From positions 1 to 64,000 of IMG/VR virus record IMGVR_UViG_3300042691_038490: a stretch of 64,000 bases of DNA. The stretch is one strand, 5' to 3'. The notes beneath the pieces were generated by a model. That model made no database searches. It was not told where the DNA came from and saw only the letters and a program-made list of their open reading frames with translations. Source of the DNA: a virus. A program made the position numbers and the translations under genes. This document shows positions 1 to 64,000 of the stretch, in pieces; position 1 is the first letter of the stretch; every line of letters begins with the position of its first letter.

Positions 1-1936
1 CTTGCGTCTGTAACGAATTACCAGTCGAAGCAAGATTCGATGCAAGCGTACTACCAGTCGTAAATAGATTTACAGTGAGCGTATTAATACTATTAGAAAG
101 CGTAGATCCAGTAGTTGCAAGATTACTAGTTAATGTATTAATTTGCCCTTGTAATAAATTACCCGTAGTTAATAGGTTAGCATTTGTTGCAAATTGATTG
201 TTTGCCCAACCACTATAATCTACTTGTCTACTATTTAAGATGCTGCCTGTTTCAAATAGATTTAATGTTAATGTATTTACCTGATTTTGTAATGAATTTT
301 GAACATTAGTGAGATCACTTCTTAAAATTCCACTAGCATTATTTATTTGAGACATTAGATACTGATTTGAGCCAGAGATTACTATGATATTTGTAACTAT
401 ATTTGGAATAACTGTAATACCATCTTGTCCAGTAAGAATTCCACTACCAGTAATATTATTTAATGAAAATGCTGGGCCAGTTGCTCCAGTTGGACCCATT
501 TCTCCTCCTCTTAAAGTATAGATAACTAAATTAGAAGCATTTGGCAATGTATAAAAAGTATTTAGACCATAGGTTTTTTCTGCTCTCAATCTAAATATAT
601 CTCCAATATTTGCGTTTAGAATTACAGATGATGAAACGCTTGATTTTGTTGTAGAATCTAATATTGAATCAAAAGCTTGAGAATTAGATATTTCGCTAAA
701 TGTAATTCCATTATCTATACTTTTTTCTAAGTAAGTTCTAAAAGTAGAATAGTAACCACCATAGGCTGAGACAGAGGCTTCATAAGTAAACAAGTATTGA
801 TCATTTGCATTAATTTCAATTTGACTATTTGGTAGTAGTGTAAAAACTGATGGATTAGAATTTACTGCAACATAATCTAAATTAATTGTTACTGGTGATG
901 ATCCAAAATTTGTGTTACCAATACTATCATAAATATATATTCTATCTGAAGCTGTACCAGGATCGCCTTGTGGCCCTTGAGGGCCAACTGCACCACTTGG
1001 ACCTGGCGCACCACTTGGTCCGGTTGCCCCAGACAATCCAGGCACACCACTTGGTCCAATTAATCCGCTGATCTGTCCACTTAATAGTAATGGAATTCCA
1101 TTTACCGTAGGTATTTCAAAGAAATTTTTCTGACCAGATATATTTTGATTCCCTGTTGTATATACTATTGTATCTGGTAATGAAGTTGCTTCGCCGCTAA
1201 GTAAAAATCCAGTTCCATTTACATTTGGTCTTTGAGAAAAAGTTTTTATTCCACCAATTACTTGATCTCCAAATAGTAAGACTGAATTTCCACTAAGTAT
1301 ATTTATCTTATTGTTTAAATTAGATCCTGTAATATGTAAATTTGAAGTTAGAACATTTATTTGATTTTGTAAATTAGAACCCGTAGCAAAAAGATTAGAT
1401 GAAACATTATTTATGCTATTAGAAAGCGTGCTACCTGTAGTATATAAATTTATTGTTAGATTTTGTATCTGATTATTTAGAGTACTTCCAGATAAATATA
1501 AATTATTATTTAAAGTGTTGAAATTATTAACTGAATAACCACTTAATGAATCTATTCTATTATTTAAAATTGAGCCAGTTATATAGAGGTTATTTATTGT
1601 TGCAAATGTATTATTAGTATAACCACTTAGACTAAGTATTTGATTTTCAATATATCCAGTATAAATATTAAATCCTGTTATAGAAAGATATCTAGAGTCC
1701 AACTCTCCAGTATTAACTATTCCAGTAGGTCCTGTTGGACCAGTAGGACCTATTGGACCAGTTGGACCCTGTGGGCCAGTAGCTCCACTAGGACCAATTT
1801 CACCAGATGGCCCAATAGGACCAGCTGGACCTTGAGGACCAGGTATATGTACATTTGCTGTTCCTTCAAATGTAGGTGAAATTACTTCTGTTGTAATTTC
1901 GTTAGGAAATCTTATATTTAAATTAAGATCAGACAT
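1..1936 (-). CDS. Collagen-repeat tail fibre protein, partial (runs off left edge; not in ORF track)
   Basis: ATG at 1936 reads [18 protein letters not shown]...[35 protein letters not shown]...GELDSRY. It is paralogous to 5738..7432 and has a GTGTAA motif 8 nt upstream. The frame was spot-checked, not read codon by codon. Confidence 0.8.
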
Positions 1937-1973
1937 CTTTATAATTACACTATTAACTACAAATAAAAATCAA

Positions 1974-4124
1974 TTAAAAAGCTGCAATTTGATCGCCTAC
2001 AGAGGAAACTGTTGCTGAGTTTTTGAGGCGTTCTCCTATAGAACCTGATCCTGTAATATTAATTCTCATATAATCCCAAACATCTTGAGGTCTTAAAATA
2101 GCAGTTCCTACTCCAGAATCTACAGGCACATTATAAGCTACATTATTAGTACTTGGCACATTCATTGTGCCTACTATATTGCCAGCATTATATATTACTC
2201 CATTTCTAACATCATATCCAGAAGGCATTAAACCAGAAACACTTGCATCAACAAGAGTTTTCGTGGATAGTAAGCCGCTAGTATAAAATAATGCTGAGTT
2301 TGTGGATTTATTTAAAAATAAAACATGATTAAAAGTTGGAAATGCGCCACGAGAACCCATTTCTATTTCTTCAACATAAGTTTGAGATCCTTGAGAATTA
2401 GAATATACTCCATAAGTTTGTTGAATACCTACTGAACCTGCTCCAAAACCATTCCCTTTCGCTCTTTTAACTATCAATGTTCCAGTTGAACTATTAATAG
2501 CACCCATACAGCTATTACCAATACCGCCAGTTGCAGTACCATTAACGATTATGATACCAGTTGAAGCATTATTAACACCATGAGCTGAACCTCCACTTGC
2601 GCCACCAATTACATTTCCATTAATTACTACTGTACCAGTTGAAGAGTTATTAACGCCATGAGCTTGATTTCCATTTCCAGCAGTTACATTTCCATTAATG
2701 TTTAATCTTCCGGTGGAACCATTAGTTGCTCCATAAGCTGTCTGTCCTGCTCCAGCTGTAACATCACCATTAATTGTCATGATACCAATACCTGTATTAG
2801 TTGCTCCAAATGCAGAAGTTCCACCACCAGCGCTAACATTACCATTAATTATTAATGTGCCACCAGAAGTATGATTTGCTCCAACACCAGAAGTTCCTCC
2901 CCCAGTAACTGTTCCGTTAATTGTCATTGTTGAGGAAGAACCTTGTTGTACGACTGACGAAAAGCTTCCTGTTGCTGCACCAGAAACATTTCCATTAATA
3001 ACAATAGTAACTGCAGCACCACTAAAATTACGCAAAGCATAACCTCCAAGTCCAGCAACACAATTTCCATTAACTGTTAATGTTCCAGTTGATGAAGCAC
3101 TACCATCAATTCTTATAGCTGCGGCTTCACTAGCACTTCCTCCAGTAAGAGTACCAGTTACTGTAGCAGTAGAAGTTCCAGCGGGCCAAGCAGTAAAATA
3201 AAGAGCTGCTGCGCTTGTCCCTCCTGTCAAATTTCCATTCAAAATTAAAGAATTAAATGCAGCAATAGATAACCCTATTCCTGATACTCCGGTTGCATTT
3301 ATATTTCCTGTGACACTTACATTAACTAAACTATTACCAATTGTTGCTCCATTTGAAACTGTTGGAGTTAAATTACCAACTATTGTTATTGGAATTGAAG
3401 AAGAGCTAGATAAAGCAGGATTTGATGTTTGGTTTGTTCCTCCTACTAAATTGCAATTTATATTAATAAAAGAATTGGTTAATGAACCTCCTGTGGGACT
3501 TGTTGAAATAGATAGTCCAGCTGTACTTCCACCAGATGAAGAACCACCAGTTATTGGTCCTGTATTTATCGTAATAGCTGCTGGTTGATTATCTGAATTA
3601 TAAAAATCTGCTCCAGTTGCATTGGTGGAGGCAGTGCCTCCAGTTATTGAACCATTAATGGTCATTGTGCCACCCCAAAGACGAACCCCATTTGCACCAG
3701 TAACACTACCTCCAGTTACATTTCCGTTTAATGTAAATACTGGATATAAGCTTAAGCTTGATCCTAAACTACCCAAATTATTGATTGTTACGGCAGAATA
3801 ATTTGAGCCAGAAGATCCTCCAGTAACATTTCCAGTAAGCGTGCAATTACAAGTACCTCGCACGTTAAGTATAGTCGTTCCAAAAGCTATCACATTAGCC
3901 GAGATCGTTCTAGTTCCAGATGTTTCAGTTTGAAAACTACCTCCAGCCGTGATCGCAGGAGAGACAACTGAAGAATTTCGCAAACTAATTACAGTTATAT
4001 TTTGATCAATCGTAACTGTTCTATTATTTGCATAAACATCATCTGCTGAAGTTGGAAGAGTTCCTCCGTCCCAAGTTGCAGTATTACTCCAATTTCCGTT
4101 AGCTACAGCATATCTTGTTGCCAT
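1974..4124 (-). CDS. Gly/Ser/Thr/Asn-rich beta-helix tail fibre/adhesin-like virion protein
   Basis: 716 aa. N-terminal GNWSNTATWDGG motif and repeated 'xING.V.GG' beta-solenoid units. C-terminus shared with 4127..5485. Confidence 0.7.
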   Translation of the reverse strand: MATRYAVANGNWSNTATWDGGTLPTSADDVYANNRTVTIDQNITVISLRNSSVVSPAITAGGSFQTETSGTRTISANVIAFGTTILNVRGTCNCTLTGNVTGGSSGSNYSAVTINNLGSLGSSLSLYPVFTLNGNVTGGSVTGANGVRLWGGTMTINGSITGGTASTNATGADFYNSDNQPAAITINTGPITGGSSSGGSTAGLSISTSPTGGSLTNSFININCNLVGGTNQTSNPALSSSSSIPITIVGNLTPTVSNGATIGNSLVNVSVTGNINATGVSGIGLSIAAFNSLILNGNLTGGTSAAALYFTAWPAGTSTATVTGTLTGGSASEAAAIRIDGSASSTGTLTVNGNCVAGLGGYALRNFSGAAVTIVINGNVSGAATGSFSSVVQQGSSSTMTINGTVTGGGTSGVGANHTSGGTLIINGNVSAGGGTSAFGATNTGIGIMTINGDVTAGAGQTAYGATNGSTGRLNINGNVTAGNGNQAHGVNNSSTGTVVINGNVIGGASGGSAHGVNNASTGIIIVNGTATGGIGNSCMGAINSSTGTLIVKRAKGNGFGAGSVGIQQTYGVYSNSQGSQTYVEEIEMGSRGAFPTFNHVLFLNKSTNSALFYTSGLLSTKTLVDASVSGLMPSGYDVRNGVIYNAGNIVGTMNVPSTNNVAYNVPVDSGVGTAILRPQDVWDYMRINITGSGSIGERLKNSATVSSVGDQIAAF

Positions 4125-4126
4125 AA

Positions 4127-5485
4127 TTATGCTCCATTTAAAGCTGCAAATTGGTCGCCAATTGAACTATTTGTTGCAGAATATTTTAATCTTTGACCTA
4201 TGCTACCAGAAGTATTTAAACTATTTCTTGAATAATTCCATATATCTTCTGCATTTAAAATTGCTGTGCCAACTCCACTATCAACAAGAACTCCTTGGCG
4301 CACAGAATTTACTGGTGGAATAACACAAGTTCCAATAAAATTACCAGTAGCATAACTAATTCCACTTCTAACATCATAAGCATTAGGTAAATAACCAGTA
4401 TTACTTGAGTAATCTATAAGTGTTTTTTGAGATAGACCGCTAAGAGTTAATATTGCAAGATTACCTGTTAATGGGGTTAATCTAAAAGAACCTCGAATTG
4501 GACTCATTCCTCTGGCTCCAAATTCTATTTCTTCTACGTTAATAATTGCTGCTTGATTTACTGATATAATTCCATTTGCTGCTGCAAGTCCAACTGAACC
4601 AACACCAAATCCATTTCCTTTTGCTCTTTTAATATTACTAGTCCCTCCAGAGTTTGCATATAAACCTGCTGAATCTGAAACTGATCCACCTTCGCAAGTA
4701 CCAATAACAGTTACTGTACCCGTACCATCATGTCTAATTGCAGCCGAACTAGTTCCTGTTGTTCCTCCATAAGCATTTCCAATAACAGTTACTGAATTAT
4801 TATTAGCAAGATATAGTCCAATTCCATTAAAATTAGTTCCCCCATAAATATTTCCTGTTATTATAACATTTGGTGTTGAACTATTACTTGCATTAATTGC
4901 TGCGCCAGATGATGCTCCACCATAAACATTTCCAGTTATATATACTGTAGGAGCAATACTAGATTGGAAATTAATTGCTTGAGCTTGAGTTGTGTTAGAA
5001 GCAAAACAATTTGCTACTATGTAATAAGTTCCACTTCCATTGATAAGTAAAGCTGCAGTATTAAAACCTGTAAGTCCTCTTAAATTTCCTCCATAAAAAT
5101 AAAAAGTTTCTCCAGCTTGAGCAGCGACTGATATACCATTAGCACCGTTTGTATTTGTGCTTGATCCATATACATCTGTAGCGTATACAATAGCTGATCT
5201 TCCAGAAAAGGAACTACTTGTAATAGTTAGACAAGTACTAGTCCCAGCAGCGATTGTTGTAGCAGTTACCGTGATTGGCGTAACTGCACATGCAAAAGTA
5301 AATCCACCTCCAGCAGTTGCTCCATTTTCTGCTTGAGTACTTAATTTTGCAACATTAATATTTACATCTATTGTAACAGTTCTAGTATTTGCATAAACAT
5401 TATCTCCAGCAGTTGGTACAACGCCACCAATCCAAGTTGCTGCGCTACTCCAATTTCCATTTGCTGCTGCAAGAATATTAGCCAT
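4127..5485 (-). CDS. Beta-helix tail fibre/adhesin-like protein (paralog of 1974..4124)
   Basis: Same GNWS..ATW.GG start and the same KRAKGNGFG.GSVG...VDSGVGTAIL...GSIG.RLK C-terminal block. Confidence 0.7.
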   Translation of the reverse strand: MANILAAANGNWSSAATWIGGVVPTAGDNVYANTRTVTIDVNINVAKLSTQAENGATAGGGFTFACAVTPITVTATTIAAGTSTCLTITSSSFSGRSAIVYATDVYGSSTNTNGANGISVAAQAGETFYFYGGNLRGLTGFNTAALLINGSGTYYIVANCFASNTTQAQAINFQSSIAPTVYITGNVYGGASSGAAINASNSSTPNVIITGNIYGGTNFNGIGLYLANNNSVTVIGNAYGGTTGTSSAAIRHDGTGTVTVIGTCEGGSVSDSAGLYANSGGTSNIKRAKGNGFGVGSVGLAAANGIISVNQAAIINVEEIEFGARGMSPIRGSFRLTPLTGNLAILTLSGLSQKTLIDYSSNTGYLPNAYDVRSGISYATGNFIGTCVIPPVNSVRQGVLVDSGVGTAILNAEDIWNYSRNSLNTSGSIGQRLKYSATNSSIGDQFAALNGA

Positions 5486-5493
5486 ACTGATTT

Positions 5494-5721
5494 TTAACCA
5501 TTTGTGTATTTTTGTATAGCAGCTTTTATTTCATTTAATAATTGTATATCTTTATCAGTTAAGTTATGAGGAGTTATAATTTTTGATCCTATAATTTCAT
5601 GCTTTGGTCCAGCTTCATTATTATTGCGAGTTGTATAAGATAAAGATACTGCTGTGCTATCTTCTATTGGAGATATATTTAAGAATATATCAACTTCTTG
5701 ATTACTGTAATTTATTTTCAT
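5494..5721 (-). CDS. Hypothetical protein
   Basis: 75-aa ORF tightly packed between co-oriented genes. Confidence 0.6.
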   Translation of the reverse strand: MKINYSNQEVDIFLNISPIEDSTAVSLSYTTRNNNEAGPKHEIIGSKIITPHNLTDKDIQLLNEIKAAIQKYTNG

Positions 5722-5737
5722 TTTTTATCCTTTAACC

Positions 5738-7432
5738 TTAAACATATGGAGCAAGATATCTTCCTGTCCAACTATAATTAGTTACACTTTGATTTAGAGC
5801 GACAAGACCTGCTGAGTCTATGCTTAATCTAGAGATATCCCAAACGTCTGCGCTCTCTGCTGAATTTTCTGGTGCAGTTCCACAATATGAAAAATCATAT
5901 GGATTACCAGTAACAAAATCATGGCGTTTTTCTAAAACTCCACCGCCGCCAGCAGCTTCGCCGCTAAGAAGAACGCCAGTACCATTTACTGTTGGTCTGC
6001 TATAGAAATTTTTGATTCCAGATATATTTTGATCGCCAGTAATTTGAACTGTTGAACTTAAATCAACATTTGCCGCTTCCCCAATTAATAAAACTCCTGT
6101 GCCATTTACAGTTGGTCGGTCATTGAATTGACCATTAGTTTTTGTTACATAATTAGATAAGTCTATGCCAGTTATAAAACCACTTGGATTATCTTTTGTA
6201 TAATAATTAGAAAGATCAACTCCTGTGATAAAGCCACTAGAATATAAGTTATTAATTTGAGTTTGTAGATTATTTCCTGTTGATATTAAATTAATAATTG
6301 TAGCATATTTATTATCAACAAAACCACTGTAAGTTTGTATTTCTTGTACAGATGCAATATCTGGTAATGTTGAAAGATCATCGCTTCTACGAGCAATTCC
6401 AAATTTAAATTTATCAGTATGATCAAACCCTATAATTGGACCATAATCATTAAAACCTGTTAGTCCTACTCCTGTAACAAAAAAGATTCCACCATCAAAA
6501 GCTCCTCCTGTAATATTAAGAAGAAGATAAGGACTTTCAATAAAATTATTTGTAACATTTGCAATAAATTCATTGCCAGTTACATAAAGATCATGAATAT
6601 AAACGCTATTTCTAAAAGTTTTTGTGCCATCTATGGTCTGATCTCCATATAAAAGAACAGAACTACCACTCAATGAATCTATCTTTGTATTTAACGTTTG
6701 ATCTGTTAAAATTAAATTATTTATATTTGAAATTAATATAGCCCCTGTGGATATTAAATTATTAGATATTAATACATCTTGGTTATCTACATATCCGCTC
6801 AAAGAGTTTATCTTGCTGTCTAATAAAGATCCTGTATTTTGTAAATTTACTATTGTAGCATAAGCACTAAGATCAATACCTGTAATAAAACCACTAGGAT
6901 TAGATTTTAAATAATAATTATTTGTTAAATCTCCACTTAAACTATTAATGCTTTGAGTTAGTGCATAACCTGTGTTTTCTAGATTAACTATTGTTGCATA
7001 TGTTAACGCAGCATTAGATGAAGTTAAATACTGACTAAGATCTAATCCTGTTATAAATCCACTTGGATTATTAATAGAATAATATCTTAAATCTAATTGA
7101 CCAGTATTTACGACTCCAGTTTCTCCTTGAGGACCTTGTGGGCCTGTTGGTCCAATTGGACCTGTAGCGCCGCTTGGTCCAATCGAACCTGATGGACCAA
7201 TTGCGCCACTAGGACCTGGAACACCACTTGGACCAATTGGGCCTTCTGGACCTGCTGGACCTTGAGGACCAACAAGATAAATATCGCTAGTTGGTTGAGA
7301 ACTCTCTATAGTTTGAATTGTTGCAACGTAATTTTCTGGAAGATTAACATTAGCATTAACTTCAGAATAGGGAGAATTAATATCTAAAGATTCTTGCCCT
7401 GGTAATTTTAAATCAATTTCTATCTCTGCCAT
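5738..7432 (-). CDS. Collagen-repeat tail fibre protein
   Basis: (G-P-X)n tract, NPSGFITG repeats, [11 protein letters not shown] and [11 protein letters not shown] fibre modules. Confidence 0.75.
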
Positions 7433-7441
7433 AAAATAACC

Positions 7442-7816
7442 TTAGAACATGGTTACTTCTGGACTTACTATAAATTTACCTCTTAACAATTTAATACTAT
7501 TTCCTGTTGGTACTCCGTATGGATATCTTTCTATGTCATATACAAATGTTCCAACAGGAACACTTGCCATTGTATAAGAATCTACATTTATATTAATAAT
7601 ACCAGAAGGATAATATGATCCATTAATTCCAGAATAAATTGTTGGACGAAGATTAACTAGAATTTGCTGATCACCAGTATATCCATATGCATATTTTACT
7701 ACTCCTCTAACATCATAACCACTAAGATTAATAGGATTACTAGATTGGTCCTTTATCTTAAGAGTAATTTGAAGATTATCGCCTTGAATTGTACTTATAT
7801 TATATGAACTTGCCAT
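7442..7816 (-). CDS. Virion structural protein (fibre/baseplate adaptor-like Ig-fold)
   Basis: QGD...PINLSGY...GTFVYDIE...LLRGKFIVSPEVT pattern, common in phage tail modules. Confidence 0.55.
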   Translation of the reverse strand: MASSYNISTIQGDNLQITLKIKDQSSNPINLSGYDVRGVVKYAYGYTGDQQILVNLRPTIYSGINGSYYPSGIININVDSYTMASVPVGTFVYDIERYPYGVPTGNSIKLLRGKFIVSPEVTMF

Positions 7817-7861
7817 ATAATAAATTACACAAAGGATTGAAAAATATTAATAATTAAATTA

Positions 7862-9388
7862 TTAAGGTATATTTAGTTGAACACCGTTAACTCTTAAAGA
7901 TCCATATATATCTAAACCACTTGGAGTTATCTTAATGCCAACTCCACTTATTGTTCCATTTCCGCTTTGGAAATTAAATCCTACAAAAATTGCATCTCTA
8001 GAGCCAGTTATTTGATTATTGTAACCAAAGACATATGAGTTTGTATTATTAATAAGTCTATTTGATTTTCCTAAAGTATAGTTATCTGTATTATCTACAA
8101 TTTGATTACTTCTGCCGAGTATATAACTATCATTATTTAAAAATAATCCGTTATTTTGTCCTAATAAATAATTTCCATTAGAAATCCCGGTTCTATTAGC
8201 ATAAGTTCCATATATAAGAACTGGAAATGGTCCAGAGTAATTAATTGAGGCATTTACAAGATTACCTTGATATAAATTAGTAGGGCCAATATCTAAAAGT
8301 ACATTCTTATCGAGTGAATTACTAGAACCAAGTATAACACTACTTCTAATACCACTTAAAGTATTGTTATTTCCCAAAACCTCATTATAAAGAGAATCTG
8401 AACCAATAATTTCATTATTGTTACCAAAAATATTTTGGTAACTTGAATTATTTGTATTTAAATTTCCAACTATTAAATTTCTTTCCCCAGAATATATAGA
8501 ATTACTTGAACCAAATAAATTATTATAGTAAGAAATATTGATAGAATTAGATCTACCTACAACAAAGTCTCCTTGGGCTAATAATGATGAATTTTCATTA
8601 CCAATCAAAGTTCCATCTATACTACGAGTAAGGTCATTTCTTCTACCAACCATTAAATTATTATTTCCACTTGTTATGTAAGCATGATTGTAATTACCAA
8701 AATTTAATATATTTTGAGCTTTTGCAAAATAATTTTGATCTCCGAATGAATCAATTCTATAAACTCCAGAGTCTAAAAGATTGTAATCACCTACTAAAGT
8801 TACTTTTATAGATTCATGACCACTAAATAATCCTGCTTTACCAGCAGTTATTCCTTCTATATCATTTGCAGCATATAAAACATTATTTTTTCCTACTAAA
8901 TTAACTAAATATAATCCAGAGATAGTATTAGTTGCGCCATTCATAATAACATATTTGGAGTTTTCTACTAAATTGCTAGTTCCATTGATAAAGATAGCTT
9001 TACTTTTCCATGCAGAATTTCTATGTCCAAAAATAGCGTTGTCTACTCCAGATATTAGATAATTTTTTTCACCAACTATAATTTCTCCAGAATCTCCAGT
9101 TCTCCTCATTGTATATGGACTATCAGTAAGATTCCATTCACCAATATTAATACCAGGACCTACGCTTCTAACTAGCTGCCCAATCATTACTGGGTATGTA
9201 TACATTTTCTCTGATTTAAAATAAGGTATGTATAATCCACTATAATAAGTTTTATCAGATGGAGTATTGGAATAAATATCTCCAGAATTATATACAAGAT
9301 ATATTCCACTTGTATTAGATTTTAATTCTTCAAATTTATTTTCACCTATATTATAGGTCTGTATGTATACTTTGCCAGTTGTAATCAT
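7862..9388 (-). CDS. Beta-helix (G-x-x-N repeat, trimeric-adhesin-head-like) tail protein
   Basis: Regular xxGxxN repeats about every 14 aa. Confidence 0.6.
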   Translation of the reverse strand: MITTGKVYIQTYNIGENKFEELKSNTSGIYLVYNSGDIYSNTPSDKTYYSGLYIPYFKSEKMYTYPVMIGQLVRSVGPGINIGEWNLTDSPYTMRRTGDSGEIIVGEKNYLISGVDNAIFGHRNSAWKSKAIFINGTSNLVENSKYVIMNGATNTISGLYLVNLVGKNNVLYAANDIEGITAGKAGLFSGHESIKVTLVGDYNLLDSGVYRIDSFGDQNYFAKAQNILNFGNYNHAYITSGNNNLMVGRRNDLTRSIDGTLIGNENSSLLAQGDFVVGRSNSINISYYNNLFGSSNSIYSGERNLIVGNLNTNNSSYQNIFGNNNEIIGSDSLYNEVLGNNNTLSGIRSSVILGSSNSLDKNVLLDIGPTNLYQGNLVNASINYSGPFPVLIYGTYANRTGISNGNYLLGQNNGLFLNNDSYILGRSNQIVDNTDNYTLGKSNRLINNTNSYVFGYNNQITGSRDAIFVGFNFQSGNGTISGVGIKITPSGLDIYGSLRVNGVQLNIP

Positions 9389-9432
9389 TTTATTTAATAT
9401 AATTACACTTATTTACAAAAATTAAATATATT

Positions 9433-9777
9433 TTATTTACCTTCTGATAGAACGTCTTTTGATTTTTTATCTAAATTTACAGAGTTATCTATATTTTTTG
9501 GAACATTAAATGTAGAAATAAATTTTTTAAATTCTGCAAGCAATCTTTTTGTTAACATATCTCTATTATCAATAGGAACCAAACCAATTTTATTGGCATG
9601 AGCTTGAAGGTCGCTCTTGTTCATTTCGTTAATAAAATCTGTATATTCTTCAATATTAGTAGTTTTATATTTACTTGAACCATTATCACCCCAAATTTGA
9701 TCTAGGGTTTTATATTGTACATTCTCTAATTTTCCATGAGTCTGAGAGAGTTCTTCTATTTTCTTTTTTCTTGGCAT
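9433..9777 (-). CDS. Hypothetical virion/head-completion protein
   Basis: 114-aa ORF directly downstream of the capsid gene. Confidence 0.55.
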   Translation of the reverse strand: MPRKKKIEELSQTHGKLENVQYKTLDQIWGDNGSSKYKTTNIEEYTDFINEMNKSDLQAHANKIGLVPIDNRDMLTKRLLAEFKKFISTFNVPKNIDNSVNLDKKSKDVLSEGK

Positions 9778-9842
9778 ATGTATCTCCTTAATTATATTAT
9801 AATTACTGTGATTAAAATGTCTAAAGTATTTATAAAATAAAA

Positions 9843-9870
9843 GACCCAGTAGGGATTATCCTACTGGGCC
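9843..9870 (-). terminator. Rho-independent terminator after major capsid gene
   Basis: CCCAGTAGG/CCTACTGGG stem followed by a T-tract on the minus strand. Confidence 0.8.
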
Positions 9871-9893
9871 TTTAAATTTAATCTAATTATTAA

Positions 9894-10982
9894 TTAGACT
9901 ACTAGACCAACGATTGCGCGAGCATCAATACAAACGCGACCTTCTTCGAGAGAACCGTAGAAACCAGTTTTCTCTGAACGGGCAACGAATTGATCGTCTG
10001 GGAGAACAGTGAATGTTCCACCGGACTCTGCTTGGCGAGCGATTGGGCGAATAAATGCTTCTTTGCTTAGGTCAAGACCAATAGCAAGTTCTTTTGTAAC
10101 GCTATCAAAAGATTGTGAACCTTTGAATGCATTGAAAAGAGCACTGTATTTTTGGCCTACGCCTAGTTCAACCAATTCATGGATGGTAACACCATAAAGT
10201 GATTCTGTACCAGCACCACGATAGATTTCCTCACGGACGTTATCTGGAAGATTTGTTCCAGTTCCAGCGGAAACTGTGAATGGTTGGTAAGCGAAAGCGC
10301 GGATATCAGCTTTGATCTCTGGACTTACGAATAAATCGGTTAGTCCATAGGAATCAGTGGTTGTGCCACCAGCATAAGAAGTATTAATTCTTTTTACTAG
10401 TGTCATTAGACTGTTGAGATCAGAGAGTTGGAATGTGCCACCGGTAGCAGCTGTGGTAATATGACCACCAGCTACGCCGTTGTTTGTGCCAACTGCTGGA
10501 GTACGAGCTTCGGCTAGGGCCTTTAGAACTACTGCCCAAGCATTACGTTCTTGTTTTACAAGAACTTCATTGCTCATTCTCTCGACTGCTTTGCTTACTA
10601 CGTCGAGACGACCACGACGAGCATAGCGTTTTAGGAAGCTTACAGCACTATCTAGACGATAGGTGGAAACTTTTAGTTCACTGAAGCCTTCTACTGTTGA
10701 AGAAGGAAGACCGCCTGCTACATTTTGACTCCAAACTGTAACATAGTCTTGACCTTGATCGAACCATAGATCGAGAGGAAGACTTGGATTATCGTCTTCG
10801 TCATATGGTGCGTCAGAGTAGATTGCACTGGCTGTACCAGCTTGCATTAGAACCTTACTTACGACTGGTCCAATGAAAGCAGCAAAAGCCTCAGAAGCTT
10901 CGCGAGCTACTGCAACATCTCTGCTGCCCATAGCTTTTACAAGCTCAACTTGTTCTGGGGTATTTTTTAGTTTGATTTTCAT
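9894..10982 (-). CDS. Major capsid protein
   Basis: 362 aa, strong AAGGAG RBS, followed by a terminator. Lies after the protease/scaffold and decoration genes; size and composition fit an HK97-fold capsid protein. Confidence 0.8.
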   Translation of the reverse strand: MKIKLKNTPEQVELVKAMGSRDVAVAREASEAFAAFIGPVVSKVLMQAGTASAIYSDAPYDEDDNPSLPLDLWFDQGQDYVTVWSQNVAGGLPSSTVEGFSELKVSTYRLDSAVSFLKRYARRGRLDVVSKAVERMSNEVLVKQERNAWAVVLKALAEARTPAVGTNNGVAGGHITTAATGGTFQLSDLNSLMTLVKRINTSYAGGTTTDSYGLTDLFVSPEIKADIRAFAYQPFTVSAGTGTNLPDNVREEIYRGAGTESLYGVTIHELVELGVGQKYSALFNAFKGSQSFDSVTKELAIGLDLSKEAFIRPIARQAESGGTFTVLPDDQFVARSEKTGFYGSLEEGRVCIDARAIVGLVV

Positions 10983-11001
10983 TTTTAAATTTCTCCTTAA
11001 A

Positions 11002-11619
11002 TTAGAAGTTGAGTTTGATTAGAGCAACACCATTTACTGGTACGCTAAGTAGTGTGCCAACTTTATTGCTTGGGGTTGCACCACCAGCAGTACTATTGAC
11101 TGTACTTAGTTCACCTGCGTTTAGGTTACTTAGATAAACTCCTGCACCAACTGTTGCAGTATTAGAAATTTCAGTTCCACTATAGACGACTACGCCTTTA
11201 GTTAAAACTGGAACGCCTTGACCACTAACTACTACGTTTTTCTCAGCGGCTTTACGTGGATTGAAAACTAGTTTCTCACCATTTTCGTCTAGCTCTTGAG
11301 TACTGATTAGTGTGATTCCAAGGGCAGCGTCACCAGATGAAGCTGCGCTTACTTTTGATGTTAAAGCATAACGATTGGAAACTGTATTTGCAAAACCAGC
11401 GCCTACTAGACCAGCTAAATCAACTGGTACTGTTCCTAGGAAGCCTGTGCCTCCTGGAGTTGTTGAGGCTACTACTGGTTGAAAACCGTTGCCAATAACT
11501 TTTACTACTGTACCTGCGGTAGCAATAACGCCATTAGCGTCTTGCGCACCATCAAAGGCAAATAGGTTGACTACATCGTGTTCGCTGTAGTCTCTGAATG
11601 GTCTTAGTGTATGTGCCAT
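11002..11619 (-). CDS. Capsid decoration/cement protein
   Basis: Small Ala/Gly/Val-rich protein between scaffold and MCP, with a strong RBS. Confidence 0.65.
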   Translation of the reverse strand: MAHTLRPFRDYSEHDVVNLFAFDGAQDANGVIATAGTVVKVIGNGFQPVVASTTPGGTGFLGTVPVDLAGLVGAGFANTVSNRYALTSKVSAASSGDAALGITLISTQELDENGEKLVFNPRKAAEKNVVVSGQGVPVLTKGVVVYSGTEISNTATVGAGVYLSNLNAGELSTVNSTAGGATPSNKVGTLLSVPVNGVALIKLNF

Positions 11620-11637
11620 ATTATTTCTCCTTATTTA

Positions 11638-13173
11638 TTAGTTTATGTCAAATCCTTCAAAACCGAAAGCTTTACTATACTTTTCGCGTAGTGAAACTTC
11701 AGCGGTTGTTGTTGAATTTGGGATTGAAGTCTTTTCAACGTTTGCGTTGTCTAGAACTTCATCTACAACTTCGGTTGCAGATTGTTCAGAAGATGTTGAG
11801 GCTTTTGTTTCCTCTTTAACTTCAGAAGCTTTTGCTTTCATGTCTTCTTCTTTCATCATGTCCATTTTAGCTTTTTTAGCAGCTTTATTTTTTTCTTTCA
11901 TTAGAACTGCCATTTTCTTTTTATAAGCGGCAAATGCTTCTTCGTCTAAATCTTTGATATCGCTAGCTAAAATTTGACGATCTTCGTCAGATAGCTCAAA
12001 TTCTTCGTCAAGAGCAGCCATTCTTAGATTGAATGCTTCTTCTTTAGCTTTAGCTACTTTTTCTTCTTCGAGTTTAGCAAGAGCAGCCTTGAGTTTTTCA
12101 AGTTCTTCTTTTACTTTTTCACCCTCGGCAGAAAGTGCTTCGTATTTTTCTTGAGCAGCTTTAATAGCAACATCTTTTTCATTCTTTTCAGCTACAAAAG
12201 CTTCAGAAGCTTTCTTTAGCTCTTCTTGAATGAAATCTGTTACGCTAGAAGCTGTGACTTGCTTTAGTAGCTCGTCAGTAATTTGATTGATATTTTCTAT
12301 TTTCATAATTATTCTGTTTATAACTCCTTCTTCATTTACAGTATTTTCTGTATTTTGTGAAATGTTATTTTCACCATTATTAGAGGATTCAGATTCTTCT
12401 TTAGATTTAAATTCAATAACAGCTACTTTATCTTCATCTTTTACAGCTACGCCCTGTACATCAGCAGCTGGATTTGATGTTAATCCTATACCTAAAGGAA
12501 TAACATCTCCTACTACTTGACGATAAATATAGGTATTATTGTTAATTTTACCTGTTCCTCCAAAAGCTTTAAGATTTTTACTTAACTTATCTTTTTCTTC
12601 CTCATCTGTAACAAATTTAGCATCTTCTAGATTTTTATTATTATTATCTAACAGTACTAGATCATATTCACTAAATCCAAGTTCCCAAGAAGCACTTACT
12701 TTCATATAATTTTCACTAGAAGGATCATTACTTTCTTCAATTAGATTAGCGAGTTGAGGATTAATAATTTTCCACATTACTCCACCTAGAGTAATATAAA
12801 ATGGCTCTTTCATAGATTTAACGTCTAATTCAGCAAGGCTTTCATTTGTTCCAAATTTACTAAAACTAGCCGTCAATATGCATCCTACTACTCTAGAACG
12901 ATCATGTTCTATATTTATTGGTTTATTTACAAAATTCTTTACCATCTCAGCTGCTGTAGCTGAATTTATGACATCGCCATTCTTATTCACTCTGTTAACA
13001 ACACAAGCATCAAATGCGATAGGAAGCAAATCTATGTTTTTAGATGTATCAACATCTGGTAGAAATTTTTTCAAATTAGTCATTGAAGCAAGAGATAGAT
13101 ATTTATCTTTTTCTTCACTAACTACTGGTTTAATATGAAGATTAGCAAAAGTTGTATTATATTTGAATTCCAT
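11638..13173 (-). CDS. Prohead protease with C-terminal scaffold
   Basis: NKNGD...PINIEH...SASWE...GLTSNPAA protease-like motifs, followed by an E/K/A-rich coiled-coil. Confidence 0.8.
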   Translation of the reverse strand: MEFKYNTTFANLHIKPVVSEEKDKYLSLASMTNLKKFLPDVDTSKNIDLLPIAFDACVVNRVNKNGDVINSATAAEMVKNFVNKPINIEHDRSRVVGCILTASFSKFGTNESLAELDVKSMKEPFYITLGGVMWKIINPQLANLIEESNDPSSENYMKVSASWELGFSEYDLVLLDNNNKNLEDAKFVTDEEEKDKLSKNLKAFGGTGKINNNTYIYRQVVGDVIPLGIGLTSNPAADVQGVAVKDEDKVAVIEFKSKEESESSNNGENNISQNTENTVNEEGVINRIIMKIENINQITDELLKQVTASSVTDFIQEELKKASEAFVAEKNEKDVAIKAAQEKYEALSAEGEKVKEELEKLKAALAKLEEEKVAKAKEEAFNLRMAALDEEFELSDEDRQILASDIKDLDEEAFAAYKKKMAVLMKEKNKAAKKAKMDMMKEEDMKAKASEVKEETKASTSSEQSATEVVDEVLDNANVEKTSIPNSTTTAEVSLREKYSKAFGFEGFDIN

Positions 13174-13175
13174 AA

Positions 13176-13760
13176 TTAAACCTCAAATGTAAAGGTAATG
13201 CGATCATCTTCATCATCAAGATAAAGTTCATCAGCACTAACGAAATCAAAATCATTTAAATTATAATTTTTAATATCTTCGTCTGCTTGATTAAAGTCTT
13301 CATCACTAGGTTCGAAATTAGCTTCAATTGTATAATCATTAGATGAAGCGCGAGCAATATCGCTATCAGCTTTGCGATAAGCATCTTTTACTGGTTTACC
13401 ACTTACCATTCTAAGAAACATATTGACTCTTGCCATGGCCCATTGACCACGAGTTTTTCCTGGTCTATGAGAGGAAGAAAATGCACCAGCGCCACGACGA
13501 TATACTTTTTTAAGTTGGCCTAATGTTACTTTTTTCTTGTATTTAGAATTATGTTCTTTTACTTTATTTTTTAAAGCTTCAATTACTTTTTTAGAAAAAT
13601 CTATAGCTTTATCACTTTTTGTACCAGCACTTCCTGGTTTATTGCGACTAGAACCTTTGCGACGTTCTGATGGTTTAGCTGGGGTTTGTGCAGAAGATTT
13701 AGGACCACGTCTTTTGGCCTTTAAGAATTCAAAGCCATATTGTTCTGAATCATAATTCAT
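13176..13760 (-). CDS. Basic head-associated protein (DUF5824-like domain)
   Basis: LKKVYRRGAGAF..SHRPG....QWAMARVN motif recognised from viral proteins. Confidence 0.55.
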   Translation of the reverse strand: MNYDSEQYGFEFLKAKRRGPKSSAQTPAKPSERRKGSSRNKPGSAGTKSDKAIDFSKKVIEALKNKVKEHNSKYKKKVTLGQLKKVYRRGAGAFSSSHRPGKTRGQWAMARVNMFLRMVSGKPVKDAYRKADSDIARASSNDYTIEANFEPSDEDFNQADEDIKNYNLNDFDFVSADELYLDDEDDRITFTFEV

Positions 13761-13799
13761 ATATTTATTAATATTACACTTTAATTTAATTAATTTAAA

Positions 13800-13949
13800 T
13801 TATTTTTTCTTTAATTCTTCTGTAGCATCAGCCGCAGATCCCATTGTAGCAGTATCTGGATATTTAGTAGGTAATTCTCTGCTTTGGTAACTTGAGTCTG
13901 AACAGGAAGTCAATATAAATAATAATGATAATACAATATATTTCACCAT
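13800..13949 (-). CDS. Small lipoprotein (49 aa; not in ORF track)
   Basis: MVKYIVLSLLFILTSC lipobox; own GTGTAA motif at 13956-13961. Confidence 0.6.
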   Translation of the reverse strand: MVKYIVLSLLFILTSCSDSSYQSRELPTKYPDTATMGSAADATEELKKK

Positions 13950-13961
13950 AAAATATTACAC

Positions 13962-14657
13962 TTATTGATTTTTAAATTTTTCTGAAATAATCTTATCTGT
14001 TTCTTTTATATTATCTTTAGGATTAATTATTACATTTGCTAATGCTTCTTCTATAATTTTAGCTTCTGCATCTCTACGACGAACCATCCCCTTTTCTATG
14101 CCTCCACCAATCCAAATCCTTTTCATTTTTCTAACTTCTTCTGCAATTTGAGATAATATTTTTTCATCAAAGTTTTGTGTTCGTGCCATAATATCTCGAA
14201 TAGCTTTCATCTCTCTTCTTCTATCACCTTCGAGAGCTGCTCCTCTATTAAATACAAGACTAACTAATCCGCCCTTTGCATCTTCTGGAAGTTTATCAAA
14301 ATTTGGAAAAGTTTTCTGTGTTAAGTCATAAAATTTTTTAACTGTCTTATTCATAAAAACTTTGAGCGATAATTCCCAAGGTATAGTTATATCTTTTAAT
14401 CTACGAGCTAATTCCTTAGCTTGATATCCTTTTATTCCAACAACACGATATAATCTATCAAAAGTTTCTTTAGGTAAATTTTTCCAATCATTAGAGAATT
14501 CAGTTTTATTTACATAGCCAGCATCATAACCAACTCCAATAGTAACTCCACTTTGCTCTCCTGGCCATGTAGGATTCTTTAAAAATTTATTATAATAATT
14601 TTCGCCACCGCCCACTTCAAAATCAAATATAAGTTTAAGAGATTTATCGTTTAACAT
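13962..14657 (-). CDS. Endolysin (pesticin/lysozyme-like muramidase)
   Basis: FE..G...WPG..SGVTIGVGYD.G and LVSLVFNRG...RRRDAEA motifs. Confidence 0.8.
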   Translation of the reverse strand: MLNDKSLKLIFDFEVGGGENYYNKFLKNPTWPGEQSGVTIGVGYDAGYVNKTEFSNDWKNLPKETFDRLYRVVGIKGYQAKELARRLKDITIPWELSLKVFMNKTVKKFYDLTQKTFPNFDKLPEDAKGGLVSLVFNRGAALEGDRRREMKAIRDIMARTQNFDEKILSQIAEEVRKMKRIWIGGGIEKGMVRRRDAEAKIIEEALANVIINPKDNIKETDKIISEKFKNQ

Positions 14658-14664
14658 TTATATT

Positions 14665-15081
14665 TTAATTATTTATTTTATCTATTGTTTTATCTATGAT
14701 ATTATCTGCTGGTACTTTTTCTTTTAACCAAGAATTCATGACTCCAAAGTAAACAAGGTGTTCATTATCAATTAAAAATAAATCATTGCCATATCTGTCT
14801 TTATATGGAGCTATTCCAGCATCTTCAATTAATTCAATCGCTTTTTCTTTTTTAAATTTTACTTTATACATTTTGATAAGATTATTATATCTTTCTTTTG
14901 CAGAAGATGTAATTACTGCGCCATTATCAATAATAGCGATTAGTCCACCATTATCTTTGTTATAATTACTTGGAGTAGAAGCATCATAAGATGCAGTGCT
15001 ATCTTCTATCTTATCTGGTGTTATCGTAGCGCAACCAGTGAGAAAAAAATTAAGAACCAATATGCTTACGAATTTGTTCAA
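14665..15081 (-). CDS. Lipoprotein, possible o-spanin
   Basis: FLTGC lipobox; overlaps the upstream small gene, next to the endolysin. Confidence 0.55.
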   Translation of the reverse strand: MNKFVSILVLNFFLTGCATITPDKIEDSTASYDASTPSNYNKDNGGLIAIIDNGAVITSSAKERYNNLIKMYKVKFKKEKAIELIEDAGIAPYKDRYGNDLFLIDNEHLVYFGVMNSWLKEKVPADNIIDKTIDKINN

Positions 15082-15247
15082 GATCCTTCTCCTTGACTGC
15101 TTTTTCTATATCACTTTGATGATCAACTTCTTTTTGAGCTTGTTGACGCTCTTTCATTTCTTTGGTATTCTTGGCGCCAAACACGTTATTAATTGCTTCA
15201 AATATTCCACCAACAAGTCTAACAACTGCACCAAAAAGTTCTGTCAC
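15050..15247 (-). CDS. Small membrane/coiled-coil protein, possible i-spanin
   Basis: Hydrophobic N-terminus with a charged helical tail; overlaps the lipoprotein gene. Confidence 0.45.
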   Translation of the reverse strand: MTELFGAVVRLVGGIFEAINNVFGAKNTKEMKERQQAQKEVDHQSDIEKAVKEKDLEQIRKHIGS

Positions 15248-15248
15248 T

Positions 15249-15710
15249 TTACTCTACGTATTCTTCTGTAGCGTCTTTGCAACCACTTGCGATTGCATTA
15301 AGAACTTTTACAGCAAGAGCTGCGTCTCCATTTAACTTAGCAAATTGTGCGGCGTAGATATCTTTAAGAGCTACTACATATTTTGCCCAATGAGTTTTTT
15401 CTGCTGGAAGATAATCTGTAAGAGCTTTTTGAAGTTGATCTGGAGTTGGGGTTTGACCAATTGTGAGACTTTGAACAACAGTTGCTACATTGTTAATCAT
15501 CTTAGCTTTCTCAATTCTATCCTCTGGCGAAAGAGCTTGCTCAAGAACAACTGTGCAAGCAAGAATTACTGCTGGCTTGATATAAGGAAGAGCGTTCTCA
15601 ACCCCCGTGGTTCCGCCAACTTGATTATCTCCACCAGTATTAGTTGTTGAGCAACCAACCATAAAAATACCCATAAGGGCGATAGCGATTAGACTATTTA
15701 ATTTATTCAT
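15249..15710 (-). CDS. Lipoprotein in lysis cassette
   Basis: FMVGC lipobox after a signal peptide. Confidence 0.6.
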   Translation of the reverse strand: MNKLNSLIAIALMGIFMVGCSTTNTGGDNQVGGTTGVENALPYIKPAVILACTVVLEQALSPEDRIEKAKMINNVATVVQSLTIGQTPTPDQLQKALTDYLPAEKTHWAKYVVALKDIYAAQFAKLNGDAALAVKVLNAIASGCKDATEEYVE

Positions 15711-16006
15711 ATATTTTCTCCATGTCCTATTTCTTTTTTTATTCTTTTCTTTGCTTCTTTTGTTTGAGCTACTTTACCACCAGTAACAGCAGCATCTTTA
15801 ACAGTTAATGCAAAAACTATTCCGCCAACAACTGCGATCAATTTAGAAATTCCAATTATATATTCTTCTGCTTTATCTGGAAGAAAAGCTACTAATGAAT
15901 TATCTCCGTGAATTGCAAATGCTGTAGTTACTGCTACTACTGTTATAATTCCTGATGTGGAAGATCTCCAATTTGGACCAAATAATTTAGATAGCATATT
16001 TTTCAT
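15707..16006 (-). CDS. Putative holin
   Basis: Two hydrophobic segments, NWRSS.SG start and basic C-tail; first gene of the lysis cluster. Confidence 0.55.
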   Translation of the reverse strand: MKNMLSKLFGPNWRSSTSGIITVVAVTTAFAIHGDNSLVAFLPDKAEEYIIGISKLIAVVGGIVFALTVKDAAVTGGKVAQTKEAKKRIKKEIGHGENI

Positions 16007-16057
16007 AATATATTACACTATATTATAATTTATAATATAACAATTATCTAAAATAAA

Positions 16058-17326
16058 TTGAAATATAATTATTTAAAATATATAATATTGAAAATGTTTA
16101 AATGCATATCAAAATGTAGATTCTGTGAGCATAAAGATCTAAAAACAATAATAAATTTAAAAAAACAAACTATCCAAGGTTCTTTTATTTATCCTAATAA
16201 GAAAGAGCCACCAAAAACTAAAATTAATTCTATAATAAAAATTTGTAATGTTAAAACTGGAGGCTGTGGATTAGTTCAAAATCTTGTTACAATTGATCCA
16301 AATATACTATATTCAAATTATGGATACAGAAGTTCTATATCAAATACAATGAAAAAACATTTAAAGAAAATTGCAAATGATAGTTTAAATTTTTTTCAAA
16401 AAAATAAAATTACTCCAACAAAGATTTTAGATATTGGGGCTAATGACCTATATTTACTGCAACAATATCCCTCTAATGTTAAAAAAGTTGGTATTGATCC
16501 AAGTGAAATTATTAATGAAAGAAAAATAAAAAATATTAAAACAATTCAAGGATTTTATCCTAGTAAAAAAATTAAAGATACTTTTGATATTATTTGTTCA
16601 ATTGCGTGCTTTTATGATATTGATGATCCATTAAATTTCTGCAAAAATATAGAAAAAAATTTAAAACAAAATGGAATATGGATAGTTGAATTTGCTTACT
16701 TAAATTCCGTAATTAAAAATTTAGCGTATGATGGTATGGTTCATGAACATTTATGTCTATATTCTATGAAAACTTTTGAAAATATTTTAAAAAAAACAAA
16801 TTTAAAAATTTTAAATGTTCAAGAAAATGATGTAAATGGAGGTTCTTTACAGCTTTGGGTGGTTAAAAAAAATAATAATTTTTATAATAATAAATTCGAA
16901 AAAAACATAATAGATTTAAGAATGAAGGAATTTAATGAGAAAAGTAGCGATATAAAAATATATAAAAAATTTAGAAGAAGAATGTTAAAACATAAAAACC
17001 AATTAACTAAATTATTAAAAAAATTAAAATCGCAAGGTAATATAATACATATATATGGAATGTCTACAAAATTAAATACTATCTTATCTTATTGTGATAT
17101 TGGTCCAGAATTAATTGATTGCGCAGCAGAAAGAAGCAAACAAAAAATTGGAGCAAAAACTATAAGTAAAATACCAATAATTAGTGAAGAAGATAGTAGA
17201 AAAAATGCCGATGTTTATCTAGTTGGACCATATCATTTTAAAAACGAAATTTTAACTAGAGAAAAAGATGCTATTAAAGATGGTATTAAATTTATTTTTC
17301 CATTACCAAAAATAACTATTATTTAA
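16058..17326 (+). CDS. NDP-hexose C-methyltransferase family protein (likely start at the MFKC ATG)
   Basis: N-terminal CxxC..C..CGLVQ zinc motif, Y.YRSS, ILDIGAND SAM motif, YDGMVHEHL, NGGSL and the IYG...K.NT.L.YC C-terminal domain. Confidence 0.85.
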   Translation: MKYNYLKYIILKMFKCISKCRFCEHKDLKTIINLKKQTIQGSFIYPNKKEPPKTKINSIIKICNVKTGGCGLVQNLVTIDPNILYSNYGYRSSISNTMKKHLKKIANDSLNFFQKNKITPTKILDIGANDLYLLQQYPSNVKKVGIDPSEIINERKIKNIKTIQGFYPSKKIKDTFDIICSIACFYDIDDPLNFCKNIEKNLKQNGIWIVEFAYLNSVIKNLAYDGMVHEHLCLYSMKTFENILKKTNLKILNVQENDVNGGSLQLWVVKKNNNFYNNKFEKNIIDLRMKEFNEKSSDIKIYKKFRRRMLKHKNQLTKLLKKLKSQGNIIHIYGMSTKLNTILSYCDIGPELIDCAAERSKQKIGAKTISKIPIISEEDSRKNADVYLVGPYHFKNEILTREKDAIKDGIKFIFPLPKITII

Positions 17327-19350
17327 GTTAAATTTAAAAATGGATATAAAAATTGAACAGCTCCAGTATTTACGCCAGAACTATCATCAAGATAGCTATT
17401 ATTTTCTCCAAAGAATATCATAATTGTACAACTATCAGCTTTGCCAGTAGTTCCATCGTCCTGTGGAGAACTTACAAATGTTGGTATTATGACTTGATAA
17501 TCTAAAAACTGCCATTGATTAAATATTGAGCTTTGACTTGTCTCAGCAAGTTTTTTAAATTTTATTATTGGTTGACCGAGCCATTGACTATACGCTTCAT
17601 ATACTTTAGATCCATCATAAGTATTAAAATAAGTATAAGTAGAACTATTTCCAAGAAGATTTACTCCTCCTCCATGTATTATAGAATAATTTAAATAACT
17701 TTGTATTGCCCCTTTAGTAAAGTATAAACCAATTCCCCCAAAATTTAGTGACCTTAATGGATCTTGACTAAGTACTTTATAAAAAGATCCAAAATTAACA
17801 TATGTTTGCGTGGTAATTGGAACAGTATACATTATATAAAATAAACTCCAATCATTCGCTGAGTTAGTTGTGCTTATAGGATTTTTTGTAATGTTTATAT
17901 TTTTTGGTAGACCTAAACTTGAACCAAAACTAGCAGCTTTTAAAGAATGAATTCTACCACCTCCATTTGGTATATTTTCAGCGTCTCCATTTGTTTTTAA
18001 ATAATATTTTAAAAATATATTATAATATGGACCATATTGTGACCAACCAGGAGGAGCTTGCTCTGTCCATTTAGCAACTCCATCTTGTGTAGGTAAATTT
18101 TTGAATTGATTATAAGGAATTAAGGAATTATTATTTATCATTTGTTGATATGGATAAGGAAAAGTTCCATAACTGTCATAAAGAATATTACCACTGGCAA
18201 AAATTCCTCTTCTTCCAAAATCTGGATCAAGATCAAAATTAAAACTTAAAGATGCGGTTTTATTACTACCAATTGAAGAATCATAATTTATATTATTAAA
18301 TTTACAACCGCTAAATATAAATCTTGTAGGATAAGTCCCATTAGTATTGGTGCATTTATTAAAGTTAACTACAATATTATAATCATCATCACTATTTAAA
18401 GTTTGTAAAAATGAACCAGTTAATGTTTCTTTTACTGTGAAACTTGCATTTAATGTTCCATTAATTGGAAATTCTATTTTTCTTAAAAGAGGTAATTTAT
18501 AATTTACTGCACGATATGCTTTTCTGTTAAAATTTAAATTAAAATCTAAACTCTGAATTGTATCTGTATAAAAAGCGACTCCATCACTATTTGTATAGAA
18601 TGTTATATTTGCATCTCCAGGTAAAAGTATATTTTGTCCACTTATATTAGGATCATTGTAATTAAAAGTTTTTGGAATTAAAATTTTGTCTGACTGATTT
18701 TCTGCAAATCCAGATTTTAGATTTAATGTAGAATATGGGATATTTAAGCCACTAGAATAGTAAGTTATATTATCTGCGACATAACTCTGATTGACTTCTG
18801 GCATGTTACCAACGCTAACATTAAAAGAATATTCATTTAAATAAGCGTTTTGAAAGTTCAAAACTCCATAATTTTTTGAATTAGGATCAGCTATATCGCT
18901 AAATCCAGTTGGATAAATTGCATCATATGATAAGGGTTCGTTTATTAAAAGATCTTCATTATTTTTATTTATAATAAGATAAAAATCTTTTTTATTTAAT
19001 AAAGAATTATTTGTACATAAACCAGAAAACATGGGTGCTTGAGAAATTGATTGAAAATTTGCTACATCAAAATTTAACTTATTTTCATTTGTAACGCCAT
19101 CTGGAATATAAGAAAAATTAAAAGAAACTTCTGGAGCCAATCCTTGACCTCTAAATATGTTTTGTTTTTGACCAAAACCTTGAGCATTATTTTCATTTTT
19201 TTGAATTGAATAATTAAAAGATTGTATCTTTTCTAGTTTTTTTAGTACTTTATAGCCACTAAAATAATAATTAGTATACTCATTTTGTTCCCCAGAATAT
19301 GGACCAACAAACAATCCTTCTACATTATAAATTATTCTATTCCTTGACAT
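17323..19350 (-). CDS. Putative tail tube/major tail protein with C-terminal extension
   Basis: MSRNRIIY..EGLFVG start, beta-rich, YDSSIGSNKTASL.F motif; lies among tail genes. Confidence 0.5.
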   Translation of the reverse strand: MSRNRIIYNVEGLFVGPYSGEQNEYTNYYFSGYKVLKKLEKIQSFNYSIQKNENNAQGFGQKQNIFRGQGLAPEVSFNFSYIPDGVTNENKLNFDVANFQSISQAPMFSGLCTNNSLLNKKDFYLIINKNNEDLLINEPLSYDAIYPTGFSDIADPNSKNYGVLNFQNAYLNEYSFNVSVGNMPEVNQSYVADNITYYSSGLNIPYSTLNLKSGFAENQSDKILIPKTFNYNDPNISGQNILLPGDANITFYTNSDGVAFYTDTIQSLDFNLNFNRKAYRAVNYKLPLLRKIEFPINGTLNASFTVKETLTGSFLQTLNSDDDYNIVVNFNKCTNTNGTYPTRFIFSGCKFNNINYDSSIGSNKTASLSFNFDLDPDFGRRGIFASGNILYDSYGTFPYPYQQMINNNSLIPYNQFKNLPTQDGVAKWTEQAPPGWSQYGPYYNIFLKYYLKTNGDAENIPNGGGRIHSLKAASFGSSLGLPKNINITKNPISTTNSANDWSLFYIMYTVPITTQTYVNFGSFYKVLSQDPLRSLNFGGIGLYFTKGAIQSYLNYSIIHGGGVNLLGNSSTYTYFNTYDGSKVYEAYSQWLGQPIIKFKKLAETSQSSIFNQWQFLDYQVIIPTFVSSPQDDGTTGKADSCTIMIFFGENNSYLDDSSGVNTGAVQFLYPFLNLT

Positions 19351-19386
19351 TATCCTTAATCCTTAATTAGGATTACACTTTATTCT

Positions 19387-20727
19387 TTACCATTCAGATA
19401 GAGCTGTTCTAAGCCATTTGGATCCATTGTGAAAGTAAAGATATCTTGAATCTAAAATAAGTTGTCCACTTATACCAGCAGAATTTGATGTTGCTGGTGA
19501 ATTGACTGTATTACGTAATATTATTTTATTTTTAATAAATGTACCGTTAGCAAAATCAAGAGATAAAGTGCATGCACCCGCAGAATTTTTAGCATTAACT
19601 GTTGAATCGCCAATTACTGCTGATCCATCGTGGGTAATATTTATGCATTTTCCACCCAATGCTAAACCATTATTTGCCTGAATCGTATTACATGATCCAC
19701 CCAAAATTGATCCATAGTCTCCTCTGATGATATTATTTGAACCACCAAGAATTGAGGAAAATAGACTTATATTTGCACATTCTCCAACAACATTTGTACC
19801 AACTACACAATTAAATAGTCCATTTAGAACCGTGCTATATTTTGACCAAGAACATTCATCAGATGTTGTGATCCCTATTTTATTTTCAGCTCCACCACCA
19901 ATTAAATTTGATGAGGTATAAGTACCTCTAATTTCATTACATGTTCCATTTAAAATTGTATTACAATATGAATTTATGCAATTAGAACTTCCATTAAGTA
20001 TTGCTGCGCTACTTGATTGATATACGCTATTATTATTTCCATTACCGATAAAAGTATAACTTGAATTAGGCGCAGCTAAATTGAGGCATCCATTTCCAAT
20101 AAAAGCCATACAATTTACAGCTCCTATTTGATTCTCGGCGCCATGCGCAATTACATTCCCACGTCCACAACCTCCACAACAAATATTATTTCTCGTACCA
20201 CCTATGACACTAGAATGTGGTGCATCTACTATATTACAATATCCTCCTCCGACCATTGAGTTAAAACCATTAACATAATTGCATTCTCCGCCAGCAATAA
20301 CTGCTAAATTAGCTGAAGCAACATTTCTATGTCCACCACCGATAAAAGATCTTTGACTTGAATTTGTAACACAATTATAAACTCCTCCGCCAATAAAAGA
20401 AAGATCTGCGCATGTTTGATTTAATTCTCCTCCAACTATTGATGATCCAGAAGCAAATGCACAATTACTTTGTCCACCGACTATTGAAATATGATCACCA
20501 CGTCCACAATTATTTTGTCCACCAAGGATTGATGTATATGATCCAACTATAATATTATTACTTCCACCAACAACGGTAGTATAATTTCCAGATGAAACAT
20601 TATATTTACCACCAACTACTGTTTGTCCGCAGCAAAGAGCAGTGAAATTGAAATTATTTTCAACATATCCTTCTAATGTTCCATCAGAGCGAACACTTCT
20701 AAAAACTACTTCGTTATTTGAGATCAT
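19387..20727 (-). CDS. Cys-rich GGxxN beta-helix tail fibre protein
   Basis: Many I.GG..N repeats; ends with the W.RTALSEW module. Confidence 0.65.
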   Translation of the reverse strand: MISNNEVVFRSVRSDGTLEGYVENNFNFTALCCGQTVVGGKYNVSSGNYTTVVGGSNNIIVGSYTSILGGQNNCGRGDHISIVGGQSNCAFASGSSIVGGELNQTCADLSFIGGGVYNCVTNSSQRSFIGGGHRNVASANLAVIAGGECNYVNGFNSMVGGGYCNIVDAPHSSVIGGTRNNICCGGCGRGNVIAHGAENQIGAVNCMAFIGNGCLNLAAPNSSYTFIGNGNNNSVYQSSSAAILNGSSNCINSYCNTILNGTCNEIRGTYTSSNLIGGGAENKIGITTSDECSWSKYSTVLNGLFNCVVGTNVVGECANISLFSSILGGSNNIIRGDYGSILGGSCNTIQANNGLALGGKCINITHDGSAVIGDSTVNAKNSAGACTLSLDFANGTFIKNKIILRNTVNSPATSNSAGISGQLILDSRYLYFHNGSKWLRTALSEW

Positions 20728-21731
20728 ACAAATGGATACCTCCTAAAATCACCGCCATTATATAAGTAATTAACTTCTTCAGCAGATAGAGCTTTTCTTT
20801 TCCAAAAGCCCATATATTTAACACTTGAACTACTATAGTATTCTGTTAAATTAACAGGAGTACCATTAGTTGAGCCATTTGGACTTGCTCCAATTCCCCA
20901 GCCCTGGTAGCTTGGGTTGTTGTATATTGAGCCTAATTGATAAGCTGCATATGATGTTGATCTCTCTAGTGCGCCATTAATATATAGTTTTATTATTTTG
21001 CTTGTTGCATCATTTGTAGCAACCACTTGTGTAAATGCTGAAGTACTGATTTGTGTATCAGATACAGCCCTTACCCAATTATAATTAAATGGCTGACTAT
21101 GTCTACCCAAAGAGAATGATAAATATGGGCCATACGCCGTATTTGAAGGATTTACAAATTCAAAATGAAAACCTAATTTACCAAATGGATTACCCATTAA
21201 AAATCCATTATTGATTCTTTTCACTTCAAAGCTTATAGAAAAATCTATATTTGAGACACTTGGTTCAATAAGATTTGATGTATAATTTAAGAGACATCCA
21301 TTATAGGATGGATTCGTAAAACCATTTTCTGTACTAAAAGATATTTCAGCAGAGGTAGGATTTTGAAAATTATAAGATCCAATTATATCTTGTGCATCAG
21401 ATATAAAGTTCCACCAATTCGATGGAGTAGGAACAGGGAGTTGAACAGGAGAAACTAGAGGATCTTGAAGACCAGCTCCCCATGAGGCTAGTCTCGCTCT
21501 TACCCAAGTATTTGTATTTATACAATAATAAATATGATGATCATCAAAAGCTATATTACCTTTAGTTCCAAAATCTCCTGTAGTATCTGGAGCAGACACA
21601 ATATTTAAATCTCTATTTAAATTTGGATCTACACTTAGTCTATATCCAGAAACTACAAATTGATTAGTATTATTATCAATAAATAATTGTTTTCCTGGAG
21701 AGTTATAATATATTGAATTAATTGTTGCCAT
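20724..21731 (-). CDS. LamG/concanavalin-like domain virion protein
   Basis: QVVAT....IKLYINGAL and ALSAEEVNYLYN LamG signatures. Confidence 0.7.
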   Translation of the reverse strand: MATINSIYYNSPGKQLFIDNNTNQFVVSGYRLSVDPNLNRDLNIVSAPDTTGDFGTKGNIAFDDHHIYYCINTNTWVRARLASWGAGLQDPLVSPVQLPVPTPSNWWNFISDAQDIIGSYNFQNPTSAEISFSTENGFTNPSYNGCLLNYTSNLIEPSVSNIDFSISFEVKRINNGFLMGNPFGKLGFHFEFVNPSNTAYGPYLSFSLGRHSQPFNYNWVRAVSDTQISTSAFTQVVATNDATSKIIKLYINGALERSTSYAAYQLGSIYNNPSYQGWGIGASPNGSTNGTPVNLTEYYSSSSVKYMGFWKRKALSAEEVNYLYNGGDFRRYPFV

Positions 21732-21732
21732 A

Positions 21733-22164
21733 TTAAGATATTCCTTGCGTTGACGCTATATTTACCCATCCAGTATAATTATTATTTACTATACCAAGTA
21801 AAATAACACCTTGAGGAGCATTTATTGATAGTACTTCATCTGACTTATCAAATACTTGATTTGATGCATATCCGCTAATAGTTAATGGTAATGCTGAAGA
21901 AAGATTTTTAATGTAAATTAATTTTTTATCTAATACATCTGGCATATATCCAGTATAACTCATTTCAACGTCAGAATAAAAAATATTAGTTGAGTTAGTT
22001 ATATTAAAATTTGTATTTTTATAAAAATCATAATCTTGAGTCAGATTACCAAAATATATATTTGCTGGTTCATTGTTACCGCTAATGCGAACATAACGTA
22101 AATCTAATTGACCAGAATTAGTTAACTGTTGTGTGAATATTTGTAATCCATTAAATGTACGCAT
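21733..22164 (-). CDS. Virion structural protein
   Basis: N-terminal ~30 aa nearly identical to 22899..23165. Confidence 0.6.
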   Translation of the reverse strand: MRTFNGLQIFTQQLTNSGQLDLRYVRISGNNEPANIYFGNLTQDYDFYKNTNFNITNSTNIFYSDVEMSYTGYMPDVLDKKLIYIKNLSSALPLTISGYASNQVFDKSDEVLSINAPQGVILLGIVNNNYTGWVNIASTQGIS

Positions 22165-22201
22165 TTAATAGAATTACACAAAAATTCAAAAAAATACTAA
22201 A

Positions 22202-22894
22202 TTACCACTCTGACAGAGCTGTTCTACGCCATTTTATACCATTATGAGAATAAATGTAATTAGAATCTGTAGCGATTTGACCAGATACTCCAAATGATGT
22301 AGAAGAAGATGGTATATAATTATTTGTAAGAAATATACCTTTAAATATGCCTGTTTGTCTTACATTTAAATTACCAGCGATATCTACTTTTTCTTGTGGT
22401 TGATATGTACCAAAACCAATTTTTTCATGAGGCTCTAAAGCAAATACTCCGCTTTGTTCGATGTGATTAAATCTTTCATCTATTGAGTATGCTGTTAAAA
22501 CTGCCTGACTGAAAAAATTTGGAGGGTTTGCCAGCGGTACGGTTAGACCAGTAGAATTTATTTGAATTGGATTATCTCCTTGAATTCTTCCTTGGGTAGA
22601 TGTTCCAGTTCTAATAAACCATTTTTGTGTTCTAATATGACGACTTAATTGAGCTTCATTTGATTGAGCAAAATTAAAAAATGCTTTGAATCCAGTAATA
22701 GTTCCAGGAAATGGTAATGGTTTTTCTGTACCATCAGAGAATAAATATCTTACGGTATAAATTCCGACATTAGTTGATGGATTAAATGGAACAAATGAGT
22801 TATTCGTATATCCAGATGGAATATAAGAGGTGCCAGCTAGGGTAGTAGTGCCACTTACATTAAAATTACCAGTTATTATTGTAATATCTGCCAT
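22202..22894 (-). CDS. Tail fibre-like structural protein
   Basis: IGFGT..PQEKVDIAGN motif and W.RTALSEW C-terminal module. Confidence 0.6.
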   Translation of the reverse strand: MADITIITGNFNVSGTTTLAGTSYIPSGYTNNSFVPFNPSTNVGIYTVRYLFSDGTEKPLPFPGTITGFKAFFNFAQSNEAQLSRHIRTQKWFIRTGTSTQGRIQGDNPIQINSTGLTVPLANPPNFFSQAVLTAYSIDERFNHIEQSGVFALEPHEKIGFGTYQPQEKVDIAGNLNVRQTGIFKGIFLTNNYIPSSSTSFGVSGQIATDSNYIYSHNGIKWRRTALSEW

Positions 22895-22898
22895 AAAA

Positions 22899-23165
22899 TT
22901 ATCCTATGGTTAGAGTTGGGGAAAATAAGGTTCCAGCGGAAGAAATCAAAACTTGTTGTCCATTTAATAAAAAATTTCCATTTACTGATATACCATTATT
23001 AAATATACCAGAACTATTTACCGTTAAATTTTGACCAGTAACTATAGCTCCTTGATTTAAATTTACTATAGAGTTATTACCTGTTATACGAACATATCTA
23101 AGATCTAGTTGGCCACTATTAGTCAATTGCTCAGTAAATATCTGTAGACCATTAAATGTACGCAT
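22899..23165 (-). CDS. Small virion structural protein
   Basis: MRTFNGLQIFT.QLTNSGQLDLRYVRI shared with 21733..22164. Confidence 0.6.
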   Translation of the reverse strand: MRTFNGLQIFTEQLTNSGQLDLRYVRITGNNSIVNLNQGAIVTGQNLTVNSSGIFNNGISVNGNFLLNGQQVLISSAGTLFSPTLTIG

Positions 23166-23186
23166 ATAATGATTTACACTTTTAAA

Positions 23187-25109
23187 TTAAGATTTACTAT
23201 GATATAATAGACTTGCTAGGTAGTTTGTAACTTGATGTTCTGAGGCTATTTCTTGTATATTTTTAACTTGATCTTGGTTTTGATCAAATGGTTTTTCTAG
23301 ATATTCTTCAATTTTAGATTTCCAATTTTCTGGAGATTCATTAGCTATAATGATTTCAGAAATTTTTTCAGCATCTTCTTTTTGCTGATTGCTTAATTTT
23401 TTAACATTAAATTTCTTTCTTACAGCAGATTTTACTTGTTCTTCTAAATCTTGACTAGCCAATATATTTTCTTTAATTTTAGTTACAGAAAAATTAGAGC
23501 TTGCTCCGATTGGAGATATGTTCTTTGTTGATTGAGGAATACCTGTTGATCCAGATGGTCTACCTGCTGGAGCAGCTCCTCCACCAATAATTGGTTGATA
23601 AAGGCCTTGATCTTTAAGTTGTCTAAATTTAATTTGTGACTCAACTGATTCTTGATTTGTTGGGAGTCTACCACTATCAATGGCTTGTAAGCCTTCTTCT
23701 GGAGTAAGAACTCCAAGTTCAATAAGACGATTAAATATACGAGAATATTGTACGTCATCTTTAAGATTCATTTCTTCAAAAGATGGTGTTGGGAAATTTT
23801 TAAAACCAAGATCTTTACTCATTCTGCGAATTTCTGGAATCAAAAATTCATTTAAGAAAACTTCACGAGCTTGCTTTAATCTTTCTACAAATACTTGAAC
23901 CTTAATACTTTGATTAGCAAATTTTTCACTACCAATAAGAACATTGTTAAGTCCAATTTGAATATCACGATCAACAACTTCATATTTTTGTGGACCAATT
24001 AGATTTCCAATATCTGGGATTACAAACTGAGCTTTTGTTGTGTAATCGGCAATTAAAACTCTGCCAACACTTTGATTTTCAAATAAAGCCTGCATTGCTT
24101 GTAGATTCTTTTGATTAACGCCGCCTTTATCTGGATCAGTTCCCATGGTAACAAGTAAAACTGCTTGTTGCATGGTTCTAGTGACAGCCATATCCATTTT
24201 TTTCATTTCAAGTTTCCAGTTGATATCATCAAGAACTGGAAAACCCATTGGGATAGAAAGTGGCTCGTAATCTTGTTTTTTATAGAATACAGCGGCCAAT
24301 CTCTTACCATCTAATGGAAGAAGAATATAAGAAATTCCTTTATTTCTAACTTGTTCTTTAATTTCTGGTGGAAGCGATTCATAAACTTCTTTATCTTCAT
24401 CAGTTTTAGGATCTCTAAGTCTTTCTAATTCATAATCACTTAAAAGTTTATAATACATATTAAATGAATAATTTACTGTTCCACCAACATATACGTCTGC
24501 TGGATTAATAATAGTATAGCGAGCTGGAAGTTTAACGCTTCCATCTTGAGCAATTGATTTTAACTTTGAGCCAAATGTTTGGGTAACTCTAAGAAGTTGT
24601 TCTGGATTTAAAGATGTATCAAATCTATATGTAAATACATTTCCACTACGATAGTATTCACGAAAAAATTGATCTTGGAAACTAGCAAGATTTATTTTCT
24701 TAAAGTAGGCTTCAAAAAACTCTCTAGCTTTTTGACTACCTCCACTTAAATATATTGGACTACTAGAAAATTCTGTCATCAAATCAATTGTATTCCTAAA
24801 AATTGCAACATTATAATAGGCTTTTTGACAGAGGATAATTGCGTCACGAACATCTAAAGTCGAAAGATTTTTAACATATGTTGAGTATCTAAAAGGAATT
24901 AATCCAGTATCAATATTAGTAAATCTATTAGTTCTTTCTATTGTAGAAGCTGCGTTTCTACGAACTCCAGTAGCGGCAGCTCTAGCTTCTGACATTTTAA
25001 TTTTTGCTTTATTAACGTCACTACCATATACCATTAATGGTGTGGCTTCCGATATTGGAACTGCAAAAGATGCTTGTACTTCTTCTATTTTCTTGGTTTT
25101 TTTGCTCAT
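23187..25109 (-). CDS. Portal protein
   Basis: 640 aa directly after terminase; FRNTIDLM, EYYRSGNVF and ELGVLTPEE/GRP portal-like features. Confidence 0.75.
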   Translation of the reverse strand: MSKKTKKIEEVQASFAVPISEATPLMVYGSDVNKAKIKMSEARAAATGVRRNAASTIERTNRFTNIDTGLIPFRYSTYVKNLSTLDVRDAIILCQKAYYNVAIFRNTIDLMTEFSSSPIYLSGGSQKAREFFEAYFKKINLASFQDQFFREYYRSGNVFTYRFDTSLNPEQLLRVTQTFGSKLKSIAQDGSVKLPARYTIINPADVYVGGTVNYSFNMYYKLLSDYELERLRDPKTDEDKEVYESLPPEIKEQVRNKGISYILLPLDGKRLAAVFYKKQDYEPLSIPMGFPVLDDINWKLEMKKMDMAVTRTMQQAVLLVTMGTDPDKGGVNQKNLQAMQALFENQSVGRVLIADYTTKAQFVIPDIGNLIGPQKYEVVDRDIQIGLNNVLIGSEKFANQSIKVQVFVERLKQAREVFLNEFLIPEIRRMSKDLGFKNFPTPSFEEMNLKDDVQYSRIFNRLIELGVLTPEEGLQAIDSGRLPTNQESVESQIKFRQLKDQGLYQPIIGGGAAPAGRPSGSTGIPQSTKNISPIGASSNFSVTKIKENILASQDLEEQVKSAVRKKFNVKKLSNQQKEDAEKISEIIIANESPENWKSKIEEYLEKPFDQNQDQVKNIQEIASEHQVTNYLASLLYHSKS

Positions 25110-25127
25110 TTAACGTAAATATTACAC

Positions 25128-26972
25128 TTATTTTATCATTATTGGCGTAAATGTGTTAGATATCTCCTCTTTTGGTGCGTTTATTATATCATTATAGCAC
25201 TTCAAACCCCAATTTGCTAATAAAAGTGCAGAATAATTATCTTTTCTAGCTTTATTTGCGGATGAACTTCTTTTAAGATGTTGAGGTAAATCGAATGATT
25301 GAGTGCCTCTTGCTGTAGATGAATGTTCTATAAGAGTACATTGTTTTTTCGTTTGATAGATAAAATCATCTTGATTCTCTATGAAATCTAAAGTAGACCA
25401 ATCTTTCTTTTCCTCTGATTTCATAAGGTCTACAGGTATATTTTGATTAAATTGACCTTCGAAGAAACTATCATTTGCGCATGTTTTACTAGCAAACCAT
25501 ATTTTCTTATAATCAATAGACGCTTGTAGATGTTCATTAGATTTTCTTATAAAGCTGCTAGTGAATACTTGATTAAAAGCTATCTTTTTCGCTTCCAAGT
25601 TATAAGAGTTTCTAGCTCTTCTTATTTCTTGGTCATAATCTACTCCCTCTAAATCTGAATTAAATTCAAAAGAATTAATTTTAAAATTATTATTTTTAAA
25701 TAACTCTGATTCATTACAAGCAGAAAGAAATATGTCTGCGCCAGCATTATCAAGAATCATAAATACAATATTAAAATTAGTCATTATATAATATAAATAT
25801 TGTACGTGATTTTTTAGGTTTCCAAGTCCTGCGTATGTATGAACTAATGTGCCTGTTTTTGTTTCGTCATCAATTTCTATAACTGCCATAGCAAAATAAT
25901 CCGCATTAGGACTATCGCTCATGTTAGGATCAATTCCTAAAATATATTTTTTGTTAGCTAAACCTTTCATAAGAGTATGTGGAGCTTGGCCATTTGGTAT
26001 TGTACATTCTTCCATTTTTTTAGCACTAAAATAACTATCACTACCATCAATAAATCTAGCGCAATATTCTCTAAGGAAACTACTATGACTTGATCCACCT
26101 GCTTGAGCTTCTTCAATAATTGTTTTATCAATCATTTCTTCTGGAAGTGCTTCGTAGCTCATTTGAGAAACAAAATATGTTGCTTCATTCTCTTCTTTAG
26201 AATAAATTTTTTCTGTCCATTCGTTGTAAGTCTTGTAAAGGTTTTCAAAAGTATAGCTTGCAGATGAGAGAGCAATCATTTTACTATTATTTGGAAATAC
26301 CATCCTATCTTCATCTTTCATGACTCCTTCTTTAATAAGGTTATCCTCTATCTCCCTTATCTCCATTCGCTCTTTCATGTTTTGAGGAGCAACTAAGAAT
26401 GGCATAAGAACTGTTTTAACTATATCTTCTGATAATAGCAAGAACTCATCAAGTACAAGTACATTAGCTCGAAAACCTCGAATCTTTTCACCACTTAATG
26501 GAATTGCTACAATACTTCCTCCGTTTATTTGCCATTCATATTGATCGTTTCTTTTACTTTTTGCACCAAAAGCTTGTTTTAATAATTCTCCACCTTTGCT
26601 ATCTACAATCTTTTCTAAATTATTAAATATAAATCTAGCAGTTCTAAATGTAGGACCAGCAATCAGGATTTTAGTATTTGGTTCAAAAATACATTGTAAG
26701 AAACAAAAAACTGAAGCCATGAATGATTTACCACATCCACGACCAAAAACACACATATTAAAATTTCTATTAAGTAAACCTTTTAGATGTATTTCTTGAT
26801 AAGGAGCGAGTTTAATTCCACTAATTAATTCAGTAGTAAAACCTAAATTTGCCCTTAAAAACTTTGCTAATGTAATCTTAGCTTCTTTATCATTAAGTAT
26901 ACCTTTTAATTGAGAAAGCTCAAGATTAATATCTGGATAGTCTTTTTTATATTTATCTGGACAGTATATCAT
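25128..26972 (-). CDS. terL: Terminase large subunit
   Basis: Walker A GRGCGKS, Walker B VLVLDE, coupling motif LSSA, FLREYCARF, nuclease YILGIDP and RKDNYSA. Confidence 0.92.
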   Translation of the reverse strand: MIYCPDKYKKDYPDINLELSQLKGILNDKEAKITLAKFLRANLGFTTELISGIKLAPYQEIHLKGLLNRNFNMCVFGRGCGKSFMASVFCFLQCIFEPNTKILIAGPTFRTARFIFNNLEKIVDSKGGELLKQAFGAKSKRNDQYEWQINGGSIVAIPLSGEKIRGFRANVLVLDEFLLLSEDIVKTVLMPFLVAPQNMKERMEIREIEDNLIKEGVMKDEDRMVFPNNSKMIALSSASYTFENLYKTYNEWTEKIYSKEENEATYFVSQMSYEALPEEMIDKTIIEEAQAGGSSHSSFLREYCARFIDGSDSYFSAKKMEECTIPNGQAPHTLMKGLANKKYILGIDPNMSDSPNADYFAMAVIEIDDETKTGTLVHTYAGLGNLKNHVQYLYYIMTNFNIVFMILDNAGADIFLSACNESELFKNNNFKINSFEFNSDLEGVDYDQEIRRARNSYNLEAKKIAFNQVFTSSFIRKSNEHLQASIDYKKIWFASKTCANDSFFEGQFNQNIPVDLMKSEEKKDWSTLDFIENQDDFIYQTKKQCTLIEHSSTARGTQSFDLPQHLKRSSSANKARKDNYSALLLANWGLKCYNDIINAPKEEISNTFTPIMIK

Positions 26973-27904
26973 AAGATTTTCATGTCATATGCTAGTTGGA
27001 GATCTATTTTTTTATAAAAACATTTACTAGCAAAAATAGCCTCAATAATTCTTGTCATTTCTTTTCTTCCATCAACAAAAAGGAATTGAAGATTTGAATA
27101 ATTTTGTAAAAGTTCTCTAACATTGTGAAATATATATTCTGGAGTAGCTTTAATTTTCTTGCTAATATGTGGTAGATATTGAAAGCTTAAAGCATTACTC
27201 AAGGTCTCTTCTACCATAACTATTATATAAGAATTATTTTTAAGAGCTTTTTCTATTTCATTCTTGAACCGATCATAATTTTTAACACTTAAAGTACTAA
27301 TAAAATCACTTAAACTTTTTCTTTCAATAAAACATCCACAATTATCATTCGAACAAGCATAGTCGCCAAAACTTAATGTTTTAATCTCAAATGGAATATC
27401 AAACTTTAACCAACTTTGCTCTCTAGTATCCACAAAGATTGTATCTTTTTGTGTTAGCTTATTTTTAAAATTATCTCCTATTAATTTTGGATGTACATAT
27501 TTATTCTCTAAACCAATTGATGAACAAGTATCATAGTAATCTTTAAATATCTTATTATAAAATATAATAGAAGGAGCCATTATAGTTCTTAATTCTACTT
27601 GGGTTGGTGAGTAGATTAGATTTTTCATTTCTTTTCTCTTAATAAGTAAGTTTTTACAATACTCTTGAGCCTTATCTAGCGACTGTTCCTTCAGCCATTT
27701 TTTCATATTATTCTTATCATTAAAATCACTATTAAGATATTGCTCTTTTGTTTTAAAATTAATTAGTTCATTTGTAAGTAGATCTCTACGCTCGTAATAA
27801 GTCTGATAATATTTTACTTTATTTAAACCATAACCCTTTAAGGCGAAATGAAGACTTTTTTCATCTTTAAATTCTTTGCCATCAATTTTACATATAACAC
27901 TCAT
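26969..27904 (-). CDS. ERCC4/XPF-family nuclease
   Basis: VDTREQ...GDY...IERKSLSDF ERCC4 motif with an N-terminal zinc-finger-like segment. Confidence 0.8.
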   Translation of the reverse strand: MSVICKIDGKEFKDEKSLHFALKGYGLNKVKYYQTYYERRDLLTNELINFKTKEQYLNSDFNDKNNMKKWLKEQSLDKAQEYCKNLLIKRKEMKNLIYSPTQVELRTIMAPSIIFYNKIFKDYYDTCSSIGLENKYVHPKLIGDNFKNKLTQKDTIFVDTREQSWLKFDIPFEIKTLSFGDYACSNDNCGCFIERKSLSDFISTLSVKNYDRFKNEIEKALKNNSYIIVMVEETLSNALSFQYLPHISKKIKATPEYIFHNVRELLQNYSNLQFLFVDGRKEMTRIIEAIFASKCFYKKIDLQLAYDMKIL

Positions 27905-28995
27905 CCATTTAAAATATCTTCTTCTGATATCCCCAGGATTTTTGATTTTAGTTCATCCATTGTACCAAGTCTTTCGATTTCTTTTTTAAGTACAGATTTT
28001 CTAAGCTCTGCCATTTTGATTAACTTTTGTCTAGATTCTTCCTGTTTCCACATTTCAACAAGATTTAATATGCTAGCATTTTCTTTTACTTGTTTGCTAA
28101 GTCTTTCACTTCTTTTGACTTTCAGATCATTAAGAAGTTTTTGCTGACGATTTACGCAGTCATTGTATTCTTTTCTAGCAGTATTACTTGCTTCTACAAG
28201 CGCCATTGGAATCTTGCCGTCCTCTTGAATTGCTATATCAATTTGGTTTTGTAAAACGTTAATTGTTTGTTGAATATTTGATGATATAACAACCTCTGTA
28301 GAAAGAACAATATATTGATCTACTTCCTCTTGTGTTAAATCACTTTTATCATGAGTATATCTAACGAAACTACTTTCGAAAAGTTCTCTATCTCTTTCAT
28401 CATCATAAAGGTTAATTTGATGTCCAAATCTAAAAGTATTCATATAACCAATCAATGAGTTGACTTCTTTTTTTTGTTTGGGAGTAATCTTTTCTTTATC
28501 TATACCATCAAGAATATATCTATTGACTTTTGCTATCATTCTTTCTTCACTTTTTGGCGCACGATATTCTTCAGTTGAAGCATTTTGATTAGTTGTATCA
28601 GAATATTTAACATTTGATGGAACAATTTTCATATATTCCAAAACACTTCTTGTTTCCTGTGATAGATTTGTTAATGATTCATTTTTAAATAAAATTTTAG
28701 CTATCTCTAGTCCTGTCATTGTAGAACAATTATTACTTATATATTCCTTCTGTTCATCACTGAGTTCTATCAATCCTTTAGCTTGATATTCATGACTTTT
28801 TCTTGGTTTTATTTGTCTAGAGGCAAGAAAATTTTTTACAGCTTTACCTTCTTTGCTTCTTCCGTCGAGATCATCTCTATCAAAAGCTAATTTTACAAGT
28901 TCAACCAAAGAAGGTGGATTATCTGGCCTATTATTCCATTCTTCTAATAGTTTTAATTGTTGTTCTTGAGTTAGCTCTGGTAAGTTTTCGCTCAT
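27901..28995 (-). CDS. Hypothetical protein, possible terminase small subunit/packaging factor
   Basis: Helical protein with C-terminal coiled-coil in the operon upstream of terL; assignment is positional only. Confidence 0.4.
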   Translation of the reverse strand: MSENLPELTQEQQLKLLEEWNNRPDNPPSLVELVKLAFDRDDLDGRSKEGKAVKNFLASRQIKPRKSHEYQAKGLIELSDEQKEYISNNCSTMTGLEIAKILFKNESLTNLSQETRSVLEYMKIVPSNVKYSDTTNQNASTEEYRAPKSEERMIAKVNRYILDGIDKEKITPKQKKEVNSLIGYMNTFRFGHQINLYDDERDRELFESSFVRYTHDKSDLTQEEVDQYIVLSTEVVISSNIQQTINVLQNQIDIAIQEDGKIPMALVEASNTARKEYNDCVNRQQKLLNDLKVKRSERLSKQVKENASILNLVEMWKQEESRQKLIKMAELRKSVLKKEIERLGTMDELKSKILGISEEDILNG

Positions 28996-28996
28996 A

Positions 28997-29680
28997 TTAG
29001 TATATGTCTATATCCCCATTATATAAATGTTTTTTAACTTTAATCATTATTGCTTTCTTTAGATTCTTAACCTGTTTATATCCTATCTTACGATTCTTCT
29101 CGCTTGTTTTATATCCCATTAATTTTGCAGATTCTTCTTCAGATTTATGTTCTATATAATGAAGATGATAAAATTTCCATTCTATGGGTTTTAAAATTTG
29201 GTGCATTTTTTTATGTATATTATTTGCAGCTTTATCAATATCTATTTCATCTTCGATAATATTATGGACTTCTTGAGTATGGTTCTCTAAAGTAACTGGC
29301 AGTTTAATATCATGTGCAGATTTTTTACTTTTTTCCCATTTTGCATATAATGGACACTTATTACATTGAGTTGCATAAATATTACATCCATCTTCATTTT
29401 CTGCAGCTGCACATTTTAAACAAGGTCTAGAATAGTTTCCATAATTATTTCTTATAAGATTTTTTATCTGATTGCTGACTATTCTATTAATCCAAGGAGC
29501 TAATGGTTGTTTTTGATCATACATATTCCATTTTTTATAAATGTGTATTCTCAATATTTGAGCTACATCATGAAAATCCATCCAAGCAAGCGTTGTTAAA
29601 TTCCACTTGTGTTTTCTTTTATTGATTTCTTGATTAATCTCCGAAATTTTACTTTCGAAAGTTGCTTTCGGAGACTTCAT
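28997..29680 (-). CDS. Sigma-factor-like transcription factor (putative late sigma)
   Basis: Region-2-like DVAQILRIHIYKKW..YD.....WINRIVSNQIKNLIR, Cys-rich insert and C-terminal HTH (EESAKLMGY). Confidence 0.7.
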   Translation of the reverse strand: MKSPKATFESKISEINQEINKRKHKWNLTTLAWMDFHDVAQILRIHIYKKWNMYDQKQPLAPWINRIVSNQIKNLIRNNYGNYSRPCLKCAAAENEDGCNIYATQCNKCPLYAKWEKSKKSAHDIKLPVTLENHTQEVHNIIEDEIDIDKAANNIHKKMHQILKPIEWKFYHLHYIEHKSEEESAKLMGYKTSEKNRKIGYKQVKNLKKAIMIKVKKHLYNGDIDIY

Positions 29681-29682
29681 TA

Positions 29683-30108
29683 TTATCTTTTACTTTTTCT
29701 TAAAGAACCTGCTTCTTTGGCAAAATCTTCTAATATTTGTTTTTTTGAAGTTTTTTTACCCTTTGTTTTTATTTTATTTCTTTTTGTATTTTCTCCTGTT
29801 CCCATTAAATCTTTTAATTTAACACCTCTAGTTGGTGTTTCTGACGCTGTTTCAACTTGAATTTTTGATATTTGTGGTACACTCGTAATATTTTCTTCAT
29901 TATCATCAAAATCTTGGTCATCTTCAATATCTACTTCTGGTACATATGTTTTTTTAGCAATAGTTGGTTTTTGTAGCTGTACTTTTTGAACTACTGGTTG
30001 AGAAACTTGGTTATTCTTTTCAAAAGGATTACCACAATTAGTACAAAATATTGGTTTTTTTAAACTATATTCTGTAGGCGCGCCACAATCTAAACAATAT
30101 CTTTTCAT
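29683..30108 (-). CDS. Zinc-ribbon protein
   Basis: YCLDCG...FCTNCG N-terminus. Confidence 0.7.
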   Translation of the reverse strand: MKRYCLDCGAPTEYSLKKPIFCTNCGNPFEKNNQVSQPVVQKVQLQKPTIAKKTYVPEVDIEDDQDFDDNEENITSVPQISKIQVETASETPTRGVKLKDLMGTGENTKRNKIKTKGKKTSKKQILEDFAKEAGSLRKSKR

Positions 30109-30153
30109 TTAATATTATTATATACTAAATGAATAATTTAATCTAATTTTAAA

Positions 30154-30588
30154 TTAGGATAGATTATGTTCTTTTTTGGTGGATTCTGGAATTGCAGCTA
30201 CAAACTCTGGGCCTTTGCTTTTGGCCTTTTGATATAATTTTTTAATAAAAGCATCATAGGTCATTTTACCACTCATACGGCCATAATTACTAATAGCATC
30301 TCTTACATCTTGTGGGCTGACGATTGGAAAAGAGCGTGTTTCTGGAAAAAGAAAATCGCTATCTTTTAACTCAGTTCTAGTCTTGCCTTTATAAGTTTTT
30401 TGATAAGCCTCAGTATCACAAATATCTACTTCCATAGCTTTAACTTTTTGTTTTTTACCTTTACGAAAAGTAGTTAAACATACAGCAACTCTTTGATCTT
30501 GACTTGTAAATTCTTCTTTAATTGCTGGCATACAGCGACCCATATAATCGCCCTCTTTCTCTTTCTTTTTTGGCTTTGGTATAGGCAT
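30154..30588 (-). CDS. Head-associated hypothetical protein
   Basis: MPIPKPK...YMGRC...QRVAVC module plus FLFP..RSFPI module. Start moved to MPIPK, downstream of a GTGTAT motif. Confidence 0.55.
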   Translation of the reverse strand: MPIPKPKKKEKEGDYMGRCMPAIKEEFTSQDQRVAVCLTTFRKGKKQKVKAMEVDICDTEAYQKTYKGKTRTELKDSDFLFPETRSFPIVSPQDVRDAISNYGRMSGKMTYDAFIKKLYQKAKSKGPEFVAAIPESTKKEHNLS

Positions 30589-30703
30589 ATATAATATATA
30601 CACATAAAAGAATTTAAAATAGAACCTGTGTCATTTTGTCAATATACTAAATTTTATGTTATGTCATTTTGACTCTATATTGTTATTTTGTCTCTGTAGA
30701 AAC

Positions 30704-30720
30704 TTGGCATAGATCTTGCA
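30704..30720 (+). promoter_or_regulatory. Sigma54 (-24/-12) promoter of hsp20
   Basis: TTGGCATAGATCTTGCA matches YTGGCACGNNNNTTGCW with exact GG-N10-GC spacing. Confidence 0.75.
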
Positions 30721-30752
30721 TATAAATATAAACAAAGGAGGCATAGAAAAAT

Positions 30753-31108
30753 ATGCTATTGACACTAAGAAATGGAAGTAGACCATTAGATGTATTTGAA
30801 AATATATTTAATGATTCTATATTTAATTATGATAGGGATATTCTGACTTTATTTTAGAAAATGATCAGTATTCTCTTGAAATTCCTCTTGCAGGATTTAA
30901 GAAAGAGAATATTGATATTACTACAAATCAAGAATATCTAACTGTTAGGGCAACTAGAAAAGAAGGCAAAGTAAAATATGAAAAGTCTTTTTACTTGCCT
31001 AGAAAAGTAGATCTTACCGAAGTTAAAGCAAAGCATGAAGATGGTTTATTGACTATTACCTTTGGTAAAGAAAATAAAAAACTACAAAATAAAATCAAAA
31101 TAGACTAA
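30753..31108 (+). pseudogene. Hsp20 small heat-shock protein, split by a one-base frameshift
   Basis: AAGGAGG RBS and ATG 30753; this frame stops at TAG 30855-30857. The -1 frame from 30836 encodes YSLEIPLAGFKKENIDI...FYLPRKVD...AKHEDGLLTITF (alpha-crystallin domain) to TAA 31106-31108. Confidence 0.8.
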
Positions 31109-31115
31109 TAATAAT

Positions 31116-31146
31116 CTTAGCGTCAAGTTCAAACCTTGGCGCTAAG
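31116..31146 (+). terminator. Stem-loop after hsp20
   Basis: CTTAGCGTCAAG...CTTGGCGCTAAG inverted repeat. Confidence 0.55.
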
Positions 31147-31227
31147 TGTAATACTTTTATATGACACTAGCTTCTTGGTTAATTTGTGGTGCAGTTTTAG
31201 TTTATATACTTTATTTAAAAGAGAGAA

Positions 31228-31608
31228 TTAAATAGCAGATATAGTAACTGTGCCAGACCACCCGCTCGCCCCATTATAGTTACCTTCTGGTCGAATCGTG
31301 GAGAAGTCTGGCGGCCCAACTCCTGAAAATTTAGCAAAGTTCGAAGATCCTCCAGCGATTAAGCTAATCAACCAAGGGAATCCACTATAGTATAGTTTAT
31401 AAGTATCTGTCTCATCATAATAAACAGGTTGCCCACTATTGGTTAAACCACTGTCGTAAAATCTTAAATTATTTATATCTGGCGATAGTCCTACGCCAGT
31501 AGCTTTGTATAAATAAGTTCTTGCTTGTGAAACAATTGCTTTTTTAGGAATATATAAATTTATTCCTCTTGTAAATGAACCTAATTGTTTTGTCCCCTTA
31601 ACTCTCAT
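31228..31608 (-). CDS. Hypothetical virion-associated protein
   Basis: 126-aa ORF with GTGTAA motif upstream. Confidence 0.55.
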   Translation of the reverse strand: MRVKGTKQLGSFTRGINLYIPKKAIVSQARTYLYKATGVGLSPDINNLRFYDSGLTNSGQPVYYDETDTYKLYYSGFPWLISLIAGGSSNFAKFSGVGPPDFSTIRPEGNYNGASGWSGTVTISAI

Positions 31609-31625
31609 TATTCTTAAATTACACT

Positions 31626-31892
31626 TTATTTATCAAGGTAGTCTTCTATGTCTTTTATTAATTTTTTTCTTTTTCTACGCTCTAGAACTGTTACTAGTGT
31701 CGCTAAAGAGATCGGAAAAAAGAACCTAAGAAAAAATCCCATATGGTGCTCTTTAGTAAGAAGGTCAAAGTGATTAAGGTAAAGATCGCTGAGTCCGTAA
31801 ATTGTAAACAAAATAGCTGGAATAAAAACAATAAAAAAGAACTTCTCGTAATGTTCAAGATTATTCCACCAATTTATTATTTTAGTAAGCAT
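31626..31892 (-). CDS. Two-TM membrane protein
   Basis: Two hydrophobic helices and a basic tail; GTGTAA motif upstream. Confidence 0.6.
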   Translation of the reverse strand: MLTKIINWWNNLEHYEKFFFIVFIPAILFTIYGLSDLYLNHFDLLTKEHHMGFFLRFFFPISLATLVTVLERRKRKKLIKDIEDYLDK

Positions 31893-31910
31893 ATCATAAT
31901 TGCTTACACC

Positions 31911-32234
31911 TTAATATGGAGTAGCTTCTGGAGGGTTTGAATTTATATTACTAGAAACTGGAGGAATTTGAGTATCTATACTAGATTGCTCTGTTCCACT
32001 AGCTGTATCTAATTCTAGGCTTAAGGCTTCATCTAGATTTAATTCGCCATCACCAACGTTATATGTTGTAGATTTTCCATCCATCTCTATAACGATTGGA
32101 GTAGATTGACCATTGATACTTAAAATTATTTCACCCTTGTCGTTTCTTTTTATATTCATTTTAATTTGATTTTCTGTATAGACATAAGTTGTCATAAGAA
32201 TCGCGGCTAATATTAATAGTACTAATGTTTTCAT
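31911..32234 (-). CDS. Secreted/membrane-anchored protein
   Basis: N-terminal signal-like segment; coupled to the PEP-CTERM operon. Confidence 0.6.
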   Translation of the reverse strand: MKTLVLLILAAILMTTYVYTENQIKMNIKRNDKGEIILSINGQSTPIVIEMDGKSTTYNVGDGELNLDEALSLELDTASGTEQSSIDTQIPPVSSNINSNPPEATPY

Positions 32235-32494
32235 TTATTTATTTCTCCTGCTGATGTTTTAATATCTAAATTATTGTTAGTTTCTTTTAATACAATAGAT
32301 AATCCACAAACTGCTGCGAGAACTAGTAGTAAAATAGCTAAAAAATTAGTTTTTCTTTCTTGCTGTTTCTTTGTTCTATATTGATTAAAATTTTGTATGA
32401 AAACCTCTGTTTCTTTAGAGGATGGTTCATAGTAATTTTTTTTTAATATTGCTCTCAACTTATTATCCATTTCTAAACATTCTCCTATAACCAA
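32231..32494 (-). CDS. Single-pass membrane protein (anti-sigma-like architecture)
   Basis: Short cytoplasmic helix region followed by one TM; overlaps the PEP-CTERM gene stop. Confidence 0.5.
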   Translation of the reverse strand: MVIGECLEMDNKLRAILKKNYYEPSSKETEVFIQNFNQYRTKKQQERKTNFLAILLLVLAAVCGLSIVLKETNNNLDIKTSAGEINK

Positions 32495-33260
32495 TTACAG
32501 AAGATAATCCTATTAATGCTAAAGAAAAAGAAGATGGTTCTGGTATAACGCCTACATCAACAAGCGAGTCTGCGACGTATAATTCTTCTACATAAACTGT
32601 TGGAGCTGTGGTTGCTGAACCTTGTCTTAAATTAATTGCAGAAATATTTAATGCTGGTTCTGCGCCTGTTGTTGAATTCCAATTAGATTGAATTTCTGTG
32701 GCTAACGATAGCCTATCATTAACGTTAGGATTTACATACAAACTAAAAGTATCATTTGCTGCTCCAGCTACTATATCCCAAGCAATAACAATTGAATATA
32801 AAGTATTTAGATCAAGCACAGAGCTACCCCATACTGTAAGTGATCCCGTTCCAGATGTTGACATTAATCCTAAATTAAATCCAGAACCAGAAGCTCTTAC
32901 AAATAATCTTTGATAAAAATTAGAACTTGTTCCTGCTGGGTCTGATAAACTAAAAAAGTAATCACCATTCGCTTGAGCATTAACTACAGAAAGATCAATT
33001 CTTGTATATAAAGTAGAGACATTTGCTTTTACAGCTTGTGTTTGAAAAGATTTCCAGACATCTTGTCCAGTTGAGCCAACTACTATTTTACCATTAAAAT
33101 ATTGAACTGGATTATTACTCGCAGTAGAAGTTTGATTCCACCCGTTTTGTCCTACTAAATTTGCATCAATATAATTTGTATTTAAAGTATCAACAAGAAA
33201 TGTTGCTGCGTTTATATTAGAAGTTATTGCTATAATTAGTGTTGCTATTAGTTTTTTCAT
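32463..33260 (-). CDS. PEP-CTERM sorting-domain protein
   Basis: Signal peptide; C-terminal IPEPSS + TM + RR. Confidence 0.9.
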   Translation of the reverse strand: MKKLIATLIIAITSNINAATFLVDTLNTNYIDANLVGQNGWNQTSTASNNPVQYFNGKIVVGSTGQDVWKSFQTQAVKANVSTLYTRIDLSVVNAQANGDYFFSLSDPAGTSSNFYQRLFVRASGSGFNLGLMSTSGTGSLTVWGSSVLDLNTLYSIVIAWDIVAGAANDTFSLYVNPNVNDRLSLATEIQSNWNSTTGAEPALNISAINLRQGSATTAPTVYVEELYVADSLVDVGVIPEPSSFSLALIGLSSVIGYRRMFRNG

Positions 33261-34090
33261 AGATTTTTAATCTTTCTAATTAATATTAATGTTACCGCTC
33301 CTATCCCTAGCAGAGATGCAGCTGATGGCTCTGGAATACTAACAGCATCAAATGTTACAAGACTAAATGGAGCTATACTTTGAGTTCCATTTAATTGCCA
33401 TACTGAAACCGTAAATGTTTCATTTGCTAGCGCATCAATCTCAAATACCGCCATATCAGGATTGCCATCTCTAGTTAATAATGAAGAAAAAACTGTTCCT
33501 GTTGAAGCGCTAAAAATACCTACGTAGTCTGGTGCATAAGTTCCAGAAGCGGCAGTATCAACAACTATACCAAATCTAAAAGTTGTTGGCGTACTTATAG
33601 TAAAATTAAGCGCAATACCAAAATATCCATTATTTGATCCAGACGGAGTGTTGTAAGCGCCATTATTGACTGATACAGATAGTGCGCCTTGTCTATATAA
33701 AGATGAACCATCTGGTCCTCTAAAAATAGGATACCCACCATAATTTACAAATGTACCTGCTCCTCCAGTCAATGAACTAACGAAAGACGGAGTTGAACTT
33801 AAAGAAGGATAAGAGCTACTATTTGTACCTAATAAATTACCAGATCCAGCTGATTCGCCTATGTTTGCTGCTCCTGGATCCCAAGGCATAGGACGTATTT
33901 GAACATATCCAGAAGAACCATATATGTCGCTTCCTATATCATAAGTTTTAGAAACGCTAGCATTAGACCAATTTTGAACTGTATAACCATTACTTGCATT
34001 TCCTGTTTCAGTTCCTACAAAAGTAATTGCAGACTTGAGGCTACTTGTTAATACTAATGTAGCTATTGCTATTGTTATTAATTTTTTCAT
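33257..34090 (-). CDS. PEP-CTERM sorting-domain protein
   Basis: Signal peptide; C-terminal IPEPSAASLLGIG + TM + RKIK. Confidence 0.9.
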   Translation of the reverse strand: MKKLITIAIATLVLTSSLKSAITFVGTETGNASNGYTVQNWSNASVSKTYDIGSDIYGSSGYVQIRPMPWDPGAANIGESAGSGNLLGTNSSSYPSLSSTPSFVSSLTGGAGTFVNYGGYPIFRGPDGSSLYRQGALSVSVNNGAYNTPSGSNNGYFGIALNFTISTPTTFRFGIVVDTAASGTYAPDYVGIFSASTGTVFSSLLTRDGNPDMAVFEIDALANETFTVSVWQLNGTQSIAPFSLVTFDAVSIPEPSAASLLGIGAVTLILIRKIKNL

Positions 34091-34816
34091 TTATTTCCTT
34101 CTTAAGGCTCTAACTCCAATTAATAGTCCAAAACCTAATAACATTGATGACATTGTTGTTGGCTCTGGAACGATCTGAAGAGTCATATTATCTACATTAA
34201 TTGCACCAGAACTATAATTTTGCTGTTGCATTTCTAATCCAAATTGAGCAACTGAAACATCATTTGGCACAGTTACTGTGAATTCTCTATATGTCCAAGT
34301 ATCTAAAGGAGTATTCTTTAAAGATACTAAAACAGATGCCCAATCATAATAATATGAATAGTCTGAATTAAAAAACTTAGCATACATAAATGCATCTGTT
34401 GTTGTTTGTAATGGATCATAACTTGAGATGTATATATCCATAGAAAATTTAAGTTCTTTACCTTGAATATATGGAATCCAGCCATTTGTTGGATCATACC
34501 AATCATCGTATATATAACTATTAGATGTTGTTACGTTTCCTGGACCCCAATACAATGGCCACATTTTACCTAATTTAGAACCACCAGGAGCCACAATATA
34601 AGTTCCTGGCTCACCTGTAGCTGGCGCACCATATATTGTATCTCCAGAATTTAATACCGCTGTATTAGCAGATGGGTATCCACTAAATCCTGTCCATGAT
34701 CCATCTTCAAAATCTTCAACAAATAATATCTCTGATTTTAAAGAGGTTGCAGACATAAAAAAAGCCGCAGTTAAAATTGCGGCTGTGCTTCTTAGTATTT
34801 TTTTGTATATATTCAT
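34091..34816 (-). CDS. PEP-CTERM sorting-domain protein (carbohydrate-binding-like fold)
   Basis: Signal peptide; C-terminal VPEPTT + TM + RRK. Confidence 0.9.
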   Translation of the reverse strand: MNIYKKILRSTAAILTAAFFMSATSLKSEILFVEDFEDGSWTGFSGYPSANTAVLNSGDTIYGAPATGEPGTYIVAPGGSKLGKMWPLYWGPGNVTTSNSYIYDDWYDPTNGWIPYIQGKELKFSMDIYISSYDPLQTTTDAFMYAKFFNSDYSYYYDWASVLVSLKNTPLDTWTYREFTVTVPNDVSVAQFGLEMQQQNYSSGAINVDNMTLQIVPEPTTMSSMLLGFGLLIGVRALRRK

Positions 34817-34872
34817 AATCCTTGTTCCTTTTTGTTTGTAGACATCTTAAATTTTATTTTGTTCAAAGTTTT

Positions 34873-35403
34873 TTACTCCTTTATCCATGCTGTGGTTTTT
34901 TGATTATCATCATCAATAAGAATACTATTAAATACTATAGCTCTATATTTATCTTCTATCCAATTTGTTATTCTTAGATGATATTCATTTTTATTTCCAG
35001 CAGCACCAACTGGCATAGTTCCATAATTACTATCGTAAATCCACAACATTCCTTTATACTCAAAAACGCATACAGCATGACCATAGAATTTAGGTATGTT
35101 TACTGTATATTCAATTTTTGTTTTATCGAACTCTACATCTACTGTAAGATCAGCTTTATAATGATATTGAAAAGCATAAATTTGCGCCCATGTATTTTCA
35201 TTAGATAATATATAATTAGCATTAGAAGCAAAAGTAACAGAATCAACAAAACAAGAATTAGGCAGCTTAGATATGCTATGGTTTCTAGCTAAATTAAATC
35301 CTATTTTGAGTGCATAGTAAGCTATTATCCCATTTATTAAAAGTACTAGTGTTAGTTTACTTTTCCATCCAAACCAATTGAATAAATTTTTAAGCTTATT
35401 CAC
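34873..35403 (-). CDS. Membrane-anchored papain/transglutaminase-like protein
   Basis: N-terminal TM; NSC...GHAVCVF...WIYD Cys-His-Asp arrangement. Confidence 0.5.
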   Translation of the reverse strand: MNKLKNLFNWFGWKSKLTLVLLINGIIAYYALKIGFNLARNHSISKLPNSCFVDSVTFASNANYILSNENTWAQIYAFQYHYKADLTVDVEFDKTKIEYTVNIPKFYGHAVCVFEYKGMLWIYDSNYGTMPVGAAGNKNEYHLRITNWIEDKYRAIVFNSILIDDDNQKTTAWIKE

Positions 35404-35439
35404 TATCTCCTTGGATTACACGCAGGAGTTGTATTTAAT

Positions 35440-36756
35440 TTATTTTTTATTTTTATAATCTTGCAGACAAGATTTAAATTTAGATTTATCGTCGCCTTGT
35501 TTGGTAGGAATACATTCTTTTAAAAACTCGTTAAATTTTTGACCTTCAGTGACCATCATTCCTTTATACTCTTCATCATCTTCCATATCATATTTTTCTT
35601 CTTTTTCATTTTCTGAAGCTTTACTTTTGCAGTGTTGCTTTTGACTAAAACCTTTTGGATTATTACAGTCTATACTTCTTTTGTATTTCATGCTCCATTT
35701 AGCTTCTATTTTTTGTAATTGAATTTCTGTTTTACCAAGCATATCGCCTTTCTTCCAAGTAGCGCCATCATTGGTTGCTTCATAAATTACCGCATATCCC
35801 ATATCTTCTGGAAGTTCACGAATCTCTTTGACGATACCTTCGCTACCATAGTGCTTGCATTGAGCATTAACATTTTTTACTTTATCTCCAACTTTAAACA
35901 TTGTTGCGCCTTCCATCTCTTCCATTTCTTCAGGTTCTTCGTCTTCTTTATTAAACATTACATAGTTATGAATTGTAATCATATAGTCTTCTGCTAGGGC
36001 AGCCATAGATTGTAAAAATGGTTCAGTAAGATTTTCTTTTACCATTGGATCGTTAACTTTATCCATTACGTTCTTTGCGTGTTGATAGATAGAATTAATT
36101 GAACCAACGATCATGCCATAGAAATCTTCTTTATAATCTTCATATTCGTCTTCGATATCTTCCACTTCTTCAACTTGAGCAAGTGAAGGATCTAGTTTTA
36201 AAAGTTCTTCTTGATCAAATTCTGTTGTTCCGTCCCATTCATATTCTTCTGCTTGAGCTCTTTTGATCGCTTCTGGACTTGGACGATCTTTAGAACCTTC
36301 TGGTGCTGGGCGATAATTTTTACCCATTCTTTTTTTCTTTTGTTGTATATTGTACCAAAGCCCTTTGCTTTTTGCTTGAATATCTATCTCTAGTAAGGAT
36401 TCAGTTTCTTTTTCCTCAGAAGATGCGCATCCTGGTTTTCCACAAGATCCTTTTGTATATTGAGTAACAGATTTTCCAGCTTCCCACATTTTACAACTCC
36501 AGTATCTTGCTTTATACTTTGGACCTGGATTATCATCGCAAGAGTGACGGGAACGAAAAGCTTTACGACGAGCTGGATCATCACGACGAATCTCCATATT
36601 TGGATCACCAAATTTAACCATTACAATATTACCCTTATCGTTCTTTACATAAACACCAAATTTCTTTTTGCTTCCTTGTGGAAGGCGGAATGGTTTATTT
36701 AATGGAGCTTTGCCCTTTTTAGCTGCTTTTAATTGCTCTGTAAAGTCTATTTCCAT
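35440..36756 (-). CDS. Multi-module internal head protein
   Basis: String of small viral modules (VKFGDPNM...RHSC...YWSCKMW; GLWYNIQ; KVGDKV...CKHYGSEG; KYKRSIDCNNPKGFSQKQHC) joined by acidic linkers. Confidence 0.6.
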   Translation of the reverse strand: MEIDFTEQLKAAKKGKAPLNKPFRLPQGSKKKFGVYVKNDKGNIVMVKFGDPNMEIRRDDPARRKAFRSRHSCDDNPGPKYKARYWSCKMWEAGKSVTQYTKGSCGKPGCASSEEKETESLLEIDIQAKSKGLWYNIQQKKKRMGKNYRPAPEGSKDRPSPEAIKRAQAEEYEWDGTTEFDQEELLKLDPSLAQVEEVEDIEDEYEDYKEDFYGMIVGSINSIYQHAKNVMDKVNDPMVKENLTEPFLQSMAALAEDYMITIHNYVMFNKEDEEPEEMEEMEGATMFKVGDKVKNVNAQCKHYGSEGIVKEIRELPEDMGYAVIYEATNDGATWKKGDMLGKTEIQLQKIEAKWSMKYKRSIDCNNPKGFSQKQHCKSKASENEKEEKYDMEDDEEYKGMMVTEGQKFNEFLKECIPTKQGDDKSKFKSCLQDYKNKK

Positions 36757-36757
36757 A

Positions 36758-37369
36758 TTATATTAATGGTTCTTTAGCTAAGTTGGTTCTTTCCCAAGCT
36801 ATATATCTTGGTGTTTCAGCACTATAAACATTAACATCACCAACGTAAGCTTGATCACTTAAGCTTCCACCATCTCCTGCATCTTCATAAGAGCAGCCAG
36901 CTAGAACAAAGTTAAAACTTGAATTACTTGCAGCACTACTTCCATACTTTACATAAAGTTTTCCAGTTGCTAAATTTTGTAAAAATAATTCTCTACGATA
37001 TATATTATAATTTAATACTTTTGTGTTTGATGTTCCTACTGAATAGTTATTTATTCCTGTGCTTTGTTCTGGGAAATTTGTTACTGCATCAAATTGTTGA
37101 GTAAGATCTGCTTGGAAAACAATTGTACCTTGAACTCCCGCTGGATATGGATCGCCAGTGATAAATAGTTTATTGTCAATGCTTGTTGTTTCAGCTAATA
37201 TTCCACTTAAATAAGAATTTGGGCCAAATGTTCCAGCTGCTCCAGTTAGTATATCCTCTATGCTATCAAGTTTTCTCCAATCAAGACCTTTAAATCCTGT
37301 AAATCCAGGTTCTTCTGTGTAAACTTCTACTACATTTTTATTAAAATTTGGATCGTATACATTACCCAT
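36758..37369 (-). CDS. Virion structural protein
   Basis: Shares N-terminal YDPNFNKNVVEVYTEEPGFTGFKGL.W.KLD with 37413..38789. Confidence 0.6.
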   Translation of the reverse strand: MGNVYDPNFNKNVVEVYTEEPGFTGFKGLDWRKLDSIEDILTGAAGTFGPNSYLSGILAETTSIDNKLFITGDPYPAGVQGTIVFQADLTQQFDAVTNFPEQSTGINNYSVGTSNTKVLNYNIYRRELFLQNLATGKLYVKYGSSAASNSSFNFVLAGCSYEDAGDGGSLSDQAYVGDVNVYSAETPRYIAWERTNLAKEPLI

Positions 37370-37412
37370 AGTAAATATTATTACACTTTAAAAATAAAAA
37401 ATATATTATAAA

Positions 37413-38789
37413 TTATCTAGTTTCTCGCCATTGTAAGCTTGCTAAGGTATTTGTTGAAGTATTGTTAGATGTAGACATATTCTTAAGTAAAATAGCAAAA
37501 ATATTACTATCTGTACTATCTATATTTTGACTAATATAACCTCTCTTGGCAGATGTTATACTTCCTAGGTTTGTGGATGCTGATATTGTATTTCCTTGAC
37601 CACCAGGAGCAACTGTAGTAAATCCAGCAGAAAACATATTAGCTCCAGCAAGATTATATCCTGTTGCATTTATATTATATTCAACTACGCTAGTATCATC
37701 TGCGCTAACCCATGATCCACCAATTAATGATGCTCCACTTGGAAGGCGCCAAAATTCATAAGAACAAGTTTGACTAACGCTATAAAGTTGTGATGTTCCT
37801 AATCTAACTACACTTCTATTTGGTTGACCAAAATATCCGGTTTTTAATCTAATTGCTATAACTGGGATTGTAGTATTTTCGACAATATTTCTATAGCCAG
37901 TAGTTCTTGCAGCAAAATCTACTCCTGCTTCAGTATATCCACCTTCACTAAAAACTGTAGCGCAAATTTGATCCATCGAATCTGTACCCATTGAAGATGA
38001 TCCAGAATAATTTCTAATTTCACAACGAACCGGAAGATTTGGATTGCTAATGTATACTGAATCTTTTAAATTACTATTATAAAATTCATGAGCTGTTACA
38101 AATTTTCCTTCATGAACAAATCCAACTCTTACTCTACCAACTCCAAGCCATTCATAGTCTGTCCAAAATAGTTGTGTTTTAGTTGGATTTAAATTAAATT
38201 GTGAAAATCCGTTTCCATTGCATGTATCAGTATTCCAATTGATTTGTGGAATTAGTTCATTATATACATATCCAGAAACATTACTTCTTAATCCAAAATA
38301 TAAACCTCCATCTCCACTTTGCATGAGGTATATGCCATTTTTATCATCGAATAGTCCAATTCTTTTATTTGTTCCAGCTCTATATCCTGTAAAATTAAAA
38401 CTTTGTAAACTTACTTGACTTTTTCCTGGCATATAGTGATGATACATTCTGCTTTGATGAATTGTAAAATCATTAGTTCCAGTTCCAACTTGTAATACTG
38501 CTTTTGCTTTTAAGATATCAAATGAGATAGAAGAATTATTTCCACTTGTTTTTGTTAAGAGTTCTGTTTCTTCACCATAAACGTGAGAATAGTCTGCTAG
38601 AGTAAATGGTTCTGAAACTCTCATTCTTCCAAATGCATCAATATTTGTTGCGCTAGAAGAATTTCTTAAAAGAGATTCAATATCATCCAATTTATTCCAT
38701 TCTAAACCTTTAAATCCAGTGAATCCTGGTTCTTCTGTATAAACCTCAACAACATTTTTATTAAAATTTGGATCGTATATGTTAGACAT
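37413..38789 (-). CDS. Virion structural protein
   Basis: DAFGRMRVSEPFTL, YMPGKSQ and EWLGVGRVRVGF motifs of a widespread phage structural family. Confidence 0.65.
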   Translation of the reverse strand: MSNIYDPNFNKNVVEVYTEEPGFTGFKGLEWNKLDDIESLLRNSSSATNIDAFGRMRVSEPFTLADYSHVYGEETELLTKTSGNNSSISFDILKAKAVLQVGTGTNDFTIHQSRMYHHYMPGKSQVSLQSFNFTGYRAGTNKRIGLFDDKNGIYLMQSGDGGLYFGLRSNVSGYVYNELIPQINWNTDTCNGNGFSQFNLNPTKTQLFWTDYEWLGVGRVRVGFVHEGKFVTAHEFYNSNLKDSVYISNPNLPVRCEIRNYSGSSSMGTDSMDQICATVFSEGGYTEAGVDFAARTTGYRNIVENTTIPVIAIRLKTGYFGQPNRSVVRLGTSQLYSVSQTCSYEFWRLPSGASLIGGSWVSADDTSVVEYNINATGYNLAGANMFSAGFTTVAPGGQGNTISASTNLGSITSAKRGYISQNIDSTDSNIFAILLKNMSTSNNTSTNTLASLQWRETR

Positions 38790-38794
38790 ATAGA

Positions 38795-39082
38795 TTAATT
38801 TGTATGATAAATAATAGAAACCAATCCTGAAGTCTCTACATAGAGGTCATCTCCTCCACAATTTACTGTTGCTGGAAGATTATAATTACCTACTCCAACA
38901 TATAAAATTACTGCACCAGATGCATCTTTTATTTTAAATGTAGAATTTGCTGTGCAACTAACTCCAAGAAGATAAATATTTTTACCATTTCCTGGAGAGC
39001 TTAAAATAACACCATTTCCACTTCTGCTTACAGATAGAGCTTCTGCCTCAAATCCTGTGTCTCTAAAAAAATACTTTGACAT
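38795..39082 (-). CDS. Hypothetical structural protein
   Basis: 95-aa beta-rich ORF with GTGTAA motif. Confidence 0.55.
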   Translation of the reverse strand: MSKYFFRDTGFEAEALSVSRSGNGVILSSPGNGKNIYLLGVSCTANSTFKIKDASGAVILYVGVGNYNLPATVNCGGDDLYVETSGLVSIIYHTN

Positions 39083-39098
39083 ATAAAGCTATTACACT

Positions 39099-39830
39099 TT
39101 ATTTTTTGCTATCTAGTTCTTCAAATTTTTCAATAATATAGGCTAATATATCATTTCTCATAATATCATCTGTGCCAAACTTAAATGTCATAATACCTTT
39201 ATCAGAACTTTTCTTATCATCAAAAAGGTTATATATTTTTTCAAATCCACTATTTTTAATATCTGATTGTCTAATATCACCAATTAATATAAGTTTACTA
39301 AATTTACCCATTCTTGTGGTAATTAATAATAAATCATGTATGCTTAAATTTTGGGCTTCGTCACATATAATATAACTCGCATTAATACTTAGCCCTCGCA
39401 AAAATCCTACTGGTAATCCTTTAACTCTTTCCTCCTTCAATAACCTTTCGACTTGTCCCTTTGGTAATAATTCATGAAGTTTATCCATTAATGGTTGGAG
39501 ATAAGGGTCTAGTTTACTATGAAGATCACCTTTAAGGAATCCAAGATTGTGGGTAGAACTTTCTACTGGATTTCGGATATAAAAAATTTCACCTATCTTT
39601 TTACTATTTAAAGCCTGTAAAGCTGCGTATACAGAAAGTAAACTTTTTGCTGTTCCTGCTGGACCTTTACAGAATACTATTTTTGTATCTTTTGATTGAA
39701 GAAGTTGTATAAATTTCTTTTGATTATCTGTCCATTGTAATTCGCGAATATCTAAGAAGCCTTCAATTTTATCTCTTTGAGGAACTACTGGTGACTTATC
39801 TTCTATCTTACGTTTATTTTTTTTAGACAT
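39099..39830 (-). CDS. phoH: PhoH-like ATPase
   Basis: GPAGTAKS, LGFLKG, FLRG, DEAQN, TRMG and GDIRQSD motifs. Confidence 0.93.
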   Translation of the reverse strand: MSKKNKRKIEDKSPVVPQRDKIEGFLDIRELQWTDNQKKFIQLLQSKDTKIVFCKGPAGTAKSLLSVYAALQALNSKKIGEIFYIRNPVESSTHNLGFLKGDLHSKLDPYLQPLMDKLHELLPKGQVERLLKEERVKGLPVGFLRGLSINASYIICDEAQNLSIHDLLLITTRMGKFSKLILIGDIRQSDIKNSGFEKIYNLFDDKKSSDKGIMTFKFGTDDIMRNDILAYIIEKFEELDSKK

Positions 39831-39852
39831 TATTACTTACTTAAATATTACA

Positions 39853-40632
39853 CTATTTTATAATAAAATTGTTTAAATATTCTATATTTTTTAAAGCCAT
39901 GGGACTATTCTTGGCGTCGCGGATTAAATGTATGTACCCAGTTTTTGAATGTATTTTTACATTATAGTCTGTTCTAGAAAAAAGTGTTTTTATTTTTTTA
40001 TTTAAAATATTACAACTAATAGCAAAATAATATTGTTCACCTATACATGCTTTTAAATCTGATTTCATATAATAATTTGTTGCCCAAAAATTAGCATTAT
40101 CTTTATCTAAAATTGTTTTTAATGCTAAGCTTGAATATTTCTCAAAAAAATCTAAATCTTTTCCTCCTATTATTCCACAATTTGGCGCCCAATTAGATTT
40201 AAACTTATCTTCATAAAATTTATTAATACAATATTTTTCGAAAAAATGTAATTGATATCTTGCATCGCAACCTCTTTCTATAGATTGACAAAATATATCT
40301 GAATTAACTAAATCAAATGGTAATTTATTTACTAAAAAAACATCATAATCTAAATGTAAAAATGGATCTCCATAACTAGCAATCGTTTGATACGCTTTTA
40401 TTTTACCTAGACTCCAAACATTTTTATATTCTTTCGGTAAAGATTCAAGTTCTGTACTTATATTATTCCATTTAAAAATATTTTTTAAGATTTGTTCGCC
40501 TTTATAATCTGTTATTAAATTAATTTCATTGTAATGCTGTTTTGCGTAATAAAGGGCTACCTTCAATATATTAATAAATTGATATTGTTTAAATGTCTCT
40601 TCTTGTGTCCAGAAGGACATATAAACCTTCAT
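39853..40632 (-). CDS. Glycosyltransferase-like (DUF6734-like) protein
   Basis: LITD..G, WSLGKIKAY, PFLHLDYDV (DxD), NCGIIGG and EQY motifs. Confidence 0.6.
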   Translation of the reverse strand: MKVYMSFWTQEETFKQYQFINILKVALYYAKQHYNEINLITDYKGEQILKNIFKWNNISTELESLPKEYKNVWSLGKIKAYQTIASYGDPFLHLDYDVFLVNKLPFDLVNSDIFCQSIERGCDARYQLHFFEKYCINKFYEDKFKSNWAPNCGIIGGKDLDFFEKYSSLALKTILDKDNANFWATNYYMKSDLKACIGEQYYFAISCNILNKKIKTLFSRTDYNVKIHSKTGYIHLIRDAKNSPMALKNIEYLNNFIIK

Positions 40633-40647
40633 AAATTTTTATAAATA

Positions 40648-40941
40648 TTAAACTAGAGCGTAACCTTTTTTAAATTTTAGATCTAATTCAAATGCATTTA
40701 CGGCCAAGCCACGATCAAATCTCTTAATAAAGTCTGCGCCTTTTTTTGGCATTTCAGCTATAAACATTTTTTTATCAATTTCTAAAATTACTTGAGATGG
40801 TAATACAGAAACATTAGTAATTTTTTTCTTCATCTTACTTTTGATTGCTCTAGCGATTGCACAATTTTGTGGATTAGCTTTTTCGCCTTCGAGAATATTT
40901 CTATCTGTTATCTTTAGGTTTTGTTTCATTCTTTTCTCCAT
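40648..40941 (-). CDS. Hypothetical protein
   Basis: ORF in operon; NCAIARAI motif. Confidence 0.6.
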   Translation of the reverse strand: MEKRMKQNLKITDRNILEGEKANPQNCAIARAIKSKMKKKITNVSVLPSQVILEIDKKMFIAEMPKKGADFIKRFDRGLAVNAFELDLKFKKGYALV

Positions 40942-41302
40942 TTTTGTTTTTATAAACTACTTCAAATGCTTTTGCTTTTGAATTTAATAGTTTAAAAGCT
41001 GCTTCAGATTCTTTTCTTATATCTTCATCGCTTATTATCCAGAATTTGCACCAACCTTCTGGATCTATTGGTCCTTGAATTAATTCACATCTTGGCGAAC
41101 TACCTTCAAGATAATAAAATACGCAATATTCACATTCTAAATTTTGTTCTTTAAATGGATTTTGAGCTGCGCTTATATACTGAATTCCATTTGGTCCAAG
41201 TCCACGGTCAAAATATCCATATGTTTGTAAATTAGTTACTATTTTAAGATAAAGATCTTTTTGGCGTTCTATTAATTTAGGAAATATAAGACCTTCGTTC
41301 AT
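40901..41302 (-). CDS. HiPIP-like Cys4 domain protein
   Basis: CEYCVFY...C..IQGPIDPEGWCKFW pattern. Confidence 0.55.
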   Translation of the reverse strand: MNEGLIFPKLIERQKDLYLKIVTNLQTYGYFDRGLGPNGIQYISAAQNPFKEQNLECEYCVFYYLEGSSPRCELIQGPIDPEGWCKFWIISDEDIRKESEAAFKLLNSKAKAFEVVYKNKNGEKNETKPKDNR

Positions 41303-41937
41303 TTTATCTCATTTACACCATATTCGTAATTATCAGAATCTTCTGTGACCCACTTAGGACAATTTTCCACGCTATAGATATGACTATTAACTTTGCGTTC
41401 AATAAGATTTTGGCCTTGTTTAGTAACAAAGTTTGGATCATATAATCTTAATCTATTATTTGGTTGGATGGCAAAATTTCCATTGTCCAGTTGTAATACG
41501 TGACCACATTTATGCTGACCAGGATTCTCACTAAATCCAAAATTAAGTTCATTATAATCACTATGCGCCCAATCAAGTGTGAATAAGTATGTTCCAAAAT
41601 GTTCTTTACCAGTTCTAGATAAAAATTTTAATTTTTTATTTTGAAATATAGAGAATTTAGTTACTGCTATATGATAACTAAAACTGTCCCATAATTCTAA
41701 TTCGTGAATATCTTGTTCTGGAGTTCCTTCTTTTGAGCAAAATGCGCTAATTGGTGCATGCCACCAAATCCCACCATCTTCCATAATAAAGTTAAAAAGT
41801 GGCGCTTGAGATGGTAATGATGTTATTCCAAATACTAAAACTTGAAAATATTTATCATGAGAATCTTGCTGATTGCGTAAATAATTTCCTCTTACATAAC
41901 ATTCAATAGGTGGTATATTTGCGTTAAGAAAAGCCAT
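41299..41937 (-). CDS. Conserved phage hypothetical protein
   Basis: MAFLNANIPP...WDSFSY...YLFTLDW...HKCGH...GNFAIQPNNR pattern typical of aquatic phages. Confidence 0.7.
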   Translation of the reverse strand: MAFLNANIPPIECYVRGNYLRNQQDSHDKYFQVLVFGITSLPSQAPLFNFIMEDGGIWWHAPISAFCSKEGTPEQDIHELELWDSFSYHIAVTKFSIFQNKKLKFLSRTGKEHFGTYLFTLDWAHSDYNELNFGFSENPGQHKCGHVLQLDNGNFAIQPNNRLRLYDPNFVTKQGQNLIERKVNSHIYSVENCPKWVTEDSDNYEYGVNEIK

Positions 41938-41951
41938 TTTTCAGAATTACA

Positions 41952-42392
41952 CTAAATATAAACACTAAATATACTATCAAATTCAGCTTGAGACAAATAC
42001 AAGGCTTGACCGTTTTGTGGCTCTATAAATGTAATTTTAATTTCATTATTATCTTCTGTATATGCTATATTAATCGCATGACCATTACCATTTGAACGTT
42101 TGTAATGTATAACTCCAATTGCAATACTTTCAGCATCACTATCTATATTTTGTTGATAATAACCAGAAGAGAATACTTTAAATGCATCTGCAAAATTATC
42201 ACAATCCCATTTGTGAGACCAATTTAATAGTCTTATAGATCGCAGCCATGTTCTATATTTTGGATATATTTCATTTTCAATAATATCTTTTTTTGGACAA
42301 TAATAGCTTCTATCCGCTATTGTAAAATTTTTAGGTATTTTTTGGTTATTATTAAAAAATGGCCTAAGTAATTCTTTACCATCAACAATCAT
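41952..42392 (-). CDS. Papain-fold cysteine-protease-like protein
   Basis: WDCDNFA...GHAIN...FIEPQ Cys-His-Glu motif. Confidence 0.6.
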   Translation of the reverse strand: MIVDGKELLRPFFNNNQKIPKNFTIADRSYYCPKKDIIENEIYPKYRTWLRSIRLLNWSHKWDCDNFADAFKVFSSGYYQQNIDSDAESIAIGVIHYKRSNGNGHAINIAYTEDNNEIKITFIEPQNGQALYLSQAEFDSIFSVYI

Positions 42393-42427
42393 AAATTATT
42401 TTACACTTTATCTGTGTAATATTTTAT

Positions 42428-42637
42428 ATGCCAGCAGGAAAACAACATACATTTATTGGTAGAACAGTAGAAGGTTTAAATATATTTACAACTTATAAAG
42501 GTATATATAATAATTCAACAACTTATAATGTTGGAAATATTGTTAGATATGAGAACAGTTTTTACATCAGAATAAATAGCTCGGGCGCAGGAAATTTACC
42601 AACAGATGCTAATTATTGGTCAGTATATTCACAATAA
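42428..42637 (+). CDS. Small protein with carbohydrate-binding-like module
   Basis: YKG.YN..TTYNVG.IV.Y....Y...P.DANYW; own GTGTAA at 42414. Confidence 0.55.
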   Translation: MPAGKQHTFIGRTVEGLNIFTTYKGIYNNSTTYNVGNIVRYENSFYIRINSSGAGNLPTDANYWSVYSQ

Positions 42638-42975
42638 GTAAATCAAAAAGACCTTTTAATAAAAATAGCCCCCTGGAAATTTTGACCTTTAAGTATATTC
42701 CTTATTATTGATTTTTTATAGATTTCTAAAAAGGGGTAGGGATATACAGTATAAGCTAGATAAGATAGATATTAAGCTGTTTATTGTATTATTTAAATAA
42801 GGGTTAACATAGAGATAAGTATAGATAAGATAAATAAGTAATATAAATAGTATAATATTTGATGGAGATTGAAGATAGTACCCCCTCGACGCTTTTGCGA
42901 TCTCTGTTCGTCTAATTTTTTCAAAAATGGGGTGGTCATATGCAAAATAAAAGGGGATAGGGTAGCCCAAAAGTC

Positions 42976-43002
42976 ATAAGTCATTGACTATCAATGAAAT
43001 TT
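42976..43002. repeat. Solo 27-bp palindrome of the phased repeat family
   Basis: ATAAGTCATTGACTATCAATGAAATTT at the start of the early region. Confidence 0.65.
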
Positions 43003-43052
43003 AAATGATAAAAATCTCTTGTGCAATCCCTAAAGTGTGATAGATTAAGAGT

Positions 43053-43226
43053 ATGAAAGTTAAAGCAAACATCAAGTTCGACCTAAACGAAACCATCAAA
43101 CGACTTGAGGCTATCACGGCAGGATACAAAGCATCCGCCCAACGCCTCGACAACATCGTGGCAGAAGCCCAAGCTAAGAAGGATGAAGCCCATCAGAAGT
43201 ATATGGGCGAACCCATCGTAAAATAA
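43053..43226 (+). CDS. Small coiled-coil protein (57 aa; not in ORF track)
   Basis: MKVKANIKFDLNETIKRLEAI...; paralog of 44780..44926. Confidence 0.75.
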   Translation: MKVKANIKFDLNETIKRLEAITAGYKASAQRLDNIVAEAQAKKDEAHQKYMGEPIVK

Positions 43227-43265
43227 TCATTGACGAAACAACAACCAGAAAGCATACTAGCTCAA

Positions 43266-43685
43266 ATGAAAAACCAAATCACCATCACTAAACAACCCTT
43301 CGGCAACACAACCGCTTTCCTCTTGGAAGGCAACAAAGGTCAGATCGAAAACTTCCATAATGCGATGTATAACTACTCCGCAACTAATGGCGAGTTGCAC
43401 GATATGGGCAACGGCAAAGCGTTCTACTTCTATGCACAGCCCGAGGCCGTGCTAGAAGCTATGACCAAGGTTGCTCTCTATGCCCTATGCAATAAGATCA
43501 AAGCAAAGGGCTTGAAGGGTGGACTACTCTCCCTTGCAAAGCAGAAAGCACAAAGCAAGTTCGATAGCATCAAAGAAGGACGCTTCCTTCGCACAGCAAT
43601 CTCTACCGATGTGTTTAATGTGGGAACGATCAGTGCAGAGAAACCTAGCGACTACTGCGGTGCGATCAGTAGCGGGAGAGACTAA
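43266..43685 (+). CDS. Hypothetical protein, three-member paralog family
   Basis: Start moved to ATG 43266 after a TTGACG-N17-CATACT promoter; FHNAMYNY..TNG.L motif. Confidence 0.7.
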   Translation: MKNQITITKQPFGNTTAFLLEGNKGQIENFHNAMYNYSATNGELHDMGNGKAFYFYAQPEAVLEAMTKVALYALCNKIKAKGLKGGLLSLAKQKAQSKFDSIKEGRFLRTAISTDVFNVGTISAEKPSDYCGAISSGRD

Positions 43686-44062
43686 TGACAGCAGAGATAC
43701 TTGTTATAGCTTTAACACTCTTGGGTGAAGCTCGGGGCGAAGGCTTCGACGGAATGGCGGGTGTTGCATCAGTCATCCAGACGCGAGCCATTGAACGCAA
43801 GCAGACAGCTTCGCAGGTCTGTCTTGCACCAAAGCAGTTCAGCTTCTGGAATGGTGGAGTTACCGAAGCACAGAAGCAGAAGTTGCTCGCCAACCCTCAA
43901 GCACACAACGCTATTCGTCTTGCTAAACTTGTAGCAGAGAAGCGGATGCCTGATGTGGTGAATGGTGCGAACCACTACCACACCTTCCAAGTGTCGCCCA
44001 AGTGGTCAAAGGGTGAGCAAACAGTCGCAGTAATTAAAAATCACAAGTTCTACCGATTGTAG
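43685..44062 (+). CDS. Cell wall hydrolase, SleB/Hydrolase_2 family
   Basis: EARGEG...VASVI..R...QFSFWN...GANHYH...P.W...HKFY. Confidence 0.85.
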   Translation: MTAEILVIALTLLGEARGEGFDGMAGVASVIQTRAIERKQTASQVCLAPKQFSFWNGGVTEAQKQKLLANPQAHNAIRLAKLVAEKRMPDVVNGANHYHTFQVSPKWSKGEQTVAVIKNHKFYRL

Positions 44063-44099
44063 GACTTGACAATAAAGAAAGACATGATAAGATAAAACA

Positions 44100-44243
44100 A
44101 TGAATAATACCAATGACAAGATCATCGAGTTGGCATCCAACTTGGTGAATATCATCAAAGACCTAAACAGCAAGCAATACAACCTCACCGCTGGAGTTTA
44201 CCTCGCAGAGTTGAGCAACCTACTCGAAATGAGGAAGATCTAA
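44100..44243 (+). CDS. Small hypothetical protein (47 aa; not in ORF track)
   Basis: ATG follows a TTGACA-N17-TAAGAT promoter; MNNTNDKIIELASNL... Confidence 0.6.
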   Translation: MNNTNDKIIELASNLVNIIKDLNSKQYNLTAGVYLAELSNLLEMRKI

Positions 44244-44623
44244 TGATGGCACGCGCTATCCTCATCGACCCATTCACCGAGACTGTCTCACAGGTAACTC
44301 TTGTGGACACGAAACTCGAAACTCTCCGCAATCTCATCGAGTGCGAGATCATCACGATGGCTGGCCTTGCTGATGGTGTGGACATGATCTTAGATGACGA
44401 AGGACTCTTGAAAGACTCAAAGTCTCAAGCCTACTTCAAGTTCGGGATCAGCTCTCAACCTTTCGCTGGCAAAGCGTTGATCGTTGGCACAGACGAAGAA
44501 GGAAACACAGTTTCACTTCCTGAGAGTGTGACAACCGAAAAAGTTTTTGAGAGAGTGATCTTTTTCAAACCCTCTGAAAAATATCTGGACGAATCAAAAG
44601 AAATTAGAGTTTTGCCCTTTTAA
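44243..44623 (+). CDS. DUF3846-like protein
   Basis: AILIDP...L..LIEC...DDEGLL...FAGKALIVG.DEEG. Confidence 0.65.
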   Translation: MMARAILIDPFTETVSQVTLVDTKLETLRNLIECEIITMAGLADGVDMILDDEGLLKDSKSQAYFKFGISSQPFAGKALIVGTDEEGNTVSLPESVTTEKVFERVIFFKPSEKYLDESKEIRVLPF

Positions 44624-44635
44624 AAGTCTCCCTTC

Positions 44636-44710
44636 GTAAGTTGTTATCCATCAACGACTTACGCAAGGCGGGTCCCTTGCGTCGTAAGTCGTTATCAATC
44701 AACGAGAAAT
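44636..44710. repeat. Phased 75-bp element R1
   Basis: GTAAGTTGTTATCCATCAACGACTTAC + 21 nt + GTAAGTCGTTATCAATCAACGAGAAAT. Confidence 0.9.
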
Positions 44711-44779
44711 AAATGAAGAAATTTCTTGCAAAAAATGAAAAATGTGATAGATTATAAGTAGAAAGAAAGAAGAAAAAAA

Positions 44780-44926
44780 ATGAAAACAAAAATCAAAATC
44801 AAATTCGACCTCAACGAAACAATTCGCCGCTTGGAAGAAATCTCCAAGGGCTATCAAGAATCCGCAAAACGGATGGAAAAAATCATCGTCAAAATGGACG
44901 AAATCAAAACTCTTAAGAAAGGATAA
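44780..44926 (+). CDS. Small coiled-coil protein (48 aa; not in ORF track)
   Basis: MKTKIKIKFDLNETIRRLEEI...; paralog of 43053..43226. Confidence 0.75.
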   Translation: MKTKIKIKFDLNETIRRLEEISKGYQESAKRMEKIIVKMDEIKTLKKG

Positions 44927-44933
44927 TAAAACA

Positions 44934-45134
44934 ATGATAACAATAAATCCAGAACTATACGAAAACAAAAACATATTCCGATATGGTAACGAAAAGCTAC
45001 TCGTGAAGGTGTTCCCTTCCACGATTGGATATAAAACAATGAGTGCAACCGCTGAAATCCTCGAAGGTGAGGACAAGGGTAAGTGGACAACCATTTATCT
45101 TCGCAAAGGTTTGTATCCCGTTGATGCTCAATAA
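44934..45134 (+). CDS. Hypothetical protein
   Basis: 66-aa ORF in early operon. Confidence 0.6.
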   Translation: MITINPELYENKNIFRYGNEKLLVKVFPSTIGYKTMSATAEILEGEDKGKWTTIYLRKGLYPVDAQ

Positions 45135-45178
45135 GAAATAAAGTTTGACAAAATAGAAAAATCTGATAGGATAAAAAT

Positions 45179-45472
45179 ATGAAAGATAAGAACAAAGCAA
45201 TCAAACCAGAAATCGGAACCTTCTACCTCTTGACCTACGACAAGACGAAGCATCCTTGGCTCCCTACCGAAGAAGTCCTCTTTGTGAAGGATAACGAAAC
45301 CTTCATCAAAATCAGCATCAGCCAAGGTGCTGGTTTTAGCTCTCGTTGGGATTGGGCAACCGAAAAAGCGGTGACCATTACCAAGCTCGCAAAAAATCAG
45401 CAGCTTGTGGACAAACTCAACCTCTCGGTAGAAATTGGCAGAGACATCGCCAAGGCCGAACTTGGAAAATAA
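45179..45472 (+). CDS. Hypothetical protein
   Basis: ATG follows a TTGACA-N17-TAGGAT promoter. Confidence 0.65.
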   Translation: MKDKNKAIKPEIGTFYLLTYDKTKHPWLPTEEVLFVKDNETFIKISISQGAGFSSRWDWATEKAVTITKLAKNQQLVDKLNLSVEIGRDIAKAELGK

Positions 45473-45607
45473 AATGAAAAAAATCCTTTTCAAAATAAAT
45501 AAAAAAACTTACAGGCTCGCCGTGAAAAATGGTGAAGAAAAAAACTTTCTGCGAGAGAGATTTTTCTACTATGTTTCTGCGAGTTGCTTGCATCTTCGAG
45601 ACCTGCT

Positions 45608-45682
45608 CTAAGTAACTCAGCATCAACGAGTTACGCTCGCAGGGAGGCCGATCCCATAAATGCTTAATAATCAATGCTTTAT
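45608..45682. repeat. Phased 75-bp element R2
   Basis: ...ATCAACGAGTTAC + GCTCGCAGGGAGGCCGATCCC (21 nt) + ATAAATGCTTAATAATCAATGCTTTAT. Confidence 0.85.
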
Positions 45683-45767
45683 AAATTCATGATCTTAGAC
45701 TAAAACCTGATGAAATGCTTAAAATCAAAAACGATCTTTGAACAAAACCTAATGGAAGGCAAAAAAT

Positions 45768-45842
45768 CTAAAGTCTTGAGTATCAAAGACTTACGCAACC
45801 AACTCCCCCGCGCGCGCAAACCCTTGACTATCAACAACTTGC
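45768..45842. repeat. Phased 75-bp element R3
   Basis: CTAAAGTCTTGAGTATCAAAGACTTAC + 21 nt + GCAAACCCTTGACTATCAACAACTTGC. Confidence 0.9.
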
Positions 45843-45881
45843 AACGCTTGACAAAACAAAAATCTCTGATATCCTCTTTTT

Positions 45882-46244
45882 ATGCAAAACAAAATAAAAA
45901 TATTTAGCGAACCCTTTGGCCCTAACCTCGCCTATTTGATAGAAGCTGATTTCCTATCTGCTGAAAGATTTTATAATGCAATTTACAATTTCGGTGGGAC
46001 GAATTACAAATTGCAAGATCGTGGAAGTGGGAAAGCATTTTACTTTTATGCAGAGCCAGCGAAGTTTCGCAGAGCTTTAGCTCTCGCTCTCTCAAACAAT
46101 CTTGAATCATCTTTTGGTGATGGCAACTGGGACTCTCACGGAGAAGCCCTAGCAGACCAAATCATTTCAGAAATAAAACCATCATCTTTTGTAAGGCGTT
46201 CAGTATCAACAGAATATTCTTGCAGAAAATCTTTGACAGAATAG
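45882..46244 (+). CDS. Hypothetical protein, three-member paralog family
   Basis: FYNAIYNFGGTN...GKAFYFYAEP similar to 43266..43685. Confidence 0.7.
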   Translation: MQNKIKIFSEPFGPNLAYLIEADFLSAERFYNAIYNFGGTNYKLQDRGSGKAFYFYAEPAKFRRALALALSNNLESSFGDGNWDSHGEALADQIISEIKPSSFVRRSVSTEYSCRKSLTE

Positions 46245-46266
46245 TAATCTGTGATACATTAGTCGT

Positions 46267-46434
46267 ATGAACAACAACGACATCTCATACCTCGCCTCGA
46301 TTAACTGCACCGAAGCCTTTGCTGATGCGGAGGCTTTCTTCGACTACATCAATTCCCCTGATGTAATCAACGAAATGCTGGATAAGATGGCTCCCAGCTT
46401 CGATGAAGCTGATACCATCGTGGAGGTCAAATAA
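46267..46434 (+). CDS. Small acidic protein (55 aa; not in ORF track)
   Basis: MNNNDISYLASINCTEAFADAEAFFDY...; ATG follows a TTGACA-N17-TACATT promoter. Confidence 0.65.
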   Translation: MNNNDISYLASINCTEAFADAEAFFDYINSPDVINEMLDKMAPSFDEADTIVEVK

Positions 46435-46435
46435 T

Positions 46436-46705
46436 ATGGACTACAAAGCCTCTCTCAAGGAGTGGATGAGCCAGCATATGCTGGGCGCTCAGGATGTGCG
46501 TGACATCCTCAATGAGATGCGTGAGGATGATCGCCTCGCTCTCTCTAAATCGTCAGATCTTTCTGATGTGGACGATTCGATGGATGGCGACTTTGATTCT
46601 GCTATGGCATCGGCTGGCCATGGCACAGACGAAGACTATGGTGGCGGGTGCTATCAGATGGAAGACTTCGGCTGGGCTGGTGACGAAAACTTCTGTGGAG
46701 AATAA
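46436..46705 (+). CDS. Small acidic protein
   Basis: Likely start MDYKASL; D/E-rich C-terminus (DDSMDGDFDSAMASAGHGTDEDY). Confidence 0.65.
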   Translation: MDYKASLKEWMSQHMLGAQDVRDILNEMREDDRLALSKSSDLSDVDDSMDGDFDSAMASAGHGTDEDYGGGCYQMEDFGWAGDENFCGE

Positions 46706-46816
46706 TTATGATTGAAAAATATATACTCGCAATCGCTGGGCCTGGAATTTTTTTCCTTGCTCTCGCAACATTAGAAACTCTTATCAACTTTGCTGTCTGG
46801 TTTTGGGAGCAAAAAC

Positions 46817-46891
46817 ATAAGTAGTTAACTATCAACGAGTTACGTCGGCGGGGCCTCGCCTTACGTAACTACTTGATAATCAAAGACTTCT
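46817..46891. repeat. Phased 75-bp element R4
   Basis: ATAAGTAGTTAACTATCAACGAGTTAC + 21 nt + GTAACTACTTGATAATCAAAGACTTCT. Confidence 0.9.
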
Positions 46892-46896
46892 AAAGC

Positions 46897-47046
46897 TTAC
46901 ATACTAGCTCGCCAACCTTCAAAATCTTCTTCCATCTCTCTTTGCCATTGAACAAAATTTTTGTTTGCATCTAGTGGAGGATTTTCAGTATCAGTCCACG
47001 GATAAAAAGTTTCTAAGTTTTCGTCTAGTAGTTTTTCAATGTTCAT
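46897..47046 (-). CDS. Small acidic protein (49 aa; not in ORF track)
   Basis: MNIEKLLDENLETFYPW...EMEEDFEGWRASM. Confidence 0.5.
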   Translation of the reverse strand: MNIEKLLDENLETFYPWTDTENPPLDANKNFVQWQREMEEDFEGWRASM

Positions 47047-47108
47047 AAAAATAAAATTCCTAAAATAATTCCAAGTAAAATTAAGATAATTGTTTCCATT
47101 GGGACATC

Positions 47109-47744
47109 TTAATGCTTTTTGTAGTTAATTGCAAACTGATTTTTGTCCCAGCACGCACGACAATCAGCACACTTGTTGCCTTGTTTAGAGCTAGGGCAAT
47201 TAAAGTTTCCAACCTTGCTTGCACCGCTAACGCACAAACCAAGGCGTTGAGCGATACCAACAGGAGCAGGGCCATCCATCATAAGAGCAGAGAGACGAAT
47301 AGTTAAATTGGAAGGCACTTCTCCGCCTTTCTCAATATACTCTGAAACGAAAGCATACTCCCGAGTTGGCAACCAAAAGGAAATATGCGGAAGGTTTTTA
47401 GCAACCTGCACAATCTTTTGAAGATGCCATACGCCTTGGATGTCTCCCGAATCATGCCATCTGAAATGGGGGTTTTTAACTTTGCCGATCAAATAGGACA
47501 TAGCCTCAACCCAAAGATCATTGGTAAGAGAAGCAAAACGCTTTTCCATCGCCTCTTGAACATTCTTAAAAACATAACGCCCTTTGAGAGCATAGCAGAA
47601 CGCACAAATACTTCCTGCAACCTTACGCATTTTTTGCCCGATAAGACAACGCTTTGCTGGCGTTGAGTAGGCATAACCTGGCATCTTCGAAGGTTTAGAT
47701 AGTGTGCCGACAATAGCTTCGGCTTGCTTTTTGTTTTTGAACAT
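47109..47744 (-). CDS. Gene product 88-like (radical-SAM-like Cys cluster) protein
   Basis: SKMPG...C..G...C..CYA.KG.Y, FRWHDSGD, WLPTRE and C..CRACW. Confidence 0.75.
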   Translation of the reverse strand: MFKNKKQAEAIVGTLSKPSKMPGYAYSTPAKRCLIGQKMRKVAGSICAFCYALKGRYVFKNVQEAMEKRFASLTNDLWVEAMSYLIGKVKNPHFRWHDSGDIQGVWHLQKIVQVAKNLPHISFWLPTREYAFVSEYIEKGGEVPSNLTIRLSALMMDGPAPVGIAQRLGLCVSGASKVGNFNCPSSKQGNKCADCRACWDKNQFAINYKKH

Positions 47745-47793
47745 AAAATAAATCTAACATAATTTTTTCTTGTGACAAGTTTTTTTTACAGTT

Positions 47794-47868
47794 AAATCTC
47801 GTTGAATATCAATGACTTACAACCGCAGGGAGGTCGCCTCTGTAAGTCGTTAATGCTTAAGCAGTTGC
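47794..47868. repeat. Phased 75-bp element R5
   Basis: TCGTTGAATATCAATGACTTAC + AACCGCAGGGAGGTCGCCTCT (21 nt) + GTAAGTCGTTAA; the outer arm overlaps the ardC stop. Confidence 0.85.
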
Positions 47869-48693
47869 AGTTTCTGCTTCTGGAATCTCTTCGCTTTCTT
47901 TTTTACCAATGAAAGCGTCAAATCTTTTTTGAGCTTTACTAGAAGCTGAAATAATAAAATTCATATCCTTTTTTAATACTTGGAGCCAACTAGAAAGATA
48001 ACTCGCAGAATTGTTAAAACATTTTTCAGAATCAATTCCGCAGAAGTTAAGACAGAGACTAGCAAAAATCTCTGCGGTCAATTCTTCTTTGCTATAATTC
48101 TGTGAACCAAATCCGTTCTTCACTTCATCATTAGTCGCCTTGTGCATAGCGTGACCAATCTCGTGAAACGCAGTGGAGTAATACTCCTCAACGCTGTTGA
48201 AGTTTTCTTTTGGAGGAAGGTCGATCTTATGTTCCTGCGGATAATAACAGGCACGACTTCCGCCGTGCTTAATCTTAATAATGCACTTGTTAATCAACTT
48301 CTCTGCTTCTTCTACTGGAGAAAAATCGAGTTTCTTAACTTCGGGTTGTTTCCACTTGATGTTCTCGACATCACTTAACCCAAAAACTTTGTAATATCTC
48401 ATCATAGGAAACCCAGTGCTTTCGTCATCTTTGTTTTTTAGGAGCTTGTAATAAACTACCAGATGAGCTTTGGCACCTTTCTTGATGTTTCCGCCAAGTT
48501 CTTTGATCTGGTTAAAGGTAAAGAAAAAGTCATCAGAGGAAACCATACGAAGCAAAAATTGGTTTATGCCCCTATAATTCTTTTTTGAAATGCCGTTGCA
48601 AAGATCAAAAACTTTCCAAGGCTTCTGCCAAGGGCAAGTTCCATTGTTGAGGGCTTCGATGAATTTTTCAGTGATAATTTCGTTTACTTTCAT
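47857..48693 (-). CDS. ardC: ArdC-family antirestriction protein (ssDNA-binding + zincin domain)
   Basis: PWQKPW, YRGIN, TFNQ...GG.IKKG, YYSTAFHEIGH, YSKEELTAE and SASYLSSW. Confidence 0.9.
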   Translation of the reverse strand: MKVNEIITEKFIEALNNGTCPWQKPWKVFDLCNGISKKNYRGINQFLLRMVSSDDFFFTFNQIKELGGNIKKGAKAHLVVYYKLLKNKDDESTGFPMMRYYKVFGLSDVENIKWKQPEVKKLDFSPVEEAEKLINKCIIKIKHGGSRACYYPQEHKIDLPPKENFNSVEEYYSTAFHEIGHAMHKATNDEVKNGFGSQNYSKEELTAEIFASLCLNFCGIDSEKCFNNSASYLSSWLQVLKKDMNFIISASSKAQKRFDAFIGKKESEEIPEAETATA

Positions 48694-48732
48694 AGCTTAA
48701 ATATATCACTTTTTTTCTTTTTGTCTACAAAT

Positions 48733-48807
48733 AAATCTCATTCACCATCAACAACTTACAACTGCAGGGAGGTTGCCTTTGTAACTCTCTAATAATCAAT
48801 AGAATAA
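48733..48807. repeat. Phased 75-bp element R6
   Basis: ATCAACAACTTAC + AACTGCAGGGAGGTTGCCTTT (21 nt) + GTAACTCTCTAATAATCAAT. Confidence 0.85.
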
Positions 48808-49003
48808 AAATGTTGACATAAAACAAAAATATGATAATCTATAAAAAGAAAAGAGGTAATAAAATGATGCACGATATATTTGATGACGAAATAACCTTGA
48901 AAATCTGGGCTAAAAAAATGCTCGATGATCAAGCTATGGAAAGAGCATTAGAGACTCAAGCAGAACTCGATGCTGACCATATGCGTGATATGGGCGAGAG
49001 TTA

Positions 49004-49078
49004 ATAACTCGCTCATTATCAATAACTTATAACCGCAGGGAGGTCGCTTGCGTAAACCTTTGATAATCAAGTGCTTAG
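49004..49078. repeat. Phased 75-bp element R7 (abuts tRNA-Glu 3' end)
   Basis: ATAACTCGCTCATTATCAATAACTTAT + 21 nt + GTAAACCTTTGATAATCAAGTGCTTAG. Confidence 0.85.
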
Positions 49079-49147
49079 GGCTAAACGGATTCGAACCGAT
49101 ACACCCTCATTGAAAGCGAGGAGTCCTAACCATTAGACGATAGCCCC
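49076..49147 (-). tRNA. tRNA-Glu(TTC)
   Basis: Cloverleaf GGGGCTA...CCTCG-CT-TTC-AA-TGAGG...GGTTCGAATCC. Confidence 0.85.
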
Positions 49148-49239
49148 AAAATATAGTATTTAACTTATTATATTAGGTATTTTTGTATTTATCAATTAGT
49201 ATTTGCTATTTAGTGTAATCTCTTTTAGAATTGTATTAG

Positions 49240-49443
49240 ATGAAAAGCAAAACTGAGATGGATCAAGTATTCAAAAACTCAAAGTTATATCAAGAATTCC
49301 TCAAAGAGCGTGAGGAAATATTAAAACACAAATGGCTTGAAAGCGAGAAAGCTGGTAAGGATGTAGGATTCGAATGGGCACTTCTTGATTGGAACTTTCA
49401 TCACCGCACAGGTTGGAAAAGCGAACACAGTAATTTCTTCTAA
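49240..49443 (+). CDS. DUF4032-like small protein
   Basis: EREEILKHKWLESEKAGKDVGFEWALLDW; GTGTAA motif upstream. Confidence 0.7.
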   Translation: MKSKTEMDQVFKNSKLYQEFLKEREEILKHKWLESEKAGKDVGFEWALLDWNFHHRTGWKSEHSNFF

Positions 49444-49618
49444 AAAATTTTAGCTCTTCCGCTCTCTCTATTCTAGAACTAGAGAAAATATAATACCCAC
49501 CTTTACCTGCCTCAGACTCTGGGCATTGGGGCTTCAAGGGCTCTTAATGGGAGAGTCACTCCACACCTTGCGGAAAGAACTATAGTTATCTTACCATACT
49601 TTTGTTTTAGTGCAATAA

Positions 49619-49650
49619 AAAAGGCGAGATTTTTTAGGTCTCGCCCTTTC
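49619..49650 (-). terminator. Rho-independent terminator
   Basis: GGCGAGA/TCTCGCC stem with flanking A/T tracts. Confidence 0.65.
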
Positions 49651-49670
49651 TATAAATAATCTCTCTGTTT

Positions 49671-49931
49671 TTAGACTGGCGAGAGACCTCCAGCAATCCG
49701 ATCATAACGGAACTGACGATGTCCGAATCCGTCACGACCAGAGAAGCACCAAGAGATGAAAAGCTTTTTTCCAGCCTTGGAAATATAATGAGTGGTAGGA
49801 ACGCCAACGATGTAAGTATAAGTCTCGGTTCCATTGTAAGGCTTATAGTTGATGATATACCGCTGTCCTAGCACGAACCAGAACAGACCCTTAATCATCT
49901 CCCACAGGGTGATGTTGTTTTGTTTCTTCAT
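49671..49931 (-). CDS. Hypothetical protein
   Basis: 86-aa ORF between element R8 and a terminator. Confidence 0.6.
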   Translation of the reverse strand: MKKQNNITLWEMIKGLFWFVLGQRYIINYKPYNGTETYTYIVGVPTTHYISKAGKKLFISWCFSGRDGFGHRQFRYDRIAGGLSPV

Positions 49932-49970
49932 TTAATAATCATACCATAACTTCATTTTTCTGCAAGAAAA

Positions 49971-50045
49971 GAATCTCGTTGATAGTCAATGACTTACGCG
50001 GCGAAAGTCCCCGCCGCTGTAACTACTTAATACTCAACAACTTAT
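49971..50045. repeat. Phased 75-bp element R8
   Basis: TCGTTGATAGTCAATGACTTAC + GCGGCGAAAGTCCCCGCCGCT (21 nt) + GTAACTACTTAATACTCAACAACTTAT. Confidence 0.9.
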
Positions 50046-50444
50046 AAAAATTAAATTATTCTTCTGATTCTTTCCAATTAGGATGCGCTTTAGCCCATTT
50101 AACAAAAACAACTTCGAGCTCTGCTAAGTACTTATCTATTTGAGATATGAGTTTAGGATCTTCATCCTTGAGGATTCTTTTTTCTAGTATTTTACTGATC
50201 CTATTTTCACTTTTCATATATAGTATTTTACAGTGCAGTGAGAAATAATTCAATTATTATTTTTGGGATAAGTGATTTTAGGAAAAAATTATTTTAAATG
50301 TGTAATTATAATTTTCGCTAACTCGATTATTGCTCCCCACGAAATACTTCCCACCATCATTAAAATAAAAATCCAAATAAAATTCTTTTCGTACCATCTC
50401 ACATAAAATGTTTACATAAGAAAAAATCTTTTGGGAAAAATTCT

Positions 50445-50518
50445 CGCTTTCAGCAGGGATCGAACCTGCAACCTACGGATTAGAAATCCGTTGCTCTATC
50501 CAATTGAGCTATGAAAGC
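50445..50518 (-). tRNA. tRNA-Arg(TCT)
   Basis: ACGGA-TT-TCT-AA-TCCGT anticodon arm; canonical D and T loops. Confidence 0.9.
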
Positions 50519-50524
50519 GATATG

Positions 50525-50597
50525 TCGCCTAGGTCGGACTCGAACCGACACTCGAACGATTTTAAGTCGTTTGTCTCTGCCATTGGACTACTAGGCG
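50525..50597 (-). tRNA. tRNA-Leu(TAA), short variable region
   Basis: AACGA-CT-TAA-AA-TCGTT anticodon arm; GGTTCGAGTCC. Confidence 0.85.
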
Positions 50598-50603
50598 GAT
50601 CTT

Positions 50604-50999
50604 TTAGCTGTCAGTATCTAACTTTTCAGCCGAAACTTGTCCGAGAGAATAAGTAGGCTCAATCTGTGCTGTGCGAACAAAATTCTCAACAGGAATCTTG
50701 CTGATAGTATTCTTAACTCGATTCATAACAACCTGCTTCATTCCACCTTTTAGTCCAGTAAACTTTTTACCAAACTTATCTGTCATACCATTCATAACAT
50801 ACTTAAACATCACACGCTCTAACTTCTCAAGGGTAATCCAGAAATAAGCAAAGTCATCTGCCATCCATTGAAGTTCACCATTAGTGCCGCCCCAATTATA
50901 GACGCGATTATGAAATTGCTCGATGCGGTCTTTAGAACCTTTAATTCCAATAACCCAATTTGCTCCGAGGTTTTGTTTGAATAATTTGATTTGTCTCAT
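50604..50999 (-). CDS. Hypothetical protein, three-member paralog family
   Basis: IEQFHNRVYNWGGTNGEL similar to 43266..43685. Confidence 0.7.
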   Translation of the reverse strand: MRQIKLFKQNLGANWVIGIKGSKDRIEQFHNRVYNWGGTNGELQWMADDFAYFWITLEKLERVMFKYVMNGMTDKFGKKFTGLKGGMKQVVMNRVKNTISKIPVENFVRTAQIEPTYSLGQVSAEKLDTDS

Positions 51000-51055
51000 A
51001 GTTTTTTTAGTTTAACAGGGTTTGATTTTTTGTCAAGGGTTTTGTTGAAATTTTT

Positions 51056-51127
51056 TGGACCGCGTAGGACTCGAACCTACAACCAATTGGTTAAAAGCCA
51101 ACTGCTCTACCATTGAGCTAGCAGTCC
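51056..51127 (-). tRNA. tRNA-Lys(TTT)
   Basis: GTTGG-CT-TTT-AA-CCAAT arm; canonical cloverleaf. Confidence 0.9.
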
Positions 51128-51135
51128 GAAAATCT

Positions 51136-51208
51136 TGGGCATACTAGGATTCGAACCTAGGACCAAGGCATTATGAGTGCCCTGCTCTAACCGCTGAGCT
51201 ATACGCCC
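51136..51208 (-). tRNA. tRNA-CAT (probably Ile2, lysidine type; Met not excluded)
   Basis: GGGCA-CT-CAT-AA-TGCCT arm with G1-C72 pair. Confidence 0.85.
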
Positions 51209-51214
51209 AATACT

Positions 51215-51427
51215 TTAACCAGAGCAAATCTCCGTAGGAAATTCGCTAGGTTCGGGAACTAGCTTAAAGGCAACATTAAAAGCCTTGCTGATCCTATAAA
51301 GATCCTGCAAGGAATAAGTGTTCTGCCTTGCTGCTTCTCTGATTCTGCTGTCCATAATATAAGCCCTACGCTCACCAAAGATAACTCTGGTGTAGTAAGG
51401 TGTCCATTGAGGTGTTTTGTTTGTCAT
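51215..51427 (-). CDS. Hypothetical protein
   Basis: Start moved to MTNK, after a TTGACT-N17-TATATT promoter. Confidence 0.55.
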   Translation of the reverse strand: MTNKTPQWTPYYTRVIFGERRAYIMDSRIREAARQNTYSLQDLYRISKAFNVAFKLVPEPSEFPTEICSG

Positions 51428-51505
51428 AGGTTTAATATACAATAGTTTGATAAATAGTCAATAAAAATAATTGGTTAAACATCAAGAGTTTACATATAAT
51501 AAGAT

Positions 51506-51599
51506 TGGTACGAGGGGCAGGATTCGAACCTGCATTTTGCCCAAATCTAGAGCGACCACATTATAAGTGTGGGGTCTTAACCAGTTAGACGACCCTCGC
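51506..51599 (-). tRNA. tRNA-Ile(TAT) with long variable arm and encoded CCA
   Basis: GCGAGGG/CCCTCGT acceptor stem, CCACA-CT-TAT-AA-TGTGG arm, ~22-nt variable region. Confidence 0.8.
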
Positions 51600-51798
51600 A
51601 TCAGCTCCGTAGCTAGTATCGGCCTCCGCTTTTAGGCTTTTCTATCCGAGCCAATCTTTTTAATCACGACCTTCGTGCCGTCTGGCCATGCACGGATAAC
51701 CTTTTTCCAAAAGTCAGCCTCTGCTTCAGCTTCTTTTAGATCGGTGTGCATATCCTCGCTAACACGAATCCCATCACGCAAAACGATATATCTTACAT

Positions 51799-52029
51799 TC
51801 ATTCTTCTACCTCCGCAACGATTTCGTTGTCAAATAATGAGCCACCATCAACCTTGTCGCAAATAACGATGTCATTACTGCCATCATCACCAGCATACAC
51901 GGCACGAAGTTTCCTTACTTGACTATATTCTTTTTTAGTCCATTGACTCTCTGGAACGCCAAGGACTTGCAGAGCCTCGACTCTCTCTGGAGGGATCGCC
52001 TCACCACTTACTGCACAATGATAGGTCAT
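51799..52029 (-). CDS. Hypothetical protein (DksA/TraR zinc-finger-like remnant)
   Basis: C..SGEAIPPERVEAL motif. Confidence 0.55.
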   Translation of the reverse strand: MTYHCAVSGEAIPPERVEALQVLGVPESQWTKKEYSQVRKLRAVYAGDDGSNDIVICDKVDGGSLFDNEIVAEVEE

Positions 52030-52060
52030 AGTTGTGATTGTAATATGTTTTTATATTCTG

Positions 52061-52420
52061 TCAAGCAATTTTGCGGGGACGGCCTCGACCACGCTTTTCA
52101 CCACTAGGCAGAATAGATGTTGCATTGTAGTTTGTTAGTTTCTCCTGCAAATAATCAAAACGCTTGTTAGCATCCTCGATTGAATTGCAAGTGAAAGCCC
52201 AATCACCCCATTGACTATCGCTAGGATACATTTCTGCTGGGGGCATCTTTACCCCTGCGATCTCATATCCATTGTGCTTTTTGATAGCAATAACTTCATA
52301 ATGATAGTTTTCACTTTCGGGGTCATCTAATTGCTTTTTGTAAATAGCGATGTCACCATCACGCTTTACCTGCTGAAGTTTGAATCCCTTGCTAGTAAAA
52401 GATTCTTCAAGAATTTTCAA
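52061..52420 (-). CDS. Hypothetical protein with C-terminal AT-hook
   Basis: YEVI...EMYPSDSQWG..AFT, ending KRGRGRPRK. Confidence 0.65.
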   Translation of the reverse strand: MKILEESFTSKGFKLQQVKRDGDIAIYKKQLDDPESENYHYEVIAIKKHNGYEIAGVKMPPAEMYPSDSQWGDWAFTCNSIEDANKRFDYLQEKLTNYNATSILPSGEKRGRGRPRKIA

Positions 52421-52587
52421 TCTTCACTCCTTCTGGAAGCCAGCCTTTAGGGTCAAGGTTTTCACCCATATAGCCGACTTGAGTTTCTTGTTTAGTTTTA
52501 GGGTCAATAGAAAAGAGAGCATAGCCACCTTCAGCCAGCTTCTTTACTTTAGTGATGTTCATATGATAATTATAGTATGCTTTTAGA

Positions 52588-52929
52588 TTAATTCAAGACA
52601 AAAATATCACGACCAATAACACCTGCCCACTTTGCTTTATATACAGGCTTTTTAGTATCAGAATAAACAAAGCTCTTATACTTATAAGGATTGTAAGTCA
52701 CCTTGCGTTCTAGTTGATCAATAGGCCATCCTTCATCCCTATGCCCACAAACAAATGCGTGAACATTCTTACGCTTCTCTCTAAGAACCCTGGAGCGACC
52801 TGCTTGACTCACTCGAAATTCTACATCTTTCAAAAAGAACTCTGAACTATGCTCTAATACTTTTCCTTTGAGCATAATGCTTAAACAATGTTTATGTAAA
52901 TTGTAATAGACTTTGTGTTTTGCTTTCAC
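52588..52929 (-). CDS. Conserved phage hypothetical protein
   Basis: VYYNLHK...FRVSQAGR.RVLREKRKNVHAFV...YNPYK family. Confidence 0.7.
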   Translation of the reverse strand: MKAKHKVYYNLHKHCLSIMLKGKVLEHSSEFFLKDVEFRVSQAGRSRVLREKRKNVHAFVCGHRDEGWPIDQLERKVTYNPYKYKSFVYSDTKKPVYKAKWAGVIGRDIFVLN

Positions 52930-52969
52930 TCCCTTAACTATAAGATAAATTCTAAAAATGTCAAGAGAT

Positions 52970-53044
52970 ATAAGTGCTTGATAATCAAAGAGTTACGCAA
53001 GCCGAGCCCCCGCATGCGTAAATCCTTGGTAGTCAATGACTTAT
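52970..53044. repeat. Phased 75-bp element R9
   Basis: ATAAGTGCTTGATAATCAAAGAGTTAC + 21 nt + GTAAATCCTTGGTAGTCAATGACTTAT. Confidence 0.9.
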
Positions 53045-53062
53045 AATCCATCAAATCTAAGC

Positions 53063-53091
53063 AAAAAAATGCGAGGGGGTTTGCCCCTCGC
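53063..53091 (-). terminator. Rho-independent terminator after DUF932 gene
   Basis: GCGAGGGG/CCCCTCGC stem plus T7 tract on the minus strand. Confidence 0.8.
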
Positions 53092-53114
53092 ACTTGTTAA
53101 GGTTTCGTTTTAGT

Positions 53115-53972
53115 TTAGGCGACCAGTTTCAAGAGGTCTTCGTCACGAGTTTTGCCCGAGAAGACTTTGAGTAGGTCACGGTTGACTCGCTCGCTGTACT
53201 CGTAGCGCTCTTGCGAGACATTGCGAGTAAGGAATTGCGTTGCCGCATTGTAGAGGTTGTACAGATTGCGATCCGTATCCTCCTCGTACTGCGGATTGCG
53301 CCAAACAGCCTCGATCCCTTCGCGCACCTTGCCAGAGATAACGTCTTTCTCTTCCAGCTTGGTGAGCAGGTTCAAGCCCTGTTCGTCAGTGAGCGCCCGT
53401 TGCGCCAGTTTGTTGAAAACTTGCGCTTGAGACTCAACGCTATCACACGCACGAGCCAACGCATCACCAACAAAGTCCAGATTGACCGCAAGCGTGTGGC
53501 GCTTAGTCATGCTGAACTCCTTGGAGAGCGAGGTCATGCCGTTGGTGCAAACGAGACGCAGGAAGCCTAGGGACAACGAAACACGGCAGGAGCGGTCATA
53601 ACTATTGTTAACGACCAGTCGCAAGCCGAGAATGTCACCCTTGGCGCGCTTGCCCATGGGCTTCAACTCCGTTTTGAAATCGGGGAAGTCATAGGAAGCG
53701 TAGAAGCGAGAACCGTCACGCACAACAAACTTCTTCGAATTGTAATTCGAGAGCTTGCCATGAGTGGCGAGGTTGCTTTCCACCATCTCGATGAGGTCTG
53801 CATTCTTCACCACACCATACTGCTCGGTGCAAACTCCGAGCGTAATGGGTTCGGCGGTGTCACGGCGCACCATGCCGAAGTATCCTGTCCTCTTGCCGTC
53901 AGTTGTGAGGAGTGGCTCTTGATGTACATCAAAATCGTATACATCTTGAGCGGGTTTGGTTGTTCTAGCCAT
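53115..53972 (-). CDS. DUF932/DUF945-family protein
   Basis: LGVC..QY.VVKN, NSYDRS, GFLRLVCTNGM, KRHT and NLYNLYNAATQ. Confidence 0.8.
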   Translation of the reverse strand: MARTTKPAQDVYDFDVHQEPLLTTDGKRTGYFGMVRRDTAEPITLGVCTEQYGVVKNADLIEMVESNLATHGKLSNYNSKKFVVRDGSRFYASYDFPDFKTELKPMGKRAKGDILGLRLVVNNSYDRSCRVSLSLGFLRLVCTNGMTSLSKEFSMTKRHTLAVNLDFVGDALARACDSVESQAQVFNKLAQRALTDEQGLNLLTKLEEKDVISGKVREGIEAVWRNPQYEEDTDRNLYNLYNAATQFLTRNVSQERYEYSERVNRDLLKVFSGKTRDEDLLKLVA

Positions 53973-54070
53973 AGATTAATAGTACCACACTTTTATAATC
54001 TGACAAGATTTTTTTTCATGTCAGAAGATAATGGCCTTAAAGGTTTTACGTAATGTGAATAACTTTTTTT

Positions 54071-54145
54071 AAAAGGTGTTGAATATCAACGACTTACGCG
54101 CGCGGGGGGCGCGCCCCTATAACTCCTTAATAATAAGCAACTTAC
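54071..54145. repeat. Phased 75-bp element R10
   Basis: TGTTGAATATCAACGACTTAC + GCGCGCGGGGGGCGCGCCCCT (21 nt) + ATAACTCCTTAATAATAAGCAACTTAC. Confidence 0.9.
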
Positions 54146-54601
54146 TTAAACCACACTAAATTTAATATTATTCTTTCTGTACTCTCTTACTTTCCTCATA
54201 GCATATAAAGAGGCATCTACTTCACTTAATTTAGCTCTAGTTCCCATGTTATATTTTCTTATTTTCTTAACTCCATGATAAAATTTCCTTTTCTTGTATT
54301 GCCAAATATGTCTTACTTCATGGGCAATTAATTCAATTAATGATTCTTCCCAGCTATAAGTTTTAACAGGTAAATATCCCCTCATACCACCGCTAATATA
54401 TGGCTTAATATACTTTGAATAAGCTGGAACAGCAATATGCGCCCTCATGCTTCCACTCCAAGCCCTACCATGCCAACCTAATTTAGTATTACCAAAATCT
54501 ATTTTTCGGATATCTTTAAGGTGCAACCCTTGGGGCAAGCACCATTTAACCATCTCTTTTAATTTATCTGAACATAATTTAGTAGTGTTGATGAGCTTCA
54601 T
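54146..54601 (-). CDS. Zincin-like metallopeptidase
   Basis: LIAHEVRHIWQ HExxH motif and downstream E.DA. Confidence 0.65.
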   Translation of the reverse strand: MKLINTTKLCSDKLKEMVKWCLPQGLHLKDIRKIDFGNTKLGWHGRAWSGSMRAHIAVPAYSKYIKPYISGGMRGYLPVKTYSWEESLIELIAHEVRHIWQYKKRKFYHGVKKIRKYNMGTRAKLSEVDASLYAMRKVREYRKNNIKFSVV

Positions 54602-54816
54602 ACTCTCAACTATAATCTAAATTAATCTAAAGTCAATTAATATCTGGCGGTAATTACAGGATGTCCTTCGTCTAAAACATCACAGGATTCATCAGTAAAT
54701 AATAAAGTGGCTCTACGATATTCGTTATCAGTATCTATAATAGTAATATCACTATTTAATTGGCTCTCATTCATATTCTTAAGTTTATTTAAGAGGTCTC
54801 TATAAGTATTTGTCAT

Positions 54817-55062
54817 TTAATTAAATATCCTATATTGTTTAGCGGCCTTAATTAATTTTTTTCTAATACTCTCATTATTAACATTAACTGTTCCGCCCCA
54901 TTCTATTTTCTTTATTTCTCTGCCACATATTTCATTATTTCCATCAAAGGATTCAACAACATAGTATTTATTATCACCTATTTGGAAATCATAGGATATT
55001 TTAACATTTCTAGATATTAAATTAACATCAGCTTTAGAAGATGCGGGATGTGTTAGGCTCAT
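54817..55062 (-). CDS. Hypothetical protein
   Basis: ATG follows a TTGACT...TATAGT promoter. Confidence 0.55.
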   Translation of the reverse strand: MSLTHPASSKADVNLISRNVKISYDFQIGDNKYYVVESFDGNNEICGREIKKIEWGGTVNVNNESIRKKLIKAAKQYRIFN

Positions 55063-55381
55063 ATATTTACTATATATTAAATTCTTATTTAGTCAATTTA
55101 TTTTTCTTCTTTTTCTTATCAGACTTAAGCCACTCTTTAGACCATTGAATAAAGATCTTATAGTTATTCTTTTTACCTTTTTGATGTCCAAAGCGAAAGC
55201 TCATATTATTTCCAGTCTAAAACAAAATGATTTTTAAGATTTTCCGCTAGTTCTTTTGCTTTTTGTTCATTTTCTGCTTCTACTTGAAGATATGCAGAAC
55301 ACATTTTTTCTACTTTAACAAAATACATCTTTTTATGTAAGAACCTTTCAATCTCATCTGATGGTGCAATTCCGCTAAAAT

Positions 55382-55609
55382 TCATTTTGCTTCTTGTATA
55401 TTATTTACTTTGTTTTCTATTTGCTCTAGCAGAGCAGGATCTAGAATTGTAAAGCCTTCCTGTGTTTGCAGGTAAGCATCAATAATAGTATAGTCCTCAT
55501 CAATGTGTTCTTTATATACTATATTATCATTATATCCTTCTGCTTCAATAACATAAGTATCTACTGTTATTGTCTGGGACTTTTTGCTAATTATTTTAAT
55601 ATCACTCAT
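55382..55609 (-). CDS. Hypothetical acidic protein
   Basis: ORF in early operon. Confidence 0.55.
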   Translation of the reverse strand: MSDIKIISKKSQTITVDTYVIEAEGYNDNIVYKEHIDEDYTIIDAYLQTQEGFTILDPALLEQIENKVNNIQEAK

Positions 55610-55611
55610 AA

Positions 55612-55812
55612 TTAAAGTTTAACCCAAGTTGCGCCAATTCCTTTGAGGAAACTCCTTACGCTCTTGTAAGTTGTCCAATAGCTAGACTCATCACAAGGAG
55701 GATTGATTCTACGAGCTTTCCAAACCTTCTTGCGGTGATAGGATTTAATCCTGTCGCCAAAGAGGTATGGGTTGTAATTCGTGACTGCCATAACTTCATA
55801 ATGTGGGTTCAT
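55612..55812 (-). CDS. Hypothetical protein
   Basis: ATG follows a TTGACA-N17-TATATT promoter. Confidence 0.55.
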   Translation of the reverse strand: MNPHYEVMAVTNYNPYLFGDRIKSYHRKKVWKARRINPPCDESSYWTTYKSVRSFLKGIGATWVKL

Positions 55813-55916
55813 TCTATGAATATACCCTAGATTAATTTATTGTCAATAGTGATTCAAATAAATATAAATAGCCGCAAAAGCTATAATAAGAAAAGATAAT
55901 ATTGTATCGCCAGTAA

Positions 55917-56120
55917 TCATTTCTTTGTTTCTCCAAAATAGATATAATGATATTTACCAGTATAATCTTTATGTATAGAGTATAGTCTACCTTGTCTGAC
56001 TTCGTGCTGGGGACAGCATCTAGTATGAATATCCTCTGCTCTTGCAAGTGGAGCAATAACCCCATACATCACAAGCATAAGAGCCCAAAACAATAAGAAC
56101 TTAACTATCATTTCGCTCAT
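55917..56120 (-). CDS. Small membrane/secreted protein
   Basis: N-terminal hydrophobic helix. Confidence 0.5.
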   Translation of the reverse strand: MSEMIVKFLLFWALMLVMYGVIAPLARAEDIHTRCCPQHEVRQGRLYSIHKDYTGKYHYIYFGETKK

Positions 56121-56186
56121 ATAATTTGTATATTAGACTATCATAGCAAATAATATCTTTGAATCTTAGAATCTCTAGACTAAAGC

Positions 56187-56390
56187 TCACGCCTCGTCCT
56201 CATCATCAGATTCAATATTAATAATATCAAAGTGATAATCAACTTCATCGAAGTTAGCATCGCAATCTTCTGCTCGCTCTAGTGCAAGCTCCTCTGCTTC
56301 TGCTAGAGTCTCTGCCTCGACTTCGATCTCAGCTTCGGCGATTTGATTTCTTTGAATTGTGATTGTGTATTTTTTTAAGGTGTCGCTCAT
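56187..56390 (-). CDS. Small acidic protein (DpnD/PcfM-like)
   Basis: KKYTITI...IEVEAETLAEAEELA pattern. Confidence 0.55.
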   Translation of the reverse strand: MSDTLKKYTITIQRNQIAEAEIEVEAETLAEAEELALERAEDCDANFDEVDYHFDIINIESDDEDEA

Positions 56391-56657
56391 AATCTAAATA
56401 TACTGGAAATTCTTTTGATGTCAAGTCCTTGTGATCTGTTCCAGGATAACGACTTACCAATTCTGCTTTAAAAAAGTCTGCTTCGAATCCTGTCACATCT
56501 TTGATAGCTTGAGCGCCTCTGCAATTTAGATTACCAAAACCTATATCAGCTTTGTATTTACTTAAGTCTACTATAATACTATTTGGCAAAGTGCCATTAA
56601 TAATGCCGTTGGGTTGTTTGTATTTGATATCGTATAATCTGTATTTCATATTTAATG

Positions 56658-56729
56658 AGCCAGAAATCGGATTCGAACCGATGACCTACGGTTTACAAAA
56701 CCGTTGCACTACCGCTGTGCTATTCTGGC
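56658..56729 (-). tRNA. tRNA-Thr(TGT)
   Basis: ACGGT-TT-TGT-AA-ACCGT arm; GGTTCGAATCC. Confidence 0.9.
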
Positions 56730-56760
56730 AACTTGCCCTGTATTTAATATTATTAAAGGA

Positions 56761-56958
56761 TTATTTCTTTTTGTCAAGAATATTCTCTTCATTTACCCAT
56801 TGAGCATAAACTAAATCAACATAAATATAATATCTAATAGAATAATCCCAATTGTATTTTGCTTCTCTTATATCTGTTATTTCACCGGTAGCTTGTTCAT
56901 TTTTATACTTACAAAAGAATAATACTTTATCGCCTATTTTATATTTTGGTTTGTTCAT
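56761..56958 (-). CDS. Small SH3/KOW-like protein
   Basis: PKYKIGDKV...GEITDI. Confidence 0.5.
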   Translation of the reverse strand: MNKPKYKIGDKVLFFCKYKNEQATGEITDIREAKYNWDYSIRYYIYVDLVYAQWVNEENILDKKK

Positions 56959-57070
56959 AGACCAATTAGATATTTAGCAATAGCAAATATTATGATACCA
57001 ATAATTAAAGTATAAACGTATTCCATACCATCTTTCACACCTAAAATTACACTAAAATAAAAAGAAAAAT

Positions 57071-57416
57071 ATGGTTTCGGCGACACCAAAAAACGCTCAC
57101 AGGATATATGGTTACAGCAGGGTTCCGCTTTGCTATAACGTCCAATCTGTGATCTTCTGCGGAAAGCTTTCCACTAGCATTTCAGCACCCTAATGTGCAT
57201 CTCGTCTAGTGATTCGGTTAGTACAACCATTTTCTATTGAGGGATCATCCACGGCTCGCCAAATACGAGGCGATATTTATTCCTTGGTTTGGGTTGGATA
57301 ACCCTTAATTAACCCCCATTGATATCAAAGAACTGCGGGGGACGAAGGTCCAATAGGAGATCAACCCTACCATAACCTTCATTACATCCTCTCGCACCCG
57401 AGAGTTTGCCCCGCAT
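57071..57416 (-). ncRNA. Candidate structured non-coding RNA(s)
   Basis: GC-elevated segment lacking a long ORF, downstream of a TTGACG-N17-TAATAT promoter, with several nested stems. Confidence 0.45.
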
Positions 57417-57706
57417 AATTATATATTAATTGTTTTTTTATTTTTCGTCAAGTTTTTTTTCTACATCACCCACTCCCAATAGATCGCCAAGCAAAGCCCC
57501 GAAAAAATTAAAACAATCTCCATATGATAAATTTTTCTCCATTTCTTTTTTGCTCATACAAGTATTATACATCAAATACAATATTTTGTAGAACAGTTTT
57601 TTTTAAAACAGCGGAAGTTTTTCGATACTTCCAAACGATTCACTTATTACGGAAGTGACCACCGATGACCTCACCATCACCTCACACAACAAATCTAAAT
57701 GAGAGT

Positions 57707-58060
57707 CTATGCTGGATTTAATTCCACATCAAGTTTCTTTGTTTTGCCCATCCAACTTTCTGGCATAATATTCTTAAACCAGTCTTGCATAGAGGGGATT
57801 CGTCCCAAATCTTCCATCACGTGTTGTTCGCCAATCCAGCGAGTAGGAATAAGTTTGCCGTTAGTGGATAGTCTGATCGTGTGACCAAATATCCTCTCAC
57901 ACATAAATATTCCCTCTGCGTGATGTCGCAAAGCTCTGTGGCGAAAATCTGCCATCATCATTTTGCTCTCATCAAACCAATCGTGAATAGCTTGATAATC
58001 TGATGGAACTCCACCCCACTTCTTGACCGAGGACAACGAGTGATGATAAGGATTAGCCAT
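57707..58060 (-). CDS. DUF6915-like protein
   Basis: PYHHSLSSVKKWGG..DY.AIHDWFDESK...RHRALRHHAEGIF...GEQHV.EDLG. Confidence 0.7.
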   Translation of the reverse strand: MANPYHHSLSSVKKWGGVPSDYQAIHDWFDESKMMMADFRHRALRHHAEGIFMCERIFGHTIRLSTNGKLIPTRWIGEQHVMEDLGRIPSMQDWFKNIMPESWMGKTKKLDVELNPA

Positions 58061-58551
58061 TAGAATGTCTCCGAAGAAGAACGAACACTCTCTACTCGTT
58101 CATTAAACTCAAGTTCAATCTTGCGATTAAGAACATCAAAGTTAAATGTTCCGTAGCTACCTTCGTTGATCTCCCAACCTCCGTGATATGCCCCTAATCT
58201 ATCATAGCATATTTCTTCAACAATCGCACTAACATCACCTTCGCCTCCACCAACTTCAACAAACTCTTTCTTCTTTTCGTCCCACTGATGTTGATGTCCT
58301 AGGTGAGAACCTTTAACAACTAGTTTTGGACAAGACAGCTCTTTGTCTCTGTGGTCTTTGAAGATAATATCATTGATTTGGCCACTATCTCCACACCCAT
58401 CAAAAGTGACTTCGATAGAAACTACCCTTGTATCAGCTAAAGTATCAAATAGTGCTTTAGCATTAACTTTAGATTTTTCTGCTTTCTTTTCTTGACTCTT
58501 ACGGATTTCCTCCATAATGTCCTTCATATCAATTTTTTTGGTTTTGCTCAT
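58060..58551 (-). CDS. DUF6878-like protein
   Basis: FDGCGDSGQI and GWEINEGSYG motifs; start moved to MSKTKK after a TTGACA-N17-TATGCT promoter. Confidence 0.65.
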   Translation of the reverse strand: MSKTKKIDMKDIMEEIRKSQEKKAEKSKVNAKALFDTLADTRVVSIEVTFDGCGDSGQINDIIFKDHRDKELSCPKLVVKGSHLGHQHQWDEKKKEFVEVGGGEGDVSAIVEEICYDRLGAYHGGWEINEGSYGTFNFDVLNRKIELEFNERVESVRSSSETF

Positions 58552-58766
58552 AAGAAGAGCATACCACACACTTAATCTGTGTCAAGACCTACGGCGACTT
58601 TTCTTTTTCTTCTTAAAAATATTAAAGATATCACACTTATAATTATAAAGTGTTGAGCAGGCCCAATTGATGCTGTACATTATAACCCATAATAGGAAAA
58701 CTAATCCAAGTACTCTTATTTCAGAGGATTCAATTAATTTTTCAGTTACTATAAGAAACATATTAT

Positions 58767-58949
58767 TTAGCTCACTCTTGTTTGTTTATATTTGGTTGCA
58801 ACGCGACCAAGCATCTCCTCTAGACGCTTAACTTCTTCTTCGTAACCATACTTTTGCCATTCCTTAAGATGGGAGATCTGATCAACAATACAATCTTGAA
58901 TTAATCCCCAATCACTACTGGTAAAATTCTTGTCTGTGTAGTCGCTCAT
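58767..58949 (-). CDS. Hypothetical protein
   Basis: ATG follows a TTGACT...TATATT promoter. Confidence 0.55.
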   Translation of the reverse strand: MSDYTDKNFTSSDWGLIQDCIVDQISHLKEWQKYGYEEEVKRLEEMLGRVATKYKQTRVS

Positions 58950-59113
58950 ATGATCAATATATTTTATTTATTTAGATTAGTCAATTACTTATTTAAAATT
59001 TCTATAAGATGATCAATAGTAGGATGCTGAGATGGATCTACTGATTGTTTCGATGCAATAAGAGCATAAAGTAATATACTAAGTTCTTCTCTATTAAAAA
59101 CAAATGTTCTCAT

Positions 59114-59377
59114 TTATTTAATATTCCACCTATTTAATTTATAATCATTCCTAGCACGAGAAACAGACAATCTATTAATCTTATTTAAAGATAAGTTCTT
59201 CCTATTTCGCTTTTTAAAAGTCCTATATCTTTTCTTTGTTTTTTGTTTCTTATTTAGCCAATAGTGAATCGGCTTTGTATCAATATAGTAATATTTTGCT
59301 CTTATATATCCAATAATAGGTATAGTGGCGAAAACAATCGCACAGATTAAAAAAGAATAAGCTAATATTTGATTCAT
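59114..59377 (-). CDS. Single-pass membrane protein with basic tail
   Basis: N-terminal TM. Confidence 0.5.
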   Translation of the reverse strand: MNQILAYSFLICAIVFATIPIIGYIRAKYYYIDTKPIHYWLNKKQKTKKRYRTFKKRNRKNLSLNKINRLSVSRARNDYKLNRWNIK

Positions 59378-59379
59378 AT

Positions 59380-59616
59380 TTATCTATTTTCCTCTAGTTT
59401 ATTTAAGATGTCAATTACAATATTTTTATGTTCGTCTTTTAAATTTGAACTATATTTATTTAGTATTATTTGAATACTATTATTTCTGAAACTTTTAATA
59501 GTATTTATGCTCATCTCATAAGGCATATTTAGCCTTTCCCATTCACTATTTAAACAAAAGAACAAATAAGATAGTTCATCCTCAGACAAAACTTTAATTT
59601 GATTATTTGTTATCAT
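59380..59616 (-). CDS. Hypothetical protein
   Basis: Coupled ORF. Confidence 0.55.
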   Translation of the reverse strand: MITNNQIKVLSEDELSYLFFCLNSEWERLNMPYEMSINTIKSFRNNSIQIILNKYSSNLKDEHKNIVIDILNKLEENR

Positions 59617-60161
59617 TTGAATACTTTTTTATTATTTCCATCTCTTATTGCAGGAAATATGTCTGGATTATTTGGGCTAGTGCCGTGCTTAAATTCAGTA
59701 TAATCATCATAGCCATCACCATCAGAATCCACAAGATCACTAGCTGATTTTGCTGGCGTATAATTATTTGTTTTACAGATCCATCGTTTATCTACCCAAT
59801 ACCTTTGATCTTTTATTTCTGACTTATTTAGAGCAACAGCTTTTCTATCTTCAATTTCACTTTGATATCTTGCTTCTGCTTCGTTAGCAGACTCGTATCC
59901 AGATTGATTGTAATTATCTATAATTTTAGTCGCTTTATTTACAAGTCCAATAGTTTCATTTAAAGTATCAAAGAATTCTTGAGAGTAACTATTTAGTGTT
60001 AATAATATAAGAAACAATGTGGTTTTTGCTAGTCGAAAGGGGTCTAAACTCCTAGCGGGTTCACCACCAACCAGTCCTTGGGTCACGGCTTCCAAGATAT
60101 CTTTATTATAATGTTTATTTCCCATAAAATCAATAATAAATCTAAAATAACTTAAAATCAA
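59613..60161 (-). CDS. Secreted protein with Ca-binding TSP3-like repeat
   Basis: Hydrophobic segment followed by DSDGDGYDDYTE..GTSPNNPD; start uncertain. Confidence 0.55.
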   Translation of the reverse strand: MILSYFRFIIDFMGNKHYNKDILEAVTQGLVGGEPARSLDPFRLAKTTLFLILLTLNSYSQEFFDTLNETIGLVNKATKIIDNYNQSGYESANEAEARYQSEIEDRKAVALNKSEIKDQRYWVDKRWICKTNNYTPAKSASDLVDSDGDGYDDYTEFKHGTSPNNPDIFPAIRDGNNKKVFK

Positions 60162-60568
60162 CCAAAATATTCTAAATCTTCTTTAGCTTTCTTGTCTAGT
60201 TTAAAACCAAGAAGTTCTATTATTTCTTTATTTGTCATAGGTTTGGCCGCATTTCCTTTATATATGTAATTTTTGTCTACTGCAATAAGATCCCACTCTT
60301 TTATATTTAGTTCATATTCATTATTTGTTATTTTTATGGCTACAAAGTTAAGAGTAATCTTAATTACTATATGTTTGCTTTTATTTTCTAATAGTATTAT
60401 CTTTTCATCCTCATAAGAGTATATATCATTGACGCTAGTTAGCTTTATTTTCTTTAAACTATTAAATAATTCAAGATCAATTATTGCCCAATTCTTTATT
60501 ATTTTAGGAGGACTCTTTAGCCTATCATAGTATAACTCTAATTTATCTTGTAAAGATTTAAACTTCAC
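60158..60568 (-). CDS. Hypothetical protein
   Basis: 136-aa ORF. Confidence 0.55.
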   Translation of the reverse strand: MKFKSLQDKLELYYDRLKSPPKIIKNWAIIDLELFNSLKKIKLTSVNDIYSYEDEKIILLENKSKHIVIKITLNFVAIKITNNEYELNIKEWDLIAVDKNYIYKGNAAKPMTNKEIIELLGFKLDKKAKEDLEYFG

Positions 60569-60804
60569 ATTATTTATTATACTATAAATTCGCCACTAAT
60601 TATAGTTTTATTAGTTCTCTTATCATTTCAATAGCTAGTAATATCCATAGTATATAAATAGCTCTTTTTAGCCATTTTTCTGCTCTATTATTTAGATATT
60701 TTAGTTTTTTAAGTATGTAGTTCACACCTTATACTACACAAGAAGAAAAGAATATAATTTATTTTAAATATTTCTCTTGACTTATTTAGATATATAAAAG
60801 AAAA

Positions 60805-61029
60805 TCATACCCATTTTATACCATTATCTTTATTATTACTCTTATGTTTCTTTAGTTCTTTTATGCTCTCTAACAGAGTATTTTTAATATATAAGTAACA
60901 ATAAACTATTAGTAAAGGAATACATAAAGCTATAAAGAGTAATATCCCTAAACAGAGTAAAATAGGCTTAATTTCAAGGTTTCCAATACTCATTTCTATA
61001 CCTAACAAAGACCTAATATAGTTTTTCAT
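60805..61029 (-). CDS. Small membrane protein
   Basis: Central TM segment. Confidence 0.5.
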   Translation of the reverse strand: MKNYIRSLLGIEMSIGNLEIKPILLCLGILLFIALCIPLLIVYCYLYIKNTLLESIKELKKHKSNNKDNGIKWV

Positions 61030-61602
61030 AGCTCTTTTTAATATATCCTTTCTATTTATCGCCTCTACGCTTAATATACCTTCTAATCTTATTTAAAGCA
61101 ATACAAATATATACAGATAGCCCCAAAGTTCCCATAACCAAAGCGGTAATACTGATAGCTATAATCAATAATACTATTGTGCCTTCTAAACTAGAACCAT
61201 AATAAAAATACATATTATTTCTTGCCTCCAACAATAAAAACAATAAAATTACATATACCAATTATTACAAAGGTCGCTAAATTATAGACCCATTCTAAAA
61301 ATCTCATATCATTTACCAATATACATATACCCCAAAATGCTCAAGAGTATCATAGATATACCCATTAGTTGATGAAATTCACTCATACTTATTTGTGGTA
61401 ATATGCCATAACCATAACACCAAAGATCATCAAAATAACAAATAAAATGTGCCAATTATTCATAGTTTCTTTAGTATATCCTTTATATCTTGTTTTGAAA
61501 AGCCAAATTTTAGAATGTTGCTTAATACAGCAAAAAGGTAATGCTTCTCTGATTTCTTTAGCTTACTACCTTTTTTCTTGAATTTAGCCACGACCTAGCC
61601 TC

Positions 61603-61860
61603 TTATTTTGTATCCGTTTTTTCCTGTGCTAATTTACGCTCAAAATCTTTAATTTCTTTGGCAATATCGTCCGCTTCTTCTTCTAGCAATTCACGCCTAT
61701 AATCTTCAATTTCTTTAATAGTATCGTCTGCTGGCATATACTCAAAGAGCATATCTACCAACTCATCTACCGAGGCGTTATAATACAAATCATAGATATA
61801 CTCTTGTTCATCTTCCGATAGAGTTTCCATATACTCTTTAAGATTTTTAAATTGGCTCAT
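61603..61860 (-). CDS. Small acidic protein
   Basis: D/E-rich; ATG follows a TTGACA-N17-TAGAAT promoter. Confidence 0.6.
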   Translation of the reverse strand: MSQFKNLKEYMETLSEDEQEYIYDLYYNASVDELVDMLFEYMPADDTIKEIEDYRRELLEEEADDIAKEIKDFERKLAQEKTDTK

Positions 61861-61880
61861 ATAAGGATTCTATTTGATTT

Positions 61881-62123
61881 TTATGTTTTGTCAATCTTGA
61901 GTTTTTTCCAACGGCTTTTCTTATTTTTACTTATAGTTCTTACTTGAATCTGATGAATACCTTTTCTAGCCTCTTGAAACTCATCAATACTATCATATCC
62001 ATCGCCAGTATGGTCATCAAACCAAGTAGCAATACAACTCTCTAGTTTAAAAAGACTTGAACCAAACTCTAAAGTCTTTTCACTTGGGTCGTCTAAACAA
62101 ATAATCCTATATTCGTTTTTCAT
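61881..62123 (-). CDS. Hypothetical protein
   Basis: Coupled ORF. Confidence 0.55.
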   Translation of the reverse strand: MKNEYRIICLDDPSEKTLEFGSSLFKLESCIATWFDDHTGDGYDSIDEFQEARKGIHQIQVRTISKNKKSRWKKLKIDKT

Positions 62124-62392
62124 ACATTATACCACGGCGTTTTATGATATAATTCAATTTTCCAGTTTTTAGTAATCCAACTAGTAATTTGATCTGTCCA
62201 ATAGCTAGTTGTAATCTGCCAAAGGTCACGCTCGATACGGATTCTATCAAAGCTATAATAGATATATTGATTAACTAGCTCACCATTATTAAAATCTACA
62301 ACATCAATTTTAATATTAGTTAAAGTCTTGGGAATTGAAACACGAATCTTACCGCCAACCGCATATTCACCGATCTTGAATGTTTTTGTCAT
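62120..62392 (-). CDS. Hypothetical protein
   Basis: TFKIGEYAVGGKI...TTSYWTD. Confidence 0.6.
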   Translation of the reverse strand: MTKTFKIGEYAVGGKIRVSIPKTLTNIKIDVVDFNNGELVNQYIYYSFDRIRIERDLWQITTSYWTDQITSWITKNWKIELYHKTPWYNV

Positions 62393-62503
62393 AAGACCGA
62401 ATATAATTTGAATTTAAATTACGATCAAGAATTATTATTTGAAATCAGATAAACAAACCAAAGAAAAAATGCTGTGATAGCTAATGGAACAATTAATCCC
62501 ATA

Positions 62504-62758
62504 TCAGTAAATATTTTCTACGAAATGGATAGCTTCTTCTCTAATATACCAATCCCAAGATTCTCCTACCAAAACGCAATAATGTTCACTATTAGGAACG
62601 CTGGTAATTTTACCATAGAATTGAGTTCCATCTATTTGAAACATAACTTGACGACCAATATTTTTTTCCATATTAACTATCTTTGCTTTATCATTAGTAG
62701 AAGTATCCGCAGTTGGTGGATATTTCGCATCATAGTCTAACGGATTTGCATTGTTCAT
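62504..62758 (-). CDS. Hypothetical protein
   Basis: Coupled to the MazG-like gene. Confidence 0.55.
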   Translation of the reverse strand: MNNANPLDYDAKYPPTADTSTNDKAKIVNMEKNIGRQVMFQIDGTQFYGKITSVPNSEHYCVLVGESWDWYIREEAIHFVENIY

Positions 62759-63090
62759 CTTTTATCTCCGCTTCCTTTTATTTTACCTCTATTCATACGA
62801 TCTTGCAATTTACTTAAATTAAGTTTAGCGACATCTCCAAGATTAACGCCAATCTCATCTGCGATTGTAGCACAATACCAAAGAACATCGCCAAGTTCAT
62901 CAAAGATTTCCGCTTTAGCTTTCTCATCTAAATTGCCATTATTATCTCTCATAACCTTCTTGACTTTATTAGCGACTTCTCCTGCTTCACCAGCAAGTCC
63001 TAAAGCAGTATAATACAACCCTTGATTCTTAAATACTTTTGGGTAAAAAGCGGTTCTACTAGCATTAGTCTGATAATTGTCAAATGTCAT
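62755..63090 (-). CDS. MazG-like nucleotide pyrophosphohydrolase
   Basis: LGLAGEAGEVANKVKK...DELGDVLWY...NL.KL.DR. Confidence 0.9.
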   Translation of the reverse strand: MTFDNYQTNASRTAFYPKVFKNQGLYYTALGLAGEAGEVANKVKKVMRDNNGNLDEKAKAEIFDELGDVLWYCATIADEIGVNLGDVAKLNLSKLQDRMNRGKIKGSGDKR

Positions 63091-63302
63091 TTCTTTTTAG
63101 AGATTTTAATTGTGTCCAAGCCTTTGAGTAAAGCATTATTAAAACCAATATTTATATACTGGTCATCAGTAATTGTTTCTTTACCAAAGTTAATAAAGTA
63201 ATCTCTCATAGCATCGCCCATATCTACTTTAAGATCATAGTGAGCTTTCTTAAGAAACTTACCTACTTTAAGATAGTAAGGGTCTTGCTTCTTCTTCTTC
63301 AC
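63087..63302 (-). CDS. Hypothetical protein
   Basis: Coupled ORF. Confidence 0.55.
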   Translation of the reverse strand: MKKKKQDPYYLKVGKFLKKAHYDLKVDMGDAMRDYFINFGKETITDDQYINIGFNNALLKGLDTIKISKKK

Positions 63303-63479
63303 GCTCTTATCCTACGCTCTTTTCCCTTTTGAGTCAAGAGCAATTTGCTTCTCATCTTCTCAAACTTTTTAATTATAATTGGATTCTCTACATTTCTTAA
63401 AGCCATATCAATAGCATAGATAAGAGAAATCTTATCATCGAAACCTAGTTGATTTAGTTGAGGAGTTTGCTTATACATT

Positions 63480-63674
63480 TTATTCTTTATTACCTTTAGT
63501 TTTATACGAAAATATCTTTTTTGTCCAGTCAAAATTTTTAGCTGGATAACCTTTGATATTTAAAGTAGAAGGTTTATTAAATAAAGCAATCGCTTCATCC
63601 AACTTCTTCTCCATACGCTCTAGAATGTCATTCACTTCTTTTAATTGCTCTAACTCTTTTTTTGAATATGCCAT
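63480..63674 (-). CDS. Hypothetical protein
   Basis: Coupled ORF. Confidence 0.5.
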   Translation of the reverse strand: MAYSKKELEQLKEVNDILERMEKKLDEAIALFNKPSTLNIKGYPAKNFDWTKKIFSYKTKGNKE

Positions 63675-63675
63675 A

Positions 63676-63912
63676 TTAAAATTCCTTTCTAAAGACCTTT
63701 ACATTCATATTAGGATCATTTTTTCCGTTGTCAAGAGTGTTATATTTACTATTGTAAAAACTTTGATTATCTTCATCCATACCAACAGGAAACCAACCCT
63801 CTTTTTCTTGGACTTGATCTACACTTGCACATCCAATAAAAAAGAAAGTGAGAAAAATCCAAGCAATTACTATCATAACAAAAGCAACTGCTTTACGAAA
63901 ATTAAACGCCAT
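63676..63912 (-). CDS. Putative lipoprotein
   Basis: Signal peptide ending FIGC. Confidence 0.55.
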   Translation of the reverse strand: MAFNFRKAVAFVMIVIAWIFLTFFFIGCASVDQVQEKEGWFPVGMDEDNQSFYNSKYNTLDNGKNDPNMNVKVFRKEF

Positions 63913-64000
63913 CTCTTAACCTAATTGTTTGCGAGATTATTTTATTTTCTTTAACTTCGATAACTTCTGCAACGCTCAACCTTGCGTCTTGGCAAGGAGA

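Follow-up and report, generated by a model that had tools for sequence, protein, structure and literature searches.

Organization of the island

The window, the whole stretch of 64,000 nucleotides analyzed here, carries on its minus strand an island of genes for three proteins with PEP-CTERM-like tails (PEP1, PEP2 and PEP3), followed by genes for two small membrane proteins, sm87 and sm107 (Table 1). This agrees with the initial annotation, which described three tandem, tightly coupled genes (34816-32463) and two small membrane proteins after them. The PEP1 stop codon abuts the PEP2 start codon (TAAATG), PEP2 and PEP3 overlap by 4 nt (ATGA), sm87 begins with an ATG at 32470 and shares 8 nt with the end of PEP3, and sm87 and sm107 overlap by 4 nt. 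This gene coupling suggests an operon. No sigma-54-like box was identified upstream of PEP1, including in the 56-nt spacer. A scan for sigma-70 promoters returned fewer promoter-like sites than were found in shuffled sequences, and the matches from a terminator scan sit inside genes.

Table 1. Genes and features of the PEP-CTERM island and its boundaries.
Feature	Coordinates	Strand	Description
Upstream boundary gene, 176 aa	34873..35403	-	N-terminal TM helix; phage backbone, outside the island
Spacer, 56 nt	34817..34872	-	GGA-rich ribosome-binding site before PEP1, read from sequence; upstream island edge
PEP1, 241 aa	34091..34816	-	Predicted signal peptide; CBM4_9/DUF642-like beta-sandwich (lead only); PEP-CTERM tail VPEP...RALRRK
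PEP2, 277 aa	33257..34090	-	Predicted signal peptide; CBM-resembling beta-jelly-roll; PEP-CTERM tail IPEP...IRKIKNL
PEP3, 265 aa	32463..33260	-	Predicted signal peptide; predicted concanavalin-A-like lectin/glucanase beta-sandwich; tail IPEP...YRRMFRNG
sm87, 79 aa from the ATG used by relatives	32231..32470	-	One TM helix; periplasmic tail ...LDIKTSAGEINK
sm107	31911..32234	-	N-terminal TM helix or signal peptide; exported domain of ~85 aa ending ...ATPY
sm88, downstream boundary gene	31626..31892	-	Two TM helices, highly charged C-terminus; phage backbone

Sorting signals

The C-termini of all three PEP proteins consist of (V/I)PEP, about 18 hydrophobic residues and a cluster of arginine and lysine. 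A simple rule for such tails matches these three proteins and no other among the 93 six-frame ORFs of at least 80 aa in the window. Relative to the curated cut-offs for PF07589 (20.7 bits) and TIGR02595 (16 bits), PEP1 scores above both (22.3 and 17.0 bits) and PEP2 under both (14.0 and 15.5 bits). PEP3 scores 20.6 bits with PF07589 as a protein and 24.0 bits in a six-frame search. Thus, the assignment of PEP-CTERM tails in the initial annotation holds for the anatomy of all three proteins; by profile it holds for PEP1, with PEP3 at the cut-off and PEP2 just under it. None of the three homologue alignments (A1, A2 and A4) shows any variation at the P-E-P residues, and phage-type homologues retain the tripeptide even where identity has dropped to 40-65%. 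Its invariance despite this divergence argues that something still reads the motif.

Read directly, the N-termini are signal-peptide-like, opening with a lysine-rich stretch that is followed by a hydrophobic core and then by a small-residue site (…SLKS/EI, …SLKS/AI and …NINA/AT). A 19-residue hydropathy window flags the N-termini of PEP2 and PEP3, not that of PEP1, and an N-terminal helix is present in the models of PEP2 and PEP3. We detected no paralogy among the three proteins; only the tails match.

Passenger domains

Structure prediction for the passengers, proposed as a check in the initial annotation, gave models for PEP3 (pLDDT 87.7) and PEP2 (AlphaFold, pLDDT 90.3). The PEP3 model is a concanavalin A (ConA)-like lectin/glucanase two-sheet beta-sandwich over the whole domain, with structural matches at Z 12-15 (172-202 residues aligned, ~190; rmsd 3.0-4.7) and a Foldseek probability of 1.00. 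The matches include calreticulin/calnexin lectin domains, GH16, PL20 and phage receptor-binding domains. As some enzymes (GH16, PL7/20/36) also have the ConA-like fold, PEP3 could be catalytic. PEP2 is modeled as a jelly roll, and its best structural matches are carbohydrate-binding modules (CBMs) at Z 8.0-9.6, with six chains at Z of at least 8, to be read against the background of Z 7-8 that the tool gives for models lacking a match. The top match, 8x8h, has a Z of 9.6 over 135 residues (rmsd 3.2), and weak Foldseek matches are to CBM35/51/4/6. For PEP1, CBM_4_9 (PF02018) scores 15.9 bits, under the gathering cut-off of 25.9, and its Atlas neighbours are Verrucomicrobiota PEP-CTERM clusters with CBM_4_9 or DUF642 in 17-54% of members. 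We take a CBM4_9/DUF642-like beta-sandwich in PEP1 as a lead only.

No Pfam CBM model reaches its cut-off in PEP1, PEP2 or PEP3, and no catalytic domain recognizable by Pfam was found in the island. Judged by fold, the passengers look like carbohydrate-binding modules and may bind sugars. In fold they resemble CBM4/9, CBM22/35, legume lectins, calreticulin and the CBMs found in baseplate and receptor-binding proteins of phages, for example the CBM2 of the phage J-1 Dit protein, although identity to known CBM and ConA-like domains is as low as ~4-16% in structural alignments. Within the 95-kb record, no second copy of any passenger domain was identified, for example in the tail fibre, and we found no sequence support there for the passengers as mimics of the phage's own receptor-binding domain.

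Homologues of PEP1 at 65-95% identity are of phage type, and a set at 42-46% includes a protein from a Verrucomicrobia MAG. More than 400 homologues were identified for PEP2, and its domain is also found at the head of longer proteins, which reach 2,537 aa. Bacterial homologues of PEP3 (28-54% identity) occur on 13 genome contigs. The homologues that PEP1 and PEP3 have in Verrucomicrobiota and Planctomycetota MAGs carry PEP-CTERM annotations. A tree from a quick search places the island gene and a jumbo-phage copy in an AT-rich clade (26 rows, SH-aLRT 96) that is sister to a clade containing a Verrucomicrobiota chromosomal gene; the phage or bacterial origin of unlabelled rows was judged only from amino acid composition. 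No match to PEP1, PEP2 or PEP3 was found by tblastn in 50,697 GenBank phage records. Searches of viral contigs with PEP3 as a single protein also found nothing, so that alignments were needed, and alignment A3 was too diverse for the locus search.

Phage context

The source is a large, uncultured freshwater phage. Its record is a viral contig of 94,859 bp (58% complete; full phage size estimated at ~165 kb) that carries genes for the terminase (TerL), a tail fibre, a virion protein and PhoH, and seven tRNAs. TerL shares at most 28% identity with that of any cultured phage. The best cultured relatives of the virion protein are cyanophages (42% identity to one of them). The distance of both proteins from every cultured phage means that they do not indicate the host. 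The island lies on the late-gene strand in a late or lysis-like neighbourhood, with neither an integrase nor a lysogeny module seen in its vicinity.

Given that the nearest named homologues of the PEP proteins are bacterial, we considered an artefact: bacterial DNA fused to a phage contig by mis-assembly, or the host flank of a prophage. Phage genes border the island on both sides, all on one strand. Both junctions are crossed by an independent 7,363-nt (7.4-kb) contig from another study, which spans 31460-35411 at 97.5% identity and takes in the island together with the phage gene on either side. At the same site, PEP-CTERM genes are present in more than 25 other viral contigs. The GC content at third codon positions (GC3) is 0.13-0.18 in the PEP genes and 0.09-0.29 (most 0.13-0.22) in neighbouring phage genes, far from the 0.33-0.92 of bacterial homologues (0.49-0.92 for those from Verrucomicrobiota and Planctomycetota). 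GC3, the independent junction-spanning contig and the 46-locus comparison described below rule out a chimera, which the initial annotation named among the findings that would refute it and to which we assign a vanishingly small probability. The evidence supports the conclusion that the PEP-CTERM genes are phage-borne. The AT-rich composition from which long residence had been proposed is fully phage-like in GC3 and codon composition and fits a long stay in phages.

An optional and shuffled island

We compared 46 viral loci bounded by the 176-aa gene and sm88, with or without PEP-CTERM genes. PEP-CTERM ORFs occur at the same site in 26 of these loci, and 15 close relatives lack PEP genes. Relatives hold PEP1 or PEP2 alone, or together with other PEP-CTERM genes. 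The 27-residue tail IPEPSSWSLILIGCGSLIALRRLK(R/G)NG occurs on both a PEP3-family protein (P0029) and a PEP2-family protein (L026), and a close variant is found on a PEP1-family protein (P0011). Near-identical tails are thus present on unrelated passengers, and island content is shuffled between relatives. For tails and passengers we relied on individual tail comparisons, as multi-domain ORFs spoiled single-linkage clustering of passengers. The island, about 3 kb in length, is accessory, optional and recombination-prone.

Sister cassettes encode a PEP-CTERM-tailed GH16 (L019), a 1,052-aa GH13 alpha-amylase-family protein that has no such tail (L004) and PATR-repeat PEP-CTERM proteins. The theme of the cassette cargo is surface and glycan proteins.

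Neighbouring genes

The 176-aa gene was identified in 71 IMG/VR loci. Its product has invariant Cys51, His109 and Asp124 (alignment A5), and searches of Pfam, NCBIfam, PHROGs and PDB sequences gave no match for it. An assignment as Transglut_core (PF01841) or a papain-like cysteine peptidase found no support: hhalign against 10 Transglut_core sequences gave a probability of 0.06%, and Pfam and PDB profile searches were empty. In the Atlas, the protein falls with viral clusters, one Verrucomicrobiota cluster (0.87) and a weak DUF553 lead (0.79), and it was not found in the five Verrucomicrobiota genomes searched. It occurs as two sequence types, which track the presence of the island.

In sm87, a single TM helix separates ~38 cytoplasmic residues from a periplasmic tail. 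The site in relatives without PEP genes is not empty, as the 160 nt there encode a 61-aa sm87-like form at the same position, without the periplasmic tail. Thus, sm87 as such is not island-specific; it is the periplasmic tail that goes with the island. This tail shares the motif D-x-x-T-A-(A/S)-G with sm107, and both are confined to loci with PEP genes. Among loci with PEP-CTERM genes, about half have sm107, and the 15 relatives without PEP genes lack it; L003/L004 and L019/L020, which are unrelated phages, have homologues of sm107 (35-36% identity) next to their cassettes. In unrelated phage backbones, the 176-aa protein and sm107 have homologues within ~9 kb of PEP-CTERM genes, as sm88 does in L019/L020, and the sm87-like family is also found beside PEP-CTERM cassettes in otherwise unrelated backbones. 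The topology of sm88 is putatively holin-like.

Exosortase and probable host

The initial annotation reported no exosortase in the window. A search with PF09721 identified none there or in the rest of the 94,859-bp record (58% complete), and none in the CheckV-complete 229,717-bp jumbo phage G002, which carries a related cassette and has five PEP-CTERM matches. Exosortases are encoded in four of the five Verrucomicrobiota genomes that hold PEP3 homologues. Of the earlier proposal that the phage uses the host exosortase, dependence of sorting on a host enzyme is well supported. We know of no case in which exosortase cleavage of a phage PEP-CTERM protein was demonstrated.

The nearest cellular homologues are in Verrucomicrobiota and Planctomycetota genomes, which bears out the link to Verrucomicrobia drawn in the initial annotation. 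We regard a member of the Verrucomicrobiota as the probable host and one of the Planctomycetota as a less probable candidate. The PEP1 profile matched none of 301 sampled Verrucomicrobiota species, and PEP3 matched one of 401, namely a genome already known.

Cyanobacteria also have exosortases (PMC12188702). Their presence there, the cyanophage kinship of the virion protein and the sparse matches among the sampled Verrucomicrobiota species count against the explanation favoured below.

Proposed function and alternatives

From these features we infer export, exosortase cleavage, glycan binding, a host and a benefit to the phage. A Sec-type signal peptide would carry each PEP protein across the inner membrane, where the PEP-CTERM tail would hold it. 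The host exosortase would then cut at the PEP motif and hand the protein to the cell surface or exopolysaccharide layer. As the exported parts are of carbohydrate-binding type, beta-sandwiches without a recognizable catalytic domain, decoration of the glycan surface is the most likely outcome. On balance, we favour the explanation that the phage uses the host exosortase to place lectin-like proteins of its own on the glycan surface of the cell it infects, although our preference for it as a whole is a modest one. The most probable purpose would be the masking or occupation of glycans at the surface, so that further phages could not adsorb and progeny would be spared from loss on infected cells and debris. 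The initial annotation also named aggregation and grazing avoidance as possible benefits.

A late or lysis-like neighbourhood is neither the location nor the timing classically associated with superinfection-exclusion genes, an observation that counts against exclusion.

The CBM- or lectin-type folds could also serve glycan foraging, in which anchored proteins, sorted by the host exosortase, would act with the GH16 and GH13 of sister cassettes to increase capture and breakdown of external polysaccharide and so feed a long infection. Verrucomicrobiota are polysaccharide degraders, which counts for this possibility, as do the tailed GH16 and the large GH13 in the sister cassettes. However, the island of the source phage has no Pfam-recognizable catalytic domain, and auxiliary metabolic genes are usually conserved, whereas this island is missing in close relatives and varies in content; we therefore regard foraging as rather unlikely. 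Location suggests another role: the island lies between a TM-anchored protein with invariant Cys, His and Asp and a two-TM protein with a charged tail. The PEP-CTERM tails might be exosortase-independent anchors that keep domains in the periplasm as part of a lysis or egress module with the 176-aa protein, sm87, sm107 and sm88; the proteins could, for instance, help to break down the envelope or to release virions from slime. Recurrence of the 176-aa, sm107 and sm88 families near PEP-CTERM genes in unrelated backbones, and the restriction of sm107 and the sm87 periplasmic tail to loci with PEP genes, are in keeping with such a module. However, a plain anchor would need no invariant Pro-Glu-Pro, the bacterial homologues are ordinary PEP-CTERM proteins in exosortase-bearing genomes, and the neighbours have no established lysis function, the 176-aa protein matching no family. 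We consider this role unlikely.

The same co-occurrence, with the two types of 176-aa protein that track the island, fits a different arrangement in which the PEP-CTERM genes may belong to a phage envelope module. The 176-aa protein, sm87 and sm107 could act as a peptidase/transpeptidase or as adaptors for phage PEP-CTERM proteins, and would process, hijack or redirect the exosortase pathway. We hold this to be quite improbable. Lower still is our estimate for decoy substrates, the alternative raised in the initial annotation, whereby PEP-CTERM proteins made late and in massive amounts would saturate the host exosortase or draw it away, causing host surface proteins or exopolysaccharide assembly to fail. 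The only points in its favour are the presence of at least three tandem substrates and the lack of a phage exosortase. A decoy needs the tail alone, yet three different, well-folded and conserved passengers are kept (pLDDT 88-90 for PEP2 and PEP3, many invariant residues), making decoys very improbable.

Comparison with known systems

The PEP proteins resemble bacterial substrates of the PEP-CTERM/exosortase system (EpsH, XrtA; PF07589, TIGR02595) in having a signal peptide, a diverse passenger, and Pro-Glu-Pro followed by a TM segment and basic cluster, and in the presence of several copies per genome (PMC1569441). PepA of floc-forming Aquincola/Zoogloea is one example of such a substrate (PMC9850573). 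Haft et al. (2006; PMC1569441) describe the bacterial genes as operons of one gene each, preceded by long upstream regions, whereas the island is a tightly coupled tandem cassette with no sigma-54 box before the genes. The island also differs in that its genes are viral, have phage codon usage and lie alongside phage-specific small membrane proteins. PEP-CTERM genes would be expected only in genomes that encode an EpsH-family exosortase; none was found in the 58%-complete phage record or in G002, and the enzyme must come from the host.

SasX, an LPXTG surface protein encoded on a phiSPbeta-like prophage, is a substrate of a Gram-positive sortase (PMC7047976). In both cases, a phage supplies the substrate for a surface-sorting enzyme of the host and not the enzyme itself, and a change to the surface would follow for the island by the same logic. 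The systems differ in signal and enzyme (PEP-CTERM/exosortase versus LPXTG/sortase) and in cell envelope. SasX is a case of lysogenic conversion by a temperate phage, whereas the island lies among the late genes of a large phage.

Llp of phage T5 is a lipoprotein that binds a protein receptor and functions in superinfection exclusion by receptor masking. By analogy, the PEP proteins would be exported phage proteins in the host envelope, as Llp is, and Llp is thought to stop adsorption and loss of progeny on debris. We consider receptor masking of this kind the most likely pay-off for the island, although its proteins are lectin-like, have another anchor and sorting route and occur in variable sets.

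Significance

Our literature search found no paper describing phage-encoded PEP-CTERM cassettes; there are passing mentions only (10.64898/2026.09.15.751708; PMC11003980).

The PEP-CTERM/exosortase system is the main route for surface and slime proteins in many environmental Gram-negative bacteria and is biochemically poorly understood. With their conserved tails and swappable domains, the phage cassettes would provide a compact natural toolkit for studying exosortase recognition. To our knowledge, almost no phage biology exists for Verrucomicrobiota and Planctomycetota, and the cassettes would serve as a host-range marker for large uncultured phages of these groups. As genes by which phages remodel the surface glycans of the cells they infect, they would also form a new class, and in lakes they would influence aggregation, attachment to particles and competition between phages.

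Genome context and gene organization

The 94,859 bp record (CheckV completeness of 58%) is a phage contig. In addition to the hallmark genes listed in the table, it encodes PhoH and seven tRNA genes. The large terminase (TerL) shares at most 28% identity with that of any GenBank phage and the best match to the virion protein, at 42% identity, is from a cyanophage; thus, the phage belongs to an uncultured lineage. Nearly all genes of at least 120 aa between ~23 kb and 42 kb are on the minus strand, including the three PEP-CTERM genes (PEP1, PEP2 and PEP3). The junctions from PEP1 to sm107 (in order, TAAATG, ATGA and overlaps of 8 nt and 4 nt) point to translational coupling, and these genes probably form a single transcript. 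The adjacent late genes at 36758-37369 and 37413-38789 have an apparently similar N-terminus of ~41 residues, and in relatives both queries match the same two places (L025, 58-180 and 1727-1849).

Features of the phage contig discussed in the text
Feature	Position	Strand	Remark
Collagen-like tail fibre	5738-7432		phage hallmark
TerL	25128-26972		phage hallmark in window
sm88	31626-31892	minus	after PEP genes; downstream boundary gene
sm107	31911-32234	minus	after PEP genes; small membrane protein
sm87	32231-32470	minus	after PEP genes; small membrane protein
PEP3	32463-33260	minus	in minus-strand block
PEP2	33257-34090	minus	in minus-strand block
PEP1	34091-34816	minus	in minus-strand block
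176-aa gene	34873-35403	minus	ahead of PEP1; upstream boundary gene
phrog_1645 virion protein	37413-38789		phage hallmark

The initial annotation described the PEP genes as phage-borne and AT-rich like the phage, and both statements hold. GC3 values of PEP1-PEP3 (0.13-0.18) equal those of phage core genes and are far from those of bacterial homologues (0.33-0.92). Logan contigs from four runs in four studies were compared with positions 30600-36400. In run X2, from another study, one 7,363-nt contig spans 31460-35411 unbroken at 97.5% identity, extending from sm88 through the island to the 176-aa gene. Runs with the stretch derive from 11 studies of freshwater, aquaculture, aquatic and 'fungus' metagenomes. 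Furthermore, PEP-CTERM genes lie at the same site in relatives that share the phage backbone (TerL 77% identical; the neighbour at 35440-36756 68-80% identical). A chimeric host insert is excluded by the X2 contig across the island and its flanks and by occupation of this site in relatives.

Sorting signals and passenger domains

Each of the three proteins has a signal-peptide-like N-terminus and a C-terminus in which (V/I)PEP precedes a hydrophobic stretch of ~18 residues and then an R/K cluster, in agreement with the PEP-CTERM definition of Haft et al. 2006 (PMC1569441). A simple tail rule selects only PEP1-PEP3 from the 93 six-frame ORFs of the window, and P-E-P is invariant in three homologue alignments (n = 26, 21 and 11). 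Recognition of the C-termini by profile models, which the initial annotation proposed as a check, is graded (curated cut-offs of 20.7 bits for PF07589 and 16 bits for TIGR02595): PEP1 passes both (22.3 and 17.0 bits), PEP3 lies at the PF07589 cut-off (20.6 bits as a protein, 24.0 bits in a six-frame search) and PEP2 falls slightly below both (14.0 and 15.5 bits). Judged by signal, all three are PEP-CTERM proteins. By definition, PEP-CTERM proteins are accompanied by an exosortase encoded in their own genome; PEP1-PEP3 depart from this because their genome is viral. No exosortase was identified in the 94,859 bp record or in G002, a jumbo phage with related genes (229,717 bp, 100% complete).

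There is no detectable relationship among the three passenger domains, and no recognisable catalytic domain was identified in any of them. PEP3 was modelled (pLDDT 87.7) as a concanavalin-A-like sandwich that matches calreticulin/calnexin lectin domains, sialidase lectin modules, GH16, PL20 and phage receptor-binding domains (Z 12-15); from this modelled fold, PEP3 could conceivably be an enzyme. The PEP2 model (pLDDT 90.3) is a jelly roll with best matches to CBMs, at Z values (8.0-9.6) barely over the background of the structure-comparison tool. PEP1 has a below-threshold match to CBM_4_9, and its language-model neighbours combine PEP-CTERM with CBM_4_9 or DUF642. Six PEP2-family proteins in alignment A3 (P0248, P0250, P0256, P0264, P0266 and P0267) lack the signal peptide and PEP-CTERM tail; they stop straight after a conserved ...TFD and their N-termini resemble phage structural proteins. 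PEP2-type domains may thus occur in virions too.

The neighbourhood also encodes a TM-anchored protein with invariant Cys, His and Asp and two other membrane proteins, one small and with a single TM helix, the other with two TM helices and a charged tail. By topology only, this looks like a lysis cassette; family membership was not demonstrable for any of these neighbours. Within their C-terminal parts (window 32231-32300 and 31911-32000), sm87 and sm107 have in common a short motif in the exported region, which reads LDI(K/Q)T(S/A)AGE in sm87 and (L/V)DT(A/S)SG(T/V)E in sm107 and is kept across homologues. All sm107 homologues end in ATP(Y/F) or a near variant (TTPF/Y, STPY, ATPI).

An optional and shuffled island

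Use of the 176-aa protein family as bait recovered 71 viral loci, 46 of which have a site flanked by both boundary genes (176-aa and sm88). Of these bounded loci, 26 contain between one and three PEP-CTERM ORFs, accompanied by sm87 in 24 and sm107 in 13. In 15 loci, where the 176-aa protein is 72-80% identical to that of the window, the boundary genes are only 158-164 nt apart. These short sites are not vacant, as they encode a 61-aa protein that is colinear with sm87 residues 1-55. This form lacks the periplasmic tail of sm87; thus, the co-varying unit is the PEP-CTERM genes plus the sm87 periplasmic extension, joined by sm107 in about half of cases.

Island content varies even between near relatives. 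The window phage has PEP1, PEP2 and PEP3, L022 has PEP1 and a 256-aa PEP-CTERM protein, and L018 and L021 have PEP1 and a PATR-repeat PEP-CTERM protein of 571 aa or 811 aa. L026 has PEP2 and no other, and L025 has PEP2 and a 542-aa PEP-CTERM protein. Unrelated passengers have nearly identical tails: IPEPSSWSLILIGCGSLIALRRLKRNG in a PEP3-family protein (P0029), IPEPSSWSLILIGCGSLIALRRLKGNG in a PEP2-family protein (L026) and IPEPSSWSLIIISCGSLIALRRLKRNG in a PEP1-family protein (P0011). This indicates that recombination exchanges passenger domains ahead of a conserved tail.

The 176-aa protein occurs as two sequence types (L027-L097). PEP-CTERM genes are almost always absent with the type nearest the window's copy (72-83% identity); the other type (36-41% identity) almost always has a large PEP-CTERM gene (550-900 aa) directly after it. 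The exceptions are the window phage and L027, in which the first type accompanies an island.

Relatives in other phages and in bacteria

PEP1-PEP3 have no match among 50,697 GenBank phage records. G002 has no detectable major virion protein in common with the window phage (TerL 27% identical over part of its length), yet encodes a PEP3 homologue of 60% identity. This sits within a larger cassette, where four PEP-CTERM modules are joined by a prepilin-like protein and a 1,052-aa GH13-family protein, together with an sm87-like gene, sm107 and a homologue of the 176-aa gene. L019/L020, a third group, encodes PEP1 homologues and a GH16 with a PEP-CTERM tail. At L004:9983-11551 (+) and L003:8324-9892, a 522-aa ORF comprises two complete PEP-CTERM modules in one frame, uninterrupted by a stop codon; the first tail's basic cluster (...FMRTKNKTK) leads directly into the signal-peptide-like VSLLAALLAIFSLNTTHA. 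Either fusion or in-frame overlap may explain this ORF, and an internal Met could start a second protein within the first tail. A 268-aa ORF at L019:1722-2528 (+) retains IPEP followed by a degenerate, non-hydrophobic tail, and is apparently a decayed PEP-CTERM gene in a phage cassette.

PEP3 homologues (28-54% identity) were identified on 13 bacterial genome contigs: five Verrucomicrobiota (with 'Akkermansia sp.'/Akkermansiaceae MAG labels), six Planctomycetota, one Ignavibacteria and one unclassified uncultured bacterium. The closest, on L005, lies among housekeeping genes (pnp, rpsO, queA-like). This copy (L005:335-1168, Verrucomicrobiota MAG) has a GC content of 0.49 versus 0.58 for its contig, and several further bacterial copies are likewise below their own contigs. 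The low GC could reflect phage-to-bacterium transfer, or merely amino-acid composition. A quick maximum-likelihood analysis placed all AT-rich-type sequences, the window and jumbo-phage copies of PEP3 among them, in one clade (26 rows, SH-aLRT 96); its sister is a 23-row clade with L005. With the unlabelled rows judged by amino-acid composition, this topology is consistent with a single capture from a Verrucomicrobiota-like source and later exchange between phages.

Probable host and inferred function

The best named homologue of PEP1 is in a Verrucomicrobia MAG, and an exosortase is encoded in four of the five Verrucomicrobiota genomes checked. PEP3 was found in one of 401 sampled species and the PEP1 profile in none of 301; given this rarity, assignment of the host to a Verrucomicrobiota-type group is only probable. 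Ferredoxin-dependent bilin reductase genes are found mainly in cyanophages and marine phages. One such gene (L004:8087-8764 (-); PF05996, 54.3 bits versus a cut-off of 31) lies ~0.6 kb upstream of the PEP-CTERM cassette in a 230-kb phage and bears on the host question. A cyanobacterial host is conceivable, as the virion-protein relatives are cyanophages and exosortases occur in cyanobacteria (PMC12188702).

The most likely route is Sec export of PEP1-PEP3, after which the tail would retain them in the inner membrane, the host exosortase would cut them and they would be displayed as glycan binders on the cell surface or EPS. Two observations argue for a specific host enzyme that reads the tail: P-E-P is invariant in phage copies that have diverged, and tails match between different passengers. 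Among ~8.4 million papers and preprints searched, no description of phage PEP-CTERM cassettes was found, only passing mentions; the nearest functional analogy is SasX, a prophage-carried sortase substrate (PMC7047976). Glycan foraging is kept alive as a rival pay-off by the glycoside hydrolases in sister cassettes. However, the island is hypervariable and dispensable, which disfavours a metabolic role and favours a part for these proteins in surface conflict (e.g., receptor masking or exclusion).

What the first reader, a model, noticed from the sequence alone, without database searches (positions are those of the whole stretch)
44636..54145. Array of ten strictly phased 75-bp double-palindrome elements partitioning the early region
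Seen: ten intergenic elements start at 44636, 45608, 45768, 46817, 47794, 48733, 49004, 49971, 52970 and 54071. Each is a 27-bp imperfect palindrome (consensus GTAAGTCGTTGATAATCAACGACTTAC), a GC-rich spacer and a second 27-bp palindrome. The spacer is exactly 21 bp in all ten copies although its sequence varies; four share GCAGGGAGG and some form hairpins. Solo arms occur at 42976 and 51467. Known: the half-sites match or approach the E. coli IHF consensus WATCAANNNNTTR (e.g. TATCAACGACTTA, AATCAAAGAGTTA), and 21 bp is about two helical turns. Inference: length conservation with sequence drift points to a geometry-constrained nucleoprotein site. Two candidate roles are a host IHF/HU-type folding scaffold for the first-injected or anti-defence DNA, or recombination sites bounding self-contained promoter+gene cassettes. 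I noticed no copies outside 43-54 kb and no recombinase in the window.
Basis: partly seen in the sequence, partly recalled or inferred. Interest (0 to 1): 0.92.

Follow-up and report, generated by a model that had tools for sequence, protein, structure and literature searches.

The report
Paired-palindrome boundary modules between phage cassettes
An uncultured ~170-kb lake phage separates the small genes of its early accessory island with ten 75-bp units, each two protein-site palindromes around a GC-rich core; the core length is uniform within each phage genome but differs between genomes, and the same palindrome also occurs in bacterial chromosomes.

Summary
All ten 75-bp elements lie at the stated coordinates, each with a 21-bp spacer, and none lies elsewhere on the 94.9-kb contig. 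This scan has already found the same family on related phage DNA.

The four 13-bp arms per element show no compensatory changes. They therefore look like independent protein half-sites (ATCAAnnAnTTAC), not a maintained hairpin.

The elements sit between gene cassettes that relatives have shuffled. Where a sigma-70-type promoter follows, its -35 starts 5-6 or 15 nt beyond the element.

- Spacer length is set per genome. It ranges from 19 to 28 bp across dozens of uncultured phages, and 91% of elements match their own genome's mode, against 60% after shuffling.
- Orthologous spacers differ by different small indels that add up to the same net change.
- The single 27-bp palindrome also occurs in bacterial chromosomes (Fibrobacter, Bacteroidota, Verrucomicrobiota). 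One MAG carries 1,237 copies, and many copies lie 2-14 nt after tRNA genes.
- The complete relative encodes no HU/IHF, integrase or resolvase. No RAYT link was found.

Best reading: protein-bound boundary and promoter-register modules, probably using a host factor, that also serve as recombination joints. The binding protein and the cause of the length rule remain unknown.

The parts
44636..44710 (.). element 1 (27-bp palindrome, 21-bp GC-rich spacer, 27-bp palindrome); + strand gene region
45608..45682 (.). element 2; spacer carries GCAGGGAGG; left member of the pair flanking the 85-bp 'empty' cassette
45768..45842 (.). element 3; spacer motif in the opposite orientation; right member of the pair
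46817..46891 (.). element 4, at the point where + strand and - strand genes converge; no promoter on either side
47794..47868 (.). element 5, between the ArdC-like gene (whose stop codon lies in the outer arm) and the GP88-family gene
48733..48807 (.). element 6; divergent promoter-like sites 5 nt from both ends
49004..49078 (.). element 7; abuts the 3' end of tRNA-Glu (49075-49148, - strand)
49971..50045 (.). element 8; spacer is a near-perfect GC hairpin; its ortholog keeps 21 bp in L009, where the other nine spacers are 24 bp
52970..53044 (.). element 9, between the terminator of the DUF932 gene and the next - strand promoter
54071..54145 (.). element 10
42976..43002 (.). solo 27-bp palindrome at the divergence point, 16 nt before the -35-like hexamer of the first + strand leaderless gene (ATG 43053)
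51467..51493 (.). weak solo palindrome 12 nt beyond the 3' end of tRNA-Ile (51506-51599, - strand), the same arrangement as in bacterial chromosomes
53063..53093 (-). canonical intrinsic terminator (GC hairpin plus U-run) of the DUF932 gene, separate from and just upstream of element 9
   Evidence: sequence read directly
52937..52964 (-). sigma-70-type promoter (TTGACA-16-TATAGT); its -35 starts 5 nt beyond element 9
47751..47778 (-). sigma-70-type promoter (TTGTCA-16-TGtTAGATT); its -35 starts 15 nt beyond element 5; ATG of the GP88 gene lies 6 nt after the -10 (leaderless)
45848..45875 (+). sigma-70-type promoter (TTGACA-16-TATCCT); its -35 starts 5 nt beyond element 3; ATG at 45882

Best explanation
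Each element is a protein-bound boundary module between independent early transcription units.

Shown:
- Each 27-bp palindrome consists of two independently conserved 13-bp half-sites, as expected for a dimeric DNA-binding protein.
- The elements lie between the 3' end of one cassette and the sigma-70-type, mostly leaderless promoter of the next. The -35 starts 5-6 or 15 nt beyond the outer arm, one helical turn apart.
- Relatives have swapped, gained and lost whole cassettes with the elements as joints.
- Spacer length is uniform within a genome and differs between genomes.

Inferred:
- The bound palindromes insulate neighbouring units from read-through or supercoiling, and they set or shut off the adjacent promoter.
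- The binding protein is probably host-encoded, because the same palindrome is scattered through bacterial chromosomes that lack the phage island genes.
- The 72%-GC core is a length-constrained linker. Its length must either fit a second factor or match the other elements of the same genome.
- Cassette shuffling is a by-product of about 75 bp of shared homology acted on by general recombination.
For: Arms and conservation:
- No covariation appears between any pair of arms in 184 unique elements. Observed complementarity is at or below expectation.
- Half-site information is 10.5-18.9 bits.

Promoter register:
- In the 21-bp class the offsets are 40 at 5-6 nt and 19 at 15 nt, out of 62.
- Random positions give a flat distribution.

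Cassettes and distribution:
- Segments between elements cluster as whole units with changing neighbours.
- The elements are conserved in 27 related loci. In the complete 172-kb relative they are confined to one GC-richer 10-kb island.

Genome-specific spacer length:
- 90.9% of elements sit at their locus mode, against 60% (maximum 64.6%) in shuffles, with modes from 17 to 28 bp.
- Orthologous spacers differ by different indels with the same net change.

Host side:
- The genome scan gave 119 exact bacterial hits (my own rough estimate of the chance expectation is about 1).
- Copy numbers are 1,237, 105, 22, 13 and 6 per genome, against 0-3 for the reversed control.
- One copy lies upstream of a TTGACA-17-TATAAT near-leaderless gene in Akkermansia.

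Other:
- A separate canonical terminator lies next to element 9, so that element is not needed there as an intrinsic terminator.
- No phage HU/IHF, integrase or resolvase was found.
Against: - No binding protein has been identified. The IHF resemblance is a consensus match only.
- My recollection of IHF geometry (kinks 9 bp apart) may not fit a TTGAT-N-ATCAA core.
- Only about a third of elements have a high-scoring promoter beside them. Element 4, at the convergent junction, has none.
- Other promoters in the island lack elements, so the element is not required for promoter function.
- Only 9 of 81 sampled Verrucomicrobiota genomes carry the palindrome. That sporadic pattern is odd for a universal host factor.
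- No protein in the 20-kb loci tracks the spacer class.
- In bacteria many perfect copies are followed by T-runs and sit after tRNA genes. There they could act as RNA terminator hairpins.
Confidence: 0.45

Rival explanations
1. The elements are PeSL-type composite terminator/promoter cassettes. On this reading the element matters mainly as RNA (stem-loops that stop or stabilise upstream transcripts) together with the adjacent early promoter. Its conservation would then simply provide homology for recombination that shuffles ORFans.
For: - GC-rich polyG/polyC cores lie next to sigma-70 promoters in a hyperplastic island, as described for PeSLs.
- Cassettes are shuffled among relatives.
- Linkage to the left and right cassettes decays gradually across the element, as expected for homologous exchange.
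- Perfect bacterial copies followed by T-runs after tRNA genes look like terminators.
Against: - No compensatory changes occur in any arm pair.
- Spacer hairpins are barely better than shuffles.
- No U-tract follows the core.
- A separate canonical terminator sits beside element 9.
- RNA folding does not explain the conserved half-site sequence across phages of 31-49% GC and several bacterial phyla, nor the genome-specific spacer length.
Confidence: 0.15
2. The elements are sites for site-specific recombination or transposition. Cassettes would be mobile units bounded by GTAAG.../...CTTAC inverted ends. The inner arms plus spacer would be the junction between neighbouring units, moved by an unrecognised recombinase, in an integron-like or MITE-like manner.
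For: - Cassettes behave as discrete units. An 85-bp 'empty' unit between two oppositely oriented elements appears next to at least ten different neighbours.
- The inner arms, next to the spacer, are the best-conserved part.
- A fixed-length, variable-sequence spacer recalls recombination signal architectures.
- In one Bacteroidota MAG the palindrome rides inside MITE-like repeats at more than 1,200 copies.
Against: - No tyrosine or serine recombinase is encoded in the complete relative.
- Y1 transposase genes in palindrome-rich genomes are not flanked by palindromes.
- There is no sharp crossover point.
- There is no attC-style covariation.
- Orthologous elements persist at the same positions across relatives.
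Confidence: 0.12
3. The elements pair with one another. A bridging protein would synapse the left and right palindromes of different elements and loop each cassette out as its own domain. The only constraint would then be that all spacers in one genome match each other, so the common length is free to drift between genomes.
For: - Length is uniform within genomes but is not fixed across genomes that share an unchanged half-site consensus.
- Mixed arrays differ by only 1 bp (23/24, 27/28, 20/21/22).
- No locus protein tracks the spacer class.
- Centre-to-centre distances of 46-55 bp share no helical phase, which argues against one rigid protein contacting both palindromes of a single element.
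Against: - This is pure inference, with no bridging protein known.
- The 21-bp exception in L009 and the mosaic locus L018 show that mismatched elements are tolerated.
- The promoter register concerns only the proximal palindrome.
Confidence: 0.13
4. The elements are topoisomerase (gyrase-type) or decoy sites. An AT-rich, GC-core, AT-rich unit placed between strongly transcribed units would recruit a type II topoisomerase. Alternatively it would titrate an abundant host DNA-binding protein.
For: - The symmetric AT/GC/AT layout and the intergenic position between strong promoters resemble REP/BIME behaviour as I recall it (established knowledge of E. coli BIME-2 and gyrase, not tested here).
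- Many half-sites per genome lie within an anti-defence-like island.
Against: - Nothing tested here supports this reading.
- The conserved 13-bp half-sites are far more specific than known gyrase preferences.
- The length rule is not explained.
Confidence: 0.05

Closest known systems
PeSL (promoter-early stem-loop) cassettes of T4-type phages (PMC2839356, PMC4122927)
   Same: Both are short conserved intergenic motifs in a hyperplastic island of small accessory genes. Both combine a sigma-70-type early promoter with a G/C-tract core. Both are the places where close relatives differ by insertion, deletion or replacement of ORFan cassettes. In neither case is a dedicated recombinase encoded.
   Different: PeSLs are defined by the promoter plus one terminator stem-loop. 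Here the conserved part is two 27-bp palindromes made of four protein-type half-sites, with no covariation. The promoter lies outside the element and is often absent. The core is a poor hairpin. Core length is fixed per genome. This phage has no cultured relative, and its terminase is about 25% identical to the best cultured hits.
REP/BIME and RIP elements of E. coli, and Correia elements of Neisseria (recalled knowledge)
   Same: All are dispersed intergenic palindromic units, paired at fixed distances through defined linkers. Some carry IHF sites, some act at 3' ends of genes, and some are carried by MITEs. The 1,237 copies in one Bacteroidota MAG are REP-like in number.
   Different: No Y1/RAYT association was found. 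The same palindrome is shared across phyla and phages, whereas REP families are species-specific. In these elements the AT-rich protein sites flank a GC core, the reverse of the RIP layout.
E. coli IHF binding site WATCAANNNNTTR
   Same: Each half-site, together with the central base, fits all nine specified positions of the consensus. Two such half-sites share the central W, as a symmetric site for a homodimer would.
   Different: Binding has not been tested. The likely hosts are not enterobacteria. Position 8 (A) is also conserved. From memory, the two ATCAA blocks may lie about 2 bp closer together than a symmetrised IHF site would place them. TTGAT-N-ATCAA cores are also used by unrelated regulators, for example the streptococcal FabT box that turned up.
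Dispersed operators of global phage or plasmid repressors (L5 stoperators, P1 C1 operators, RK2 KorB sites; recalled knowledge)
   Same: In each case ten or more copies of one protein site sit in short intergenic regions beside promoters. The site acts on initiation or as an elongation roadblock.
   Different: Those sites are single. They are bound by a known element-encoded repressor and are not found in host chromosomes. No candidate repressor was identified here.

Membership tests
PeSL | A sigma-70 early promoter is part of the repeated motif | tested here: inconclusive
   A promoter lies 5-6 or 15 nt outside the element in roughly one third of copies at a strict threshold. It is absent at the convergent element 46817.
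PeSL | A stable stem-loop acts as a terminator | tested here: not met
   Spacer MFE is -5.7 against -4.9 kcal/mol for shuffles. The arms show no covariation. No U-tract follows. A separate canonical terminator lies beside element 9.
PeSL | Indels and replacements between close relatives have their breakpoints at the motifs | tested here: met
   Cassette clustering and decay of flank linkage across the element.
PeSL | Mini-circles form by exchange between flanking motifs | not testable with these tools
   This needs inverse PCR or read mapping from infected cells.
REP/REPIN (RAYT-mobilised) | A cognate Y1 (RAYT) transposase gene flanked by the repeats | tested here: not met
   PF01797 genes in G006, G007 and G008 have no palindromes within about 1.5 kb. 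G004 and G005 have palindromes but no PF01797.
Integron attC | Structure conserved through compensatory changes while the sequence is free; IntI integrase nearby | tested here: not met
   The sequence is conserved with no covariation. There is no PF00589 in the contig or in the complete relative.
IHF binding site | Match to WATCAANNNNTTR | tested here: met
   Consensus A|ATCAA|CGAC|TTA in all four arm positions.
IHF binding site | Bound and bent by an IHF/HU-family protein | not testable with these tools
   No PF00216 gene is present in the phage contig or in the complete relative. Binding by host protein needs EMSA or footprinting.
CRISPR mini-array (repeat-spacer-repeat) | Direct repeats flanking spacers that match foreign DNA; repeats matching a host CRISPR array | tested here: not met
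   Spacers are 72% GC, share motifs and are orthologous between relatives. The repeat occurs dispersed at up to 1,237 copies per bacterial genome, not in arrays. There is no Rfam hit.
Intrinsic terminator | GC-rich hairpin followed by a U-tract | tested here: not met
   In the phage elements no T-run follows the core or the palindromes. Some bacterial solo copies do carry T-runs.

The most novel reading that the evidence does not exclude
The 27-bp palindrome is the cognate site of an uncharacterised DNA-binding factor used by bacteria of several phyla, by their MITEs and by many uncultured phages. In phages, pairs of these sites around a GC core form a boundary or insulator system. The core length is a genome-specific setting, kept uniform either by co-evolution with a second factor or by the need for elements of one genome to pair with each other.
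Probability: 0.3. Interest if true: 0.85.

Novelty: new variant of a known kind. Interest (0 to 1): 0.7.

Why it matters
If the modules are protein-bound boundaries, they would be a compact, portable way for phages to run many small anti-defence or takeover genes as insulated, separately promoted units, and to exchange those units. That bears on how accessory islands evolve.

The genome-specific spacer length is a rare natural experiment. Dozens of sites in one genome change length together while their sequences stay orthologous. This makes the existence of a molecular ruler, or of element-to-element pairing, directly testable.

The same palindrome in bacterial chromosomes, after tRNA genes, upstream of promoters and inside high-copy MITEs, points to a DNA-binding factor or signal that my full-text searches did not find described.

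Tried and rejected
- **RNA or DNA hairpin maintained by pairing.** Rejected for the phage elements, because no covariation appears in any arm pair. There are also no Rfam hits.
- **REP/RAYT.** Rejected.
- **DUF932 as the binding protein or ruler.** It is the neighbour shared most widely (16 of 30 contigs). However, it is near-identical between the window (21-bp spacers) and L009 (24 bp), and it is absent from palindrome-rich bacterial genomes.
- **Search for a locus-encoded ruler.** No protein cluster sets all four non-21 genomes apart.
- **Integrated-element boundary as the explanation for palindromes next to tRNA genes.** Only 1 of 10 neighbouring ORFs tested was an integrase.
- **Genes beside the Fibrobacter sites.** Ten ORFs gave no Pfam hit, so this was uninformative.
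- **Phage-encoded HU/IHF, tyrosine recombinase or serine recombinase.** None found.
- **CRISPR-like mini-array.** Rejected (see the membership test).
- **Cultured relatives or annotated phages with arrays.** None found.
- **Literature searches for the motif.** These returned only a primer and unrelated FabT boxes.
- **Exact 27-mer consensus search.** No hit within 3 mismatches, so the consensus is idealised.


Full report
**Setting**

The window is the first 64 kb of a 94,859-bp IMG/VR virus contig, estimated 58% complete. It has no near relative among deposited phages. Its terminase is only about 25% identical to the best cultured hits.

Genes run on the - strand up to 42.4 kb, on the + strand from 42.4 to 46.8 kb, and on the - strand again from 46.9 kb.

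The 42-54 kb stretch is GC-richer (38-44%) than the rest (28-33%). It holds seven tRNA genes nearby. It encodes small proteins typical of conjugative leading regions or anti-defence islands:
- an ArdC-like protein (ArdcN plus zincin domain);
- a DUF932 protein;
- a DUF3846 protein;
- a GP88-family protein;
- an L5 gp82-like protein;
- a cell-wall hydrolase.

Many of these genes start 6-8 nt after an extended -10 (TGnTAnnnT) that is preceded by a TTGACA-like -35. They therefore look like leaderless units with their own host-type promoters.

**The observation**

Each contains four 13-bp half-sites in alternating orientation, with consensus ATCAACGACTTAC.

A PWM scan of the whole contig with any spacer from 5 to 44 bp returns the ten elements at spacer 21. 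It adds only two weak pairs at other spacers, and nothing lies outside 44.6-54.2 kb.

In the window, the inner arm on the + strand side is the stronger of the two in all ten copies, whatever the gene orientation. In the pooled set the corresponding arm is stronger in 126 of 184 elements and the opposite arm in 36.

The 'solo arms' are weaker whole palindromes. The literal 27-mer consensus has no match within three mismatches.

**Relatives**

The ArdC-like protein recovered 27 related loci from IMG/VR contigs of up to 172 kb. All of them carry 3-15 elements.

In the 100%-complete relative the nine elements are confined to one 10-kb, GC-richer island at 125.9-135.3 kb.

Look-ups of earlier notes show that this scan has flagged and followed up the same family in several related genomes, with similar readings. 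I treated those notes as leads only.

**Structure or protein site?**

I pooled 184 unique elements and compared observed arm-to-arm complementarity with shuffles, which tests for a maintained hairpin.

| Arm pair | Observed matches of 13 | Expected |
|---|---|---|
| inner-inner | 9.28 | 9.47 |
| outer-left / inner-left | 8.07 | 8.17 |
| inner-right / outer-right | 7.88 | 7.97 |
| outer-outer | 6.93 | 7.33 |

In every pairing that would form a hairpin stem the observed value is at or below expectation.

Information is concentrated at positions 2, 4, 5, 8 and 10-13, and positions 6, 7 and 9 are free. The arms are therefore independent copies of a consensus, as for protein half-sites, and not a stem kept by compensation.

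Spacers are 72% GC. They fold only slightly better than shuffles, -5.7 against -4.9 kcal/mol. Rfam has nothing on the elements.

In the 21-bp class the spacer often carries GCAGGGAGG at offset 5 from one arm, in either orientation, and more often next to the stronger arm (99 against 46 elements).

**Relation to transcription units**

Where a high-scoring sigma-70-type promoter adjoins an element, the distance from the outer-arm end to the -35 is quantised.
- In the 21-bp class it is 5-6 nt in 40 cases and 15 nt in 19 cases, out of 62.
- Random positions give a flat distribution.
- This places the proximal palindrome centre near -53 or -63.

Further observations on individual elements:
- Element 48733 has such promoters on both sides.
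- Element 46817, at the convergent junction, has none.
- Element 52970 is preceded by a canonical hairpin-plus-U terminator, so that element is not the terminator there.
- The stop codon of the ArdC-like gene lies inside an outer arm.

**Cassettes**

I cut the loci at the elements and clustered the segments at 70% or more mutual coverage. This yields discrete units.
- The ArdC and GP88 units are universal.
- Units 3 and 9 alternate at one position.
- Units 6, 10, 11, 14, 18, 21 and 24 come and go with different neighbours.
- An 85-bp 'empty' unit flanked by two oppositely oriented elements (window 45608/45768) appears beside many different units.

Pairs of elements that share only the left flank, or only the right flank, lose similarity gradually across the element. 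The switch is centred on the spacer and is not a sharp point.

The complete relative encodes no tyrosine or serine recombinase. General homologous recombination is the simplest agent of the shuffling.

Within the window's own phage group most genomes use 21 bp. Four do not:

| Locus | Spacer lengths |
|---|---|
| L009 | 24 bp in 9 of 10 elements |
| L014 | 22 bp in 6 of 6 |
| L035 | 23 bp in 7 of 7 |
| L018 | 20 bp in 6 of 9 |

A pattern scan of IMG/VR found further array-bearing contigs of other phage groups (37-49% GC). They share the same half-site consensus, but each has its own length: 19, 23, 23/24, 25, 26 or 27/28 bp. Spacers within one genome often also share a GC-rich motif specific to that genome.

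Over 44 loci with three or more elements, 90.9% of elements sit at their locus mode. Shuffling gives 60%, with a maximum of 64.6% in 2,000 shuffles. Relatedness inflates this statistic, but four independent departures occur inside one close group.

L009 is the window's closest relative.
- Island proteins are 90-99.5% identical, and nucleotide identity is 80-91%.
- Its orthologous spacers align with the window's and differ by different small indels that each sum to +3. The same holds for L014, L035 and L018 against 21-bp relatives.
- This argues for selection on total length, not copying from a master element.

L018 is a mosaic. Its two 21-bp elements and their flanks are identical to those of L017.

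No protein in the 20-kb loci distinguishes all four non-21 genomes. DUF932 is not the ruler. The window and L009 do differ in tail-fibre genes, so a host-encoded cause is possible.

Centre-to-centre distances of 46-55 bp share no helical phase.

I see three possible causes and cannot separate them:
- a co-evolving second factor that reads the core;
- a host difference;
- a requirement that the elements of one genome match each other because they pair.

One scan of species-representative genomes for TAASTCRTTGANNNTCAAYGASTTA gave 119 loci. My own rough calculation puts the chance expectation at about one hit. The hits include:
- about 35 Fibrobacter species, at several orthologous intergenic sites;
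- many Bacteroidota;
- Verrucomicrobiota and Lentisphaeria;
- a few Proteobacteria.

Allowing three mismatches, copy numbers per genome are as follows. Reversed-pattern controls gave 0-3 in every genome.

| Genome | Copies |
|---|---|
| Microscillaceae MAG | 1,237 |
| Lentisphaeria MAG | 105 |
| Akkermansia | 22 |
| Cytophagaceae | 13 |
| Fibrobacter | 6 |

The distribution is sporadic. Only 9 of 81 sampled Verrucomicrobiota genomes have a copy within two mismatches.

In the Microscillaceae genome the copies lie in intergenic DNA, some inside larger MITE-like repeats. Their arms show only weak covariation, z = 3.7.

Eleven of 123 bacterial copies lie 2-14 nt after a tRNA or tmRNA 3' end, often followed by a T-run. 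The window repeats this arrangement at 51467 (tRNA-Ile) and at 49004 (tRNA-Glu).

One Akkermansia copy lies about 55 bp upstream of a TTGACA-17-TATAAT promoter. That promoter drives a near-leaderless gene that I judged by eye, from its N-terminal residues, to be arginyl-tRNA synthetase-like. This is the same promoter style as in the phage.

Neighbouring genes are mostly ordinary. Only one of ten tested was an integrase. Y1 transposases are not associated with the palindrome. DUF932 is absent from the palindrome-rich genomes.

The site is therefore not private to the phage. A host-encoded reader, or a signal shared by many mobile elements, is the most economical inference.

**Comparison with known systems**

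In evolutionary behaviour the closest described system is the PeSL of T4-type phages. The anatomy differs, however:
- the units are paired protein-type palindromes;
- the promoter lies outside the unit;
- the core is a poor hairpin;
- core length is set per genome.

REP/BIME, RIP and Correia elements are the nearest bacterial analogues, but the RAYT test failed.

The IHF consensus match is exact on paper, but binding is untested.

My full-text searches for the motif found no description of it.

**Verdict**

The finding is real, conserved and far beyond chance. The roles in injection or DNA folding, and in site-specific recombination, are not supported.

I file it as a new variant of the known class of intergenic regulatory and boundary repeats. 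Two features are unexplained and open to direct testing: the per-genome spacer length, and the phage-bacterium sharing of the palindrome.

Noticed in passing
window 43053, 44100, 45179, 45882, 46267 (+) and 47744, 48693, 49931, 53972, 54601 (-): Start codons lie 6-8 nt after an extended -10 (TGnTAnnnT) that has a TTGACA-like -35. Most island genes therefore look like leaderless mRNAs with their own host-type promoters.
   Followed up: partly
G006 (Microscillaceae MAG), e.g. L295:1880-2060 and L299:1880-2060: The palindrome occurs 1,237 times (up to 3 mismatches) in one 6.8-Mb genome. Part of these copies lie inside MITE-like units with CAGCAATTCCCACTATGG-type inverted ends that carry two palindromes 94 bp apart.
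   Followed up: partly
L168, L175, L201, L206, L246, L249, L263, L265, L271, L278, L280: Perfect copies of the palindrome sit 2-14 nt after tRNA or tmRNA 3' ends in bacteria of several phyla. Most are followed by T-runs, so they look like terminators but have a conserved sequence.
   Followed up: partly
L233:3067-3175 (Akkermansia muciniphila MAG): A palindrome copy, followed by a second unrelated palindrome (ATGTTCCACATGGAACAT), lies upstream of TTGACA-17-TATAAT. The ATG of what looks by eye like an arginyl-tRNA synthetase gene follows 9 nt after the -10.
   Followed up: no
L018:1-5000 versus L017: The left part of L018, including two 21-bp elements and their flanks, is 100% identical to L017, while the rest carries 20-bp elements. 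This indicates a recent recombinant between lineages with different spacer settings.
   Followed up: partly
window 5738-9388 and 19387-21731 versus G002: Tail-fibre and neighbouring structural genes are replaced or only 28-45% identical between the window and its closest relative. The island proteins of the same two genomes are 90-99.5% identical, which suggests different hosts.
   Followed up: no
L139:8093-8200 and 10948-11060: Some phages of the 23-bp class carry three palindromes in a row, with spacers of 23 and 16 bp.
   Followed up: no
G008:C51 and G008:C39 (Cytophagaceae), L313 and L314: Chromosomal DUF932 genes lie within 1-2.5 kb of degenerate palindrome copies. This hints at integrated elements with the same kind of island.
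   Followed up: no
window 47763-47787, 53991-54015, 57436-57460: A short hairpin (CTTGTgaCAAG-like) flanked by T-runs on both sides recurs three times (repeat family D9). It may be a weak bidirectional terminator.
   Followed up: no
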